Positions 1 through 63,321 of a DNA stretch of 63,321 bases are shown one piece after another. Below the pieces are notes generated by a model. The model saw nothing but the letters and a program-made list of their open reading frames with translations. It did not search any database and was not told where the DNA came from. How positions within the stretch are numbered: position 1 is the first letter of the stretch; each line of letters begins with the position of its first letter. Position numbers and translations under genes: made by a program. Source of the DNA: an uncultured Clostridia bacterium (GTDB lineage: Bacteria > Bacillota > Clostridia > Christensenellales > UBA1242). The stretch is from assembly GCA_944383295.1 (NCBI GenBank), contig CALWOW010000035.1, positions 1 through 63,321 of the forward strand, in the 5' to 3' direction.

Positions 1-750
<750 letters not shown>

Positions 751-801
751 TTTATTTGCCAAAATCTCTATAAATAGATATAATCGAATGTGGAGGTTTT
801 T

Positions 802-1311
802 ATGGCAGAAAACGTAAAAGAAAATGAAATCGACAAAAAAGTTAAAGGTAAAAATAAAGCAAAAGGTCACAAAACTAGGGTAGTTAAGGCAAAAAAGATA
901 GAAGCTAAAACACCTAAAGAAAGTGCTAAACTTGATTCAACCACTAATGAACAAACAGAACAAAAATTGCAAGATTTTGATAAAGATATTAGTAAGGCAT
1001 ATATCAACAATAGTAGGCCAGTTATAGAATTGGTTGCGTGTCTATCTTATATACTATTTTTCTTGCCATTGATATTTTGCAAAAAGGAACCTTTTGCATT
1101 GTTTCATGCAAACCAATCTTTGATTTTGTGGATATTTGCTATAGTATTTTATTTGGCTTTTGCGTTTATTCCAAATGTAAACGTTGTTGCTCTACCGATA
1201 ATTGTTATTTTCCATATTTTAGGTATATTTTATGGAATGTACACATCAGCGCATGGTAAAGCAAAGACGTTACCTTTGATAGGTAAAATAACGATAATAA
1301 AATGGAATTGA
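802..1311 (+). CDS. Small membrane protein, DUF4870/Tic20-like
   Basis: GGAGG at 792-796 precedes ATG 802. Charged N-terminus, then three hydrophobic segments with the pattern LSYILFFLPL...FHANQSLIL...LPLIGKI. Confidence 0.65.
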   Translation: MAENVKENEIDKKVKGKNKAKGHKTRVVKAKKIEAKTPKESAKLDSTTNEQTEQKLQDFDKDISKAYINNSRPVIELVACLSYILFFLPLIFCKKEPFALFHANQSLILWIFAIVFYLAFAFIPNVNVVALPIIVIFHILGIFYGMYTSAHGKAKTLPLIGKITIIKWN

Positions 1312-1319
1312 TAATTAAT

Positions 1320-1356
1320 AGGCAAGGGGATAGAATTTCCTCTTGTCTTATTTTTT
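1320..1356 (+). terminator. Intrinsic terminator
   Basis: Stem AGGCAAGGGGA/TCCTCTTGTCT (two G-U pairs) followed by a T-tract. Confidence 0.7.
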
Positions 1357-1537
1357 AGGTTTTAAGCACAAAACTATTCGTAAAATTGAATGCATAGTAC
1401 TATGCGTAGCATTATTTTAATATAAAAACTTTTTAAATAACAAAAGCCTATTTTTTATTTTTATGCAAAATTTACCAGTAATTTACTGTTTATAAATATA
1501 TTTTATTTATAAATATTCAAAATGTTTGTTTATTTGT

Positions 1538-1566
1538 TTGACTTTAATGGTTAAAATATTTATAAT
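1538..1566 (+). promoter_or_regulatory. SigA-type promoter of ftsAZ
   Basis: TTGACT-17 bp-TATAAT upstream of ftsA. Confidence 0.65.
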
Positions 1567-1611
1567 TATTCTAATTAAGGCTAGTTATAAAAAATAAAAG
1601 GGGGTTTCGTA

Positions 1612-2775
1612 GTGTCAAAAAGGAATGTCGCCGTTCTTGATTTCGGTTCGAATCATATTTCTGTTATGATTGGCGATAAAGGCGTAAATGGGACTTTTGA
1701 TGTGCGTGGTTTTGCGCAGAGTTCTTATTCTGGTTTCATGAATGGAGAGATTTTGGAACCTGAATTACTAAGCGAAGTTTTATGCCAGACTATCTTAAAT
1801 GCAGAGTCGAATGCACGTGCAAAAATCACACATTTATATGTCGGAGTCCCTGCAGAATTTAGTATTGCAGAAGTTAGGACAAAGTGTTTGAATTTTGGAA
1901 GAAAAAAACGCATAACGGAAAGAGAGATTGACCAAGTCTTTGCTGATGCTGATGAGTTTAGTAGTAGTCCAACTCATTTAGTCATAAATCGAAGCCCTAT
2001 ATGTTTTGAACTTGATACGGGTGAACGTTTAATTGATGCAAAAGGAAGGACAAGTACTACACTTTGCGCCACTTTGAGTTTTATGCTTTGTGAACGTAAT
2101 TTTGTAGGTATGATTTCGCAAGCAATACATGATTTGCATATACCAAATGTTGAATTTATTTCGGAAACCTTAGCAGAAAGCATGCTTTTGCTACAACCAG
2201 AGCAAAGGGACCAATGTGCTATTTTGGTTGATTGTGGATATTTGAGTACTAGCGTAAATGTAGTTGTAGGTGATGGGATTGTGCATATGCGTAGTTTTTC
2301 GTTAGGTGGTGGGCACATCGTCGCTGATTTGGCGGAAATGCTAAATATTCCTTTTGCAGTTGCCGAAAAAGTAAAGAGGGCAATGACACTTACTGGCAAG
2401 CCAAGTGAAAACGACAAGATTAGTATAGAGTATAACGGAAACGAATATTCGGTTGATGCTTTGAGTGTCTATGAAATAATTTTACGCAAAGTTCGTCAAA
2501 TTGCAAAAATGATTAGCAAAAGTTTAGAAGATTGTGAATACGAAAGACCTGATTTTATTCCTATCAATCTCACAGGTGGTGGGGTAAGTTATATCAAGGG
2601 GGTTACCGAGGCAATGCGTGAGGTATTAGGCAAAGAGGTAAAGATTGTTGCACCTGATGACCCTCAAATTTCAGAACCTACTCAAAGTGCGATTTTAGGG
2701 TTGCTTGATTTGGCTTTAAGTCAAAACCGTGCGGAAGGCTCGATTTTGATAAAAATATTTAAAAAGCATTTTTAA
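1612..2775 (+). CDS. ftsA: Cell division protein FtsA
   Basis: Actin-like motifs LDFGS, LVDCG, LGGGHI and LTGGG, a C-terminal amphipathic helix (ILIKIFKKHF), and position directly upstream of ftsZ. Confidence 0.9.
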   Translation: MSKRNVAVLDFGSNHISVMIGDKGVNGTFDVRGFAQSSYSGFMNGEILEPELLSEVLCQTILNAESNARAKITHLYVGVPAEFSIAEVRTKCLNFGRKKRITEREIDQVFADADEFSSSPTHLVINRSPICFELDTGERLIDAKGRTSTTLCATLSFMLCERNFVGMISQAIHDLHIPNVEFISETLAESMLLLQPEQRDQCAILVDCGYLSTSVNVVVGDGIVHMRSFSLGGGHIVADLAEMLNIPFAVAEKVKRAMTLTGKPSENDKISIEYNGNEYSVDALSVYEIILRKVRQIAKMISKSLEDCEYERPDFIPINLTGGGVSYIKGVTEAMREVLGKEVKIVAPDDPQISEPTQSAILGLLDLALSQNRAEGSILIKIFKKHF

Positions 2776-2796
2776 AACAAAATTCGGAGGAAACTT

Positions 2797-4023
2797 ATGG
2801 AAACTTATAATAGATACGGAATGGCACAAAACAATGTCAGTCCAGTGGTAAAAATTAAAGTTATTGGTGTAGGCGGTGGTGGAAGTAACGCTGTTGACCG
2901 TATGATTGATGCTGGTGTTAGCGGTGTTGAATTTATCGCTGTAAACACAGATAAACAAGCTTTGCAAATTAGTAAGGCAGATTACCGAATTCAAATCGGT
3001 GCAAAATTAACTCGTGGTTGGGGCGCTGGTGCTGACCCTGAAATAGGTTATCAAGCAGCAGAAGAAAACTTTGAAGAACTTAATCAAGCAGTTAGTGATG
3101 CTGATTTGGTGTTTATTACTGCTGGTATGGGTGGTGGAACTGGTACTGGTGCTGCTCCTATGATTGCAGGGCTTACAAGAGAAAAAGAGATTTTGACTAT
3201 TGCCGTTGTTACTAAACCTTTCAATTTTGAAGGTAGAAGACGTATGGAAAACGCAGAGAAGGGTTTAAAAGCTCTTCGTGAAGTAGTTGATTCTTTAGTT
3301 ATTATACCAAACGAGAAATTATTTAAACTTGTTCCAAAAGGAACTTCAATTGTTGAGACTTTCCGTTATGCTGATGATGTTTTGAGACAAGGTGTGCAGG
3401 GTATTTCAAACTTGATTATTGAAAACTCTCTTATCAATTTGGACTTTGCTGACGTACGTACTACCATGAAAAATCGTGGGCTTGCTCACATGGGTATCGG
3501 TAGAGCAAAAGGTGAAAGACGTATTTTTGAAGCATTGTCTCAAGCAGTTTCAAGTCCATTGCTAGAAACAACTATAGAAGGAGCAACTGGAATTATCTTT
3601 AATGTTAAAGGTGGTTCAAGTTTACCTATAGACCAAGTTCACGAAGCGGCAGATTTGATGCGTGAAATTGTTGACCCTAATTGTAACATTATTTTCGGTG
3701 CAAGTATTGACGAGTCTTTGGAAGATACTGTAGAAATAACTGTAATTGCTACAGGTTTTCAAGGTGGACCAAGTTTGATTGAAAAAGATGATTACGTTGC
3801 TGATGCAAATGATAACGTTTCACAACAAAAATACGCAGAATTTTTAGCAAATCGTATTGAAAGTGGTAAAGTATCTGCTGATAATTTAGGCGAAGAAGAA
3901 AAAGAATTAGTTGGCGATTTTAAACAATCTCAAAATCAAACACAAAACAAGACTAGCAGAATCGCTGTTGATTTTGATGAATCTGACATTCCACCATTTT
4001 TAAGAAAATTAAAAGGTAAATAA
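2797..4023 (+). CDS. ftsZ: Cell division protein FtsZ
   Basis: IKVIGVGGGGSNAV, tubulin signature GMGGGTGTG, INLDFADV and C-terminal DIPPFLRK. Confidence 0.99.
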   Translation: METYNRYGMAQNNVSPVVKIKVIGVGGGGSNAVDRMIDAGVSGVEFIAVNTDKQALQISKADYRIQIGAKLTRGWGAGADPEIGYQAAEENFEELNQAVSDADLVFITAGMGGGTGTGAAPMIAGLTREKEILTIAVVTKPFNFEGRRRMENAEKGLKALREVVDSLVIIPNEKLFKLVPKGTSIVETFRYADDVLRQGVQGISNLIIENSLINLDFADVRTTMKNRGLAHMGIGRAKGERRIFEALSQAVSSPLLETTIEGATGIIFNVKGGSSLPIDQVHEAADLMREIVDPNCNIIFGASIDESLEDTVEITVIATGFQGGPSLIEKDDYVADANDNVSQQKYAEFLANRIESGKVSADNLGEEEKELVGDFKQSQNQTQNKTSRIAVDFDESDIPPFLRKLKGK

Positions 4024-4051
4024 AATTTATATTTGTTTTAAAAATGCTTAT

Positions 4052-4084
4052 AATAAAGATGCAAAACTTTTTGCGTCTTTATTT
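4052..4084 (+). terminator. Intrinsic terminator of ftsAZ
   Basis: AATAAAGATGCAAAA / TTTTGCGTCTTTATT hairpin followed by T-rich sequence. Confidence 0.75.
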
Positions 4085-4108
4085 TATTTAAAAAGGTGTC
4101 GCATTTTG

Positions 4109-4138
4109 TTGACTTTTGTCGCAAATATTTACTATAAT
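4109..4138 (+). promoter_or_regulatory. SigA-type promoter
   Basis: TTGACT-18 bp-TATAAT upstream of the gene at 4169. Confidence 0.55.
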
Positions 4139-4168
4139 TTTATATAGTAAAGAGAATAGGAGAACGTT

Positions 4169-5782
4169 ATGAAAAAGTCGTGGTTTATCATGGCGCCTTT
4201 TGTACTCGTTTTCGCATTTTTGTTTGTTGGTTGTGCTGATGACTCAATGTCGGAAATGGATGCAAAATTGAGTTTTAACTGCGCTTCTGAAATAGTTATG
4301 AAGTATGGCACGTATTTAGATGAACCAGCATATGCTCCATTGATAACTAATATTGACATTAATGATTTGAGTGTAGATTATAATGAGAATATTATCAATT
4401 ATGATATTGAAACAGGTATGATTACCGCTAATAGTAGTGGGGAAACGACATTAATTGTTAAATCGGGTTTGAGAGTTGCGACCGTTAATGTAAATGTAGT
4501 AACTGCGAATTACTGTACAAATTTGACATTGTCTAAAAAGTATGTTGTAAAGTTAAATCAAGGTGCTTGTGAAAAAATTACGCCAGAAGTAAATCAAAAC
4601 TATAATATGGGCTTTGAGTTTAAATCTTATGACCCAACAGTTGCCACCATTGATGAGAATGGGGTTATTACTCCTTTACAAAAAGGTACAGCAATAATTG
4701 AAGTTGTTGCTAAAAATGGGATCAATGAATTAGGTTATACTTATATTTATAAAACTGCTACGGTTGTAGTAGAAGATGTTGCAACTGAATTTAATATTGA
4801 AATTTTAGATAAAGACTTAAATCCTTTGGAGTTAATAAAAGCAGAACAAGGATTTGATTATTATGAGTTGTATAGTGGTGATAATGCCCCCTTGTATGTT
4901 TTAAAATATAGTAGTGATATCAGTTTAAAAGACAAGTATTTAAAAATATTCAACAACAATTTAACTCAAAATAATTCTGGTGAAAATAGTAGGTTGTTTA
5001 CATACGATGTGGGCGAAGCAGGATACCAAATACAGAGTTCAAATGAAGATGGTACTGTTTGGTACAAGCCCTTTTATGCGGTCGATAGCGGTATAGACTT
5101 TTTACAAGAAATTTTAGTTGATGTTGCTTTAAACTATGACAATTCTATTCGTTCAAATTTAATAAAGATAAAAGTTTATAAAAGCACTACAACTTTTAAT
5201 GTCACTCCATACTATGACGAAAAATTAACGGAACCGATAAATAATACACCTAATGAAAATATAGAATTAGTTTTTACTAATAATCAAGCATTAGTGTATT
5301 TTGATATAAAAGTAAATGAATATGCTAATACAGATTTTTATTTTTCAGATTTAGAAAATGTTGAAATAACAAGAAATACGGACAATTTAGTTACTGTTAA
5401 GTTTTTAAATACAGGTAACTATGCTATAGTTTTCGTTCCAAAAGATAATTTAGATTTAATAAAAATATTTAATTTTGCAGTTTTTGAAAAAGAGTACTGT
5501 AATGAGATAGTTGTAGCACAAACTAAATTAGTGCTTTCTAAAAATGAATACCAATGTGTAGATTTTTCGGTTTATAATAGTGCAGGTGAGATTGAGCAAG
5601 AAAACGGTGGAGTGATTGCTGTTGCTTATGATATAAATGGTCAACTGGTTACAGACACTTTCGAGTTTAAATTAATCTTTGACAATATCTATATTAAAGC
5701 ACTTAAATCTGGTGAATATAACGTTGTACTTTATAATCAACTTATAGATAATTTTGCAATAATTTCGATAATTGTAAATTAA
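4169..5782 (+). CDS. Lipoprotein with Ig-like (Big_2-type) domains, 537 aa
   Basis: Signal peptide with lipobox FVG-C22 and the Big_2-like motif FKSYDPTVATIDENGVITPLQKGTAIIEV; beta-rich throughout. Confidence 0.7.
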   Translation: MKKSWFIMAPFVLVFAFLFVGCADDSMSEMDAKLSFNCASEIVMKYGTYLDEPAYAPLITNIDINDLSVDYNENIINYDIETGMITANSSGETTLIVKSGLRVATVNVNVVTANYCTNLTLSKKYVVKLNQGACEKITPEVNQNYNMGFEFKSYDPTVATIDENGVITPLQKGTAIIEVVAKNGINELGYTYIYKTATVVVEDVATEFNIEILDKDLNPLELIKAEQGFDYYELYSGDNAPLYVLKYSSDISLKDKYLKIFNNNLTQNNSGENSRLFTYDVGEAGYQIQSSNEDGTVWYKPFYAVDSGIDFLQEILVDVALNYDNSIRSNLIKIKVYKSTTTFNVTPYYDEKLTEPINNTPNENIELVFTNNQALVYFDIKVNEYANTDFYFSDLENVEITRNTDNLVTVKFLNTGNYAIVFVPKDNLDLIKIFNFAVFEKEYCNEIVVAQTKLVLSKNEYQCVDFSVYNSAGEIEQENGGVIAVAYDINGQLVTDTFEFKLIFDNIYIKALKSGEYNVVLYNQLIDNFAIISIIVN

Positions 5783-5804
5783 AAGAGATTGTAACCAAAA
5801 TGTT

Positions 5805-5834
5805 TTGACAAAAGTTATGATTTTCTTATATAAT
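5805..5834 (+). promoter_or_regulatory. SigA-type promoter
   Basis: TTGACA-18 bp-TATAAT upstream of the gene at 5882. Confidence 0.55.
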
Positions 5835-5881
5835 TTAATTTAAGAGTTATAATAACTTTAACGATAAAATAGGAGATAAAA

Positions 5882-8800
5882 ATGGCTAAAACAGGTTTTT
5901 TAAATGCATTAACCATAATCGGCTACGTATTTGTTGGCTTGTTTACTTTTATGGCTATATATTTGGGTATCGCATATGCGACAGGTTATTTTAATCCTCA
6001 AAAAGAACCTGTTGTTGGCTTGAAATTTGCGGACCCTAGCAATGTTGTCATTAGTGAAAATGGTGGTACTTATACTTTAAAAATAGTAAGTAGTAATGCT
6101 ACTATTGAAACGGATGAAAATGGCAATACAACCATTACAGATACGGCAACGCCAACTGATGTAAGACTAACAGTTAGAAATTCTGCAGGATTAATAGATA
6201 ATTCTATCATTTCCGTGCCCGAAATTGTAAAGACTGGTGAAGAATTTGTAATTCAAGCATTGATAGATGAAACAGATGGTTATGATTGTAATGTTGGCGG
6301 AGATTGTTATATAAATGCGGAAACTGTAGATGGTATGTATAAGTCATATGCTTTAGCGGTTTTTGTAGATGTACCAATAAAAGAAATTCAAATCACTGCG
6401 AAAAACCCATTGACAAATGAGCCTGTTGATTTAAGTACTGCAAATTTTATCTACGATGACAAAGTGCAGTTGGTGGCGAATGTTTTACCAAGCCGTGCAT
6501 TAAATCCTCATACCGCTGATGTCGATGCACAAAACAAGATAATAGAATTTTCACCAGGTGATGCTTCAAGAACAATGATTGAAGATAGATACAATGGTTT
6601 GGTAAAGATTACATATAACCCAAGCAATGTAGGTGATGAACCTGTAACAGAAGCATTAGAAGCTGTGGTAACCGCTACAACGCAATCGGTTTACGATACT
6701 GATTTTGCAGAGCCTATTACACAAGATTGCACAATTAGGTTATTCCCAATACAATTAGAAGAAATCTTAATTCAAAATAAAGAGTATGCGGATACTGGTA
6801 AAGCATTTGAAACTACCTTGTTATTTAATGATGATACCAACGGTATTAAATTTTCAGCAGTTGAAACAGGTTTGCCAGATGTAATTAATTTGGATATATT
6901 TTTAAAACCTACAATTTACAATCCTGATAACAATGCAGACCCTCTTGCATTACAATTAAATAATCTTACAGTCACATACGAAACGACAATAGGTAATGAA
7001 TTTGGACAACCTATTGATATTATAAGGGAAACAGTGAAAGTTAATAATGTTGACATTCCTGTTTGGACTATAAAGCCGTTGAGAACTTTGGAGCCAAATG
7101 AGGAAGTAAATATTATCTTCAATGTTGTTGGGCATAGTGAAACCAAAGCAATACGTCGTTTAGTTGATGTAAAATACAACATACCAGAAAATTTTGTCTT
7201 TACCGATGCAAATGGTGCAGTTATTGAAAATAATGTTGTAAATATGACTATAACAAAAGGTGTTCAAACTCCACAATACGATGAACAACAAATTTATTAT
7301 AATTATGATAAAACAACAACACCTACATTTTCAAAATTTGTATTTTTTGTAAATAATGATAAAAAGACAAATGAAACAGGTAGCTTAATTATAAATGTAA
7401 ATGATGCTGGACAGGTGGTTTTGCGTAACGGTATAGATACGTTAAACGCTCGTGGAGCGGGTACAATTCAAGTTACACCTTATGTTGTTCGTACAAATGC
7501 TGATGGCGTTCCTGTTGACTGTTTTTATAACGAACTAACCGAAGGAACAGCTTATAGTTATGTGTTCTATGATGATAGAATACCATTTACTCAAGCTGAT
7601 GCAAACAAATATGTTGTTTACAAATCTTACTCACCTTTGACAGTAAATGTTAAGGAAAATTTAACGAATTTTACAATATTTTCAAGTTTTGTAGATGGCG
7701 AATTTTCAAATGAATTAAATTCAAACACAAACACACAAAACAATCCTTTGGTCATAGGTACGAAAATATTTAACTCAAAGCGTATTTATGCAGTACCAAA
7801 TTCTGCTCTCTCAATACCTGCAGAGATGTCTGCTTATGCAGATTGGAAGGAAGAAAATGGAGATATTTTGTTTAATGTACAATATTCCAAAGGCGAAGGA
7901 TTGATTGTTCCAAGTAGTAATAATACAACTAATTTTGGCTTTGGTTATGTGGGTGATAGCCCAGAAACATATCAAAGATATATGTGGTTTGATGTATATA
8001 CAACAGGCGATGAAGAAATATTAGGTGCTGTTACTTTGTACAATAGTTTTGAAGTTTCTTTATCACAACTAATTCACATCAACGCTCAAAATGTACCTAT
8101 TGCAAATATTGCAATCAATCAAGAAGGTACTGCTATTTCGGATGGTTACGGCGCTTACGGAAATATAAAATATTGGCAATTAGATTTGCATATTTCACAA
8201 AATACTCATACTTATCTTAATAAAAATTATTTAAGAGTAAATTGGACACAACAGATTGGCGGTAAAGATTCTCAAATTGTATTACCAGAGCCAATAGTAA
8301 CAGCAAGTGATGAATGGCAAGCTCGTGGTTGTAAACCAAGTGAAATTAACTATTCTGTTGATTTTTATGCGTTTGATATATCTTTAAGATACAATTTAAG
8401 TGAAATTGATGAAAATTTGCAAAATTTGAGCATACTTGATGTGTTGAACTATCAAACTGATACATCAACAGAAACAGGCCAAGCTATATTTGATAAAAAA
8501 TGGGAAATTATAAATTCACTATTAAGTAGTAATCAATACAAAAATAAACATGCAAAAGTAGAAAATCTTGTAATAAGTGGTGTTGATACAAGTAGGATAT
8601 CCACTATTCAATTTATGGAAGCTTTAGGTGAAAATCAGGCTCTATTTATGGTTTATTCAGTAACTGATTCAAACAGTGATGCTTTACCTGATTTTGTACG
8701 AATTGATTATAGATATCCAACAGTTAAATTTTTAGATAATTCGTTTGTTTATGGTCAAAGTGATGAGGAAACAGGTGCAAATCTGTTAGAAAATGGAGGC

Positions 8801-9328
8801 TTATACAATAATACATTCTATTATTACACTGCAACCTTTAAAAATGCGGTAGCTTATGATTTATCTAAATATAATTTTACAGAAGATTCATATAATTTCA
8901 GTGATAATACTGTAGCAGAAGGATTTAGTTTAATAAGGACAGATGAAAGCAATGCTTTATATTATGGTAATGATGGTGTAATTGTCGCTGATAGTTCGGA
9001 AAAGAAATTCTTTAACTTTGTTACTACAAGTACAATACCTGAAATGCCAGAAATGAGTGGTGATTACTATTCGATTTCTTTGAAAAATGAATCATATCAA
9101 ATCATCGAAACAGGTGAGGAAAGTGCTGATACCGAATTTGTTATAGTTGTAAACCGTACAGTTAATGTAGTAAGTGATGTGATTTGGACAGATGATTTGT
9201 GGGAAAGTGACTTAACTTCTGTCACAGACTTGGGATTGTATTTTAACTATACAAAAACTTATAGCGAAACTTATAATATTAACTTTATTGTAAAAAATGG
9301 TTATATAGACACTGTAAGTGCTAGTTAA
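5882..9328 (+). CDS. Large surface protein with N-terminal membrane anchor and probable Ig-like repeats, 1148 aa
   Basis: One N-terminal hydrophobic segment (residues about 7-31), then an acidic Thr/Asn/Val-rich beta-type sequence with Big_2-like segments (EIQIT...VQLVANVLP; GAGTIQVTP). Confidence 0.6.
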   Translation: MAKTGFLNALTIIGYVFVGLFTFMAIYLGIAYATGYFNPQKEPVVGLKFADPSNVVISENGGTYTLKIVSSNATIETDENGNTTITDTATPTDVRLTVRNSAGLIDNSIISVPEIVKTGEEFVIQALIDETDGYDCNVGGDCYINAETVDGMYKSYALAVFVDVPIKEIQITAKNPLTNEPVDLSTANFIYDDKVQLVANVLPSRALNPHTADVDAQNKIIEFSPGDASRTMIEDRYNGLVKITYNPSNVGDEPVTEALEAVVTATTQSVYDTDFAEPITQDCTIRLFPIQLEEILIQNKEYADTGKAFETTLLFNDDTNGIKFSAVETGLPDVINLDIFLKPTIYNPDNNADPLALQLNNLTVTYETTIGNEFGQPIDIIRETVKVNNVDIPVWTIKPLRTLEPNEEVNIIFNVVGHSETKAIRRLVDVKYNIPENFVFTDANGAVIENNVVNMTITKGVQTPQYDEQQIYYNYDKTTTPTFSKFVFFVNNDKKTNETGSLIINVNDAGQVVLRNGIDTLNARGAGTIQVTPYVVRTNADGVPVDCFYNELTEGTAYSYVFYDDRIPFTQADANKYVVYKSYSPLTVNVKENLTNFTIFSSFVDGEFSNELNSNTNTQNNPLVIGTKIFNSKRIYAVPNSALSIPAEMSAYADWKEENGDILFNVQYSKGEGLIVPSSNNTTNFGFGYVGDSPETYQRYMWFDVYTTGDEEILGAVTLYNSFEVSLSQLIHINAQNVPIANIAINQEGTAISDGYGAYGNIKYWQLDLHISQNTHTYLNKNYLRVNWTQQIGGKDSQIVLPEPIVTASDEWQARGCKPSEINYSVDFYAFDISLRYNLSEIDENLQNLSILDVLNYQTDTSTETGQAIFDKKWEIINSLLSSNQYKNKHAKVENLVISGVDTSRISTIQFMEALGENQALFMVYSVTDSNSDALPDFVRIDYRYPTVKFLDNSFVYGQSDEETGANLLENGGLYNNTFYYYTATFKNAVAYDLSKYNFTEDSYNFSDNTVAEGFSLIRTDESNALYYGNDGVIVADSSEKKFFNFVTTSTIPEMPEMSGDYYSISLKNESYQIIETGEESADTEFVIVVNRTVNVVSDVIWTDDLWESDLTSVTDLGLYFNYTKTYSETYNINFIVKNGYIDTVSAS

Positions 9329-9342
9329 TTAGGAGCATAAAA

Positions 9343-10737
9343 TTGGTCGAAAAACAGAGAGTGAAATCAAAACAAAAAGAGCAAAGTGATGCTAAAATAT
9401 TAGCAAAAGATTTAAAGCGTGAAGCAAAAGAACGTGCTCAAGTTGCGGAAAAAGCAAAGCGGTTAGAAGCGAGATATATTAGAGAAAATTGGTTTAAGTT
9501 AGATAATGCTGCTCTTATATATCCTGCAATAGGTTCAACAGAGTGGAACTCTGTTTTTCGTATTTCTGCTATAATTAAAGACAAAGTCGATGCTGTAAAA
9601 TTGCAAACCGCTCTTGATGATACTTTAAAACGCTATCCATTCTTTAATGTTTCTTTATGTGATGGATTGTTTTGGCACTATTTTCAAATATTAGCGACAA
9701 AGCCTAAAATAGAACCTGAAGTAGAATACCCTTGCAGACCTTTCGAGTTTTCAAGAACTAGTCAAATTTTTAGGGTGTTGTATTATGATAATAAAATATC
9801 TTTTGAAACTTTTCATTCGCTAACAGATGGTAATGGTGCAATTAGGTTTTTTAATACACTATTAGTGCGTTATTTTGAATTAAATGGGTTAGTATTTGAT
9901 GACCTAAACAAATTCGATTTAAACGTGCGTGATTTACCTGTTATGGAAGAAATGGAAGATGCTTTCAAAAGATATGCAGAAAAAGGGAAGACAAAGCCAC
10001 GAAGCGAAAGCGTGGCTTTTGCTGTTAAAGGCCCGTTGGAATCATTACAAGTTTTAAAGGTTGTAACAGGAATAGTTGATGTAGATAAGTTAAAAGCACT
10101 TTCGAAAAGTTATGATGCTACAATAAATGAGTTTTTAAGTGCGGTTTATTTAAAAGTCTTGATAGAGGAAAAGAAACGTGACAACAAACAGTCAAAAAGG
10201 CCTGTTAAATTAAGCGTACCTGTAAATATGAGACGATTTTATCCATCGAAAACAATGCGAAATTTTGCGCAGTTTATTAATATTGAAATACCAGTTGATA
10301 AAGAAGATGGCACTTTTGCTTTTATCCTTGATTTAGTAAAAAATCAATCAAAAAATTTTAATAAAGATTACCTAAAACAAATAATTAATGCTAATGTAAA
10401 AAGTGAACGAAATTTCTTTGTCCGTATTATGCCTCTCGCAATTAAAGATGCTATGTTAAAATTAATTTACAATAGAGTTGGAGAAAGACAGTTTACTAGC
10501 ACGTTAACAAATTTAGGGATATGCGAACTTCCTGAAAAGATAAAAGATAAAATAATCAATTATCATGTTGTCCTAGGCGCTACAAAACTTAATCGTATTA
10601 ACTTGACAGCAATTTCATTTAATGGTAAATGTAGTTTGACGTTTACTACTAGATTGGTGGATATGCGATTGATTAGAGATTTTTTCACTAGACTTTCACA
10701 ACTAGGATTACAAGTCGATTTGATTTCGAATATTTAA
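9343..10737 (+). CDS. CoA-dependent acyltransferase (alcohol acetyltransferase / condensation-fold family)
   Basis: TTG start after AGGAG. WFKLDNAALIYPA N-terminal motif, catalytic HxxxDG (HSLTDG), SVPVNMRRFYPSKTMRNF and TNLG. Confidence 0.8.
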   Translation: MVEKQRVKSKQKEQSDAKILAKDLKREAKERAQVAEKAKRLEARYIRENWFKLDNAALIYPAIGSTEWNSVFRISAIIKDKVDAVKLQTALDDTLKRYPFFNVSLCDGLFWHYFQILATKPKIEPEVEYPCRPFEFSRTSQIFRVLYYDNKISFETFHSLTDGNGAIRFFNTLLVRYFELNGLVFDDLNKFDLNVRDLPVMEEMEDAFKRYAEKGKTKPRSESVAFAVKGPLESLQVLKVVTGIVDVDKLKALSKSYDATINEFLSAVYLKVLIEEKKRDNKQSKRPVKLSVPVNMRRFYPSKTMRNFAQFINIEIPVDKEDGTFAFILDLVKNQSKNFNKDYLKQIINANVKSERNFFVRIMPLAIKDAMLKLIYNRVGERQFTSTLTNLGICELPEKIKDKIINYHVVLGATKLNRINLTAISFNGKCSLTFTTRLVDMRLIRDFFTRLSQLGLQVDLISNI

Positions 10738-10749
10738 AGGGAGGACTGT

Positions 10750-11418
10750 ATGAGCAAATTCTGTGAATATTGCAAAGTTAATATTGTAGATGATAGTCCT
10801 AATTGCCCATTATGTGGTAAGTGTATTGATGACCAATGCGAAAAGAAAAATAAATTTTACCCCAAATATAAGTTAGTTGCAGACAAAAGAGAGCCTATAA
10901 TAAAAATTTTGGAAAAACTATCTTTGCTGTTTGTTGCTTTAAGCATAGCGGTAAATTTATTTACAGATAAAACAATTTCTTGGTCTTTGTATGTTATAAT
11001 AAGTTTTGTTCTTTTAAATTTCGTTATATTAAGACCTATAAAAAAGAAATTTACATTGGCTCAAGTTTTATCGGTAGTGGCATTTTGGTTGACATGTTTT
11101 ATGTTATTTTTAGAGCTTTATACAAGCACTTGGGGTTGGGGAGTAATGTACGCAATACCATTCACATGGCTCGGATTAGCAGTTTTGTCTGGTATTATGA
11201 CTATGGTACACGGATATGTAAATTTTGAAATGTTTAAACCGATGTTTATGCTTACATTTCTTTCGGCAATTTCTTTGATATTAGTATTGTGTTTTAATTG
11301 TGAAGTTGTATGGCCAACACTAGTTGCTTTGTTGGTTTCGGCTAGTGAAATAATATTAATGTTTATGTTTAGGTTTAAGCGATCCGTTCGCTCACTTAAA
11401 AAAGATTTTGGTATATAG
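10750..11418 (+). CDS. Zinc-ribbon membrane protein (DUF6320-like)
   Basis: N-terminal CxxC...CPLC followed by about six hydrophobic segments; starts 12 bp after the acyltransferase. Confidence 0.65.
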   Translation: MSKFCEYCKVNIVDDSPNCPLCGKCIDDQCEKKNKFYPKYKLVADKREPIIKILEKLSLLFVALSIAVNLFTDKTISWSLYVIISFVLLNFVILRPIKKKFTLAQVLSVVAFWLTCFMLFLELYTSTWGWGVMYAIPFTWLGLAVLSGIMTMVHGYVNFEMFKPMFMLTFLSAISLILVLCFNCEVVWPTLVALLVSASEIILMFMFRFKRSVRSLKKDFGI

Positions 11419-11434
11419 CACATAGGAGGTAAAA

Positions 11435-12055
11435 ATGAATTACGAAAAATTGAAAGATTTTAGTGCAGAAAAATTTAATGCACCAGATATATCTGATGTG
11501 AATTATGACAATCAAATGATATATTTTAATATAATAAGAGATGAGTTTACAACTTTAAACCAGCAAGAGAGTGAATTGCCTAGAGAAATGTTTGTCAAGT
11601 CCTATGCTCGTAAAATTATGGATGTAATTGAAATGGCAGCTGGGGGTATTGTACCCGCTCAAGACTTTTTGTGTTACTTGTATAAAAGAGGGATTGATGA
11701 TTTATTAGAAGCAAATCTTGTACGAGCGCATGAGTGGGGGATTTTGGCAGTTAGCAATGGTAGTAAGTTGTCTATTGAAAGGTTAAGATTGTTTTTTGAT
11801 CCTGTATATGATTATGTTTTAGAAAGTGGTAAAGTTGAAAGCATTATAGTAAAAAACCAAATAGCAAACGATGCTGATGTTACAGATTTTATAGCACAAA
11901 GTTATTGTATATTATTAATTGAAGAAATGAAAATTGATTTATTGAATGTAGCGAAAAAGAAAATAGCAGAAGATGAGAACTTTATAAAGTTTTCGCATGA
12001 TGCAACAGAAGCGAATAAAAAAGTATTACCAAAGTTACTTGAATTGATTGCATAA
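11435..12055 (+). CDS. Hypothetical protein, 206 aa
   Basis: GGAGG RBS and a 16-bp gap to the previous gene; no motif recognised. Confidence 0.7.
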   Translation: MNYEKLKDFSAEKFNAPDISDVNYDNQMIYFNIIRDEFTTLNQQESELPREMFVKSYARKIMDVIEMAAGGIVPAQDFLCYLYKRGIDDLLEANLVRAHEWGILAVSNGSKLSIERLRLFFDPVYDYVLESGKVESIIVKNQIANDADVTDFIAQSYCILLIEEMKIDLLNVAKKKIAEDENFIKFSHDATEANKKVLPKLLELIA

Positions 12056-12086
12056 TACATAGCATAATACCTATGCATAGTACTTT

Positions 12087-12115
12087 AAAACCCTTTACAA
12101 AAAGGGTTTTTATTT
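12087..12115 (+). terminator. Intrinsic terminator
   Basis: AAAACCCTTT-acaa-AAAGGGTTTT followed by Ts. Confidence 0.75.
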
Positions 12116-12158
12116 TTTTATAAATATATTTTTATTTTTAAAATTGTGTTTTATTTAT

Positions 12159-12187
12159 GTATAGTTTTAATAAAACTATTTATACTA
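12159..12187 (+). promoter_or_regulatory. Putative SigG (forespore) promoter of the spoVT-like gene
   Basis: GTATA-17 bp-TATACTA against the SigG consensus GHATA-17/18-CATAHTA; spoVT is SigG-dependent in B. subtilis and C. difficile. Confidence 0.5.
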
Positions 12188-12213
12188 ATAATAAAATTTT
12201 AAGGGAGAAATAT

Positions 12214-12729
12214 ATGGCTGATGATAAAAAGGGAATGTTAAGACATGTTGATGTTTTAGGGCGTGTGGTTATACCTCGTGAAGTAAGAAAAGCATTAAGA
12301 ATAAATTATGGTGATTTAATGGAATTTTGTGCTTGCTCTAATCAGCAAGTTGTGATGAGAAAATTTCATTTAATTAGAGAAATTGCCGATTTAGCTATTT
12401 CATTGGTTAGTCTTGCTCAAATAGGTAGGCAATGTGATATTTATATTATGGATACAGAAAAAGTTGTTTGTAAAAACACAAGTAAACAAACAACCCAAAA
12501 TGAATTAGTAAAAGATATGATAAATTTATTAAATAATAGGAAGGAACAAGCACTTAAAGAAATTTATGTTACCGAAACGCAAAAAATTAATAATGGATAT
12601 TTTTTACCTATAATTTCTAGGGGGGACTTAATTGGTGGTGTTTTGATATCACGGGAAACTTTAGGAGATGATTTAATACAAGTAGGCAAAGGTTTAACTA
12701 AATTTTTAAGTGATTATTTTGATGAATAA
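12214..12729 (+). CDS. spoVT: AbrB/SpoVT-family transcriptional regulator with C-terminal GAF-like domain
   Basis: GGGAG RBS before ATG 12214. AbrB motif RHVDVLGRVVIPREVRKALRINYGDLMEF and a SpoVT_C-like tail (PIISRGDLIGGVLI). Confidence 0.7.
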   Translation: MADDKKGMLRHVDVLGRVVIPREVRKALRINYGDLMEFCACSNQQVVMRKFHLIREIADLAISLVSLAQIGRQCDIYIMDTEKVVCKNTSKQTTQNELVKDMINLLNNRKEQALKEIYVTETQKINNGYFLPIISRGDLIGGVLISRETLGDDLIQVGKGLTKFLSDYFDE

Positions 12730-12738
12730 TTTTGTATA

Positions 12739-12766
12739 AAAAACAAGGGTCTTTGCCCTTGTTTTT
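12739..12766. terminator. Bidirectional intrinsic terminator
   Basis: AAAAACAAGGG / CCCTTGTTTTT between convergent genes. Confidence 0.8.
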
Positions 12767-13154
12767 AATATTGCATTTCTCCGTATTGAACGTTTCTTGA
12801 TTTTCTGTCTTCTTCAATAAGTTGATTAATCAAATTACGTACTTTAGAAGGATTTTTTATTCGTATCAAATCTACATGGTCGTCGGAAGCATCTTTGCAG
12901 AATACTTTTAAAGTTCCTGTACCCCAAAATTTGTTTGTAAATGATTCAAAAATTGATGTATCATCTATACGAAAAACATTTACTTCGTTTATGTGACTTG
13001 TAAGTAAACCTATATCAACGATGAGTTTTACCCATTTGCCAGGTTTCTTTACAATGCTATAACGTGTAAACGAAAGGGGAAGACCACACCAGCGTTTGCG
13101 GTCGTGCCATAATTCAACACAATCATCGCCATATTTTTTTGCTGCTACTGACAT
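12765..13154 (-). CDS. Bacterial PH-domain protein (bPH_2-like)
   Basis: WHDRKRWCGLPLSFTRY...EVNVFRIDD...WGTGTLKVFCKDAS pattern, typical of small firmicute PH proteins. Confidence 0.7.
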   Translation of the reverse strand: MSVAAKKYGDDCVELWHDRKRWCGLPLSFTRYSIVKKPGKWVKLIVDIGLLTSHINEVNVFRIDDTSIFESFTNKFWGTGTLKVFCKDASDDHVDLIRIKNPSKVRNLINQLIEEDRKSRNVQYGEMQY

Positions 13155-13297
13155 TTTGTACCTCTTTAAGTTTTATTTAATTTAGATTAACATAAAAACA
13201 ATAAAAAGTAAATACTTTTCAATAATTTATATGCCGTAATTTTTTAAAGTATTATTTGAAATTTATTTTGAAAATAATTTAATCTCTTTAAAGAACT

Positions 13298-13744
13298 TTA
13301 ATCTTCTATTATTACTGTTCCGTCTTCTTTGATTTCTATTGTGTCGCCACTTTTTACTGTTTGCAAAAATTCTTCGCCTAGTTTATCAATAGCAATCATA
13401 GGACTTTTTTCCCAAATCTTTGCTAAGATTACTCCGCTTGCTGCAAGTGAATCTATTTCATTAGAAAACAACATTGCGCTAGGATTTATCCCCATAGAGC
13501 ATACTGTTTGAAGTACCATACCGCCCGTTGTAGAACCTATTGTAGTTGGCAAGCACAAAATCTTACCCGTTATTACTTTACCATAAATATCTGGATTGTT
13601 TTGGTCACTTCCTATTATCTCTTTGGCATTTTTAAGAGCGCTTTTTTGGAATGTAGCAAGCGTATTTAAACCTGCGTGCGAAACCAAAGCTTCACCTTTT
13701 AGATTTCCAGCGTTCAATACTCTACCTTTAAATTCTTTACTCAT
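13298..13744 (-). CDS. Aconitase X small (swivel) subunit, DUF126 family
   Basis: GRVLNAGNLKGEALVS...GKILCLPTTIGSTTG...IKSGDTIEI; 1-bp gap after the large subunit. Confidence 0.85.
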   Translation of the reverse strand: MSKEFKGRVLNAGNLKGEALVSHAGLNTLATFQKSALKNAKEIIGSDQNNPDIYGKVITGKILCLPTTIGSTTGGMVLQTVCSMGINPSAMLFSNEIDSLAASGVILAKIWEKSPMIAIDKLGEEFLQTVKSGDTIEIKEDGTVIIED

Positions 13745-13745
13745 T

Positions 13746-15020
13746 TTAATTCTCCTTACCTGTAATAATATCTAAAATTTCTTGTTCTCTATAGAATCTT
13801 GCAGCCGTGTAGGTGCGTAATTTATTTGAGCAAGTTATAATAGGTCTTGAATGAGTGAGAGGATTGTTAAGATACATCAGTGGGCAAATGCTAGTCAATT
13901 TTGCACCTGTTGCTTGTAATTTTAAATATTGTGCGCTTTTTTCAAATTCTTTTGCAATAGCAGGTGAAGTGCATAGTATTGTACGGCATGTAACTTTACT
14001 TCTTCCGTTTTTAATCAAGCTGTTGAAAATATTATCAGTCCAAGCATTAAGTTGCTCCATAGATAGGTGTGGACAACCTATAAAACAAAGTTTTGGCTTT
14101 GCTTCTTTATTTTTCCAAAGGATAGGGTAGTTGTCATAAGTTTTTTGCAAGTATTCATCATCAATAACTAATTTTTTAGCATCTTTGCGAATTAATTTTT
14201 CACCGCTTTCTTTTGCTTCTGGGGTAAGATTTTCGACATGGAAAAGACCTACTGCACCGTTACTTGCACTTGCTGCTCCCATATCTTTAAGATAAGCGCA
14301 AACATGGTCATCAAGTTTTGTGCCAATAAATTTATCCAAGCCTTTTATATAAGGAACACCATCTCCAACAGCAATACCAATAGCACTACCTAAAATTTGC
14401 GCTTCAGGAATTTTTGTTGTTTTTATTTCGACAATCCAATTTGCTTTACGATTTTCATCTAATAAAAGTCCAAATTCTGGCACTTTGCCCAAAATGCACC
14501 CAAACAAGTCTATCATTCCACTATTACGATTACATCTAGCACCTAAAACAGAGTTTGCATAAACTACTGCACTACTTTCCGCCCAAGAAAGAATATCGCC
14601 TTTTTGCGGAATGTTTCCCATTTCTTTATGGTAACAAGCGCAACTAAATGCATCTTTGTCTTTTAAACCAACTTGATTGAGTTGTACTTCATAATCTTGT
14701 TGTTTGCCATACATAATTTTGCTAAAAATGAGTTTGTCAAGCAAATTACATTTTACATTTTTGTAGTCAATAGGGCGTGGGTCTGCTGTAAATTTCCATT
14801 TTGCAGTAATTCCTGCATCGATTATTTCCTGCATAGTGCGATATAATGGTTTTAGTAGGGGAATACCCATTGAAGTTACAATATGACCGTCATGAGTGAT
14901 ATCAACAAATCGCTCTGCGCCAAAAATATCGCCTAATTCCACCATAGTACGCATAATTTTAGACATAACTTCACCCTTTGAGCCATCTAAAATTTCTTGT
15001 TCTTCCTTTGTCAGTTTCAT
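13746..15020 (-). CDS. Aconitase X large (catalytic) subunit, DUF521 family
   Basis: MKLTKEEQEILDG, SCACY, WAESSAVVYANSVLGARCNR, GLFHVENLTPEA, FIGCPHLS and ICPLM, giving three candidate Fe-S cysteines. Confidence 0.9.
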   Translation of the reverse strand: MKLTKEEQEILDGSKGEVMSKIMRTMVELGDIFGAERFVDITHDGHIVTSMGIPLLKPLYRTMQEIIDAGITAKWKFTADPRPIDYKNVKCNLLDKLIFSKIMYGKQQDYEVQLNQVGLKDKDAFSCACYHKEMGNIPQKGDILSWAESSAVVYANSVLGARCNRNSGMIDLFGCILGKVPEFGLLLDENRKANWIVEIKTTKIPEAQILGSAIGIAVGDGVPYIKGLDKFIGTKLDDHVCAYLKDMGAASASNGAVGLFHVENLTPEAKESGEKLIRKDAKKLVIDDEYLQKTYDNYPILWKNKEAKPKLCFIGCPHLSMEQLNAWTDNIFNSLIKNGRSKVTCRTILCTSPAIAKEFEKSAQYLKLQATGAKLTSICPLMYLNNPLTHSRPIITCSNKLRTYTAARFYREQEILDIITGKEN

Positions 15021-15058
15021 AGAAAATCTCCTTTTTTATTTTTAATAATTGTATAAAA

Positions 15059-17326
15059 TTATATATCACGACAAGTGCGATAAGCACTTTTTGTTGCTGC
15101 AAACACTTTTCCAGGTTTTATTGCATCACCAATTTGATAAATATTTGGTGCAGCGTTTTCTTTTACTAATTCAAAGTATAATTCATTTTGTGGGCGAGTA
15201 CCAATAGCCAAAATAACCAAGTCGGCAGGGAGTAATTTGTTTTCCAATTTTGTAGAAATCTTTGGCGCAAGTGGGTTTTCGACATTTTCAGGTAGTATAG
15301 GTTGCCAAGTGTTGTAAGGGTTAGGTACTGATTTATGAACATTTTTAGATATAATAACCGCATCTTTAGTTATTTTGTAAACTGTACTTAAATTATGTGT
15401 TATTACACCCGATTTGTCTAAATAGTGAAGTATGTGACCTCTATTTGCGGTGCAAGTGTCAGCCATAAGATTTTCTGTCATTTCAACTATCTGTACATTC
15501 TTGTTAAGTTCGAGTTTAGCCCAATATGCCGTTTCACAACCAGAATCACCACCGCCAATAATTACAATATCCTTTGCATTTTTTACTCTATCTACATTTA
15601 ACAAAGCTTCTGTAACTGTAACTACATTTTTGTTTTCTACACCGTCTATTTTAGGAGTGACAATGTGACTTCCTGTCGCAACAACTATAACATCAAATTT
15701 TCCTTTCAAGTTTTCAACGGTTGCTGTTGTATTTAATTTTAATTTGAAGTTAGGATTTGATTTCAAATCTTCAATTTCGTTTTGAAGATGCTTTACATAG
15801 TTGTTAATTTCAAATTTTATCTTCGGTACTCCTGCGGCAATTAAAGTACCGCCAATTTCACTATTTTTTTCGAAAAGTGTAACATTGTGACCACGACCTA
15901 ACAAAGTTTTTACTGCAACAACTCCAGCAGGACCGCCACCGATAACGGCGACTTTTTGTGGGTTGCTTGCAAGTGGTATTTCACGAGAAAAAACATCTTC
16001 GAATGCAGTGCGAGGATTTACCGCACATTGTGGGTGTCCACCTTCAACAAATTCACGAATACAAGCTTCGTGACAACCAATGCAAGGATTAATCTTTTCG
16101 CAATTACCGCTGTATGCTTTGTTTGGCCAGTCAGGGTCGGCAAGCAAAGGTCTAGCAAGCATTATCATATCACATTTATTATCACGCAATGCTTTTTCTG
16201 CTAAATCTGGGTAACCTAATTTACCTACAGCTACAACAGGGACTTCTTTACCTGCATTTGAAAGTATTTTGTTTGCTTTAAAATAATCTTTCACAATTTG
16301 TGCTACATCTAAATAGCAACCGCTAGGCATACTTGCAGGTGGGTGAGGCAACCACCAGTTGTCATAGCAACCTAAATCGACATCAAACATATCAACGCCC
16401 GCTTTAACAAGGTTTGCCATATAGTCTAAGGTTTGTTGAACAGTTCTTTCGTTTTTAAACTTCTTTAGACTTTTTATTTGTTCAATTTTTTCTTGATAAG
16501 TTGCGTTAAGAGCAAGTGATAAGTCTATTCTATACATGATAGGGTAGCGGTCACCTGTGCGTTTACGTATCTCTTTTACTACATCAATACCAAATCGTTG
16601 CCAGTCGGAATATTTACCCATAGAGCGCCTATTAAATGCAGGGTTTGTTAATTGTTCGAGCAAATATCCTTCGTGTCCGTGCAGATATACACCATCTATA
16701 TTAAGCGCTTTTGCATCTGCTGCTGATTGCCCAAAGCGTTTTACGAGTTTATCTAACTTATGACCACTTATTCGTTGACAAGGAATTTGTGGCATATAAA
16801 AATTAGGGTTCCACGAAGCACTAACAGGTAGTTTAAATTGCGTGAGCAAACACTGAGGATTTCCTACACGTCCAAGACCTGCTGTAAGTTGAATAAATAT
16901 GTGTGAGCCGTGAGAATGCACACCAGCGGCGACTTCACGCCAACCAGAAAACACTGTACGAGTGCGGTCAATCCTAGGGAAGTAACTTAAATCTCCAAGT
17001 TCCTTTACGGTTGGGTCTATACCGTAACTAACAGGGATTAAGCCTGTTGTTATTAAACCAACGCCACCTTTTGCACGTTCTGCAAAATAACTAATCATTT
17101 TTTGACTTGGACGACCAGTTTCTTCTGCCATATTTATATTACCCATAGGTCCCATTACAAGACGGTTCTTAAGTGTCAAATGGTTTACAGTAATAGGGCT
17201 AAACATAGCAGTATATGGATATAACTTGTTCGACAAGGTAGGGGCTTCGAAATTGTGGTTCCACCAATCGCCAAAATTATCTTCTAAATCGTAAAGTATT
17301 TTATCATTTACCATAATTTTCTCCAT
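15059..17326 (-). CDS. NADH:flavin oxidoreductase (old yellow enzyme / 2-enoate reductase type) with Fe-S and FAD/NAD domains
   Basis: LKNRLVMGPM, active-site HGHEGYLLEQ, cluster motif CIGCHEAC...CAVNP, and Rossmann motifs VIGGGPAG and IIGGGDSG. The start may be ATG 17314, which has GGAG upstream. Confidence 0.92.
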   Translation of the reverse strand: MEKIMVNDKILYDLEDNFGDWWNHNFEAPTLSNKLYPYTAMFSPITVNHLTLKNRLVMGPMGNINMAEETGRPSQKMISYFAERAKGGVGLITTGLIPVSYGIDPTVKELGDLSYFPRIDRTRTVFSGWREVAAGVHSHGSHIFIQLTAGLGRVGNPQCLLTQFKLPVSASWNPNFYMPQIPCQRISGHKLDKLVKRFGQSAADAKALNIDGVYLHGHEGYLLEQLTNPAFNRRSMGKYSDWQRFGIDVVKEIRKRTGDRYPIMYRIDLSLALNATYQEKIEQIKSLKKFKNERTVQQTLDYMANLVKAGVDMFDVDLGCYDNWWLPHPPASMPSGCYLDVAQIVKDYFKANKILSNAGKEVPVVAVGKLGYPDLAEKALRDNKCDMIMLARPLLADPDWPNKAYSGNCEKINPCIGCHEACIREFVEGGHPQCAVNPRTAFEDVFSREIPLASNPQKVAVIGGGPAGVVAVKTLLGRGHNVTLFEKNSEIGGTLIAAGVPKIKFEINNYVKHLQNEIEDLKSNPNFKLKLNTTATVENLKGKFDVIVVATGSHIVTPKIDGVENKNVVTVTEALLNVDRVKNAKDIVIIGGGDSGCETAYWAKLELNKNVQIVEMTENLMADTCTANRGHILHYLDKSGVITHNLSTVYKITKDAVIISKNVHKSVPNPYNTWQPILPENVENPLAPKISTKLENKLLPADLVILAIGTRPQNELYFELVKENAAPNIYQIGDAIKPGKVFAATKSAYRTCRDI

Positions 17327-17654
17327 TTTTTATAATATAAAATTATATCTTTAATTTTAATTTTAAGCAACTAAATGAGACAAATTACGCAACTTTTTGC
17401 AAAAATAATACAGTTAAATATTAATTTAATGCTTTTTTGCAAAGAATTAATGAAAAATAAGTTATATTAATACTAATTTAATTTTTGTTTTATAAAAAAC
17501 AATAAATGCTGTTACTTATTTTTTTGTAACAAATACCCCTTAATTCATTTGACTTTTTACCCTAAAATTTAATAAAATAAAAAATGTAGAATTTTTTAAA
17601 ATTTTGTAAATAAATGCTAGCGAAATCGACAAAATAAAAATAGGGAAAAAGATT

Positions 17655-20600
17655 ATGAAAAGTAAGTATTTTGCACTTTTATTATTAGTTATATCAACCG
17701 CATTTTTTGGACTTGTAGGTTGTGGTGATAGTTATGCAAATTTGAAGGTAGAAGTATCAACAACCGAAATTTCTTTGTTTGATAGCGATGATGCTGAAAC
17801 AAATTCAACTCTAATTACCGCTACTGTTCAAGGTGCCAGCGATAGTATGCTAAAAGATGTAGATTTTTGGTTTAAAGACAAAAATGTTGCAAAGGCCGAA
17901 GTTGTTTCATTAGATGGCAATGAATCGACTATAAGAGTTACTGCTAAAGGAGCAGGTACTACTGTAATGCGTGTTACCTCGAGAGAAAATAGTGAAATTA
18001 TGAGTGAAGACATCAATGTTTCAGTGTATCGTGACGCCGAATCAATGACTTTTAGAGATGTTAAACCTACACTCGAAGTAGGCAGTAGTTTAAAGTTGGA
18101 AACGGGTACGCTTATTAGTTTTACTCCCTCACGAGTTTATCCAAATGAAGCAGTCTTTTCAATGATGTTACCTGACAACCCTTTGTGGAATGTGGACTAT
18201 GGTGCGGCAGCATTAACAGGAGTATATATTGAGGACAATGTATTGTATGCTGATGCAAATGCTCAATGCGGAATTGCTCAAATTGAAGCAAAAATGGCAA
18301 ATGGCGTTTCGTGTGCTGTTTATGTAATGATTTACAAAAGTATAGATGAAACTGCCTTTACTCTTTACAATGGTGCAGATGAAGTTGATAGCCTTAAATT
18401 TGCTATTAACTCTGACGAATTAAATAGTGCAACTTTGACAATTTTTATCAATGATGCCGAACAAAATTATGTGATTCGAACTGAAACAACTGATGATATT
18501 TTAGTTGCAGCAACCCCTGATGAATTTGGGGATTTTGATGTATCAGTTATGGATAGTGGTTTTACACAGTTGGTAATTAATGTCGATTTAATCAATCCTG
18601 TTACAAATGGAGTTTATAAAACTTTTTCTCGTTACTATGATGTTGAAATCGTTCGTATTGCAAAACAAGTAATTGTGTCAGGGCCAAATACAGTAGCAAC
18701 AAGCGAACCTGTAACAATGTATGTGCAAGATTATTACGAAAATATAAGTGGCTCCGAAGCGCATATCCTTGTGTCACCACCAGAGGCTAAAGATTGTAGT
18801 TATGAAATTAAAGTTTTAGAAATTGATGGCTCTAGCGAAGGTATTGATGAAAAACTTGATAGTTTACTTATCCTAGTAAGTGGGCGTACCTATGTGAATA
18901 TAAAAGACTATTTAGGATATTTGCCATACGAATATGGTGAATTATTAAGAAATGATACAAGTTTTTATGTAGCATTGAATGGTGACCAAATTAAAGAAAG
19001 CGTAAAACTTTCTATTCAAGCAAACACTTATGATGATGCTTTACCTATTGTAACAAATGAAATTACTTTTATTGTAAAAGCAGGCGTTAGAGAAATTACA
19101 CCAAGTACAGATAAATTAGAAGTAGCAGTGGACGGCAGTGCCGGTTTTAGTGTGGATTTTACAACAAGCAAAGGCGAAAATATCGGTAACCCAACATTTA
19201 CATTTGAGTTTAAAGATAGCGAAATTGCAAAAATAGAAAATGACCCAAATGAAGCGTACGCATATATAGTTACAGGCTTAAAAGACGGGACAACTGATTT
19301 AACGATAAGAGCGGACAATGGCTTTGCTATTACAATTACGGTTGCCGTTTACTTAAATCTTACAGACTTTTATCTTACCACAGACAGAATGTACGAAAAT
19401 AGTAACATTGCAGAAGAAACTTGGAATGCGGAAGATTATGTAAATGAAATAGATGGTTTGTATGATAAGGGTGTAACACATCTTACTGTAAAACAAAATG
19501 CTACATTAACTGTTTCTTGTGTCTATGCTCCTGTCGGTAGTGATAAAAATTCAGTAAAAGTTTATTTGGCTACTTATGATACAGACGGTACTTATATTAG
19601 TTTGTCAGATTTGAATGCTGAAAATAAGTTTAGTTTTTATGCAAGAAAAGCAACGCCAAAAGATGAACCTGTGCAAATTATTGTTAGATTTAGTTTTAAT
19701 AAACAAATAGATAACGGTGTTTGGGAACAAGTAATAGGTGAGCGTATATTGTATGTGACTGTTTACACTCCTTTGTCAGTTTATTATTGGAATGGAACAA
19801 ACAACCAAAAGAATATAACTGAACAGTTATATGATAAAAATAGTTTATATTACGAACAACAAGATTTGGCTAGCGTAGAATTATCTACCTTTATAAATAC
19901 AAATGCAACGGTTTTTCAAAATGGTGGCACTATTGAATGGACTGTGCAAGATGAAGATTTAATTTCAATTAGCGCAAATGGAACTAGCGCAAAAATTACG
20001 GCAAATCTTGACCCTGTATTAAATCCTTTAAGTAGGTATGAAACTTATGTTTATGCTTCTGTAGTGGAATACGGCAAACGCACCACTTTGACTTGTAAAG
20101 TTATAATACTCAAACCGCAGTTGGTTGAGAGTATAACTGTCACTAATTTCAAACAAGCGGAAGGTATTCGCTTAAATGATTTGGGTGGAGAGAAAAGGAC
20201 TACCTTTACATTAAATACTGTAGTATCTCCTAAAAATGTATTTAACAGCAATTTGGGATACAAAATTTACAACGCAGAGTATGGAGAAGGAAGTATTCCT
20301 GTTGCTACTACACCTTTTGAAGGGGCTGAAGATGAAGCAATAATTCAACTCGACCCTAACAATCCTAGCAAAATCATAGCGAAAAAGGCAGGTATAGCGG
20401 TTGTTAGAATTTATCCTTTAGATAGAATAATTTCACCAGATACCGAATTAAGCCCTGCTTGGTATGTTGACGTATGGGTGGTTGTTGAAGATGGGGTATT
20501 AAATCCTTATTCTATATACACAGCAGAAGAGTTTATCGCTATAGGAAGCAGTGCGCAAGCATTAACTAAAAATTATGTTTTGATGCAAACAATAGACCTT

Positions 20601-23600
20601 TCAAAATATACCGACAGTTTACCAATAGGAAAAGAATTTGGCTCTAATTTTAGTGGAACACTTGATACATATAGATATGGAACAAACAACAAATTTTCGG
20701 TTGTTGGTATTCAATTAAATAATACCTTGATAACCGAAAATGAAGTTTTGGGCGGTCTTTTTGGTAAAATTAGTGGTAAAATTTCAAATATAAACTTTAC
20801 ATTTACCTCATCTCAATTTGATTTAACAAATACAGTTGCAGAAATTACAAACAATGTACTTTCGGTAAGAGATATTTATTTAGGCTTGCTTGCTGGTAAA
20901 ATAGAAGGTAATACTGTTGAGCAAAGTCTTGAAAATGTTGAGGTAAAATTAAGTAACTACGAAGATAGGACTTTGTATATATACGGTATAGATGATGCTG
21001 AATACACTATTTATTTTGGTGCAGTTGCTGGTAGTGTAAGTGGTAATTTATCAACTGTTTATACTGAAATTGCAGTTCAGTTAGATGTGGAAGCAACTAA
21101 AACTTTCGTTGGTGGTTTGGTTGGTGAATTTACAGGGGCTAGACTAGGACAAACTACTGATACATTAAGCAAAGTAAAAATTAACGTTATTCGTGACGAT
21201 GTTTATAGCGATGGAAGTGCGATAGGTGGGTTGATAGGTGTAATTTCAAAAGATTCAACAATTTATTCACAAAACGTAATAGGTAGTATTGTTGCAACTA
21301 ACAGTATAAATGTAGGTGGTTTAGCTGGAATCAATTTGGGTACTTTGGGGTTATTTGAAAACAACACAGAGTATAGAGTTCTTGCTGGCGTTAAGATACA
21401 AGGTTATAAAAACATAGGTGGCTTGATAGGACTTAATAACGGACAAGATGAAAATGTTGGTATTATAAATTATGCTCGCGTGGAAAATTATGAAACTACA
21501 GGTTTAACACCTACACAACAAGCGCTTGCTATCGGTATAGAAAACGTTGGTGGTTTAGTCGGTCAAACATTAGGCGGTCGAATTACATATTCTTATGCTA
21601 TGAGTTATGTAAAGCAACTTACAATGACTAAATATGGTACAGGCGACTTCTATGGCGATGTAGTTGGTGCAAGTAATGTTGGTGGATTTATAGGGCTTGC
21701 TAAAAATGTTTACATTATGAGTTGCTTTGCAAAATCTAATGTTCAAATTGTCACTGATTTAGGTGCATTTGAAAATTATGCAGGCGGTGGTTTTGTTGGT
21801 AAATATGAAATCGAGGGCGTAGTTAGTTTAGCAAATAGCGTAATTTTGAATAGTTATGCGCAGGGCAAAATATTAACAAATAATACAAATCTTAACGAAA
21901 CAGGTGAATTAATCGGTTATTATCAAGTACCTGAAACAAATAGTGCTAATTATGTTGATACTTGTTATGCTCATGTTATTATTACAAATATTTCTGGCGA
22001 AAATGAAATAGTAGGGCGTAACTTGATAGGTACAAATGTTAGAAACGCTAATGTTTCAAATTGCTTCTATTTGGCGGATACTACCGATACAGATTCCGGT
22101 GCGGTAAGCAGTGAAGATATGGTGGTTAATTTTGAAAAGGGTGACTACAATACAAAGGTTTCTTACATAGGTTGGAGCTTTGGAGATAAAGATTCGACAA
22201 GTGCTTGGGTAGAATATGACCCTACTCTTGACATGGTGGGAGTAAACGACGATTTACCACTTTTGTATGATTATGACCGTTCTTGGCTTTATAATCAGGC
22301 TATCACAGATATACAAGTTACTGCTTTAACCTACAAAGATGATGAAGACTTGCTTCCAACATATTTTCAATTTAATGGTGCAGGCGCTGCTGCTAGTGTT
22401 GTAGTTTTGGAAAATATTGATTTAGATGAAAACGGCAATAAAAGTTTGTATCTCTACAACACAAATGAAACTCGTGGTATGTTCGAAATTCAAGTTTTAC
22501 CTGAAATTGACCCAGAAAAATGGAGCATTTCAGTTACATCTTCTAACTATGCAATAGCTGAAATTCAACAAAATAGTTTAAATCTTTTGAATGCAAAAAT
22601 AATATTTAAGCGTACAGGTTTGGTAACGATTACTTTCCAATCTTTACTTGATGTTAGTGAAAAACAAGAAGTTTTGATAAATGTTATAGGTGGTTTCTCT
22701 AACTACGACTTGTTAGATGAAAACGATAACTCATTAATTGCAGACGGGCAAAATGAATTATTGATTAAAAAAGGATATGGTAAAGTTTTATTACCAATCT
22801 TTACGACAAGGGAATATACAGACAGTTTAGGTTTAAAATATGAAACTGTAAGCGCTGATTATTTTGATTTTGTAAATTATCCTTTTGAAAACGGTAGTAC
22901 TTATGTTCCTACAAGCACAGCGCACTTATTAAATGGTAAAGAGTCGATTGACTATCAAGAAGTTTTTGTAACACCTTATGTTGCTTTGAATTTTGGTGAT
23001 GGAAAAACTTACAATCATGTATTTACGGAATTGAAAAAGAATTTCTATGTCAAAGTTTATAATGGTATTAGTTCGGCAGGTTTAAGTGCAAAAGAAGCCA
23101 CATTAACGAGTAGCGAAAATCTTACAATAAAACTCGAAGTTGTAACAGATAATACCGCAACTGTTCAAATAGATGAGCCAATTATTTACAAAAATGGCGC
23201 TGACACACCTTTACAAGATAATAGTGAAGTTTTAACTGCTTTACCACAAAATAGTGAAGAAAATATCACAGATGAATTAATTACAAATAGATATTTATTA
23301 CAATTAGATGAAAGCAATAGGGCGTTGACAAGTCAAGTTGCGTATGAGATTTTGTTTAATGTTTATGATGAAAATGGAATATTGTACGGCACTTATACCT
23401 TTAATTTAGTGTTTATACCTTCGCCTATTATTCGTGTAGATATATCACATTACACTTACGGTGTAGAATCTATGGAAAACGGTGAAGTGTCCAGCAATTT
23501 GATTTCACCAGGAACAAAAGGGTTATTAAAAATTGAAACAACACCTTATTACGCTTATTATGATTATATGCTTGTATCTAGTTCGATAGACAATGCAACA

Positions 23601-26600
23601 GGTCAAAAAGTGCAATTAATGCAAGCAGTAAATCAAAACGGTAAATTTAAAACTCTGGAAGCGCAATACAATCAAAACGGTGCTTTGATTACTCAAAAAA
23701 TAACAGGGTATGACAGTACAGGCAATGCTTATTTTAATGGAATAATATATGTTGTTACATTAGTGGGTAGCAATTTGTTGGAAGGTACGAGTTTTATTGT
23801 TTCGGCAACCGCTATGAGAAATGGTGAAAGTGCGTACGTTTTCCCTCCAACTCAATTCAATCTCATTACAACTTTTGCTCCTTATGCAACACTAACTCTT
23901 GATAATTCAAACGGTGATACTGTTGCGAGAGGAACAGTTGCAAACTTCCGCTTGCAAGGAATACTATATAATAGCACTATTACAGTATTGAGTGCTGATT
24001 ATGGTTTAGGCTTAGATTTAACAAAAACCCAATTATGCGTGTTTGGTGATGTTCGTAAAACTTTTGGGAATGGACAAAAGGAAAATGTAGATATCTTAAT
24101 TCCGTTCTATGTTGGTATTTTGGCTAGTCCAAATAACTCAAAAATAACTATTACATTACAAATTGATTCTACAACCTCTACGGGTGGTATGTTAAATCCT
24201 TTGATTTTGCAATACACGATTTATATCGTAGATTATGCTATTGATAGTGTTTATGTAAACGATGCACAAAGTGGTGTGTTAAATGCAAGTATTCGTACTT
24301 ATAGCACCTTACAAGCAGGTTGGAATTTAGTTACCCCAAGTATTACTGACTTTGAAAATTACATCGGGGCAAGCGAAGAAGACCTTGAAAACTTCCGTGT
24401 TGCTCGTGATGCAATTTTGGAAAGTGCAGAGCGCAAACTTAGTTTGATTAATGGTCAAGGTGATGGACAAGGCGGAGTATGGTGGTTTAATAACGGTACA
24501 GGTTATACAACTATTCAAAGTGCTTATTCTTATACTGATTTTATAGTTAGTTATACTACTATGAATGATGGTAATTCTTATTACATTATTAAAGGTAAAA
24601 ACTTAACTTCTAATTTGGACTTTAAGTTGTACTATAAAGGTTATTATGTATATGATGCCTTAAATAACTGCTTCTGCTTTACACTTGAAAGTGAGTTGAC
24701 AGGTGTGGCTTCGCAAGATATATTGGCTAGTTATCAAAATATTTTCGAACAATTATTTAGGGTAAACATAATAAACAATACAACAGATGATACTCCAGAC
24801 TTAGTTGATTCGGTTGAAAAATTCCGTTCAATGACCGAAGGTGCAAGTTATATGCTTACTACTGACTTAGTATTAGATAATTGGACACCTATCAATACTG
24901 CAATTACTTCATTAGACGGTAATGGACATATTATTTACTTGCGTAGTTTTGCACAAAATACAAATACAGGTACAGTAAATTATGGTTTGTTTGATACTTT
25001 GCAAAAAGGTACAGTGCTTAAAAATCTAATTATTGATGTATCGAATAATATCTTTGTTGATTTACAAAATACAAGCAATGTAAACTTTGGCTTTATTGCT
25101 GGTGTTAATGATGGCGGAATAATTTATAACTGTGATGTAGTTGTGACACAATCAAAAGAAAATTGGACTACTATTTACAACAATACAACTCATATAGCAA
25201 GTAACAATTCAAATTTCGCTTTTGCAAGTTCTATTTTTAATCAAATGTTACAAGGCAAAGACCAGTATGTTGATAACAACACTTTGGCATCAACCTTCAT
25301 TTTGACTGATAAATCTTCTACTAGCAATGTAGTTACGACTTATATTGGTGGGCTTGTTGGTGTAAATTCTGGTTATATTACAAATTGCCGTATAGGTAGA
25401 GTAGATGGAAATATATTAGGCGTTGACAGAGTAGATAGGAAATATGCTCTTCAAGGTATCAATATTTTCGCATCAGGTAATGTTGGTGGACTTGTGGGGC
25501 AAAATAATGGTGTAATTTCAAATAGTTATTTTGCAAATGGAACAGTTGTAAATTACAGTATGTCAATATTTAGTCAAACCAACCAAAACGGAGCGAAAAC
25601 GGGTGGTTTAGTCGCAGACCAAACTAGCGCAGGTAGAATAGAATCTAGTTACGCAGTGGGGCAAATAGGTGATACTGCACAAGCAAGTCTAGGTGGTATC
25701 AAGGCATACGGTACAATCGGTGGTTTGGTGCATTCAAATGCAGGAAGCATCAAGAATAGTTATGCAAATATGCCACTTTCAAGTTCGAATGCAATGGGTG
25801 GTTTTGTATATCAAAATACAGGTAAAGCAAGCGTAGAGTACTGCTATTCGATGAGTAAAATAAATAGTTCGGGCTTGATAAATGGTGTCTTTACAGGTGT
25901 TGACCAAGAGGGTAATGTTCTAAACAGTCAAGAAAGTGTTGTTAAGAATTGTTACTATCTAGCGACAGACAATAATTTTGTAGATGCTAATGAGCCAGCA
26001 ACTGCAATTTCTTCGTTAGAGTGGAGTAATGCGCAAGGTGTTGCGTTTGATGGCTTTGCTATAGCAGATAATGAAACAAGTACTTGGTATATAAATGCAG
26101 AAAAAACTTACTTAGGTCCACAATTAAGATTTGCAGATAAAGTAATGTATTCATTCCGTAGTGAAGATTATACTTATGATAGTACTTGTGTATTAGGTAG
26201 CGAAAGTAATCCTTTAATCATAGCTGACATTGAAGATTGGCAAAATATCTTCTATTATCCAGATTTAGGTGGCACAATGCGTTCACCATATATGGATGTA
26301 AATCCTAATTATTCAACGGGTGGAGCGCAATATGTGTTTGGTGATTATTATGTAAATCTTGTTGCCGATATAGACTTTGGCGAATCAATGCATTCAACAA
26401 GCTATGACACAATTTTTGAAGGTAAATTTTTCGGTAATGGCTATAATATAACAGGCTTAAATTATAGGCAGACAAGCAGTATTACAACAACTAGAAAAGA
26501 TTTTGGGTTGTTTAATAGTATAGAAAACGGTTTTGTAACTAACTTAAATATTAATGTCGCAAACGAAATCACTATTCGTGCAAGACACGTTGGTACTTTG

Positions 26601-29600
26601 GCTGGGTCGGCAAATAATGTTTATTTAGAAAATATAACTATTAGCGGACAAACCACAAATAGTTATATAACAGGGTTAAATATGGTCGGCTCTTTGGTCG
26701 GATTAGTGCTAGGCGATAGTGAAATAAGGAATATTCAATCAAGTATTTCTGTAAACGCGATTAGCGCAACAGCAACTTCGGGTTTGTATAATTACTATTA
26801 TCGAAGTGCTTTAAACAAAGCCGAGTCTGATTTCTCTTACGCAGGTGGTATTATAGGTGTTGTTGATTTGAATGAAGAAGAAAATTCGGAACAAAATCCT
26901 AGAATACAAAATTTAGTAACTCGTGGCAATGCTAATATTTATGGTGAAATTGCGGGGGGTGTGTTAGGTTTATTAGATAGCACATCGGAAGCAAAACAAC
27001 TTGAATTTATTATTGAAGCAGACACTCAAAGCGATATTAATCCAAACATTCGAGGCAGTAATTTTAGCGGAGGCTTGATAGGTGAAAACCGTGGTCGTTT
27101 GTTAAATTCTCGTATAGGTTTGAAAATTAATACCCAAATTCAAATTGATACAAACATCTCATCTACTGACAATGCAAGAAATTATATAGGTTATACAGGT
27201 TTATTTGCTTCAAATGATAAATCAACTGCAGTTGGTGGACTTGTTGGTTTAAATGCTGGTGGCTGGATAAATAATAGTTACTCTCGTGCAACGGTGTATG
27301 CAAACAATGCTTACATTGCGGGAGGTATCATAGGACTTGCTATAAACGCACCTAATAGTTATGTACCAACAGATAACGATGCAACATTAAAATACTTGCG
27401 TAACTTATCAAATATTGAGAATGTATTTAACGATACGGGTATGGTTTATAGTCTTGAATCTTCAAAGATAAAGACAAAAGGTACTTTCTCGTTTAGTGCA
27501 ACTTTAAAAGAAGTATACACAACAGGTGCGGTCAATGCTGAAAAAGTAATTGGTGGCGTTGTAGGGGCAAATATAGGTGCGCCAATGTTTGCAAATTCAA
27601 CTGAAGCATTAATCGCAGGCATAAATAATTTTGATGCGCAAGATTTAACCTTTACTTCAAAACTTGATAATGCAGATTATTATATTGGTGGTTTAGTAGG
27701 TTATCTAGGATTTAAAGTTAATGATACAAATGAAGGTGTTGTACCTTTGGTAAGTTCTTTTGAAATAAGTGGCGAATACAGTTTAGGAACGGCTAGTCAA
27801 AAGTCCAAAGTAGTAGGAAGTGTTGCTGGTAAAAATATCAAAACTATAGGTAATGTAACAAATCCTAATCATACTACAAGCACAATAGATTTCTTGACTG
27901 TTGCAACAGATCCAGAAGATAAAACTTTTGATGGATTTAACGAAACAGTTTGGAATATTGACAAGACCAAAACAAGTCATCGTTTTGCAATTTTAAAAGC
28001 ATCTTATTCAGCAACAGTATCAAATATTGAAACTGCTCAACAGTTATTAGAATTTTTAAGTAATACAAATACAAATAGTTACGGTAAAATAGTAAAAGAT
28101 AATTTGGTAGTTACAGGAACAGATTGGGCAAATTATGTAGTTGATACTAAAAATTCTAAATACACTATTGCTACTTCTATGGATGAAGCGGTAACAGGTA
28201 GGTTGGAAGGTGCTGTTCCTTACACAGTAGAAGGTCAAAGTACCACAAAATCAGCAACGGTTATTTTTAGAGACTTTTCATCAGCACAAGCAAAAGCGTT
28301 TGATTCATTGTTTGGTTTTACAAAGAATTTTAGAGTTTTAAATATAAACTTTGTATTTGAATTTACACCAGACTTGACAGAAAACGGTGTAAATGTTACT
28401 AAAAATCCTATTTCAAACTTTGGTTTGTTAGCGCAAGAAAGTAATAGTACTTATTATGAAAACATTTCATTGACTTTCAACAATGACAATACTTTAAAAA
28501 CAAATAATTTAGAGAATTTGGCATTGATTGTAGGTTTGGCGCAGTCTTGTAACTTTACTAATGTTAATGTAAATGGTAAGATTGAAACTATTGAAAATTA
28601 TTCAAGCACAAGTGCAGTAAATATCGGTGCTTTGTTTGGACTAGGTAAAGTTACAAATACAATCAGCGGTACAACTTTTGGTAATTTTGCTTTGAATTAT
28701 ACATCAAATAATAATTATTCATTGAATTTTGGTGGCTTGGCTGGGCAGGCTGATGGTATTTTGAATGTTCGCGGAGTTGTGCTTGAAAAACAAAACAACC
28801 TCAATGTTGATATTACAGTTACGGCAAACAATAATACTAATGCTTTAAATATTGCAGGTGTTGTTGGTAACATAACAGGTACAGCAAGACTACAAAATTT
28901 TGTAGTTGACGGTGAAATTTCAATTAATAGAACTAATGGTCAAGATAATTCAGTTTCAAATATGGCTGGAATTGTTGGTTCTACTAAAAATACAAATATT
29001 GCTAATGTAACAAGTTTGGTAAATATTTCGGGTCAAGTAAATGGTGGCAGTGTTTATGCTGGTGGAGTTGCTGGACAGATTATAAACGAACAAGAATTTA
29101 CAGGCACAGGCACAACAATGCAATTTAGCGGATACTTAACAGAGTATGTTACAAACAAAGGTAATATTAGTTTGCAGGCTAATTCAAATAATTCTATATT
29201 TATAGGCGGAATATTTGGATATGCAGAAAATGATTTGATTTTGGCAAACTCAAAAGTCGTACCTAGTGGACAACCTAGATTAATTTACAACGGTTTGTAT
29301 AGTAGCGGAAAACTTCAAGTAAGTTCGGCAAGTAATAGAATTTATGCTGGTGGTTTAATTGGTAGTGTCGTTCAGGGAAGATTGCAAGGTGTTGACGGCT
29401 ATGTTGAATTAGACAAGCCAAATAATATCTTAAAAATTTCCGATAGCGCATTTATGGGACAATTATTAATTGAAAACCTTCAATCATCGAATAGTTATAA
29501 TGCATTGGGCGGTATTGCAGGTAATACACAATTAGCAATAGCAGACAGTTTGTCTAATGGTGTGGTATCGTTTGATGCAGAAAATGCAATTTCAATCTAC

Positions 29601-32222
29601 GCTGGTGGAATGGCTGGAATTACAAACAACGACATCACTTATTCAATAACCACTACATCAGTGCAAGCAAGAGTACAATCTGTTGAAAACATTTCGGCAA
29701 TAGGTGCTATTTGCGGATTGCAACAATATGATAATTCAAGAATTGTTTACACATATTATAGTGCAGAAATGAGTGGCTTGTTGGATAACTTTGGTACAAA
29801 CTTAACCGCAATGCAAATGCTAAATGCGGATAACTTTAAAGTTAATAACGTACAAGTGCTGACTACTGACAAATGGACTTTTGCAACTGAAAGTGATGTA
29901 AACGGAAATGCGCAACAATGTTCTATACTTTATCCAAAAGCAGTTGCTAACAATATTGACACCGCACGTGGTGGATATGTTACTCCATACATAATTCAAG
30001 ATTTGGATATGTTAGAAGGTTTAATGGCTGAAGATACTCAAACAGAAAAAACTGTTATATTTGATGTTGAAGAAATAAATATAACGCAATTACCAAAACT
30101 TGAAATTTCTAATGTAAGAAAAATTATTGGTAATGGCTTAAAAATAATTGTAGCTCCATCAAACTTTGTTGGAAGTGTAGATGCAAATATTGGTTTATTT
30201 GCTGAAATACCTAAAAATGTAGTAGTTTCAAGTATTACACTTGATATAAGTCAAATTTCGATTCGTACAAGTTCAAACTTTAATTTTGGTGGTATTGCTG
30301 GAACTAACAACGGTGGTATTTATAATTGTATCGTTGGCAGTTTGACAGCTTATACTCCAAAAATAAACTACGCTTCAAACTTTGTAGATATAAAGACAAA
30401 ATTTGAAGATAATTTTGCAGGGTTAATTGAAAACAGTCAGTCAATATTCAAATTTGAATTAACTGATACAAGCAATTCAAGTTTAGGTACTTTGGTAGGT
30501 GTAAACAAAGGTAATATCTTCGGTTCATTCGTAATTGCTGATATAAGCGTAAACAATGCTTCAACAGGAGAAGTTAACCTAGGTGGAATTGCTGGGAAAA
30601 TGCAAAATTCTTGGTTAAGTAACTCAATATCACAAGGTAGAGTTATCATTAAAAATGTAACAAACAGTAGTAGAGTCGGTGGCGTTGTTGGGCAAGTAGT
30701 TGGAGGCAGAATTGATGCCGTACTCGCTAACTCAAATGTAATGACCTTTGATGGAAACAAAAATTATACGGGTTTTGCTTTTGGGTTGTTTAGTGGTATT
30801 TCAAACGGAGTAGTTGTAAATCAAGATATTAGCGGAAACTTATCAATAAATGATGTTAACAATTTCTACAACAGTACTTTAACAACTGCTGAATTGCTAG
30901 CTGGTAGCAAGTTTAATAACATAGTTAAAAATTCTGTTAACCAATACAACAATATTTGGGTTGTGGGAGATACTGTAAATAATTACGGCTATCCATATTT
31001 CAACACATTGAAAAATATTTCTCTAAATACTGGTGATGGTACTATAAGCAATCCTTATCAGTTAAGGGAAGGAACGGAACTAATTCGTGCGACTATGTCA
31101 AATGCAACAGGAAAGCATTTTGTATTAGTGAGAGATTCTATGATATCCAGTGCGATTTTGGAAACCACATCAAAATCAACTGTATATGCTAAAACATTAA
31201 GTGGCGATGGCCATATCGTATTAGTAAATAAGTATATTGAGCCAAGTTCAAGTGGTGGCACTCTCAACATAGGCCTATTTAGAGTGATTTCGGAGCAAAC
31301 TAGCGTCAGCGGTTTGGGAGTTGTGTTTAACGAATTTACGATAAATAATACTGCTACAATTAATTTCGGTGGAATTGCTTGCGAAAACAAAGGTACAATT
31401 AGTAATTGTAGCGTCGTTGGATTAGGGGAAATTAATCTTGCTTCATTATCTAATAGTAAAATAGGTGGACTTGTAGGGCAAAATAGTGGAGGCATTCTAA
31501 ACAGTTGGGCAGATATTGACTTTGAAGTAAAAGATGGTTTTGTTGGTGGTCTTGTAGGACTTTTGGGAAAAGGTACTTCAGCAAATACTGAAAGTACGGC
31601 TTATATTAGAAATTGTTTTGCAAATGGCAACATAACTGCAAATCAAGATACTTCAAAAACATCATACAAGCAAACCTCAATCGGTGGACTTGTTGGTCTT
31701 GCAAACGCTTATTTGTCTTCGGGTAGAAGTATAGAAAATTGCTATGTTTATGGTAGTAAAATACAAGTAGCTTACACAGGTTCGTATGTAGGCGCATTGA
31801 TAGGTAATGCTGTGAAGTTTAACACATATAGGACTTATGCTTATGTGTATACACCTGGTAGGCTAGATACAGGAAAGTTAGGCGCAGGTAATTACGAAAA
31901 TCTTGCAATGACAGGAAACGTAATAGAAGGCGCATACGACAACACAAGTATAATTGCGGTTTGGTTGGGCGTAAATCAAGGTGAAGTAGGTAGCAGAAAA
32001 ACCGAAAATGATTTGTGTCCTGTTACAAGTGTAAGTATAATGAGAAGTACTGCAATAGGTAGTGGTTGTTATGCTGAATGGATAACATCAAACTGGACAA
32101 GAAATATGGGTGTTGGTAATATGAACGAATACTTACTGTACTTAAATGAAGTAACTCCTATCGATAAACAAGAAACTAACTCAAGCGATTTAAGTGCTGA
32201 AAGTATCTTTGAGTACTTTTAA
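17655..32222 (+). CDS. Giant lipoprotein (4855 aa) with Ig-like repeats and multiple GLUG-type beta-helix modules; putative adhesin
   Basis: Lipobox LVG-C23, Big_2-like segments (e.g. VTAKGAGTTVMRVTS, VTGLKDGTTDLTI), many GG(L/I)(V/I/A)G motifs, and repeated NPY.I module heads. Confidence 0.8.
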   Translation: MKSKYFALLLLVISTAFFGLVGCGDSYANLKVEVSTTEISLFDSDDAETNSTLITATVQGASDSMLKDVDFWFKDKNVAKAEVVSLDGNESTIRVTAKGAGTTVMRVTSRENSEIMSEDINVSVYRDAESMTFRDVKPTLEVGSSLKLETGTLISFTPSRVYPNEAVFSMMLPDNPLWNVDYGAAALTGVYIEDNVLYADANAQCGIAQIEAKMANGVSCAVYVMIYKSIDETAFTLYNGADEVDSLKFAINSDELNSATLTIFINDAEQNYVIRTETTDDILVAATPDEFGDFDVSVMDSGFTQLVINVDLINPVTNGVYKTFSRYYDVEIVRIAKQVIVSGPNTVATSEPVTMYVQDYYENISGSEAHILVSPPEAKDCSYEIKVLEIDGSSEGIDEKLDSLLILVSGRTYVNIKDYLGYLPYEYGELLRNDTSFYVALNGDQIKESVKLSIQANTYDDALPIVTNEITFIVKAGVREITPSTDKLEVAVDGSAGFSVDFTTSKGENIGNPTFTFEFKDSEIAKIENDPNEAYAYIVTGLKDGTTDLTIRADNGFAITITVAVYLNLTDFYLTTDRMYENSNIAEETWNAEDYVNEIDGLYDKGVTHLTVKQNATLTVSCVYAPVGSDKNSVKVYLATYDTDGTYISLSDLNAENKFSFYARKATPKDEPVQIIVRFSFNKQIDNGVWEQVIGERILYVTVYTPLSVYYWNGTNNQKNITEQLYDKNSLYYEQQDLASVELSTFINTNATVFQNGGTIEWTVQDEDLISISANGTSAKITANLDPVLNPLSRYETYVYASVVEYGKRTTLTCKVIILKPQLVESITVTNFKQAEGIRLNDLGGEKRTTFTLNTVVSPKNVFNSNLGYKIYNAEYGEGSIPVATTPFEGAEDEAIIQLDPNNPSKIIAKKAGIAVVRIYPLDRIISPDTELSPAWYVDVWVVVEDGVLNPYSIYTAEEFIAIGSSAQALTKNYVLMQTIDLSKYTDSLPIGKEFGSNFSGTLDTYRYGTNNKFSVVGIQLNNTLITENEVLGGLFGKISGKISNINFTFTSSQFDLTNTVAEITNNVLSVRDIYLGLLAGKIEGNTVEQSLENVEVKLSNYEDRTLYIYGIDDAEYTIYFGAVAGSVSGNLSTVYTEIAVQLDVEATKTFVGGLVGEFTGARLGQTTDTLSKVKINVIRDDVYSDGSAIGGLIGVISKDSTIYSQNVIGSIVATNSINVGGLAGINLGTLGLFENNTEYRVLAGVKIQGYKNIGGLIGLNNGQDENVGIINYARVENYETTGLTPTQQALAIGIENVGGLVGQTLGGRITYSYAMSYVKQLTMTKYGTGDFYGDVVGASNVGGFIGLAKNVYIMSCFAKSNVQIVTDLGAFENYAGGGFVGKYEIEGVVSLANSVILNSYAQGKILTNNTNLNETGELIGYYQVPETNSANYVDTCYAHVIITNISGENEIVGRNLIGTNVRNANVSNCFYLADTTDTDSGAVSSEDMVVNFEKGDYNTKVSYIGWSFGDKDSTSAWVEYDPTLDMVGVNDDLPLLYDYDRSWLYNQAITDIQVTALTYKDDEDLLPTYFQFNGAGAAASVVVLENIDLDENGNKSLYLYNTNETRGMFEIQVLPEIDPEKWSISVTSSNYAIAEIQQNSLNLLNAKIIFKRTGLVTITFQSLLDVSEKQEVLINVIGGFSNYDLLDENDNSLIADGQNELLIKKGYGKVLLPIFTTREYTDSLGLKYETVSADYFDFVNYPFENGSTYVPTSTAHLLNGKESIDYQEVFVTPYVALNFGDGKTYNHVFTELKKNFYVKVYNGISSAGLSAKEATLTSSENLTIKLEVVTDNTATVQIDEPIIYKNGADTPLQDNSEVLTALPQNSEENITDELITNRYLLQLDESNRALTSQVAYEILFNVYDENGILYGTYTFNLVFIPSPIIRVDISHYTYGVESMENGEVSSNLISPGTKGLLKIETTPYYAYYDYMLVSSSIDNATGQKVQLMQAVNQNGKFKTLEAQYNQNGALITQKITGYDSTGNAYFNGIIYVVTLVGSNLLEGTSFIVSATAMRNGESAYVFPPTQFNLITTFAPYATLTLDNSNGDTVARGTVANFRLQGILYNSTITVLSADYGLGLDLTKTQLCVFGDVRKTFGNGQKENVDILIPFYVGILASPNNSKITITLQIDSTTSTGGMLNPLILQYTIYIVDYAIDSVYVNDAQSGVLNASIRTYSTLQAGWNLVTPSITDFENYIGASEEDLENFRVARDAILESAERKLSLINGQGDGQGGVWWFNNGTGYTTIQSAYSYTDFIVSYTTMNDGNSYYIIKGKNLTSNLDFKLYYKGYYVYDALNNCFCFTLESELTGVASQDILASYQNIFEQLFRVNIINNTTDDTPDLVDSVEKFRSMTEGASYMLTTDLVLDNWTPINTAITSLDGNGHIIYLRSFAQNTNTGTVNYGLFDTLQKGTVLKNLIIDVSNNIFVDLQNTSNVNFGFIAGVNDGGIIYNCDVVVTQSKENWTTIYNNTTHIASNNSNFAFASSIFNQMLQGKDQYVDNNTLASTFILTDKSSTSNVVTTYIGGLVGVNSGYITNCRIGRVDGNILGVDRVDRKYALQGINIFASGNVGGLVGQNNGVISNSYFANGTVVNYSMSIFSQTNQNGAKTGGLVADQTSAGRIESSYAVGQIGDTAQASLGGIKAYGTIGGLVHSNAGSIKNSYANMPLSSSNAMGGFVYQNTGKASVEYCYSMSKINSSGLINGVFTGVDQEGNVLNSQESVVKNCYYLATDNNFVDANEPATAISSLEWSNAQGVAFDGFAIADNETSTWYINAEKTYLGPQLRFADKVMYSFRSEDYTYDSTCVLGSESNPLIIADIEDWQNIFYYPDLGGTMRSPYMDVNPNYSTGGAQYVFGDYYVNLVADIDFGESMHSTSYDTIFEGKFFGNGYNITGLNYRQTSSITTTRKDFGLFNSIENGFVTNLNINVANEITIRARHVGTLAGSANNVYLENITISGQTTNSYITGLNMVGSLVGLVLGDSEIRNIQSSISVNAISATATSGLYNYYYRSALNKAESDFSYAGGIIGVVDLNEEENSEQNPRIQNLVTRGNANIYGEIAGGVLGLLDSTSEAKQLEFIIEADTQSDINPNIRGSNFSGGLIGENRGRLLNSRIGLKINTQIQIDTNISSTDNARNYIGYTGLFASNDKSTAVGGLVGLNAGGWINNSYSRATVYANNAYIAGGIIGLAINAPNSYVPTDNDATLKYLRNLSNIENVFNDTGMVYSLESSKIKTKGTFSFSATLKEVYTTGAVNAEKVIGGVVGANIGAPMFANSTEALIAGINNFDAQDLTFTSKLDNADYYIGGLVGYLGFKVNDTNEGVVPLVSSFEISGEYSLGTASQKSKVVGSVAGKNIKTIGNVTNPNHTTSTIDFLTVATDPEDKTFDGFNETVWNIDKTKTSHRFAILKASYSATVSNIETAQQLLEFLSNTNTNSYGKIVKDNLVVTGTDWANYVVDTKNSKYTIATSMDEAVTGRLEGAVPYTVEGQSTTKSATVIFRDFSSAQAKAFDSLFGFTKNFRVLNINFVFEFTPDLTENGVNVTKNPISNFGLLAQESNSTYYENISLTFNNDNTLKTNNLENLALIVGLAQSCNFTNVNVNGKIETIENYSSTSAVNIGALFGLGKVTNTISGTTFGNFALNYTSNNNYSLNFGGLAGQADGILNVRGVVLEKQNNLNVDITVTANNNTNALNIAGVVGNITGTARLQNFVVDGEISINRTNGQDNSVSNMAGIVGSTKNTNIANVTSLVNISGQVNGGSVYAGGVAGQIINEQEFTGTGTTMQFSGYLTEYVTNKGNISLQANSNNSIFIGGIFGYAENDLILANSKVVPSGQPRLIYNGLYSSGKLQVSSASNRIYAGGLIGSVVQGRLQGVDGYVELDKPNNILKISDSAFMGQLLIENLQSSNSYNALGGIAGNTQLAIADSLSNGVVSFDAENAISIYAGGMAGITNNDITYSITTTSVQARVQSVENISAIGAICGLQQYDNSRIVYTYYSAEMSGLLDNFGTNLTAMQMLNADNFKVNNVQVLTTDKWTFATESDVNGNAQQCSILYPKAVANNIDTARGGYVTPYIIQDLDMLEGLMAEDTQTEKTVIFDVEEINITQLPKLEISNVRKIIGNGLKIIVAPSNFVGSVDANIGLFAEIPKNVVVSSITLDISQISIRTSSNFNFGGIAGTNNGGIYNCIVGSLTAYTPKINYASNFVDIKTKFEDNFAGLIENSQSIFKFELTDTSNSSLGTLVGVNKGNIFGSFVIADISVNNASTGEVNLGGIAGKMQNSWLSNSISQGRVIIKNVTNSSRVGGVVGQVVGGRIDAVLANSNVMTFDGNKNYTGFAFGLFSGISNGVVVNQDISGNLSINDVNNFYNSTLTTAELLAGSKFNNIVKNSVNQYNNIWVVGDTVNNYGYPYFNTLKNISLNTGDGTISNPYQLREGTELIRATMSNATGKHFVLVRDSMISSAILETTSKSTVYAKTLSGDGHIVLVNKYIEPSSSGGTLNIGLFRVISEQTSVSGLGVVFNEFTINNTATINFGGIACENKGTISNCSVVGLGEINLASLSNSKIGGLVGQNSGGILNSWADIDFEVKDGFVGGLVGLLGKGTSANTESTAYIRNCFANGNITANQDTSKTSYKQTSIGGLVGLANAYLSSGRSIENCYVYGSKIQVAYTGSYVGALIGNAVKFNTYRTYAYVYTPGRLDTGKLGAGNYENLAMTGNVIEGAYDNTSIIAVWLGVNQGEVGSRKTENDLCPVTSVSIMRSTAIGSGCYAEWITSNWTRNMGVGNMNEYLLYLNEVTPIDKQETNSSDLSAESIFEYF

Positions 32223-32256
32223 ATAAGAAAACCGCAATATGCGGTTTCTTATTTTT
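32221..32256 (+). terminator. Intrinsic terminator of the giant lipoprotein gene
   Basis: AAATAAGAAAACCGCA / TGCGGTTTCTTATTT hairpin followed by Ts. Confidence 0.75.
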
Positions 32257-32261
32257 ATAAT

Positions 32262-32294
32262 AAAAAAGTATCCATATTTTTAGGATACTTTTTT
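32262..32294 (-). terminator. Intrinsic terminator of the rho-like gene
   Basis: AAAAAAGTATCC / GGATACTTTTTT hairpin abutting the stop codon. Confidence 0.7.
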
Positions 32295-33535
32295 TATATT
32301 TTACGAATTGTTTCAGCATAAGTTTTATCTTTTTCAAAAAATTCCAAATCACCTTTAACATATGCATCATAATTCAATTTTATATGACAATTACATAAGT
32401 CATCTAATTGCTCTACATATTCATTAAAAGTATCAATAGAGCAGTGTGATGTTGCGCAAATAATAGTCAAACTACCGTTTTGAGTGTTTTTGCTTAATGC
32501 AAGTAATTTTTTAAATTGTTGCAAAATATCATCATAATATTCTTGTACATTGCTACTTCTTTCACTTAAAATATTACGAATTGTTTGCATTAGCATAACA
32601 ATATCATCAATTATTAAAATTGCATTTTCACCATTTTCACACAATCTTTTTGCTCGTTCGTATGCCAATTCGTAATAAAGTAACAAATCTTGTGGAAGTG
32701 TATCAAAAGTAGTAAATATATAATCTACTTGGTCCAAATAAATTCTTTCTTCTGGGCGCTTGCTAGTAGCAAGGAAGACAACCGCATACTTACGTTCCAA
32801 ATCTTTTGCAATACTATTTGTCAAATAAGTTTGTCCGCTACCTAATTTTCCGCTTATCATTACACGTTGCCCAAGATGTATAGGGCATATGTTATTTAAA
32901 AATTGTAGTTGTGGTAAATCAAACTTAATTTGTTCACCAAGAGAGCAGGGAAGTAAATTATCAAAGTTTACTCTTTTAATTTCTGCGGGATTTTGCTGAT
33001 TGATTTTGATAATTTTAGTTACAATAGGTTTTGTATTTTTATTTTCTACAATACACTCGACATAGTCTGTTTCGTGAATTTTGTTTGCATAAGTTACAGA
33101 AGGGTCAACAACCACATAAGAAGTAGTGTCTATTTTACTCAAAGTACCTTTCATAATGTAAAGTGTATTATTTATTTTTTTTGCGATACCACTAAAAACA
33201 TTATTTTCAATCTGTTGTTTGCTACCAGCAGTAGAACAAAAAGTTCCAAAAATGCTATTTGAATTACCAAATGTATAGTTTATGCTTGAATCATAGCCAA
33301 CAACTTTATTCCAATCTTCATCAGGTATAATTTCACGCCTATGAGGTCTGCCACTTTTTATTTTTTCATATGGCTCAATTTGACCTTTAACAACCATTTT
33401 TATAGCGTTTCTTAATTCTTCTGTCTTCATTGCAGTAGGGTTTTTAACACCTATTTTTGAGCCAACTTCACGTAACTGATAAAGATTAAGAGAAGAAAGT
33501 TTATTAATATCAACATTATATTTTTCTTTTGTCAT
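32294..33535 (-). CDS. rho: Transcription termination factor Rho homolog with degenerate ATPase motifs, 413 aa
   Basis: GGAG RBS before ATG 33535. Rho_N-like start (LYQLREVGSKIGVKN...EELRNAI), GQRVMISGKLGSGQT, KRPEE, ILIIDD and NGSLTIICAT align with Rho motifs, but key residues are substituted. Confidence 0.75.
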   Translation of the reverse strand: MTKEKYNVDINKLSSLNLYQLREVGSKIGVKNPTAMKTEELRNAIKMVVKGQIEPYEKIKSGRPHRREIIPDEDWNKVVGYDSSINYTFGNSNSIFGTFCSTAGSKQQIENNVFSGIAKKINNTLYIMKGTLSKIDTTSYVVVDPSVTYANKIHETDYVECIVENKNTKPIVTKIIKINQQNPAEIKRVNFDNLLPCSLGEQIKFDLPQLQFLNNICPIHLGQRVMISGKLGSGQTYLTNSIAKDLERKYAVVFLATSKRPEERIYLDQVDYIFTTFDTLPQDLLLYYELAYERAKRLCENGENAILIIDDIVMLMQTIRNILSERSSNVQEYYDDILQQFKKLLALSKNTQNGSLTIICATSHCSIDTFNEYVEQLDDLCNCHIKLNYDAYVKGDLEFFEKDKTYAETIRKI

Positions 33536-33557
33536 TTTTTTCTCCAAATTCGATATA

Positions 33558-33631
33558 ATTTTATCATAGTGTATATTTTTTGTAAACAATTTTTGCAGTT
33601 TTTTACAAAAAGTTACAAAAAATTACAAAAA
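33558..33631 (-). promoter_or_regulatory. SigA-type promoter of the rho-like gene with phased upstream repeats
   Basis: Minus strand TTTACA-17 bp-TAAAAT with extended TG; TTACAAAAA at 33603, 33613 and 33623 (10-bp period). Confidence 0.5.
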
Positions 33632-33649
33632 TATAAAAACATAATATAA

Positions 33650-33681
33650 AATAAAAAAGACCATGATGGTCTTTTTTTATT
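33650..33681 (-). terminator. Intrinsic terminator of the 2790-aa gene
   Basis: AATAAAAAAGACCA-tga-TGGTCTTTTTTTATT overlapping the stop codon. Confidence 0.75.
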
Positions 33682-36600
33682 ATCTTACTTTCATACGTGT
33701 ACGCATTAATACAAATGTGATTATCAACCCAATGACAACTACTACTGCTACTACAATAAGTATAATTGCTGCAGTATTAAGTGGGACAGTAATGGTGATT
33801 CTGTTACTTGTCAATATATTTCCACTTGCAGATTGTAATTGTATTACGTATACATTAGGGTCTGAGTATGTAAATATTAGAGGTTCAATATTAGAGCCAT
33901 TCTCTGCGTTAATTGCTAAAACTTGAGTATTGTTTACTACCAAGAAGCAATCGCCAACTCTTTCGTAAATGCTAGCAGGGTTGATTGTAATAGTAAAGCT
34001 ACCTGTGCCCGAAGAACCCCAACTACGGCTTGTATTGATTATAGGCTCTTCGTTATTAATCCAGAAGTTGAATGTATAATCTTGACTTGGATTGTATCCC
34101 GAACCAGCATAGCGAACTGTTACTTCGTATCTACCAACACCAAAATTATCAGGGTCAACATAGAATGTGTAGATCTTGGCATTGTCACCACGAACTAAAT
34201 CAGTTATATCCGTTCCAGAACGTACTATTTTTATAACTTCATATCCGGTCATTGATGCAAATTCATAACTTGCTAGTGCTTCCGTACTTGAAAGAAGCGT
34301 AAATTGATAATTTGCTAGTAAATCTGCAGAGTTTGTACCTACTATAGATTTTATCGAGCCACGCATTGAAACATTATATACTCCAGGCTCAGTAAATATA
34401 TAATGACCATTTGTAGGAGCGAGTGAGTACTCAACATTATTTCTTGTGATAGTAACTGCCATTGAGTCATATTCACTCAAATCGCCAGAGAATGTTAGAG
34501 GAATATAAATATCTACAGGTTGAGAGTATGTTGCATATTGAATAGGGGCAAGGTTATTTACGTAAAATACAACATCATTAATAATTGTTAGGGTAAACTC
34601 ATTGTATCCCGAGCCAAAGTATTGATTTTGTCCAACAGCATCATAAATTCTAATTTTGTAAATTCCTGATTGTGTTAAGGTAATGCTTCCGTTGGTGTAA
34701 ACTCCAACTTTAACTCCATTGTACCAAAGTTCGAGATTGTAAAAATCAGCATAGATATAGTCGTATGTATCACTTTCAACTACTGAATTATCTTCGTATG
34801 TAGTTTTCCAGGTTAAAGTAGCTTTTGCTGTTTCAGTGTCAGTTTCCTTTGTGTAAATGTTTTTAAGTTCAGTGGTCATCGTTTCGCCGTTAATTCTAAA
34901 ATCAGTACTTGACGAAATATTGTCTGAAGGAATACGAGTAACCGCAAAATATGTGCTGATTATATGCGTTGTTGTACCATACACATTATAAACTCTAGTA
35001 TTTCCAAATTCTGCTATTTGTCTGTAAGATAATCCTTTGTCTTCATTACATATTATTTCTATTGTTCTAGACCATACACGGTCGGAACTTAAGAAGAAAT
35101 AATGTGGCATTGTGTAATTTACTCCAAGTATAGTGCAACTATAATCTACGCTATGTGGCGTAAGAGGTGTTGTCGTGTTATCCGAATTTATTTGATTTAC
35201 ACCATAAATTGCTACCGCATATGACCTAATTGTAAAGGTTTGACTTCCGCTAACAAATTTTCCTAATGAATTATACAAGTTGACTGTATAAACTCCTTCT
35301 GCTTCTACTGTTGTAGGGGAAGTGATGACGGTTTCGACACCATTTGGACTAACTAAAGTAACATAAGGTGAGAACAATGCATCAACGTCAACCCAACTAA
35401 TCAAAACTGATTTTGATGTTACTTGATTAAGAAGAGGTGAGCCAGCTGTGTCAGTTAAAGCAATTCGTGGGAAGTGAGTGTAGATAATGAAACTATAATT
35501 AGTTGCTGTGTCAGTGTAATTATCAACTGATATGTTTATTAGATAATTAATATTGATAGGAGCTCTAAACGTTAGAGTAGTAATACTTTGTGTCCAATCA
35601 TCAAATTCATAACCAAAATATTGTGAATTTGTATCCAAATCTTGTATTATATCACCAGCAACATTTGTATAGAGTACTGTATTAGTATCTAAATCGGTAA
35701 TGCTTAATTGTATTCTTAAAGCATTAGAATCATAAACAAACTTTGTTTCACTAGAAGTATATGTATATAATTTCCCATCATAAGTTTGTTCAGTTGTTGC
35801 ACCACTGTATTCCAAGTATTTTACAATAGAACTGTCAATAGGATACGAGAAACTTGTTGTTCTGCCAAAGTTATCTACAAATTCAAATTTATAAATAATA
35901 TTTGAGCCAGAAGATAAGTTAAATATAAATCCATTTGCAATACTAGGCGCATCAAAATCACTTTCTTTTGTTGGTAAAGGTGTTAATTTAGAGTCAGTAG
36001 ATTGCAAAGCACCATTCAAATAAACTCTAAATGCTACAATTTTTGTAGATAGGGTAGTACTAGGTAACTTAATAGTAAATGTATTGTCAGCATTTATAGT
36101 TATTAATTGAAGGAATGCATCTGCATTTGGTACAAGTTCCAATCCTGGAGTGTTGATGTAGAAGTTGATGTTGTTTGAAGAATCAATTCTATCATCAATA
36201 GTTACTTGTATTTGACTTCCATATTTGTCAAAGTTTTCTTGTGCGGTTTTTTCAATAAATGCATTTAATTCGGTAACTATGTCTGCTAATGAAGTGAGTA
36301 ATGTTCCTTTAAACATTGACACATTTGACAAAGTATTTTCTGGTGCAAGATAATATGTTTTTTCAGTTTGATTCATCAAATCTTTAAAGGTAAATCTTAA
36401 CCAAGTGTCTGCATTTGAAATAGTTTCTACTCTAAAGGCTTCGCTATTAAATACTTTTTTAGCATCTTTTGTATAATAAACATTGTTATTGTTATAAACT
36501 ACAGTTCCGTCATTTATGTTGGTATTAAAAATATAGTGTTGGTCGCCGATAGATGCGTTGATTTCGTTTATGCTATCTGTTACATAAACAGTATATACAC

Positions 36601-39600
36601 GCATATTGCCCGCTTTGTCTTGCTCGATAATATCATAATAACCGACTTCATTTATGTATGTTAAACCTTCTGTTGAATCGTTTACTTTATATCTTGCTAT
36701 CTTGTAATTAGGGTTAGTAGGGTCAAATATGTTTGCAGCACCCGAACTACTTCCTGTTTGAGATTCAATTACAGTTTGTTGATTAGGATTTCCATTATAA
36801 TTTTCTCGTTTAAAGAAGTAATAATTTAATCCTGTTTCATACTCGTTTAAGTAACTTAATATAAAGTTTTTAGGTACAGCAAAGGCATAAGATTTCAAGA
36901 ATGTAACATCAGGGTTGTCGATATTATCAATTAGGTACTGTGTAAAATTATTTCCTTCACTATTTAAAGATTGTAGATAAATATCATTTTCAATTAAATT
37001 TACTAAATTTTGATATGGGGCAGTGTTATCTACATAAACAGTTTGTGTAGTTTGGAAATATGATGTATCGCCATTAACAATATAATCATTGTTATCCTTT
37101 GCAATATATTGAACTGTTGCAGTGTACTCGACATCGACTAATTTATCTCCATACAACGATTGATTTTCATATTCTGCTCTTGGCATTAAAATAAAGTAGT
37201 TGTAAACATCATTTATTTTAATTTTATAAAATTTAGTTTCGCTTAATACATTAGTTGTCATTGAAGCATTTAACAATTCATCAAAATCTTGAAGCGTAGG
37301 TCGATAAATAAATGTAACATTTTCAATTTCGCCATCGGTTGCAAGTAGTTTGTTGTATTCTTCTTCGTCGTAAGTAAGCAAAATAGGATTTTGGTAAATA
37401 TGGCTAGACTTGCTTAAACCTATACCTTCATTACCATCAGCATCTATTTTAGGATTGTTTTTTGTATAAATTGTTTTAGTGACCAAGACGCTATTAAATG
37501 CTATTTGAGCGCTATAATCATCTGTAGGGTCAGTCCAACTTATGCGCACATTCTTGTCGTTTGTAATATTGTTGTAGGTAGTATCTATATTTGTAAACGA
37601 ATTATCACCGCTTTGGAAGTTAAATGCAGGAGGTACACCTGTTATTTCAAAGTTGAATATTGTGCAGTTAGGGGATAAACTACTACTGTAAGTAAAACTA
37701 GCAAAGTCATAACTTGCATTACCTGTAAGCACGCCTTGGAAGTTTGCTAAATCAAATAACATTATGCGATATCTTCCAACGCCCTTAAATGCATATTGTA
37801 ATTTATCTAGTGATTGACAAGCATCAGTATCGGTTGAGTTTTTATAAACGTTGGAGTAGAAAGTTTGACTTGTATAAGCATAACTTGTACCTGTCGTGTG
37901 TCTAAAGAATTGCACTACAACTTGCAATCTCGACGAGTTGCGATATTTATCAAAAATACTATTTAAATACTGTGTTGCTTCACCGATAGTCAAATCGTTT
38001 GAAGGGGCAGTATAGTATTTGTCGTAAATACTTGCACTATTAGGGTCAGGGATTGCGCCTTCGCCACTATTCAAAACGCTTTCTTTCCAAGTGCTCATAT
38101 AAATACTTGCAGGTAAAATATTTGTATCAATAACAATATTAGAAGGTAGGGAAGGGTCACTTGTGTTTAAACCTAATTTAATACTTCCGTTAAAGGTATC
38201 AGTATTAGTAGTACGGCTAAATTGATTGAAATAATTGCCACCATAATCTGGATAACCTTCATATTCACCTTTATCGTATCCTAATTTTAATATTATGTCG
38301 CTTCCATAATCGCTTGTAGAACTTGGAATAATTGCGTTACGGTCTAAATAGTAAACATATTCTTTAACTTTAACATCACCGCCCGCTTCGGCACTGCCTT
38401 CTTCAAAATTATCATTGTAAGTACGAGTAATTACATACATACCTTCGGAACTAGCCGTTCCATTATTGAACGCTTGTACATAATCAATAGGTAACAATAC
38501 TTTAGTTTGATAATAAATTGCGCCGTCAGGTGAGTTTACAGTATAAAGCGCTGAATAGTTTTCTGTTAGACTATACAACACCGTTGTTGTACCTACATCA
38601 GCATAAGGATAGTTTTTATTTTCCTTGTTATACGAGAAAGGATAATAATTTAGGACAATACTTGAAATTTTAAAGTATTCTGCAGGCTCTGTCCAACTAA
38701 ATGTTATATATCTGCGATTAGTAGAGAAACTATTTGAAACAAGTTGTCTGTTGGTAGTGTTGCTTTCTGTTCTGCTAGAGGTGAGGTCTGTTCCAAAACT
38801 ATCTTCAAAAGAGTTGTAGCTATACAACGCCCCACGAGAACGGTCAAGGTTTACTTCAACTGTAAAACGTTCGTTATAGTTGCCAATAATATCACTAACA
38901 AGGAAAGTATAGCTAAATTGTTCATTAGTTAATTCGTGAAGTGGGTGGCTATTAGCATCTGGTTCTTTACCGTCAGGGTAAATTTGTGTTGTGTAAGGTT
39001 TGTTTGGTTCATCCACAGAAGGTGCATTTACTTTTACCACGGCATACCAGTTATGTGCCTTGTTTTCGCTATCAATATAAGGGACAATATTTGCATCATC
39101 TCTTGTATCCGAGTAAATTTCTACACGGTCAAGTTGGAATACAATGCTTTTTGTTTGTGAAATATTCATTGCGTTAAAGGCATTTTTAATAGTTTGACTA
39201 GCAGTATAAGTTTGATTTGATAAAGTCCAAGTGTAATCATTGTTTACAAAATCAAAGATATCGCTTATCGAACCGCTCACGCTTGCAACATCTGCTATAC
39301 TCAATGATTTATGAGTACCCCAATAGAAAGTCGTATCTTCAGTAATAATGTTTACAAAAGCTGTTTGTTGTGGCTTTTGCAAAATTTGAGTTTTAGTTGT
39401 GTCCAAAATTGTAGCAAAGATTTCAGTGTTTCCAGCTTCATCGGCAAGCAATAAAATAGCAAGTTGAGGTGAAGAAATTATTTGTGAAGATGCTAAAGGT
39501 GTATTGAAATTAGTTGGGTTTACCTTGTAATAATCAACAGGTGGGGTAAAACCGCCAAATTCTCCATTTGTTTTCATCAAAACAGCGCCGTTTTCAGCCA

Positions 39601-42052
39601 TTGCTGTCATCTGTGCAATATAACTATCCAAATCTATTTTGAAATCACTTATAGTTTGTAAACTTGAATAAATGTATTTTGCATAAATTTTTGCACCACT
39701 TTGTTTATCGTTCCAAGTCCAAGCAAAAGATTTGTTTGTTGCTAAATTAAATTCGTTTTCATCTTCGCTTAATTTTGATATTACAGTAGCATTGTTGTTG
39801 CTATCAGGCAAAAGTGATTTGCCAACAACTTCCAAAGCTGTTATCCCAGTAATAGGAGAAGTGTCTATTTGGAAAGTATGATTTACAAACGCATTTGGCG
39901 AATCATTGCGGAAAATTTGAATATGATAAGTACCATCGAGCCCAGCAACATTATTTAGAGTAACATTACTTCCGTAAAGTATAGTAGGTTTAGTTGGTGA
40001 AACATCAAAAGTTTCAGCAAGTCCCTTTTGATAAATTAAACCATTTAAAGTTTCTTCTTTTAGCAGATTGCTATTCCAATCATAAACTAAATATTTTGCG
40101 GTAATTTGTGCATCAAAAGGACCAGGTGCTTGCCATGAACAATACACATATTTATTTGTATAATCGTCCATATTCAAAACAGTTGCTGTACCATCTTGAA
40201 TTACTATATTATCAGGTGAGTCTGTAGCATAAACTTCTATTTGTGGTGTTGTGTTAGTGATTTCAAAGTAGAATAATTGATGATGGTATTGAGGATTTTT
40301 ACCATTGATTTCGGTTTGACCTGTTTCGTAAACTAGGTTTTCATAAGTCAAATAAACTATATACGTTCCTGCATTTTGGAATTGTAAGTTGCGTGTGTAA
40401 TTCTGTACAGTAATATTACCTAAACTGTCTTGATATGCGTACCAACTTGCAGAAGTTGCAATCAATTTACCATAAAATTCAAACAAAACAGGAGCAAGGT
40501 TGGTACTTGCTTTTTTTACTAATGTAGAGTTTAAATTAAATAAATTACTTGATGACGATGTATTGAATAATTTATTGTACAATTCTTCATTGCTAAGTGA
40601 CACGCCATATTCGTTATAAATTACATCATTCAAGGTTATTCCATCTTGATTTATGACCGATGTTTCATTTAAAAAACTAAAATCAGCAGTGTAAACAGTA
40701 TCCACAGGGGTAGGAGAGTTTACACTAATATTTACTTGCTCTGTATTTTGCGTTAAAAAATCATGAGCATAAATAACACTAGGAGTAGTTGTAGGGTTTT
40801 TCATTGCATTATATGCATAGGTATTATCATACAAGGCATCTGTTGTTGTGCGAGTGTCTGCATAACGTGCGGTATAACCATTGATAACTAATCTTTCACT
40901 TTTCAATAAATCTTGATTACTTGTAATGACTTCACCTTCAGCTAATTCGTAATCTGCAACATTGTTTATCATACCTGTACGCAAACGAGCGGTTTTGTTG
41001 ATAACATACTCACCAGCATTATCAAACTGTAAACAAATGGTATAATTTTCTACTCCTTTTTGAATACGGTAGGAGCGTGTGTTTGATAATCCTGTATTTG
41101 TGGTAGTAGAAACTATCAACTCACCATATTCAACGGCACCGTCCATTTTAGCAGTAAATGTTAGTTGTACATTTTCAACATAGTTGTAAAGGGTACGGGT
41201 GTAACTTATTTCGTATTTTTCAGGGTTATAAAACATTTGAGGATAGTATAGCTGGTCTTTATTAGCGGTAGCTCGTTTAATTTCATAGCCGTTTTCATCG
41301 TAAATAGTAGTAAAGTAGTTTGTAAAATTAAAATAATGCAACATTGAATTTTCTTGATTTTTAAGTGTAAATTTCTCTGTATCATTAAATGTTACACGCT
41401 CAAAAAGTGTAGAATAGGTGGTTTGTGTTGTTATGTAAATTGTATAAGTCCACGTAAATTGTTTACCAACGGTTTGGTCATAATATTGAATTGCTATGTC
41501 GTAGCGTCCCTCTGGTGTTTCAACTGCTGTGTTACTATCTGTGTCATAACGAGTTATATAATCGTCGTTTAACATAGGGTCATTTTCAGTTACTTGAGTA
41601 GGAGTAAGGGCGTGTAAATATTGAGTATATACAGGTAAATCTTCACTATCAGCATCATAATAATTGTGTGAAATTACCTTACCATTAAAGCGTAATTCAA
41701 TATTTTGTATTAGTGATACTCCACCAAATGAAATATAGACAGCTTCACGACCGACTTGCGTTTGCCCTAAATCATCATCATAAGTGTTCGCTTCGGTATT
41801 AAGCATTACAAACTGACCGTTAGCAATGTTTGTAGCTGTGCTTAAAATGTGGCGAACCTCTGTAGGTGAGTAGTCACTATCAGTTGAATAAGCATCAGGC
41901 AAAACTACTTTTTGTACAAAAATTGATGGTGTTTGTTCTGCGCTTACCTTTTGAAACGATTGCAAAAAAATAAATCCAAATAGACTAGTGCAAAGTAATG
42001 CTGTAAATAAAACCAAAAACACAGTCGTATTTCTTGATTTAAATTTGTTCAT
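33680..42052 (-). CDS. Giant single-pass surface protein (2790 aa), probably tandem Ig-like domains
   Basis: Cleavable-looking signal peptide (...QKVSA/EQ), recurring D-x-x-G-N-type strand motifs (DEAGN, DKAGN, DIIGN, DNFGR, DAVGQ), and a C-terminal TM with basic tail RTRMKVR; no LPxTG. Confidence 0.75.
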   Translation of the reverse strand: MNKFKSRNTTVFLVLFTALLCTSLFGFIFLQSFQKVSAEQTPSIFVQKVVLPDAYSTDSDYSPTEVRHILSTATNIANGQFVMLNTEANTYDDDLGQTQVGREAVYISFGGVSLIQNIELRFNGKVISHNYYDADSEDLPVYTQYLHALTPTQVTENDPMLNDDYITRYDTDSNTAVETPEGRYDIAIQYYDQTVGKQFTWTYTIYITTQTTYSTLFERVTFNDTEKFTLKNQENSMLHYFNFTNYFTTIYDENGYEIKRATANKDQLYYPQMFYNPEKYEISYTRTLYNYVENVQLTFTAKMDGAVEYGELIVSTTTNTGLSNTRSYRIQKGVENYTICLQFDNAGEYVINKTARLRTGMINNVADYELAEGEVITSNQDLLKSERLVINGYTARYADTRTTTDALYDNTYAYNAMKNPTTTPSVIYAHDFLTQNTEQVNISVNSPTPVDTVYTADFSFLNETSVINQDGITLNDVIYNEYGVSLSNEELYNKLFNTSSSSNLFNLNSTLVKKASTNLAPVLFEFYGKLIATSASWYAYQDSLGNITVQNYTRNLQFQNAGTYIVYLTYENLVYETGQTEINGKNPQYHHQLFYFEITNTTPQIEVYATDSPDNIVIQDGTATVLNMDDYTNKYVYCSWQAPGPFDAQITAKYLVYDWNSNLLKEETLNGLIYQKGLAETFDVSPTKPTILYGSNVTLNNVAGLDGTYHIQIFRNDSPNAFVNHTFQIDTSPITGITALEVVGKSLLPDSNNNATVISKLSEDENEFNLATNKSFAWTWNDKQSGAKIYAKYIYSSLQTISDFKIDLDSYIAQMTAMAENGAVLMKTNGEFGGFTPPVDYYKVNPTNFNTPLASSQIISSPQLAILLLADEAGNTEIFATILDTTKTQILQKPQQTAFVNIITEDTTFYWGTHKSLSIADVASVSGSISDIFDFVNNDYTWTLSNQTYTASQTIKNAFNAMNISQTKSIVFQLDRVEIYSDTRDDANIVPYIDSENKAHNWYAVVKVNAPSVDEPNKPYTTQIYPDGKEPDANSHPLHELTNEQFSYTFLVSDIIGNYNERFTVEVNLDRSRGALYSYNSFEDSFGTDLTSSRTESNTTNRQLVSNSFSTNRRYITFSWTEPAEYFKISSIVLNYYPFSYNKENKNYPYADVGTTTVLYSLTENYSALYTVNSPDGAIYYQTKVLLPIDYVQAFNNGTASSEGMYVITRTYNDNFEEGSAEAGGDVKVKEYVYYLDRNAIIPSSTSDYGSDIILKLGYDKGEYEGYPDYGGNYFNQFSRTTNTDTFNGSIKLGLNTSDPSLPSNIVIDTNILPASIYMSTWKESVLNSGEGAIPDPNSASIYDKYYTAPSNDLTIGEATQYLNSIFDKYRNSSRLQVVVQFFRHTTGTSYAYTSQTFYSNVYKNSTDTDACQSLDKLQYAFKGVGRYRIMLFDLANFQGVLTGNASYDFASFTYSSSLSPNCTIFNFEITGVPPAFNFQSGDNSFTNIDTTYNNITNDKNVRISWTDPTDDYSAQIAFNSVLVTKTIYTKNNPKIDADGNEGIGLSKSSHIYQNPILLTYDEEEYNKLLATDGEIENVTFIYRPTLQDFDELLNASMTTNVLSETKFYKIKINDVYNYFILMPRAEYENQSLYGDKLVDVEYTATVQYIAKDNNDYIVNGDTSYFQTTQTVYVDNTAPYQNLVNLIENDIYLQSLNSEGNNFTQYLIDNIDNPDVTFLKSYAFAVPKNFILSYLNEYETGLNYYFFKRENYNGNPNQQTVIESQTGSSSGAANIFDPTNPNYKIARYKVNDSTEGLTYINEVGYYDIIEQDKAGNMRVYTVYVTDSINEINASIGDQHYIFNTNINDGTVVYNNNNVYYTKDAKKVFNSEAFRVETISNADTWLRFTFKDLMNQTEKTYYLAPENTLSNVSMFKGTLLTSLADIVTELNAFIEKTAQENFDKYGSQIQVTIDDRIDSSNNINFYINTPGLELVPNADAFLQLITINADNTFTIKLPSTTLSTKIVAFRVYLNGALQSTDSKLTPLPTKESDFDAPSIANGFIFNLSSGSNIIYKFEFVDNFGRTTSFSYPIDSSIVKYLEYSGATTEQTYDGKLYTYTSSETKFVYDSNALRIQLSITDLDTNTVLYTNVAGDIIQDLDTNSQYFGYEFDDWTQSITTLTFRAPININYLINISVDNYTDTATNYSFIIYTHFPRIALTDTAGSPLLNQVTSKSVLISWVDVDALFSPYVTLVSPNGVETVITSPTTVEAEGVYTVNLYNSLGKFVSGSQTFTIRSYAVAIYGVNQINSDNTTTPLTPHSVDYSCTILGVNYTMPHYFFLSSDRVWSRTIEIICNEDKGLSYRQIAEFGNTRVYNVYGTTTHIISTYFAVTRIPSDNISSSTDFRINGETMTTELKNIYTKETDTETAKATLTWKTTYEDNSVVESDTYDYIYADFYNLELWYNGVKVGVYTNGSITLTQSGIYKIRIYDAVGQNQYFGSGYNEFTLTIINDVVFYVNNLAPIQYATYSQPVDIYIPLTFSGDLSEYDSMAVTITRNNVEYSLAPTNGHYIFTEPGVYNVSMRGSIKSIVGTNSADLLANYQFTLLSSTEALASYEFASMTGYEVIKIVRSGTDITDLVRGDNAKIYTFYVDPDNFGVGRYEVTVRYAGSGYNPSQDYTFNFWINNEEPIINTSRSWGSSGTGSFTITINPASIYERVGDCFLVVNNTQVLAINAENGSNIEPLIFTYSDPNVYVIQLQSASGNILTSNRITITVPLNTAAIILIVVAVVVVIGLIITFVLMRTRMKVR

Positions 42053-42261
42053 TTTTTAATGTCCCCCTTTTTTATGCCCGAAAATTAAGTCCACAAATAA
42101 AACAATTTTATAATAATTATTTTATCAAATTGTTATAAAAAAAACAAATGATTATCGCTAATAAATGACATTTTTTGCAAAATTAAGCACAAAATATAGT
42201 TTGCAAATATTTTTTGTTTTTTTAATAAAAAAATACATAAAGTGTCTAAATGTAAAGAAAA

Positions 42262-42295
42262 ATAAAATCAGCCCTTAAAGTAAGACTGATTTTAT
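42262..42295 (-). terminator. Intrinsic terminator downstream of virD4
   Basis: ATAAAATCAGCCCT / AGACTGATTTTAT imperfect hairpin just after the virD4 stop. Confidence 0.6.
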
Positions 42296-42305
42296 AAATT
42301 TTAAG

Positions 42306-44264
42306 TTAAAAACTGTCAAAATCATTGACATTTAAGACGATTTTGTTGCGTTGCTTAATATCATAGAAAACACGCTCTTCATCAAGTGTCTTCGGTATAA
42401 CATAAGCATCGGAAACAGGGGAAAGGTTATAAATATGATTTGCTTTGTAAGAGAATGTAAATGTACTACGTAATGCCTTTTCTTTAAACATTGATACAAT
42501 CATTTCTCCTTCCTTTAAATATCCCAATTCGTCAGGAGTAATCAAAGCACGACTAACTTTTTGAACATTAGTAGATTTAGTTGTATCACCTTTTGATTTA
42601 CTTTCGCTAGTTGATTTTGATTCTACACTAGTTTGGCCACAACGAGTACTAAATTCTTCTTTAGTCTTTTGATTTTCTGTACCCAAAAAGATGTGTACGT
42701 TACAGTTAGATTTTATAACTTCCGCTATTGATTCGCCGTAGTTTATAGTAATTTGCGCATAGTCTTGGACAACCAATAACAAACAAATACCTATACCACG
42801 AGATACTGTAATCATTGCATCAAGATTTTGAATTTTAGGCATGTTAGCAAATTCATCCATTACATAATAAACATGGCGAGGTAATGCTCTATTTTCTTTT
42901 GTTGATTTCTCAACTAAAGTTTTATACAAACTTATTATCAAAAGTTGAGCGATAGGGTGACGTGTTTTCTTTTCAAAAGGAACTTTTATAAATAGGGCGG
43001 TTGGTCTATCCGCAAAGTGAGAGAAGTCCATTTCATCGGCGCTAGTTGCATAGCAAACACCACTATCAGCAAATACGTTTACAGCATTCGCAATCATACC
43101 AAAGAAGCTTCTTGCTGTTAAAGGCGAGTTGTTTACAATAGGTCCAGCAAGGGTAACGGCGGTACTTAATTTGTTTCTACCTTGAACATATTTTTGTAAA
43201 GTGCCATATTGTTTGTCTGGGTCAGGGTCTTTTGTATTACATACTTTATATAAATTAAAGAAGTTGTATTTTTCTTCTGTCATTCCTAATCTTGGGTCGG
43301 CAGAATCTTCTAGCATACACAACAACATACCCAAAATAAAGTCTTGCGCACCTTGTTGCCACGATGCATCATTTGTACCTTCAGCAACGGGACAAAGAGT
43401 AATAGCAATATCTTTTAAGTCGTCAAAAGCAGAGTCCATAAGTTGTTTTTTCGTTGCGTTTAATTGACGTTCGATTGATTCACGGTTAGGGTGGGCAACT
43501 CCTTCAAATTCATACCATTCATTATTGTAAACATCAGCGATTATCTTTAAACCACAATCTGCAGGGTTTTGGTTGCGGTGTATATAAACTTCTTTTTTAA
43601 GATTTAATGCACGTTGATAGTTTCTAAAAGGTTTTGTCATAGGATTCCAACGAGTACTAGCAAAAGGATTACGCAAGTCAAAAGACATTACTTCATATCC
43701 TTCTTGAACTAATTTGTTGTAGTGGTCACGATACAATTCACCCTTAACATCAGTGATAACCAAACTTGGTTTTGAGGCGGTACTACTTAAAATTTGAATG
43801 GTAGGGTTGATAAAACCTGCTGTTTTACCACTACCGGTAGTACCTATTACCAAAGTATGCCAAACTTGGTGTAAAAGATTTACTTTGATACCGTTTCCCG
43901 TTAATTGAGCTCTAATTGGTACACCATCTTTATGATTTTTTAAATCTCTAAAATAGCATCCGTCATATTTTTTATCTAATTCTTTTTCAGTAAGCCATTC
44001 GGAATCAAAAAACTGGTCTTTAGGTTTTTTATTGCCCTTGCTTTTGCCATCTTTTACCAAAGGCTTTCCATCTGCCGCTTTTAATAAAGCATATATTATA
44101 AAGCCAAGCATAAATAGAGCAAAGAACGCCCATGAGTAGCCACCGACAATTCCTTCCACAGTTACAGAACCTGTTTCTAGCAGTGAACCTACCACACAAG
44201 ATATTGCAAAACTCAAAATAGCAATAATTACAAAAATGATTAGATATTTGCCAAATTTATTCAT
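42306..44264 (-). CDS. virD4: Type IV coupling protein VirD4/TraG
   Basis: GGAGG RBS before ATG 44264. Two N-terminal TMs, Walker A HTLVIGTTGSGKT, SLVITDVKGELY, RWNP, Walker B YVMDEFANM, and LLVVQDYAQI...YG...IKSNC motifs. Confidence 0.93.
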   Translation of the reverse strand: MNKFGKYLIIFVIIAILSFAISCVVGSLLETGSVTVEGIVGGYSWAFFALFMLGFIIYALLKAADGKPLVKDGKSKGNKKPKDQFFDSEWLTEKELDKKYDGCYFRDLKNHKDGVPIRAQLTGNGIKVNLLHQVWHTLVIGTTGSGKTAGFINPTIQILSSTASKPSLVITDVKGELYRDHYNKLVQEGYEVMSFDLRNPFASTRWNPMTKPFRNYQRALNLKKEVYIHRNQNPADCGLKIIADVYNNEWYEFEGVAHPNRESIERQLNATKKQLMDSAFDDLKDIAITLCPVAEGTNDASWQQGAQDFILGMLLCMLEDSADPRLGMTEEKYNFFNLYKVCNTKDPDPDKQYGTLQKYVQGRNKLSTAVTLAGPIVNNSPLTARSFFGMIANAVNVFADSGVCYATSADEMDFSHFADRPTALFIKVPFEKKTRHPIAQLLIISLYKTLVEKSTKENRALPRHVYYVMDEFANMPKIQNLDAMITVSRGIGICLLLVVQDYAQITINYGESIAEVIKSNCNVHIFLGTENQKTKEEFSTRCGQTSVESKSTSESKSKGDTTKSTNVQKVSRALITPDELGYLKEGEMIVSMFKEKALRSTFTFSYKANHIYNLSPVSDAYVIPKTLDEERVFYDIKQRNKIVLNVNDFDSF

Positions 44265-44525
44265 TTTATCCTCCGTTTGTAAAAAAAATGACATTAATTT
44301 TCACAATTCTTTAGATATTTTTGTCAAAAACTTTAAAAAAATTTAAAATTTCTTAAAAATTGTACTTAATTAATTTGCTTTTGTCAAATTTATTTGGTAA
44401 TATATTTTTATAAATTTGTGTTTGCTTGATATTTTTTACTTAATTTTTCAAGTTTACGTATATTTTTCAATTCCAAGCAAAACATAATTTAAAATCAAAT
44501 CAAAAATATCGGAGGTATTTGATTA

Positions 44526-44903
44526 ATGAACTCATTATTGTTTCAAGCAGCCAATACTTTGATGCAAGGCTTTACAGGGAATACTCCATTAGGTGCAAAT
44601 GAACATGTAGATTTGGAAACAGATCCACAATGGAAGTGGGTGTCGGAAGTTGTTGATGCTATAAACACAGTTTTGTATCCTATCTTGATATTGGTTGGAA
44701 CAGCAGGTGTTATTTACGCTGTTGTGCTTGGTGTTAAGTTAGCTCGTGCTGAAAGTTCAGATCAACAACAAGAGGCAAAGAAACGTATGATTAACTTTAT
44801 CATTGGTTTAGTTAGTATTATAGCGTTGATTTTGTTGTTAAAGTTATTCTGTACTTATTTGCCAGAGTGGCTTCCAAAAATTGAAGTTTCATCTAATTCA
44901 TAA
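44526..44903 (+). CDS. Pilin-like protein (VirB2/TrbC-like)
   Basis: GGAGG RBS. 125 aa with two hydrophobic helices around a charged loop (LARAESSDQQQEAKKRMINFIIG), the typical VirB2-like layout, beside T4SS ATPases. Confidence 0.75.
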   Translation: MNSLLFQAANTLMQGFTGNTPLGANEHVDLETDPQWKWVSEVVDAINTVLYPILILVGTAGVIYAVVLGVKLARAESSDQQQEAKKRMINFIIGLVSIIALILLLKLFCTYLPEWLPKIEVSSNS

Positions 44904-44933
44904 TTAATGGCTTGTAAAATTTAAGTATAAAAT

Positions 44934-44980
44934 AAAGTTGATAGTAGATAGTTTAGCACTATCGACTGTCAACTTTTTTT
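44934..44980 (+). terminator. Long intrinsic terminator after the pilin gene
   Basis: AAAGTTGATAGT-A-GATAGT-ttagc-ACTATC-G-ACTGTCAACTTT followed by Ts. Confidence 0.8.
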
Positions 44981-45110
44981 GTTTTTGTTATGTTACTTTG
45001 AAATGCGCTACTTTTAAAGAATAAATATAACCTTTGATAAACTAATTTGTAATTTAAAATAAAATAGATGTCATCAAAACTTATATTGGTGGCAAAAATG
45101 GAGAAGATTA

Positions 45111-46997
45111 ATGCAAAAAAACTCTTTTATAGGTGTTTTGCTTGCTGTGGTTTTGTGCTTTGGTGGTTGTAGTTGGTTCGGTGGGGGTACTACTTTGCCA
45201 AGTGGAGATGGTGATAATATAGGATATAATGATGACCGAGTGCAGACAGGTGAAACTACTATACCTTCACTTGACTATGATAGCGAAGAAAGCGAAAAGC
45301 AAGAATTAGAACAACGTACAGCAGTTACGCAAGGAGTAAGGGCAACCTATACTCCAAAGGCAGGAGAAAAGACTGATGATGCTGTTTTGCAAGCAGATAG
45401 GGACAAATTTGACGAAAACGCAAGTTATCAGTATGAACTTGTAGCGAAAACAATTTTGTATTATTTGGTTGGCAATTATGGGTATGTTGACGGAAATTCT
45501 GGCGAAACAATGATTTATGAATTTTATGCTGATACTTCGCTACTACCTAGCGGAGATTTAACAAGTTTGGAAATTTCGTTAAATGAAGTAAAACCATATC
45601 AAGCTAACGACGTTCGTTTGAGTGGTTGGGATAATGCTATTGAACAACAAATCACGGGGCTTAGCGGTACTTATGATACAAACACAAAGCAATGGTCGGT
45701 AGAACGTACTTATTCAAGTGACTACAAATGGAATTTTAGTTTAAATACTAGCACAAACTCAAATTACAATTCTTTGTTTATAGAAACATTTACTCCATAC
45801 ATTCAATTAAATTTAATGGAATATTTTATTTTAGGTGAAAACAATGTTACGCCATTTAGCACAATGTTGGGATATGGACCATCTCAAATTCAGTATATGA
45901 TAGATGAATTAGTTTTAAAAATTGATAAATTAGGAATTGAGGCAAATCAAGATTATGCCGATTTTTTAAAATCATATATAACAAATACCGTTATAGGTGC
46001 AAATGCATACAATCGTGAAACTCAAACCTTTAACTATAACGAACCTAGTTATACATATACGGTAGAAAAAGAACCTTTCGACCCAGAAAACCCTGAATAC
46101 GAAGAAATAACTGTTTATTATGATATGGATAACAATTCCGCTACAACTTCAATTTCAACAAATAACTGGTATAAATATGATTATGCTTCCACAATACAAC
46201 AAATAGTTGAATATGTTGCAGGTACTTACGATGCGGAAGGGCAGGAGATAACTCCAGCAATTTCAAAAAATTTTCCTACATATACAAGGCTTGAAATTAC
46301 AGATGTTTCGCCAAATTTGTTTTTTTCGAGTGGTACGACTGAAAATGATATCAAAAAATTAAACAATATGGATTACAAAGAGTATCAAAGTGTCGTGTGG
46401 TATCCTGATGGAATTATTACTTATGATAAAGATATGAATGTTCAAATTAATAACGATTTGAAGAAATGGCAATTTAATTGCGCTTATTTATATATTGATT
46501 CAAAGGAAAACATTACTTTAGATGTATATATGCGTCTTCATATAGCAGGTGAAAATCAAATAAAACACGTTGGAAGATATTTTACTGATATTACGCAGAG
46601 CTATGACTCAAACGGACAAACTTTAGATGAAAAAGGGAATTTTACAGATGAATCTTATTTTTCGGAAAAACAAATGAATTCGATGTTAATATTTACTCCT
46701 TATTTCTTTGGTGATGACTGTGTAATTTCAAATGATGGTGTTGAAAATAGCGCTACAAAGACATTTTATGCGGATGATAATGCTTATAAAAATACTTTTG
46801 CTGGCAAATTAGGTAGTAGTGTGGCTTTTGGACAAGAATTAGTCGTTACAAATCATTTTGGTGAAGAAGTTGATTTATCAATGTATAATTTATGTGCTGA
46901 TGAATGTGATTTTGTTGAATTAATCTTTGTTCCACAAAAAACTGATAGCACTCAAGATTGTTCATTCAAATTTATGATAAAAGACATCTTGTTATAA
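45111..46997 (+). CDS. Acidic lipoprotein of unknown function within the T4SS cluster, 628 aa
   Basis: Signal peptide with lipobox FGG-C20; lies between the pilin and the VirB6-like gene. Confidence 0.7.
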   Translation: MQKNSFIGVLLAVVLCFGGCSWFGGGTTLPSGDGDNIGYNDDRVQTGETTIPSLDYDSEESEKQELEQRTAVTQGVRATYTPKAGEKTDDAVLQADRDKFDENASYQYELVAKTILYYLVGNYGYVDGNSGETMIYEFYADTSLLPSGDLTSLEISLNEVKPYQANDVRLSGWDNAIEQQITGLSGTYDTNTKQWSVERTYSSDYKWNFSLNTSTNSNYNSLFIETFTPYIQLNLMEYFILGENNVTPFSTMLGYGPSQIQYMIDELVLKIDKLGIEANQDYADFLKSYITNTVIGANAYNRETQTFNYNEPSYTYTVEKEPFDPENPEYEEITVYYDMDNNSATTSISTNNWYKYDYASTIQQIVEYVAGTYDAEGQEITPAISKNFPTYTRLEITDVSPNLFFSSGTTENDIKKLNNMDYKEYQSVVWYPDGIITYDKDMNVQINNDLKKWQFNCAYLYIDSKENITLDVYMRLHIAGENQIKHVGRYFTDITQSYDSNGQTLDEKGNFTDESYFSEKQMNSMLIFTPYFFGDDCVISNDGVENSATKTFYADDNAYKNTFAGKLGSSVAFGQELVVTNHFGEEVDLSMYNLCADECDFVELIFVPQKTDSTQDCSFKFMIKDILL

Positions 46998-47137
46998 CTT
47001 ATAATTTTAATAAAAAGCATTTATTTTGTAAATTTTATTAAAAATTTTGTTATTTAAGATAATTTAATAATATTTCTAAAATTTTTACTTAAAATAAAAT
47101 TAAAATAAAAAAATCTACATTTTTAGCCGTATCTTAC

Positions 47138-63321: not shown

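Follow-up and report, generated by a model that had tools for sequence, protein, structure and literature searches.

Two reactions have been characterised for aconitase X (AcnX) enzymes, and both are dehydrations of beta-hydroxy acids that proceed via a common set of conserved residues (PMC8184944). In the mevalonate 5-phosphate (MVA5P) dehydratase of AcnX Type-IIb, a two-subunit enzyme from T. kodakarensis (Tk; TK1249/TK1248, PDB 7cnr/7cns) and A. pernix whose reaction ends at the dehydration product, these are C110, C283 and C342, Glu129-Ser130-Ser131, Lys361 and Tyr365, together with Ser62-Thr63 of the small subunit (PMC8184944). In the hydroxyproline route AcnX acts first and is followed by the pyrroline-2-carboxylate (Pyr2C) reductase (PMC8184944), an NAD(P)H-dependent imine reductase of the OCD or DpkA type. 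AcnX Type-IIc to IIf were explicitly left without a function by Watanabe et al. (2021). The Fld, Had and Lcd systems of the reductive Stickland type likewise serve as electron sinks in that they remove a hydroxyl group by dehydration and then reduce the C=C bond. They combine a 2-hydroxyacyl-CoA dehydratase with an enoate or acyl-CoA reductase, and their 2-hydroxy acids must be activated with CoA and are dehydrated by ketyl-radical chemistry, with an activator driven by ATP. Enzymes of the 2-enoate reductase (2-ER) subfamily of the FadH and FldZ type reduce a C=C bond that is in conjugation with a thioester or carboxylate, and a catalytic tyrosine (Tyr166 in DCR, Tyr196 in OYE1) marks those 2-ERs that reduce alkenes, while amine dehydrogenases have a histidine (PMC11759058).

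The AcnX clade described here is one of the orphan Type-IIc to IIf groups, and it is encoded together with an OYE in the window, a stretch of 63,321 nucleotides from an uncultured Clostridia bacterium (Table 1). The genes follow each other on the minus strand in the order OYE-L, AcnX large and AcnX small, and the gaps of 38 and 1 nt given for this trio in a preliminary description were confirmed from the ORF coordinates. Both AcnX genes are preceded by a Shine-Dalgarno sequence; for the small subunit this is AAGGAG, located within the large-subunit gene at its 3' end. For OYE-L the true start is probably the second ATG at 17314 (Met5), a small correction to 17326, as GGAG sits 7 nt upstream and the alignments of relatives begin at residue 5. 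Minus-strand promoter-like hexamers at 17383-17354 and 17360-17332 occur at a frequency not above that in shuffled sequence, and a search for riboswitches and leaders ahead of the operon gave no Rfam match at E <= 5 except noise.

Table 1. Features of the AcnX-OYE locus (positions in the window).
Feature	Position	Strand	Description
OYE-L	15059..17326	minus	755 aa; FMN TIM barrel, 4Fe-4S motif and FAD/NAD(P)H domain
AcnX large subunit	13746..15020	minus	424 aa; uncharacterised Type-II subclass
AcnX small (swivel) subunit	13298..13744	minus	148 aa; translationally coupled to large subunit
Divergent AT-rich intergenic region	17327..17654		presumed site of the operon promoter

The neighbours within about 8 kb comprise a giant lipoprotein, a bPH_2-like protein, a SpoVT-like regulator, DUF6320 and proteins without Pfam matches, with FtsA/FtsZ located beyond the nearer neighbours of the trio. 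Genes for a racemase, UbiD/UbiX, the mevalonate pathway or a transporter, already reported as missing from the surroundings, were not found within this distance.

OYE-L matches the Pfam families Oxidored_FMN (1.8e-37) and Pyr_redox_2 (9.5e-30), and in the PDB it comes closest to the 2,4-dienoyl-CoA reductase of E. coli (1ps9, 2.3e-56), with NCR (6qkg) as the next hit. Four cysteines make up the Fe-S motif (C415-x2-C418-x3-C422-x11-C434), the catalytic Tyr is located within an HEGYL stretch aligned to SEGYL in FadH, and two GxGxxG dinucleotide motifs are present. With this three-cofactor architecture and the catalytic Tyr the protein belongs to the 2-enoate reductase subfamily (FadH-type), as it shares the FMN barrel, the four-Cys 4Fe-4S site, the FAD/NAD(P)H domain and the Tyr with FadH and with clostridial 2-enoate reductases such as C. 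sporogenes FldZ. The likeness to FldZ is one of architecture. Identity to FadH is low, and OYE-L is extended by about 37 aa at its N terminus and has insertions within the chain. OYE-L falls below the cut-offs of all NCBIfam equivalogs, and neither OYE-L nor OYE-S, the other OYE found with AcnX, reaches the cut-off for BaiCD (scores of 301 and 338, respectively, against 825) or for the bilirubin reductase BilR (286 and 348 against 750). Of 49 AcnX-linked OYEs, 44 carry CxxCxxxC and 46 carry HEGY[LF]; an AcnX as genomic partner sets OYE-L apart from the known 2-ERs.

The large AcnX subunit matches Pfam PF04412 with 310 bits (cut-off 31.5) and PDB entry 7cnr_A at 1.2e-39, and the small subunit contains the swivel domain PF01989 (2.1e-13, 50.3 bits against 27). 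An AF2 model of the large subunit (pLDDT 81, pTM 0.81) retrieved 7cnr_A as the top Foldseek hit (E 1.9e-26, TM 0.77/0.84), followed by At AcnX. In spite of an identity to the MVA5P dehydratase of only about 26-35% and of clade-specific insertions that total about 40 residues, the fold is thus the same, and the large subunit keeps the three Cys ligands (C127, C316, C379), E148-S149-S150, K400 and Y404. The small subunit aligns to TK1248 and At AcnX and has Ser71-Thr72 at the position of Ser62-Thr63 of the Tk enzyme. These catalytic and cluster residues, whose core is also common to the hydroxyproline route, are shared by no fewer than 97% of the 78 clade members and by 80% or more of the 18 outgroup sequences, with the exception of S150, which is invariant only in the close relatives of alignment A1. 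The motifs of the trio are therefore intact, as first described, with cofactor and catalytic residues present in all three proteins. In 79 of 80 related loci the small subunit is encoded directly 3' of the large one, and the single exception (L038) stops before that position.

An AcnX acting on a known substrate, with a product that the OYE does not reduce, had been named as one case that would refute a new pathway, and landmarks of both characterised activities are missing from the clade. As judged from its residues the substrate is neither cis-3-hydroxy-L-proline nor mevalonate 5-phosphate, since the N-binding Asp is a Val, the phosphate-contacting Asn is an Asp, and the host lacks HMG-CoA reductase as well as a proline-racemase homologue. 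Salvage of hydroxyproline would require that AcnX form pyrroline-2-carboxylate by dehydrating an isomer of 3-hydroxyproline, and that the Fe-S/FMN/FAD OYE, in place of the Pyr2C reductase, convert this to proline. This would be known Type-I/IIa chemistry with the same dehydrate-then-reduce logic, Thr73 of the small subunit does match At Thr72, and in one deep-branching relative (L086) a proline-racemase-family gene adjoins the pair, but the position of the N-binding Asp203 of At AcnX is occupied by an invariant Val48 throughout the 78 clade members. Firmicutes AcnX from Pro_racemase/OCD/HypD clusters, in contrast, keep the Asp (4/4) and form a separate clade, and these hydroxyproline clusters consist of a different AcnX subclass with an OCD-family reductase. 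The NCBIfam C3LHyp model NF051439 gives 151 bits against a cut-off of 700, the gene context of hydroxyproline use, with a Pro_racemase homologue and a Pyr2C reductase, is missing from the host genome, the window and 80 close loci, and epimerase and amino-acid transporter are absent from the context here, so that we consider this role highly unlikely.

A phosphomevalonate-type supply of isoprenoid precursors, along the lines of the modified mevalonate pathway of archaea, is hardly credible, even though the Tk enzyme is the nearest solved relative and the host, without IspH, has no complete MEP pathway. No HMG-CoA reductase (PF00368) was found in the 97%-complete host genome, and Asn79, which contacts the phosphate in the MVA5P dehydratase, is Asp80 here, an exchange specific to the core clade at a site that is Asn in every other AcnX compared. 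Tk Asn53 is found opposite Glu65, in a less certain part of the alignment, and Lys-x-Ala-Tyr has become Lys-Leu-Arg-Thr-Tyr. The partner is an ene-reductase, which has no place in such a route, rather than the UbiD decarboxylase, and the clade is patchy even inside one genus, a poor fit to an essential pathway. Together with Asn399, Arg402 and Thr403, Asp80 suggests a substrate with a polar distal group that may be cationic or hydroxylated. Note that carnitine, a candidate prompted by Asp80, was weakened by the absence of a BCCT transporter in 41 of 41 family genomes and by the herbivore origin of many carriers.

No fewer than 596 species genomes, mostly of uncultured gut Clostridia and Bacilli from humans, poultry and ruminants, contain the motifs of the AcnX clade. 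Of 77 AcnX loci, 44 have an OYE in the fetched flank, in 34 cases directly upstream, and a FadH-type OYE is present somewhere in the genome in 49 of 50 carriers. In an order-level sample of 301 genomes, OYE-S or OYE-L was found in all 35 AcnX carriers, compared to about 24 of the 266 non-carriers (Fisher p ~3e-30). Class-I fumarase was present in 17 of these carriers and 173 of the non-carriers; AcnX and fumarase are thus not complementary, and a conversion of malate to succinate with AcnX as a fumarase analogue was rejected. In the AcnX tree, obtained by a quick search only and with SH-aLRT support, the OYE-linked AcnX form one clade with 100% support, in which OYE-L and OYE-S partners are interspersed with at least four switches, so that the partners look interchangeable. 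The pairing extends to the deeply branching L086, L085/L107 and Thermofilum, an archaeon, where the OYEs share 44-46% identity with one another. Conservation of the pairing, on which the preliminary description had staked its proposal, consequently holds over a monophyletic AcnX clade, at least two OYE lineages and an archaeon. As evidenced by neighbour clustering in 81 loci there is no conserved partner besides the OYE, be it a transporter, a regulator, a CoA transferase or a CoA ligase. Occasional neighbours are a MarR regulator in three loci and a PF01663 phosphodiesterase between OYE and AcnX, likewise in three. The literature searched on aconitase X and enoate reductases, on sigma-54 regulons and on 2-ER bioinformatics yielded no description of the pairing, which is not known to have been characterised. 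The AcnX-OYE module is real, conserved and uncharacterised.

The OYE might nevertheless be a general 2-enoate/enoyl-CoA reductase, acting for example on plant phenylpropenoates or amino-acid-derived enoyl-CoAs, with an unrelated substrate for AcnX and an adjacency due to co-regulation or to mere chance where genomes are compact. OYE-S is found without AcnX in 21 of the 266 genomes, so the reductase works alone too, and at about half of the AcnX loci the OYE is not adjacent but located elsewhere in the genome. Furthermore the nearest solved relatives of the OYE (FadH, NCR) and its best NCBIfam match (BaiCD) use CoA thioesters, and a free acid is for this reason only a putative substrate for it. 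In 20 AcnX-less genomes OYE-S had no shared alternative partner, the sole lead being two of them (L120/L121) in which it is located behind HGD-D/HGD-D/BcrAD genes. This HgdAB/HgdC-type system with its activator is possibly a different dehydratase serving the same reductase, but could be a benzoyl-CoA-reductase-like system instead. We nonetheless regard a merely loose linkage as unlikely in view of the partner OYE in every sampled carrier, an adjacency that arose anew with more than one OYE lineage and also in an archaeon, and the OYE as the only conserved neighbour.

The reading that we favour, and hold to be reasonably probable, is that of an operon for a two-step module that would dehydrate a beta-hydroxy acid to a 2-enoate and then reduce this to the saturated acid. 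In the heterodimeric AcnX the Cys3-ligated Fe-S cluster would serve as the Lewis acid and a Ser alkoxide of the small subunit as the base, eliminating water from a free carboxylate with a beta-hydroxyl group to leave the alpha,beta-unsaturated acid, in line with the chemistry of the MVA5P dehydratase. In the OYE electrons would then travel from NAD(P)H to FMN by way of FAD and the 4Fe-4S cluster, for hydride transfer to the beta-carbon and protonation of the alpha-carbon by the conserved Tyr. The net outcome would be a reductive beta-dehydroxylation at the cost of one NAD(P)H, and the module may act as a fermentative electron sink or in the salvage of metabolites in an organism that depends on a host or partner. 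In contrast to the Fld, Had and Lcd systems AcnX would need nothing beyond Lewis-acid/base chemistry to dehydrate a free 3-hydroxy acid. The opposite direction, in which the OYE would desaturate a saturated acid and AcnX hydrate the enoate in a CoA-free step resembling beta-oxidation, is conceivable insofar as reactions of the aconitase family are reversible and TMADH, histamine dehydrogenase and BaiCD of the same OYE subfamily run oxidatively. It is decidedly unlikely for carriers that are strict fermenters with tiny genomes, to which an electron acceptor is of more use than a desaturation with a high-potential acceptor, and for an enzyme with the catalytic Tyr typical for alkene reducers.

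With gene order, integrity of domains and residues, clade structure and co-occurrence as the observations at hand, we infer for the dehydrate-then-reduce module its chemistry, direction, free-acid (non-CoA) substrate and physiological role, including the CoA independence, electron-sink role and substrate class put forward in the preliminary description. The claim of a new dehydration-reduction pathway stands as regards the substrate, the reductase type and the subclass of AcnX, but not for the underlying logic, which is known from the hydroxyproline route (PMC8184944).

The retention of the module is notable in a host genome of 1.05 Mb without markers of fatty-acid and isoprenoid synthesis. 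The secondary carriers of the host are limited to DUF1538, one MFS, Na/Pi, Na/Ca and AI-2E-type proteins, with no recognisable carboxylate carrier in the inventory. In a wider and more tentative reading, to which we give somewhat less than even chances, the AcnX-OYE pair would be an old, horizontally mobile pathway of Bacteria and Archaea for reductive beta-dehydroxylation free of CoA, ATP and radicals. Its persistence in gut Clostridia with genomes of about 1 Mb that lack these markers suggests a role either in regenerating NAD+ with a hydroxy acid that is abundant in the gut or in the salvage of a partner-derived hydroxy acid, possibly a 3-hydroxy lipid acid. In the lipid-dependent Thermofilum, a parallel, the operon of the trio includes an SCP2-like gene.

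The locus thus provides an orphan AcnX subclass with a built-in clue to its product, which must suit a 2-enoate reductase. Given its wide spread among species and its persistence under extreme genome reduction, the module probably acts on a common gut metabolite, and it may explain unassigned 'M minus O' conversions in gut metabolomes. If the prediction is true, Lewis-acid Fe-S dehydration with flavin-dependent ene-reduction can replace CoA-dependent radical dehydratases, providing an alternative to the 2-hydroxyacyl-CoA dehydratase route, and the toolbox of biocatalysis would gain an enzyme pair that is oxygen-sensitive but simple in its cofactors.

The open reading frames, their Pfam domains and the gaps of 38 and then 1 nt between them confirm the three-gene operon of the preliminary description, in which a reductase of the FadH/2-enoate-reductase type (OYE) is followed by the large and the small (swivel) subunit of AcnX. 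Judged from gene spacing only, the trio is presumably co-transcribed. An AGGAG lies upstream of the large-subunit gene, within whose 3' end an AAGGAG precedes the ATG of the small subunit. For the reductase, the most likely start is the second ATG, at 17314 (Met5), rather than the annotated first one (interval 17314-17326), as a GGAG is found 7 nt upstream and the alignments of its relatives begin at residue 5. The intergenic region 5' of the operon is AT-rich and gave no match in Rfam. The genes around the trio encode a 4855-aa lipoprotein, a bPH_2-like protein, a SpoVT-like regulator, a DUF6320 protein and proteins without Pfam domains, with FtsA and FtsZ farther away; as had been described, the annotated neighbors in the window include no racemase, mevalonate-pathway or transporter gene. 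Synteny of the bPH_2-like gene is limited to the closest relatives (loci L001-L003 from other genomes), and it is therefore probably not part of the module.

Features of the AcnX-OYE module in the window, and OYE-S in its host genome G000 and in two genomes without AcnX
Feature	Location	Strand	Details
OYE (reductase) ORF	15059-17326	-	755 aa; Pfam Oxidored_FMN and Pyr_redox_2
AcnX large-subunit ORF	13746-15020	-	424 aa; Pfam AcnX, 310 bits
AcnX small-subunit ORF	13298-13744	-	148 aa; Pfam AcnX swivel domain
bPH_2-like gene	12765-13154	-	129 aa; 143 nt downstream of AcnX small subunit
Second FadH-type flavoenzyme, OYE-S	G000 contig C25:28931-30982	-	683 aa
OYE-S operon without AcnX	L120:2512-9058		two HGD-D-family subunits and BcrAD/BadFG ATPase; OYE-S last gene
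OYE-S operon without AcnX	L121:3180-9055		two HGD-D-family subunits and BcrAD/BadFG ATPase; OYE-S last gene

The AlphaFold model of the AcnX large subunit (pLDDT 81) matches solved AcnX structures with TM scores of 0.77-0.84. Scored by the residue list of Watanabe et al. 2021 (PMC8184944), the cluster cysteines C127, C316 and C379 are all retained, as are Glu148-Ser149-Ser150, Lys400 and Tyr404 in the large and Ser71-Thr72 in the small subunit. The reductase in turn carries a four-cysteine 4Fe-4S motif, two dinucleotide-binding motifs and the tyrosine of HEGYL, so that the motifs of both enzymes are intact as claimed. A tyrosine at the HEGYL site marks the alkene-reducing members of the 2-enoate reductases (2-ERs), while amine dehydrogenases have a histidine there (PMC11759058). 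In the PDB, the reductase is best matched by E. coli 2,4-dienoyl-CoA reductase (2.3e-56) and 2-naphthoyl-CoA reductase, and its scores fall far below the cut-offs of the NCBIfam models BaiCD and BilR.

The landmarks of the two known AcnX substrates, hydroxyproline and mevalonate 5-phosphate (MVA5P), are both replaced in the clade of the window AcnX, so that neither substrate would be predicted from these positions. Asp203 (At numbering), which binds the proline nitrogen, is Val48 in 78/78 clade members, and Asn79 (Tk numbering), a contact of the MVA5P phosphate, is Asp80 in the clade but Asn in all other AcnX compared. Further clade-specific residues, Asn399, Arg402 and Thr403, flank the carboxylate-binding lysine, and there are several clade-specific insertions. 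The landmark residues are missing from the uncharacterised AcnX types IIc to IIf (PMC8184944); the window clade is one such orphan subclass. The strongest argument for a function other than hydroxyproline dehydration is the contrast between subclasses: the outgroup of our tree contains AcnX from genuine hydroxyproline clusters of other Bacillota (L094/L098/L091 and L089), about 30% identical, and as this separate subclass keeps the equivalent of Asp203, the window clade appears to do something else. The clusters of L094, L098 and L091 comprise a Liv-type ABC transporter, Pro_racemase, an OCD/mu-crystallin reductase and MauE/thioredoxin genes, and that of L089 has Pro_racemase, a radical-SAM activase and a HypD-like glycyl-radical enzyme directly 5' of AcnX. 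Such a joint HypD-AcnX cluster may permit the use of both 4- and 3-hydroxyproline.

A scan with two clade-specific peptide motifs, using one genome per species, confirmed at least 596 relatives, of which the best 80 were compared at the locus level. The small subunit directly follows the large one in 79 of these 80, that is, in every locus that extends far enough. An OYE-type gene is found in the fetched flank of 44/77 scorable loci, in 34 of them directly upstream on the same strand, and across the best 80 loci no other neighbor is conserved. Beyond the immediate neighborhood, 49 of 50 carrier genomes encode a FadH-type OYE, usually exactly one. The adjacent reductases fall into two lineages with a mutual identity of only about 28%, the window type OYE-L (about 755 aa, 11 loci) and OYE-S (about 685 aa, 32 loci), and a third type occurs at 2 loci. 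Both lineages are present in G000, where OYE-S, on a separate contig, is the orthologue (59-76% identity) of the AcnX-adjacent reductase of 32 other genomes. Note that its own neighbors, DnaN and a lipoprotein, are unrelated. Across the order, sampled evenly with 301 genomes, the AcnX clade occurs in 35 genomes, and all 35 carry a partner OYE, an OYE-S orthologue in 27 cases and an OYE-L-type enzyme in 8 (7 of them adjacent). Among the 266 genomes that lack AcnX, OYE-S was found in only 21 (Fisher p about 3e-30). AcnX is thus never seen without the reductase in this sample, whereas the reductase can stand alone. The pairing is conserved, and a functional link between the two enzymes is very likely on the strength of this genomic association.

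Among the 96 AcnX large subunits of a tree obtained with a quick search only, all OYE-linked sequences form a single clade (SH-aLRT 100), separated by a long branch from other Firmicutes AcnX. OYE-L and OYE-S partners are intermixed within it, requiring at least 4 switches. The pairing persists in deeper branches: L086 (54% identical) has the gene order OYE-AcnXL-AcnXS, and L085 and L107 (about 40%) have AcnXL-AcnXS-OYE. In L108, from the archaeon Thermofilum sp. (GCA_038727395.1; 45%), an SCP2-like gene, encoding a lipid-carrier fold, lies between OYE and AcnXL-AcnXS, and the group adjoins a divergent CUT1-type ABC transporter. The reductases of L086, L085/L107 and Thermofilum are 44-46% identical to one another and 32-40% to OYE-S and OYE-L, which at the sequence level suggests one AcnX-associated OYE lineage. 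A PF01663 gene (type-I phosphodiesterase/alkaline-phosphatase superfamily) is inserted between OYE and AcnX large in L030, L033 and L060; the insertions are two unrelated sequences, one apparently cytoplasmic and one a lipoprotein. In L065 and L075 the second gene downstream is PhoA-like.

In larger genomes, a gene for a sigma-54 enhancer-binding protein lies directly upstream, with a PAS sensor domain in L085 and L086. In loci of the L085/L107 type a class I/II aminotransferase gene comes before it, L085 adding a Glu/Leu/Phe/Val dehydrogenase and L107 M20 peptidases. This context points to an inducible catabolic operon in larger genomes, perhaps with a link to amino acids. As position 80 is Asn rather than Asp in the L085/L107 branch, its substrate may differ from that of the Asp80 clade. 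L105 and L106, from Deltaproteobacteria-type MAGs, hold an AcnX pair that shares 49% identity with the L085 type and is preceded by genes for a sigma-54 enhancer-binding protein, a 456-aa Pfam-less protein and an 85-aa ORF; they show no OYE, and a nitroreductase-ferredoxin gene lies close by on the opposite strand.

In the mechanism that we propose, AcnX would remove water from a free beta-hydroxy carboxylate, and the OYE would reduce the resulting 2-enoate with NAD(P)H, the net reaction being a reductive beta-dehydroxylation. Such chemistry matches that of the two characterised AcnX enzymes and of 2-ERs that bear the tyrosine, and we consider such a generic dehydrate-then-reduce mechanism moderately probable; the substrate, its free-acid (non-CoA) nature, the direction of the reaction and the physiological role we infer. 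BCCT transporters were not found in G000, which argues against carnitine as the substrate; malate is disfavored because AcnX and fumarase are not complementary. G000 also yielded no class-I fumarase and no proline-racemase homologues. AcnX-less genomes with OYE-S revealed no consistent alternative partner, except for an HgdAB/HgdC-type system in two (L120 and L121), interpretable either as an analogous dehydratase or as a reductase of the BCR kind. Neither operon showed a CoA transferase; L120 additionally holds a CooC/ParA-like ATPase, a weak CdhC-like gene and a divergent TetR regulator.

The pairing of AcnX and OYE had been presented as not known to be characterised, and we found no mention of it in the literature searched, most subscription journals lying outside it. 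As to the "new dehydration-reduction pathway", the AcnX hydroxyproline route follows the same logic of dehydration and then reduction, which is hence known; the module differs in its AcnX subclass, its substrate and its Fe-S flavin ene-reductase partner, and it is the subclass, the substrate and this coupling that are new.

G000 has a size of 1.05 Mb and is 97% complete. With one marker family searched per pathway, IspH, HMG-CoA reductase and ketoacyl synthase were not found in it, the last also being absent from 14/14 family genomes tested, which makes auxotrophy for fatty acids and isoprenoid precursors probable, as far as single marker families indicate. The AcnX clade is patchily distributed even inside one genus and is thus an accessory trait, not a housekeeping one.

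Follow-up and report, generated by a model that had tools for sequence, protein, structure and literature searches.

In the accepted view, Rho works strictly as an ATP-driven RNA translocase. A gene that appears to encode a Rho whose motor residues have been replaced raises the question of what such a protein is kept for. The gene in question lies in contig CALWOW010000035.1 (assembly GCA_944383295.1) of an uncultured Clostridia bacterium of the GTDB family UBA1242 (order Christensenellales), and the whole stretch of DNA that was analysed, 63,321 nt in length, is called the window below. The host belongs to a lineage of spore-forming gut Clostridia with a genome of about 1 Mb and 32% G+C. Twenty sequencing runs from nine studies, most of them from the gut of chicken or other animals, contain this stretch; they were DNA runs or unlabelled, none being marked as RNA, and have no bearing on expression. 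The coding sequence occupies 32294..33535 on the minus strand (stop codon included), with the start codon ATG at 33535-33533 and the stop codon TAA at 32296-32294. The frame is uninterrupted over 413 aa, in agreement with the intact ORF described in an earlier sequence-only reading of the locus. Proteins of this family, which we call pseudo-Rho, are at present annotated as 'hypothetical protein'.

That reading had proposed that the product is a Rho homolog, and both sequence and fold agreed with it. The best NCBIfam matches were Rho models, which scored below their cut-offs (TIGR00767, 76.4 against 509.45 bits; NF006886, 80 against 315 bits). Alignment with canonical Rho by hhalign covered residues 8-390 with a probability of 99.9% and an E value of 8.6e-36. 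When the AF2 model of the protein (pLDDT 81.9) was used for a Foldseek search, the top matches were all Rho, with E values down to 5e-19. VIA-align matched the model to Rho with a Z score of 30.0 and an rmsd of 3.0 Å over 299 aligned residues spanning residues 107-412, and the runners-up were F1/V1 chains with Z scores of 23-24. In the model, the Rho architecture is kept, with an N-terminal helical bundle, an OB fold, and a RecA-like domain in the same order. The OB-fold domain (residues 111-180; 32996..33205, minus strand) has five predicted strands within residues 113-178, and its structural alignment with E. coli Rho starts at residue 36; Pfam Rho_RNA_bind gave no match for pseudo-Rho itself and was matched by seven of 21 wider relatives. 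The RecA/F1-like domain, with a degenerate active site (residues 200-390; 32366..32938, minus strand), was detected by Pfam ATP-synt_ab (PF00006) at residues 212-389 with an E value of 4.3e-11 and 43.3 bits against a cut-off of 29.5, as were 15 of the 21 members of the family-wide alignment. Several Rho motifs have survived, namely the GQR that precedes the P-loop, the P-E-E that follows the catalytic position, an STFD-like segment, the Walker B Asp, and the GSLT(I) strand.

The relatives of this protein are similarly remote from the existing models. An NCBIfam scan of nine family-level homologs returned Rho models far under cut-off or nothing, and the nearest clusters in a protein atlas were unnamed or Rho-family clusters from Bacillota. 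A search for related loci with the single protein as the query found no relative, and a scan from the alignment found 14 loci. In a quick IQ-TREE search, in which long-branch joins were flagged, the canonical forms including that of E. coli grouped on short branches and the degenerate forms on long ones; this tree gives no canonical lineage from which pseudo-Rho arose.

Next, the state of the motor was assessed by mapping 21 orthologs to E. coli Rho (NC_000913). The roles of the E. coli residues, including that of Lys184 in the Walker A GK[TS], follow the Rho literature. The former P-loop is GKLGSGQT (residues 229-236; 32828..32851, minus strand), where canonical Rho from the same taxonomic order has APPKAGKT, and the position of the Walker A Lys184 is occupied by Gln in 21/21 orthologs. 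In pseudo-Rho this residue is Gln235, whose codon at 32831-32833 reads TTG on the plus strand and CAA on the coding strand, so the change of GKT to GQT was located where the sequence-only reading had placed it. The change of DERPEE to SKRPEE (residues 258-263; 32747..32764, minus strand) was likewise found. Here Lys259 stands in place of the catalytic Glu211, a replacement by Lys seen in all 21 orthologs; P261 and E262 are invariant, and the position of R212 holds R or K in 16 of the 21. The third reported change, DSITRL to DDIVML, is also present, and at Asp310-Asp311 (32603..32608, minus strand) the Walker B Asp (D265 of E. coli) has been kept and the following Ser has become Asp, both positions being Asp throughout the orthologs. 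As every ortholog lacks the catalytic Glu as well as the Walker A Lys, the RNA motor is, as judged from these residues, very likely to be catalytically dead. There is a hint that E211K arose earlier than K184Q.

The RNA-contacting sites of canonical Rho have also been lost. In the OB fold, all seven residues of the primary site (F62, F64, R66, Y80, E108, R109, and Y110) are unconserved among the 21 orthologs, and the mean net charge of this domain is -2.2, compared with about 0 in canonical forms; that of the RecA-like domain is -4.8. In the secondary site, K283 and T286 of the Q-loop and K326 of the R-loop are all unconserved, and the T286 column is a gap in 16/21 orthologs, the Q-loop being deleted or unrecognisable. 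The substitution of FKGTGN by LDDLCN had been read as a change in the R-loop. The substitution itself is real, but the label is not, since K326, the Lys of the R-loop, belongs to the segment TGSKMDE further upstream and is lost as well. The suggestion that the protein is kept as an RNA-binding scaffold is not borne out for the classical site, with 0/7 primary-site residues retained and an acidic OB domain.

The C-terminus is short, as had been claimed: model residue 412 pairs with residue 370 of the 419 residues of E. coli Rho, and about 50 C-terminal residues are absent. This missing C-terminal subdomain could affect oligomerisation. The same reading stated that the arginine finger of SGTR is absent, a claim that is not secure. 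The tail (residues 391-413; 32297..32365, minus strand) was left unaligned by hhalign and in one of two MAFFT alignments, where R366 faced a gap. However, the tail carries Arg410, and an Arg stands 3-5 residues from the C-terminus in 21/21 orthologs; Arg410 is one column off the finger R366 in the other MAFFT alignment and about two residues off by the structural ranges. From its position, this conserved Arg may be the surviving finger.

A second, canonical rho was also looked for. The search for Rho across the genome (1.05 Mb, 97% complete) gave a single match, pseudo-Rho itself, at 75.3 bits and under the cut-off. NusG and NusA of the same genome passed their cut-offs (163 against 135.7 bits and 406 against 253 bits, respectively), which indicates that the miss for Rho is not due to general divergence. 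At the cut-off, canonical Rho was found in none of the 121 genomes of the GTDB family (58 genera), the best score being 197 bits, and pseudo-Rho was present in 116 of these genomes and in 56 of the 58 genera; the remaining five genomes gave no pseudo-Rho match. Outside the family, canonical Rho is present in 12 of 16 genomes of the order; each of these gave one match, the canonical gene, and no second copy of the pseudo-Rho type. As the only homolog in its genome, pseudo-Rho is presumably the descendant of the rho ortholog. In the order, canonical rho sits between pyrG and rpmE/DUF1385; tblastn of this genome for pyrG and DUF1385 gave no match.

This distribution bears directly on the proposal that pseudo-Rho is a dominant-negative regulator, or a hetero-oligomeric partner that tunes canonical Rho. 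A ring that takes up an ATPase-dead subunit might in principle be poisoned. Nevertheless, neither this 97%-complete genome nor any of the 121 family genomes offers a canonical Rho as the target of such poisoning, and those genomes of the order that do possess canonical Rho carry only the canonical copy. We regard this explanation, whose dominant-negative form the sequence-only reading had put forward, as hardly credible.

Subsequently, we asked whether the gene is maintained by selection. The dN/dS was 0.087, calculated from one unsaturated pair since dS was saturated or undefined in 7/8 of the closest pairs, and the flanking genes gave 0.045 and 0.062. By region, the value was 0.026 for residues 1-75, 0.076 for the middle part, and 0.12 for the RecA-like domain. 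Within the species, four metagenome runs gave 18 synonymous and 5 non-synonymous differences, corresponding to a pN/pS of 0.07. In addition, the alignment of 20 orthologs, whose identity to pseudo-Rho is only 35-66%, contains 53 invariant columns. A pseudogene was accordingly rejected, as the frame is intact, the dN/dS is not near 1, the pN/pS is low, and the gene is retained across the family; the view that it is kept under selection was supported by the same figures. The related idea, in which pseudo-Rho is a decaying relic of rho that has no function of its own and is on the way to loss, draws on the rate of change. In the same genomes, identity is 33-55% for pseudo-Rho and 82-94% for FtsZ, a divergence several-fold faster than that of FtsZ; the stem of the genus clade in the IQ-TREE tree is 1.35 changes/site, compared with 0.2-0.6 on canonical end branches; and five of the 121 family genomes gave no match. 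Against this stand the purifying selection, the retention in 116/121 genomes, the invariant columns, and the conservation of the promoter, ribosome-binding site, and terminators described below, which make a relic very improbable. The fast divergence fits a constraint weaker than that on a core factor. Taken together, conservation across the family despite the loss of the motor residues suggests that the gene probably has a role other than classical termination.

What could such selection be acting on? One candidate is the nucleotide site itself, which may have been remodelled so that nucleotide is bound or slowly hydrolysed for assembly or as a switch, without RNA translocation. Lys259 would then make up for the lost Walker A charge, with Arg410 in the role of the finger. 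Indeed, G229 and G234 are invariant, which preserves the G-x4-G frame of the P-loop, and in all 21 orthologs the Gln is followed by a residue with an oxygen-bearing side chain (T, S, N, D, or E). The invariance of these glycines within the genus, together with that of Q235, K259, D310, D311, and the C-terminal Arg within 1-2 residues of the finger position, leaves room for a nucleotide-dependent step, and purifying selection acts on the RecA-like domain. However, neither the catalytic Glu nor the Walker A Lys remains, and the tail with Arg410 is the part that hhalign left unaligned. Furthermore, other genera of the family in which the P-loop has been destroyed still keep the gene: among 28 family ORFs, only 3 retain K184, and E211 and D265 are each retained in 9. 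A function common to the family cannot need this site, and we consider a remodelled site to be an unlikely explanation, although within the genus the former active site looks remodelled rather than abandoned.

The most conserved part of pseudo-Rho lies elsewhere, in its basic N-terminus (mean net charge +4.7), which consists of a Rho_N domain and a K-x-G-R-P motif. The Rho_N helical domain comprises residues 9-50 (33386..33511, minus strand), with helices predicted at 10-15, 18-28, and 38-49, and L13, L16, Q20, L21, R22, V24, G25, G29, V30, P33, and T34 are invariant. The earlier assignment of this domain needs some qualification, because the Pfam Rho_N score of pseudo-Rho itself was below the cut-off (PF07498, E 0.047, 14.1 against 24.9 bits). 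On the other hand, nine of the 21 members of the family-wide alignment matched Rho_N at E values of 0.01 or lower, the best being 1.1e-8, and hhalign paired residues 8-50 with canonical Rho_N. Behind it, the motif K-x-K-S-G-R-P (residues 58-64; 33344..33364, minus strand) lies in a linker predicted to be disordered, with pLDDT below 50 at residues 62-66. K60, G62, R63, and P64 are invariant in the family-wide alignment, where identity is 17-54%, and the GRP core with basic flanks is found in 25 of the 28 family ORFs in which the motor residues named above are so often missing. We take this motif to resemble an AT-hook, a short element of eukaryotic and other proteins whose G-R-P core, flanked by basic residues, contacts AT-rich DNA through the minor groove; Pfam AT_hook gave no match in pseudo-Rho. 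GRP also occurs in 8/17 canonical-looking Rho matches, and the motif may hence be merely an inherited feature of the linker.

Analysis of the flanking DNA suggested that the gene forms its own transcription unit. A sigma-A-type promoter was predicted at 33558..33586 on the minus strand, TTTACA-17-TAAAAT with an upstream TG, and the same layout of -35 and extended -10 is found upstream of 14 of 15 orthologs in the genus. The ribosome-binding site GGAGA was read from the sequence at 33541..33545 (minus strand), its GGAG lying 6 nt before the ATG. On the upstream side, a two-way terminator-like hairpin at 33653..33677 closes a giant gene and insulates the promoter. On the downstream side, a terminator region at 32228..32293 is shared with a convergent giant gene and contains two hairpins: one was found by the scan at 32228-32248, and the other, which follows the stop codon immediately, is a GTATCC/GGATAC hairpin with a T-run (32260-32288) that was spotted by eye, having escaped the scan because its loop is 9 nt. 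The promoter, ribosome-binding site, and terminator that had been described for the gene were thus all located, and transcription from a conserved predicted promoter appears likely. The further statement that many units in the window end in intrinsic terminators was partly confirmed. At 1-18000 there were 15 terminator-like sites, compared with 8.5 +/- 3.1 expected, and at 42000-61900 there were 12, compared with 9.5 +/- 3.4; six of these sites lie directly behind ORF ends. An operon with ypeB was also considered and rejected, as the gaps measure 83-666 nt and, in several of them, inspection by eye showed a terminator-like hairpin with a sigma-A-like promoter behind it.

Just upstream of the -35, three direct repeats of TTTTTGTAA, 10-11 bp apart, were found at 33602..33632 (minus strand). 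This triple cluster is one of only two in the 1.05-Mb genome, and motifs resembling TTTTTGTAA are present upstream of orthologs. The repeats, together with the N-terminal module, suggest another explanation, in which pseudo-Rho is a DNA-binding protein, nucleoid-associated or autoregulatory, that uses Rho_N and the AT-hook-like motif on AT-rich DNA and has no role on RNA; its targets would include the repeats at its own promoter. The invariant K-x-G-R-P, the basic N-terminus, the low G+C of the genome, and the rarity of the cluster all speak for it. AT-hooks and helix-extension-helix domains, of which Rho_N is one, generally bind DNA. Nonetheless, the repeats may instead be UP-element-like A/T tracts or -35-like hexamers. 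A regulon was sought behind the clusters and rejected, since the genes that follow the other nine clusters (two or more copies of TTTTGTA) share no theme. Moreover, the basic linkers of canonical Rho are reported to function in RNA binding (PMC13650167). We hence rate a purely DNA-directed role as improbable.

We favour, with some reserve, a different arrangement of the same parts: pseudo-Rho would be the sole descendant of rho, without a motor, whose N-terminus binds nucleic acid, whose body serves as a scaffold, and whose role in transcription is independent of ATP. According to this proposal, ATP-driven RNA translocation would have been lost and the three-domain Rho body retained. The selected activity would reside in the basic N-terminal module, Rho_N and the AT-hook-like K-x-G-R-P on a flexible linker, which would bind nascent RNA or AT-rich DNA. 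The body, made up of the acidic OB and RecA-like domains, would provide a scaffold that is folded and probably oligomeric. Transcription would still be the most likely setting, with pseudo-Rho acting as an ATP-independent factor on RNA polymerase or the transcript, more like an open, inactive 'stand-by' Rho on elongation complexes than like a helicase that pulls RNA.

Comparison with known systems helps to define this proposal. Pseudo-Rho shares the order of the three domains and the fold with canonical Rho of the E. coli type, but lacks its Walker A Lys, catalytic Glu, Q-loop, R-loop Lys, primary-site residues, and C-terminal end. Non-catalytic subunits of F1, V1, and A1 (F1 alpha, V/A-type B) belong to the same RecA/F1-like superfamily and share a ring with catalytic partners in alternating positions. 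The genome of pseudo-Rho encodes no catalytic partner, so any oligomer would be made wholly of the degenerate subunit. The non-catalytic subunits nevertheless provide a precedent for ring components that keep the fold after the loss of catalysis; the 'pseudo-active sites' of V1 are the subject of PMC10624635. For Rho itself, the review PMC12360218 describes a catalytically inactive 'stand-by' Rho whose N-terminal face contacts RNA polymerase, Nus factors, and RNA, and notes that the relevance of this state is debated. Stand-by Rho, inactive yet bound, illustrates a route to action without translocation, and it is in this respect that we liken pseudo-Rho to it. It differs in that stand-by Rho is a hexamer capable of ATPase activity that adopts this conformation transiently, whereas the inactivity of pseudo-Rho would be permanent and genetic. 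The linker motif may be compared with AT-hooks and extended AT-hooks, disordered segments in which Lys, Arg, and Pro surround a G-R-P core, of which K-Q-G-R-P-P-K is an example from the family.

A 2024 survey of 2,784 RefSeq genomes (Nucleic Acids Res 52:8979, PMC11347177) found that the ATPase domain of Rho is highly conserved and that functional Rho is absent from some genomes, small AT-rich ones among them. It also reports 'Rho-like' sequences in 421 species, which have one Rho domain only or the N-terminal and RNA-binding domains. Pseudo-Rho differs from these in being a full-length, three-domain protein with a dead motor that is conserved across a family, a form absent from the consulted passages of the survey. 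In the literature covered by our search, which left most subscription journals outside, we found no account of a selected Rho with a degenerate ATPase site.

These findings show that an abundant group of animal-gut bacteria transcribes without canonical Rho and with NusA and NusG kept. A three-domain Rho that has no motor and is under purifying selection in at least 56 genera represents a natural separation-of-function experiment. It asks what the N-terminal face and the body of Rho achieve without ATP, a question relevant to the contested model of a stand-by Rho on RNA polymerase, and annotation pipelines gain a family that is now labelled 'hypothetical protein'. In its most specific form, which we offer only tentatively and consider possible rather than probable, pseudo-Rho would be a new kind of protein, shared by the whole family, in which Rho_N and K-x-G-R-P are the working parts and the OB/RecA body a silent scaffold, an ATP-free transcription or nucleoid factor bound to DNA or RNA and possibly autoregulated through TTTTTGTAA. 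If this is true, selection would be able to act on a function of Rho that does not depend on translocation.

The Rho-like gene occupies 32294-33535 on the minus strand, where 413 codons from ATG to TAA form an uninterrupted reading frame. The sequence-only reading had described it as intact and equipped with its own expression signals, and these were all found. On the minus strand, a hairpin scan placed a terminator-like hairpin at 33677-33653, closing the upstream 2,790-codon gene, and a promoter scan called TTTACA-17-TAAAAT with an upstream TG at 33586-33558, 5' of the Rho-like gene. A ribosome-binding site (RBS), GGAG, was read from the sequence 6 nt before the ATG on the same strand. Two hairpins with T-runs lie 3' of the stop codon, one called by the scan at 32248-32228 (minus strand) and the other read by eye. 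The layout of a -35 and an extended -10 recurs upstream of 14 of the 15 genus orthologs, and the gene is predicted to be its own transcription unit. The spacer between RBS and ATG (33534-33542) is polymorphic in length: its A-run has one extra T/A in the contigs of two of the four metagenome runs compared.

The encoded protein is a Rho by descent and fold, but not by the Rho family's own criteria. Its top NCBIfam matches were the two Rho equivalog models, at 80 bits against a cut-off of 315 and 76 bits against 509. Pfam ATP-synt_ab (RecA/F1-like domain) matched over its cut-off (43.3 bits), and Rho_N gave only a faint match (E 0.047); among 21 wider relatives, Rho_N was detected in nine and Rho_RNA_bind in seven at E <= 0.01. 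A phmmer search of solved structures returned Rho chains only (11 distinct sequences, best E 5e-14), and hhalign profile-profile comparison with canonical Rho, the E. coli type with intact motifs, covered residues 8-390 with a probability of 99.9% (E 8.6e-36). For an AlphaFold2 model based on 20 orthologs (pLDDT 81.9, pTM 0.74), the top Foldseek matches were Rho without exception. VIA-align placed 299 residues of the model on E. coli Rho (Z 30.0, rmsd 3.0 A), pairing residues 107-412 with E. coli residues 36-370, and F1 and V1 subunits ranked after Rho (Z 24).

Motifs were compared in an alignment of 21 orthologs (34-99% identical), E. coli Rho (NC_000913), and six canonical Rho sequences encoded elsewhere in the order Christensenellales, outside the gene's own family; the roles attached here to E. 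coli residue numbers follow the Rho structural literature. In all 21 orthologs, the Walker A Lys (K184) is Gln, the catalytic Glu (E211) is Lys, and S266, which adjoins Walker B, is Asp. The Walker B Asp (D265) is retained in all 21, and the Arg valve (R212) is Arg or Lys in 16. Lost are the P-loop Lys K181, D210 one before the catalytic Glu in DERPEE, R269 after Walker B in DSITRL, K283 and T286 of the Q-loop, the R-loop Lys K326, and F62, F64, R66, Y80, E108, R109, and Y110 of the primary RNA site. Read at the E. coli positions, the substitutions listed in the sequence-only reading are therefore all real. The FKGTGN segment that it cited, however, is not the R-loop, K326 lying upstream in TGSKMDE. 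The short C-terminus was confirmed by structural alignment, in which the chain ends about 50 residues before that of E. coli Rho. The supposed absence of the Arg finger is less clear-cut: an Arg three to five residues from the end occurs in all 21 orthologs, offset from the finger by one column in one alignment and by about two residues according to the structural ranges, whereas the tail carrying it was unaligned in a second alignment and by hhalign. The Arg finger may survive. Judged by these alignments, the residues for ATP hydrolysis, ring-RNA coupling, and pyrimidine binding in the OB cleft are missing.

A Rho-model search of the genome containing the window (G000; 1,047,912 bases in 48 contigs, 97.2% complete, 0.5% contamination) gave one match, the Rho-like gene, below cut-off, and no second, canonical rho beside it. 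NusG (163 bits, cut-off 135.7) and NusA (406 bits, cut-off 253) of this genome both pass, and therefore the low Rho score is specific. A draw of 121 genomes from the GTDB family of G000 covered 58 genera, with sizes mostly of 0.8-1.4 Mb; no canonical Rho reached the Rho cut-off in any of them (best 197 bits), and a profile of the degenerate form detected the Rho-like gene in 116 genomes, in 103 of the 106 of good quality, and in 56 of the 58 genera. The related contigs are from animal and human gut MAGs named 'uncultured Clostridia bacterium' or 'Christensenella sp.', and one ortholog is publicly annotated as 'hypothetical protein'. In other families of the order, canonical Rho was present in 12 of 16 genomes, none of the 12 having a second, degenerate copy beside it. 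The proposal that the protein is a dominant-negative partner of canonical Rho is hardly credible, as canonical Rho is absent altogether from G000 and the 121 genomes.

An intermediate Rho, independent of the Rho-like gene, is encoded at a locus in another family of the order (L021; G031:C3, 6327-7613, minus strand), between an MBL-fold gene and obg. It retains GKT, DERPEE has become NARPEE, the Q-loop segment is deleted, and the Rho model gives it 192 bits (cut-off 509). Rho may have been degenerating more than once in the order.

The Rho-like gene is under selection and is not decaying. In the single unsaturated ortholog pair (93% identity), dN was 0.039 and dS 0.45 (dN/dS 0.087), with dN/dS of 0.026, 0.076, and 0.12 for residues 1-75, 76-200, and 201-413, respectively; the two flanking giant genes, at 0.045 and 0.062 in the same pair, are likewise under purifying selection there. 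Contigs of four metagenome runs showed 23 differences on the frame, 18 synonymous and five not (pN/pS 0.07). These values contradict neutral pseudogene decay, and it is very improbable that the gene is a decaying relic. The protein nevertheless evolves rapidly: within the genus it is 33-55% identical, as against 82-94% for FtsZ. In a maximum-likelihood tree from a quick search only, with long-branch joins flagged, canonical Rho of E. coli and of the order grouped together on short branches and the degenerate forms lay on long ones, the stem to the genus clade being 1.35 changes/site. We are confident that the protein is no RNA motor and is under selection; its specific mode of action is proposed with much less assurance.

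Invariant columns among 20 genus orthologs fall in residues 12-75, in the former active site (G229, G234, Q235, K259, P261, E262, D310, and D311), and at a few core positions. Since G-x4-G, K259, D310, D311, and R410 are invariant in the genus, the site could have been remodelled into a nucleotide-binding switch; however, the P-loops are destroyed in other genera, which speaks against a family-wide need for such a switch, and we judge it unlikely. Across the family, the invariant residues of 21 sequences (17-54% identical) are only G29, P33, K60, G62, R63, P64, G116, and G222. A G-R-P core with basic flanks (e.g. K-Q-G-R-P-P-K) was found in 25 of 28 family ORFs from other genera, the remaining three being short, contig-end, or N-terminally shorter forms. 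In the same 28 ORFs, the most divergent of which are aligned approximately, K184 is retained in three, E211 in nine, D265 in nine, and R366 in one. This contrast points to Rho_N and an AT-hook-like basic motif as the part common to every member. The motif lies within a linker modelled as disordered (pLDDT < 50 at residues 62-66). Mean net charges of the Rho-like forms are +4.7 in residues 1-75, -2.2 in the OB fold, and -4.8 in the RecA-like domain; canonical forms have about 0 and -1.7 in the latter two.

The K-x-G-R-P motif presumably resembles an AT-hook, and the genome is 32% G+C, both of which would suit a DNA-binding nucleoid or autoregulatory protein. Three direct TTTTTGTAA repeats, spaced 10-11 bp, lie directly 5' of the gene's -35 (33602-33632, minus strand) and could be an operator or a UP-like element. 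G000 has just one other such triple cluster (C13:57432-57456), and TTTTTGTAA and TTTACAAAA motifs are found again 5' of Rho-like orthologs in the genus and family. Even with these features, we regard the DNA-binding alternative as rather improbable.

A deep profile search matched 2,677 representatives with E <= 0.001, 35 of them with E <= 1e-30; among 168 rows mapped from it, K184, E211, and R366 occur together in only 17. Six close matches (P0029-P0034, P0037) and the protein of a comparison genome, G020, retain the Walker A Lys and already have Lys at 211, which hints that the catalytic Glu was lost first. The GRP motif is also present in 8 of the 17 canonical-looking matches that have K184, E211, and R366, and may be an inherited linker feature.

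Giant genes flank the Rho-like gene on either side in the genus. In the window these are ORFs of 4,855 codons (17655-32222, plus strand) and 2,790 codons (33680-42052, minus strand). Both have a start resembling a signal peptide, match no Pfam family, and have orthologs beside the Rho-like gene throughout the genus. Among 14 related loci, eight have giant genes on both sides, five more on at least one side, and one on neither. In other genera of the family, sipL-spoIIR-sleB-ypeB precedes the Rho-like gene at 13 of 28 loci (10/20 and 3/8), and a convergent ORF of > 1,500 codons adjoins it in 13 of 20. The gap after ypeB is 83-666 nt, and several gaps contain hairpins and sigma-A-like promoters by eye; we therefore interpret the arrangement as conserved order rather than as an operon with ypeB. 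In G000, sipL-spoIIR-sleB-ypeB is on another contig (C8:46317-50578) without the Rho-like gene. Canonical rho of the order is located between pyrG and rpmE/DUF1385; tblastn at E <= 1e-5 matched neither pyrG (CTP synthase) nor the DUF1385 protein in G000, which may have no CTP synthase.

Besides sipL-spoIIR-sleB-ypeB, the sporulation and germination genes of G000 include a SpoVT-like regulator (window 12157-12729) and gerAC (contig C24:4655-5716), and 1.05 Mb would be very small for a spore-former. The window of this 1-Mb genome also contains a type IV secretion-like gene set (42306-57226) with a VirD4/TraG-type coupling protein (42306-44294, minus strand), a T4SS pilin (44526-44903), and a VirB4/TraG-like P-loop ATPase (49968-52691), interspersed with large ORFs without family. 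A collagen-triple-helix-repeat protein at the window start (1-750, plus strand) and a protein with Listeria-Bacteroides repeats (57601-58545, plus strand), along with the giant ORFs, suggest an elaborate cell surface.

According to a 2024 survey of 2,784 RefSeq genomes, some small AT-rich genomes lack Rho, and the 'Rho-like' sequences of 421 species are single-domain or N-terminal plus RNA-binding forms (PMC11347177). No full-length dead-motor Rho kept under selection was found in the literature's searchable full texts, most subscription journals being outside these. Among known proteins, the non-catalytic subunits of F1 and V1 ATPases are the closest precedent in kind; however, those always pair with catalytic partners, whereas the Rho-like protein is without one.

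Taken together, a non-motor Rho derivative that binds nucleic acid through its N-terminus is the explanation that we favor, with moderate confidence. The dead motor and the retention of the gene proposed in the sequence-only reading stand; its dominant-negative option is wrong, and binding through the classical RNA site is unsupported, the primary-site residues being lost. The protein would be no translocase, the selected activity would be nucleic-acid binding via the basic Rho_N and K-x-G-R-P module, and the acidic body would be a scaffold that may be oligomeric. Transcription would still be the simplest setting, the protein staying in place on RNA polymerase or on nascent RNA. Such a protein would correspond to the open, inactive Rho of 'stand-by' complexes made permanent; a 2025 review describes these complexes, with caveats (PMC12360218). 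The observation is confirmed and is broader than was first thought: the dead-motor Rho is a family-wide state, found in at least 56 genera, and not a quirk of one genome.
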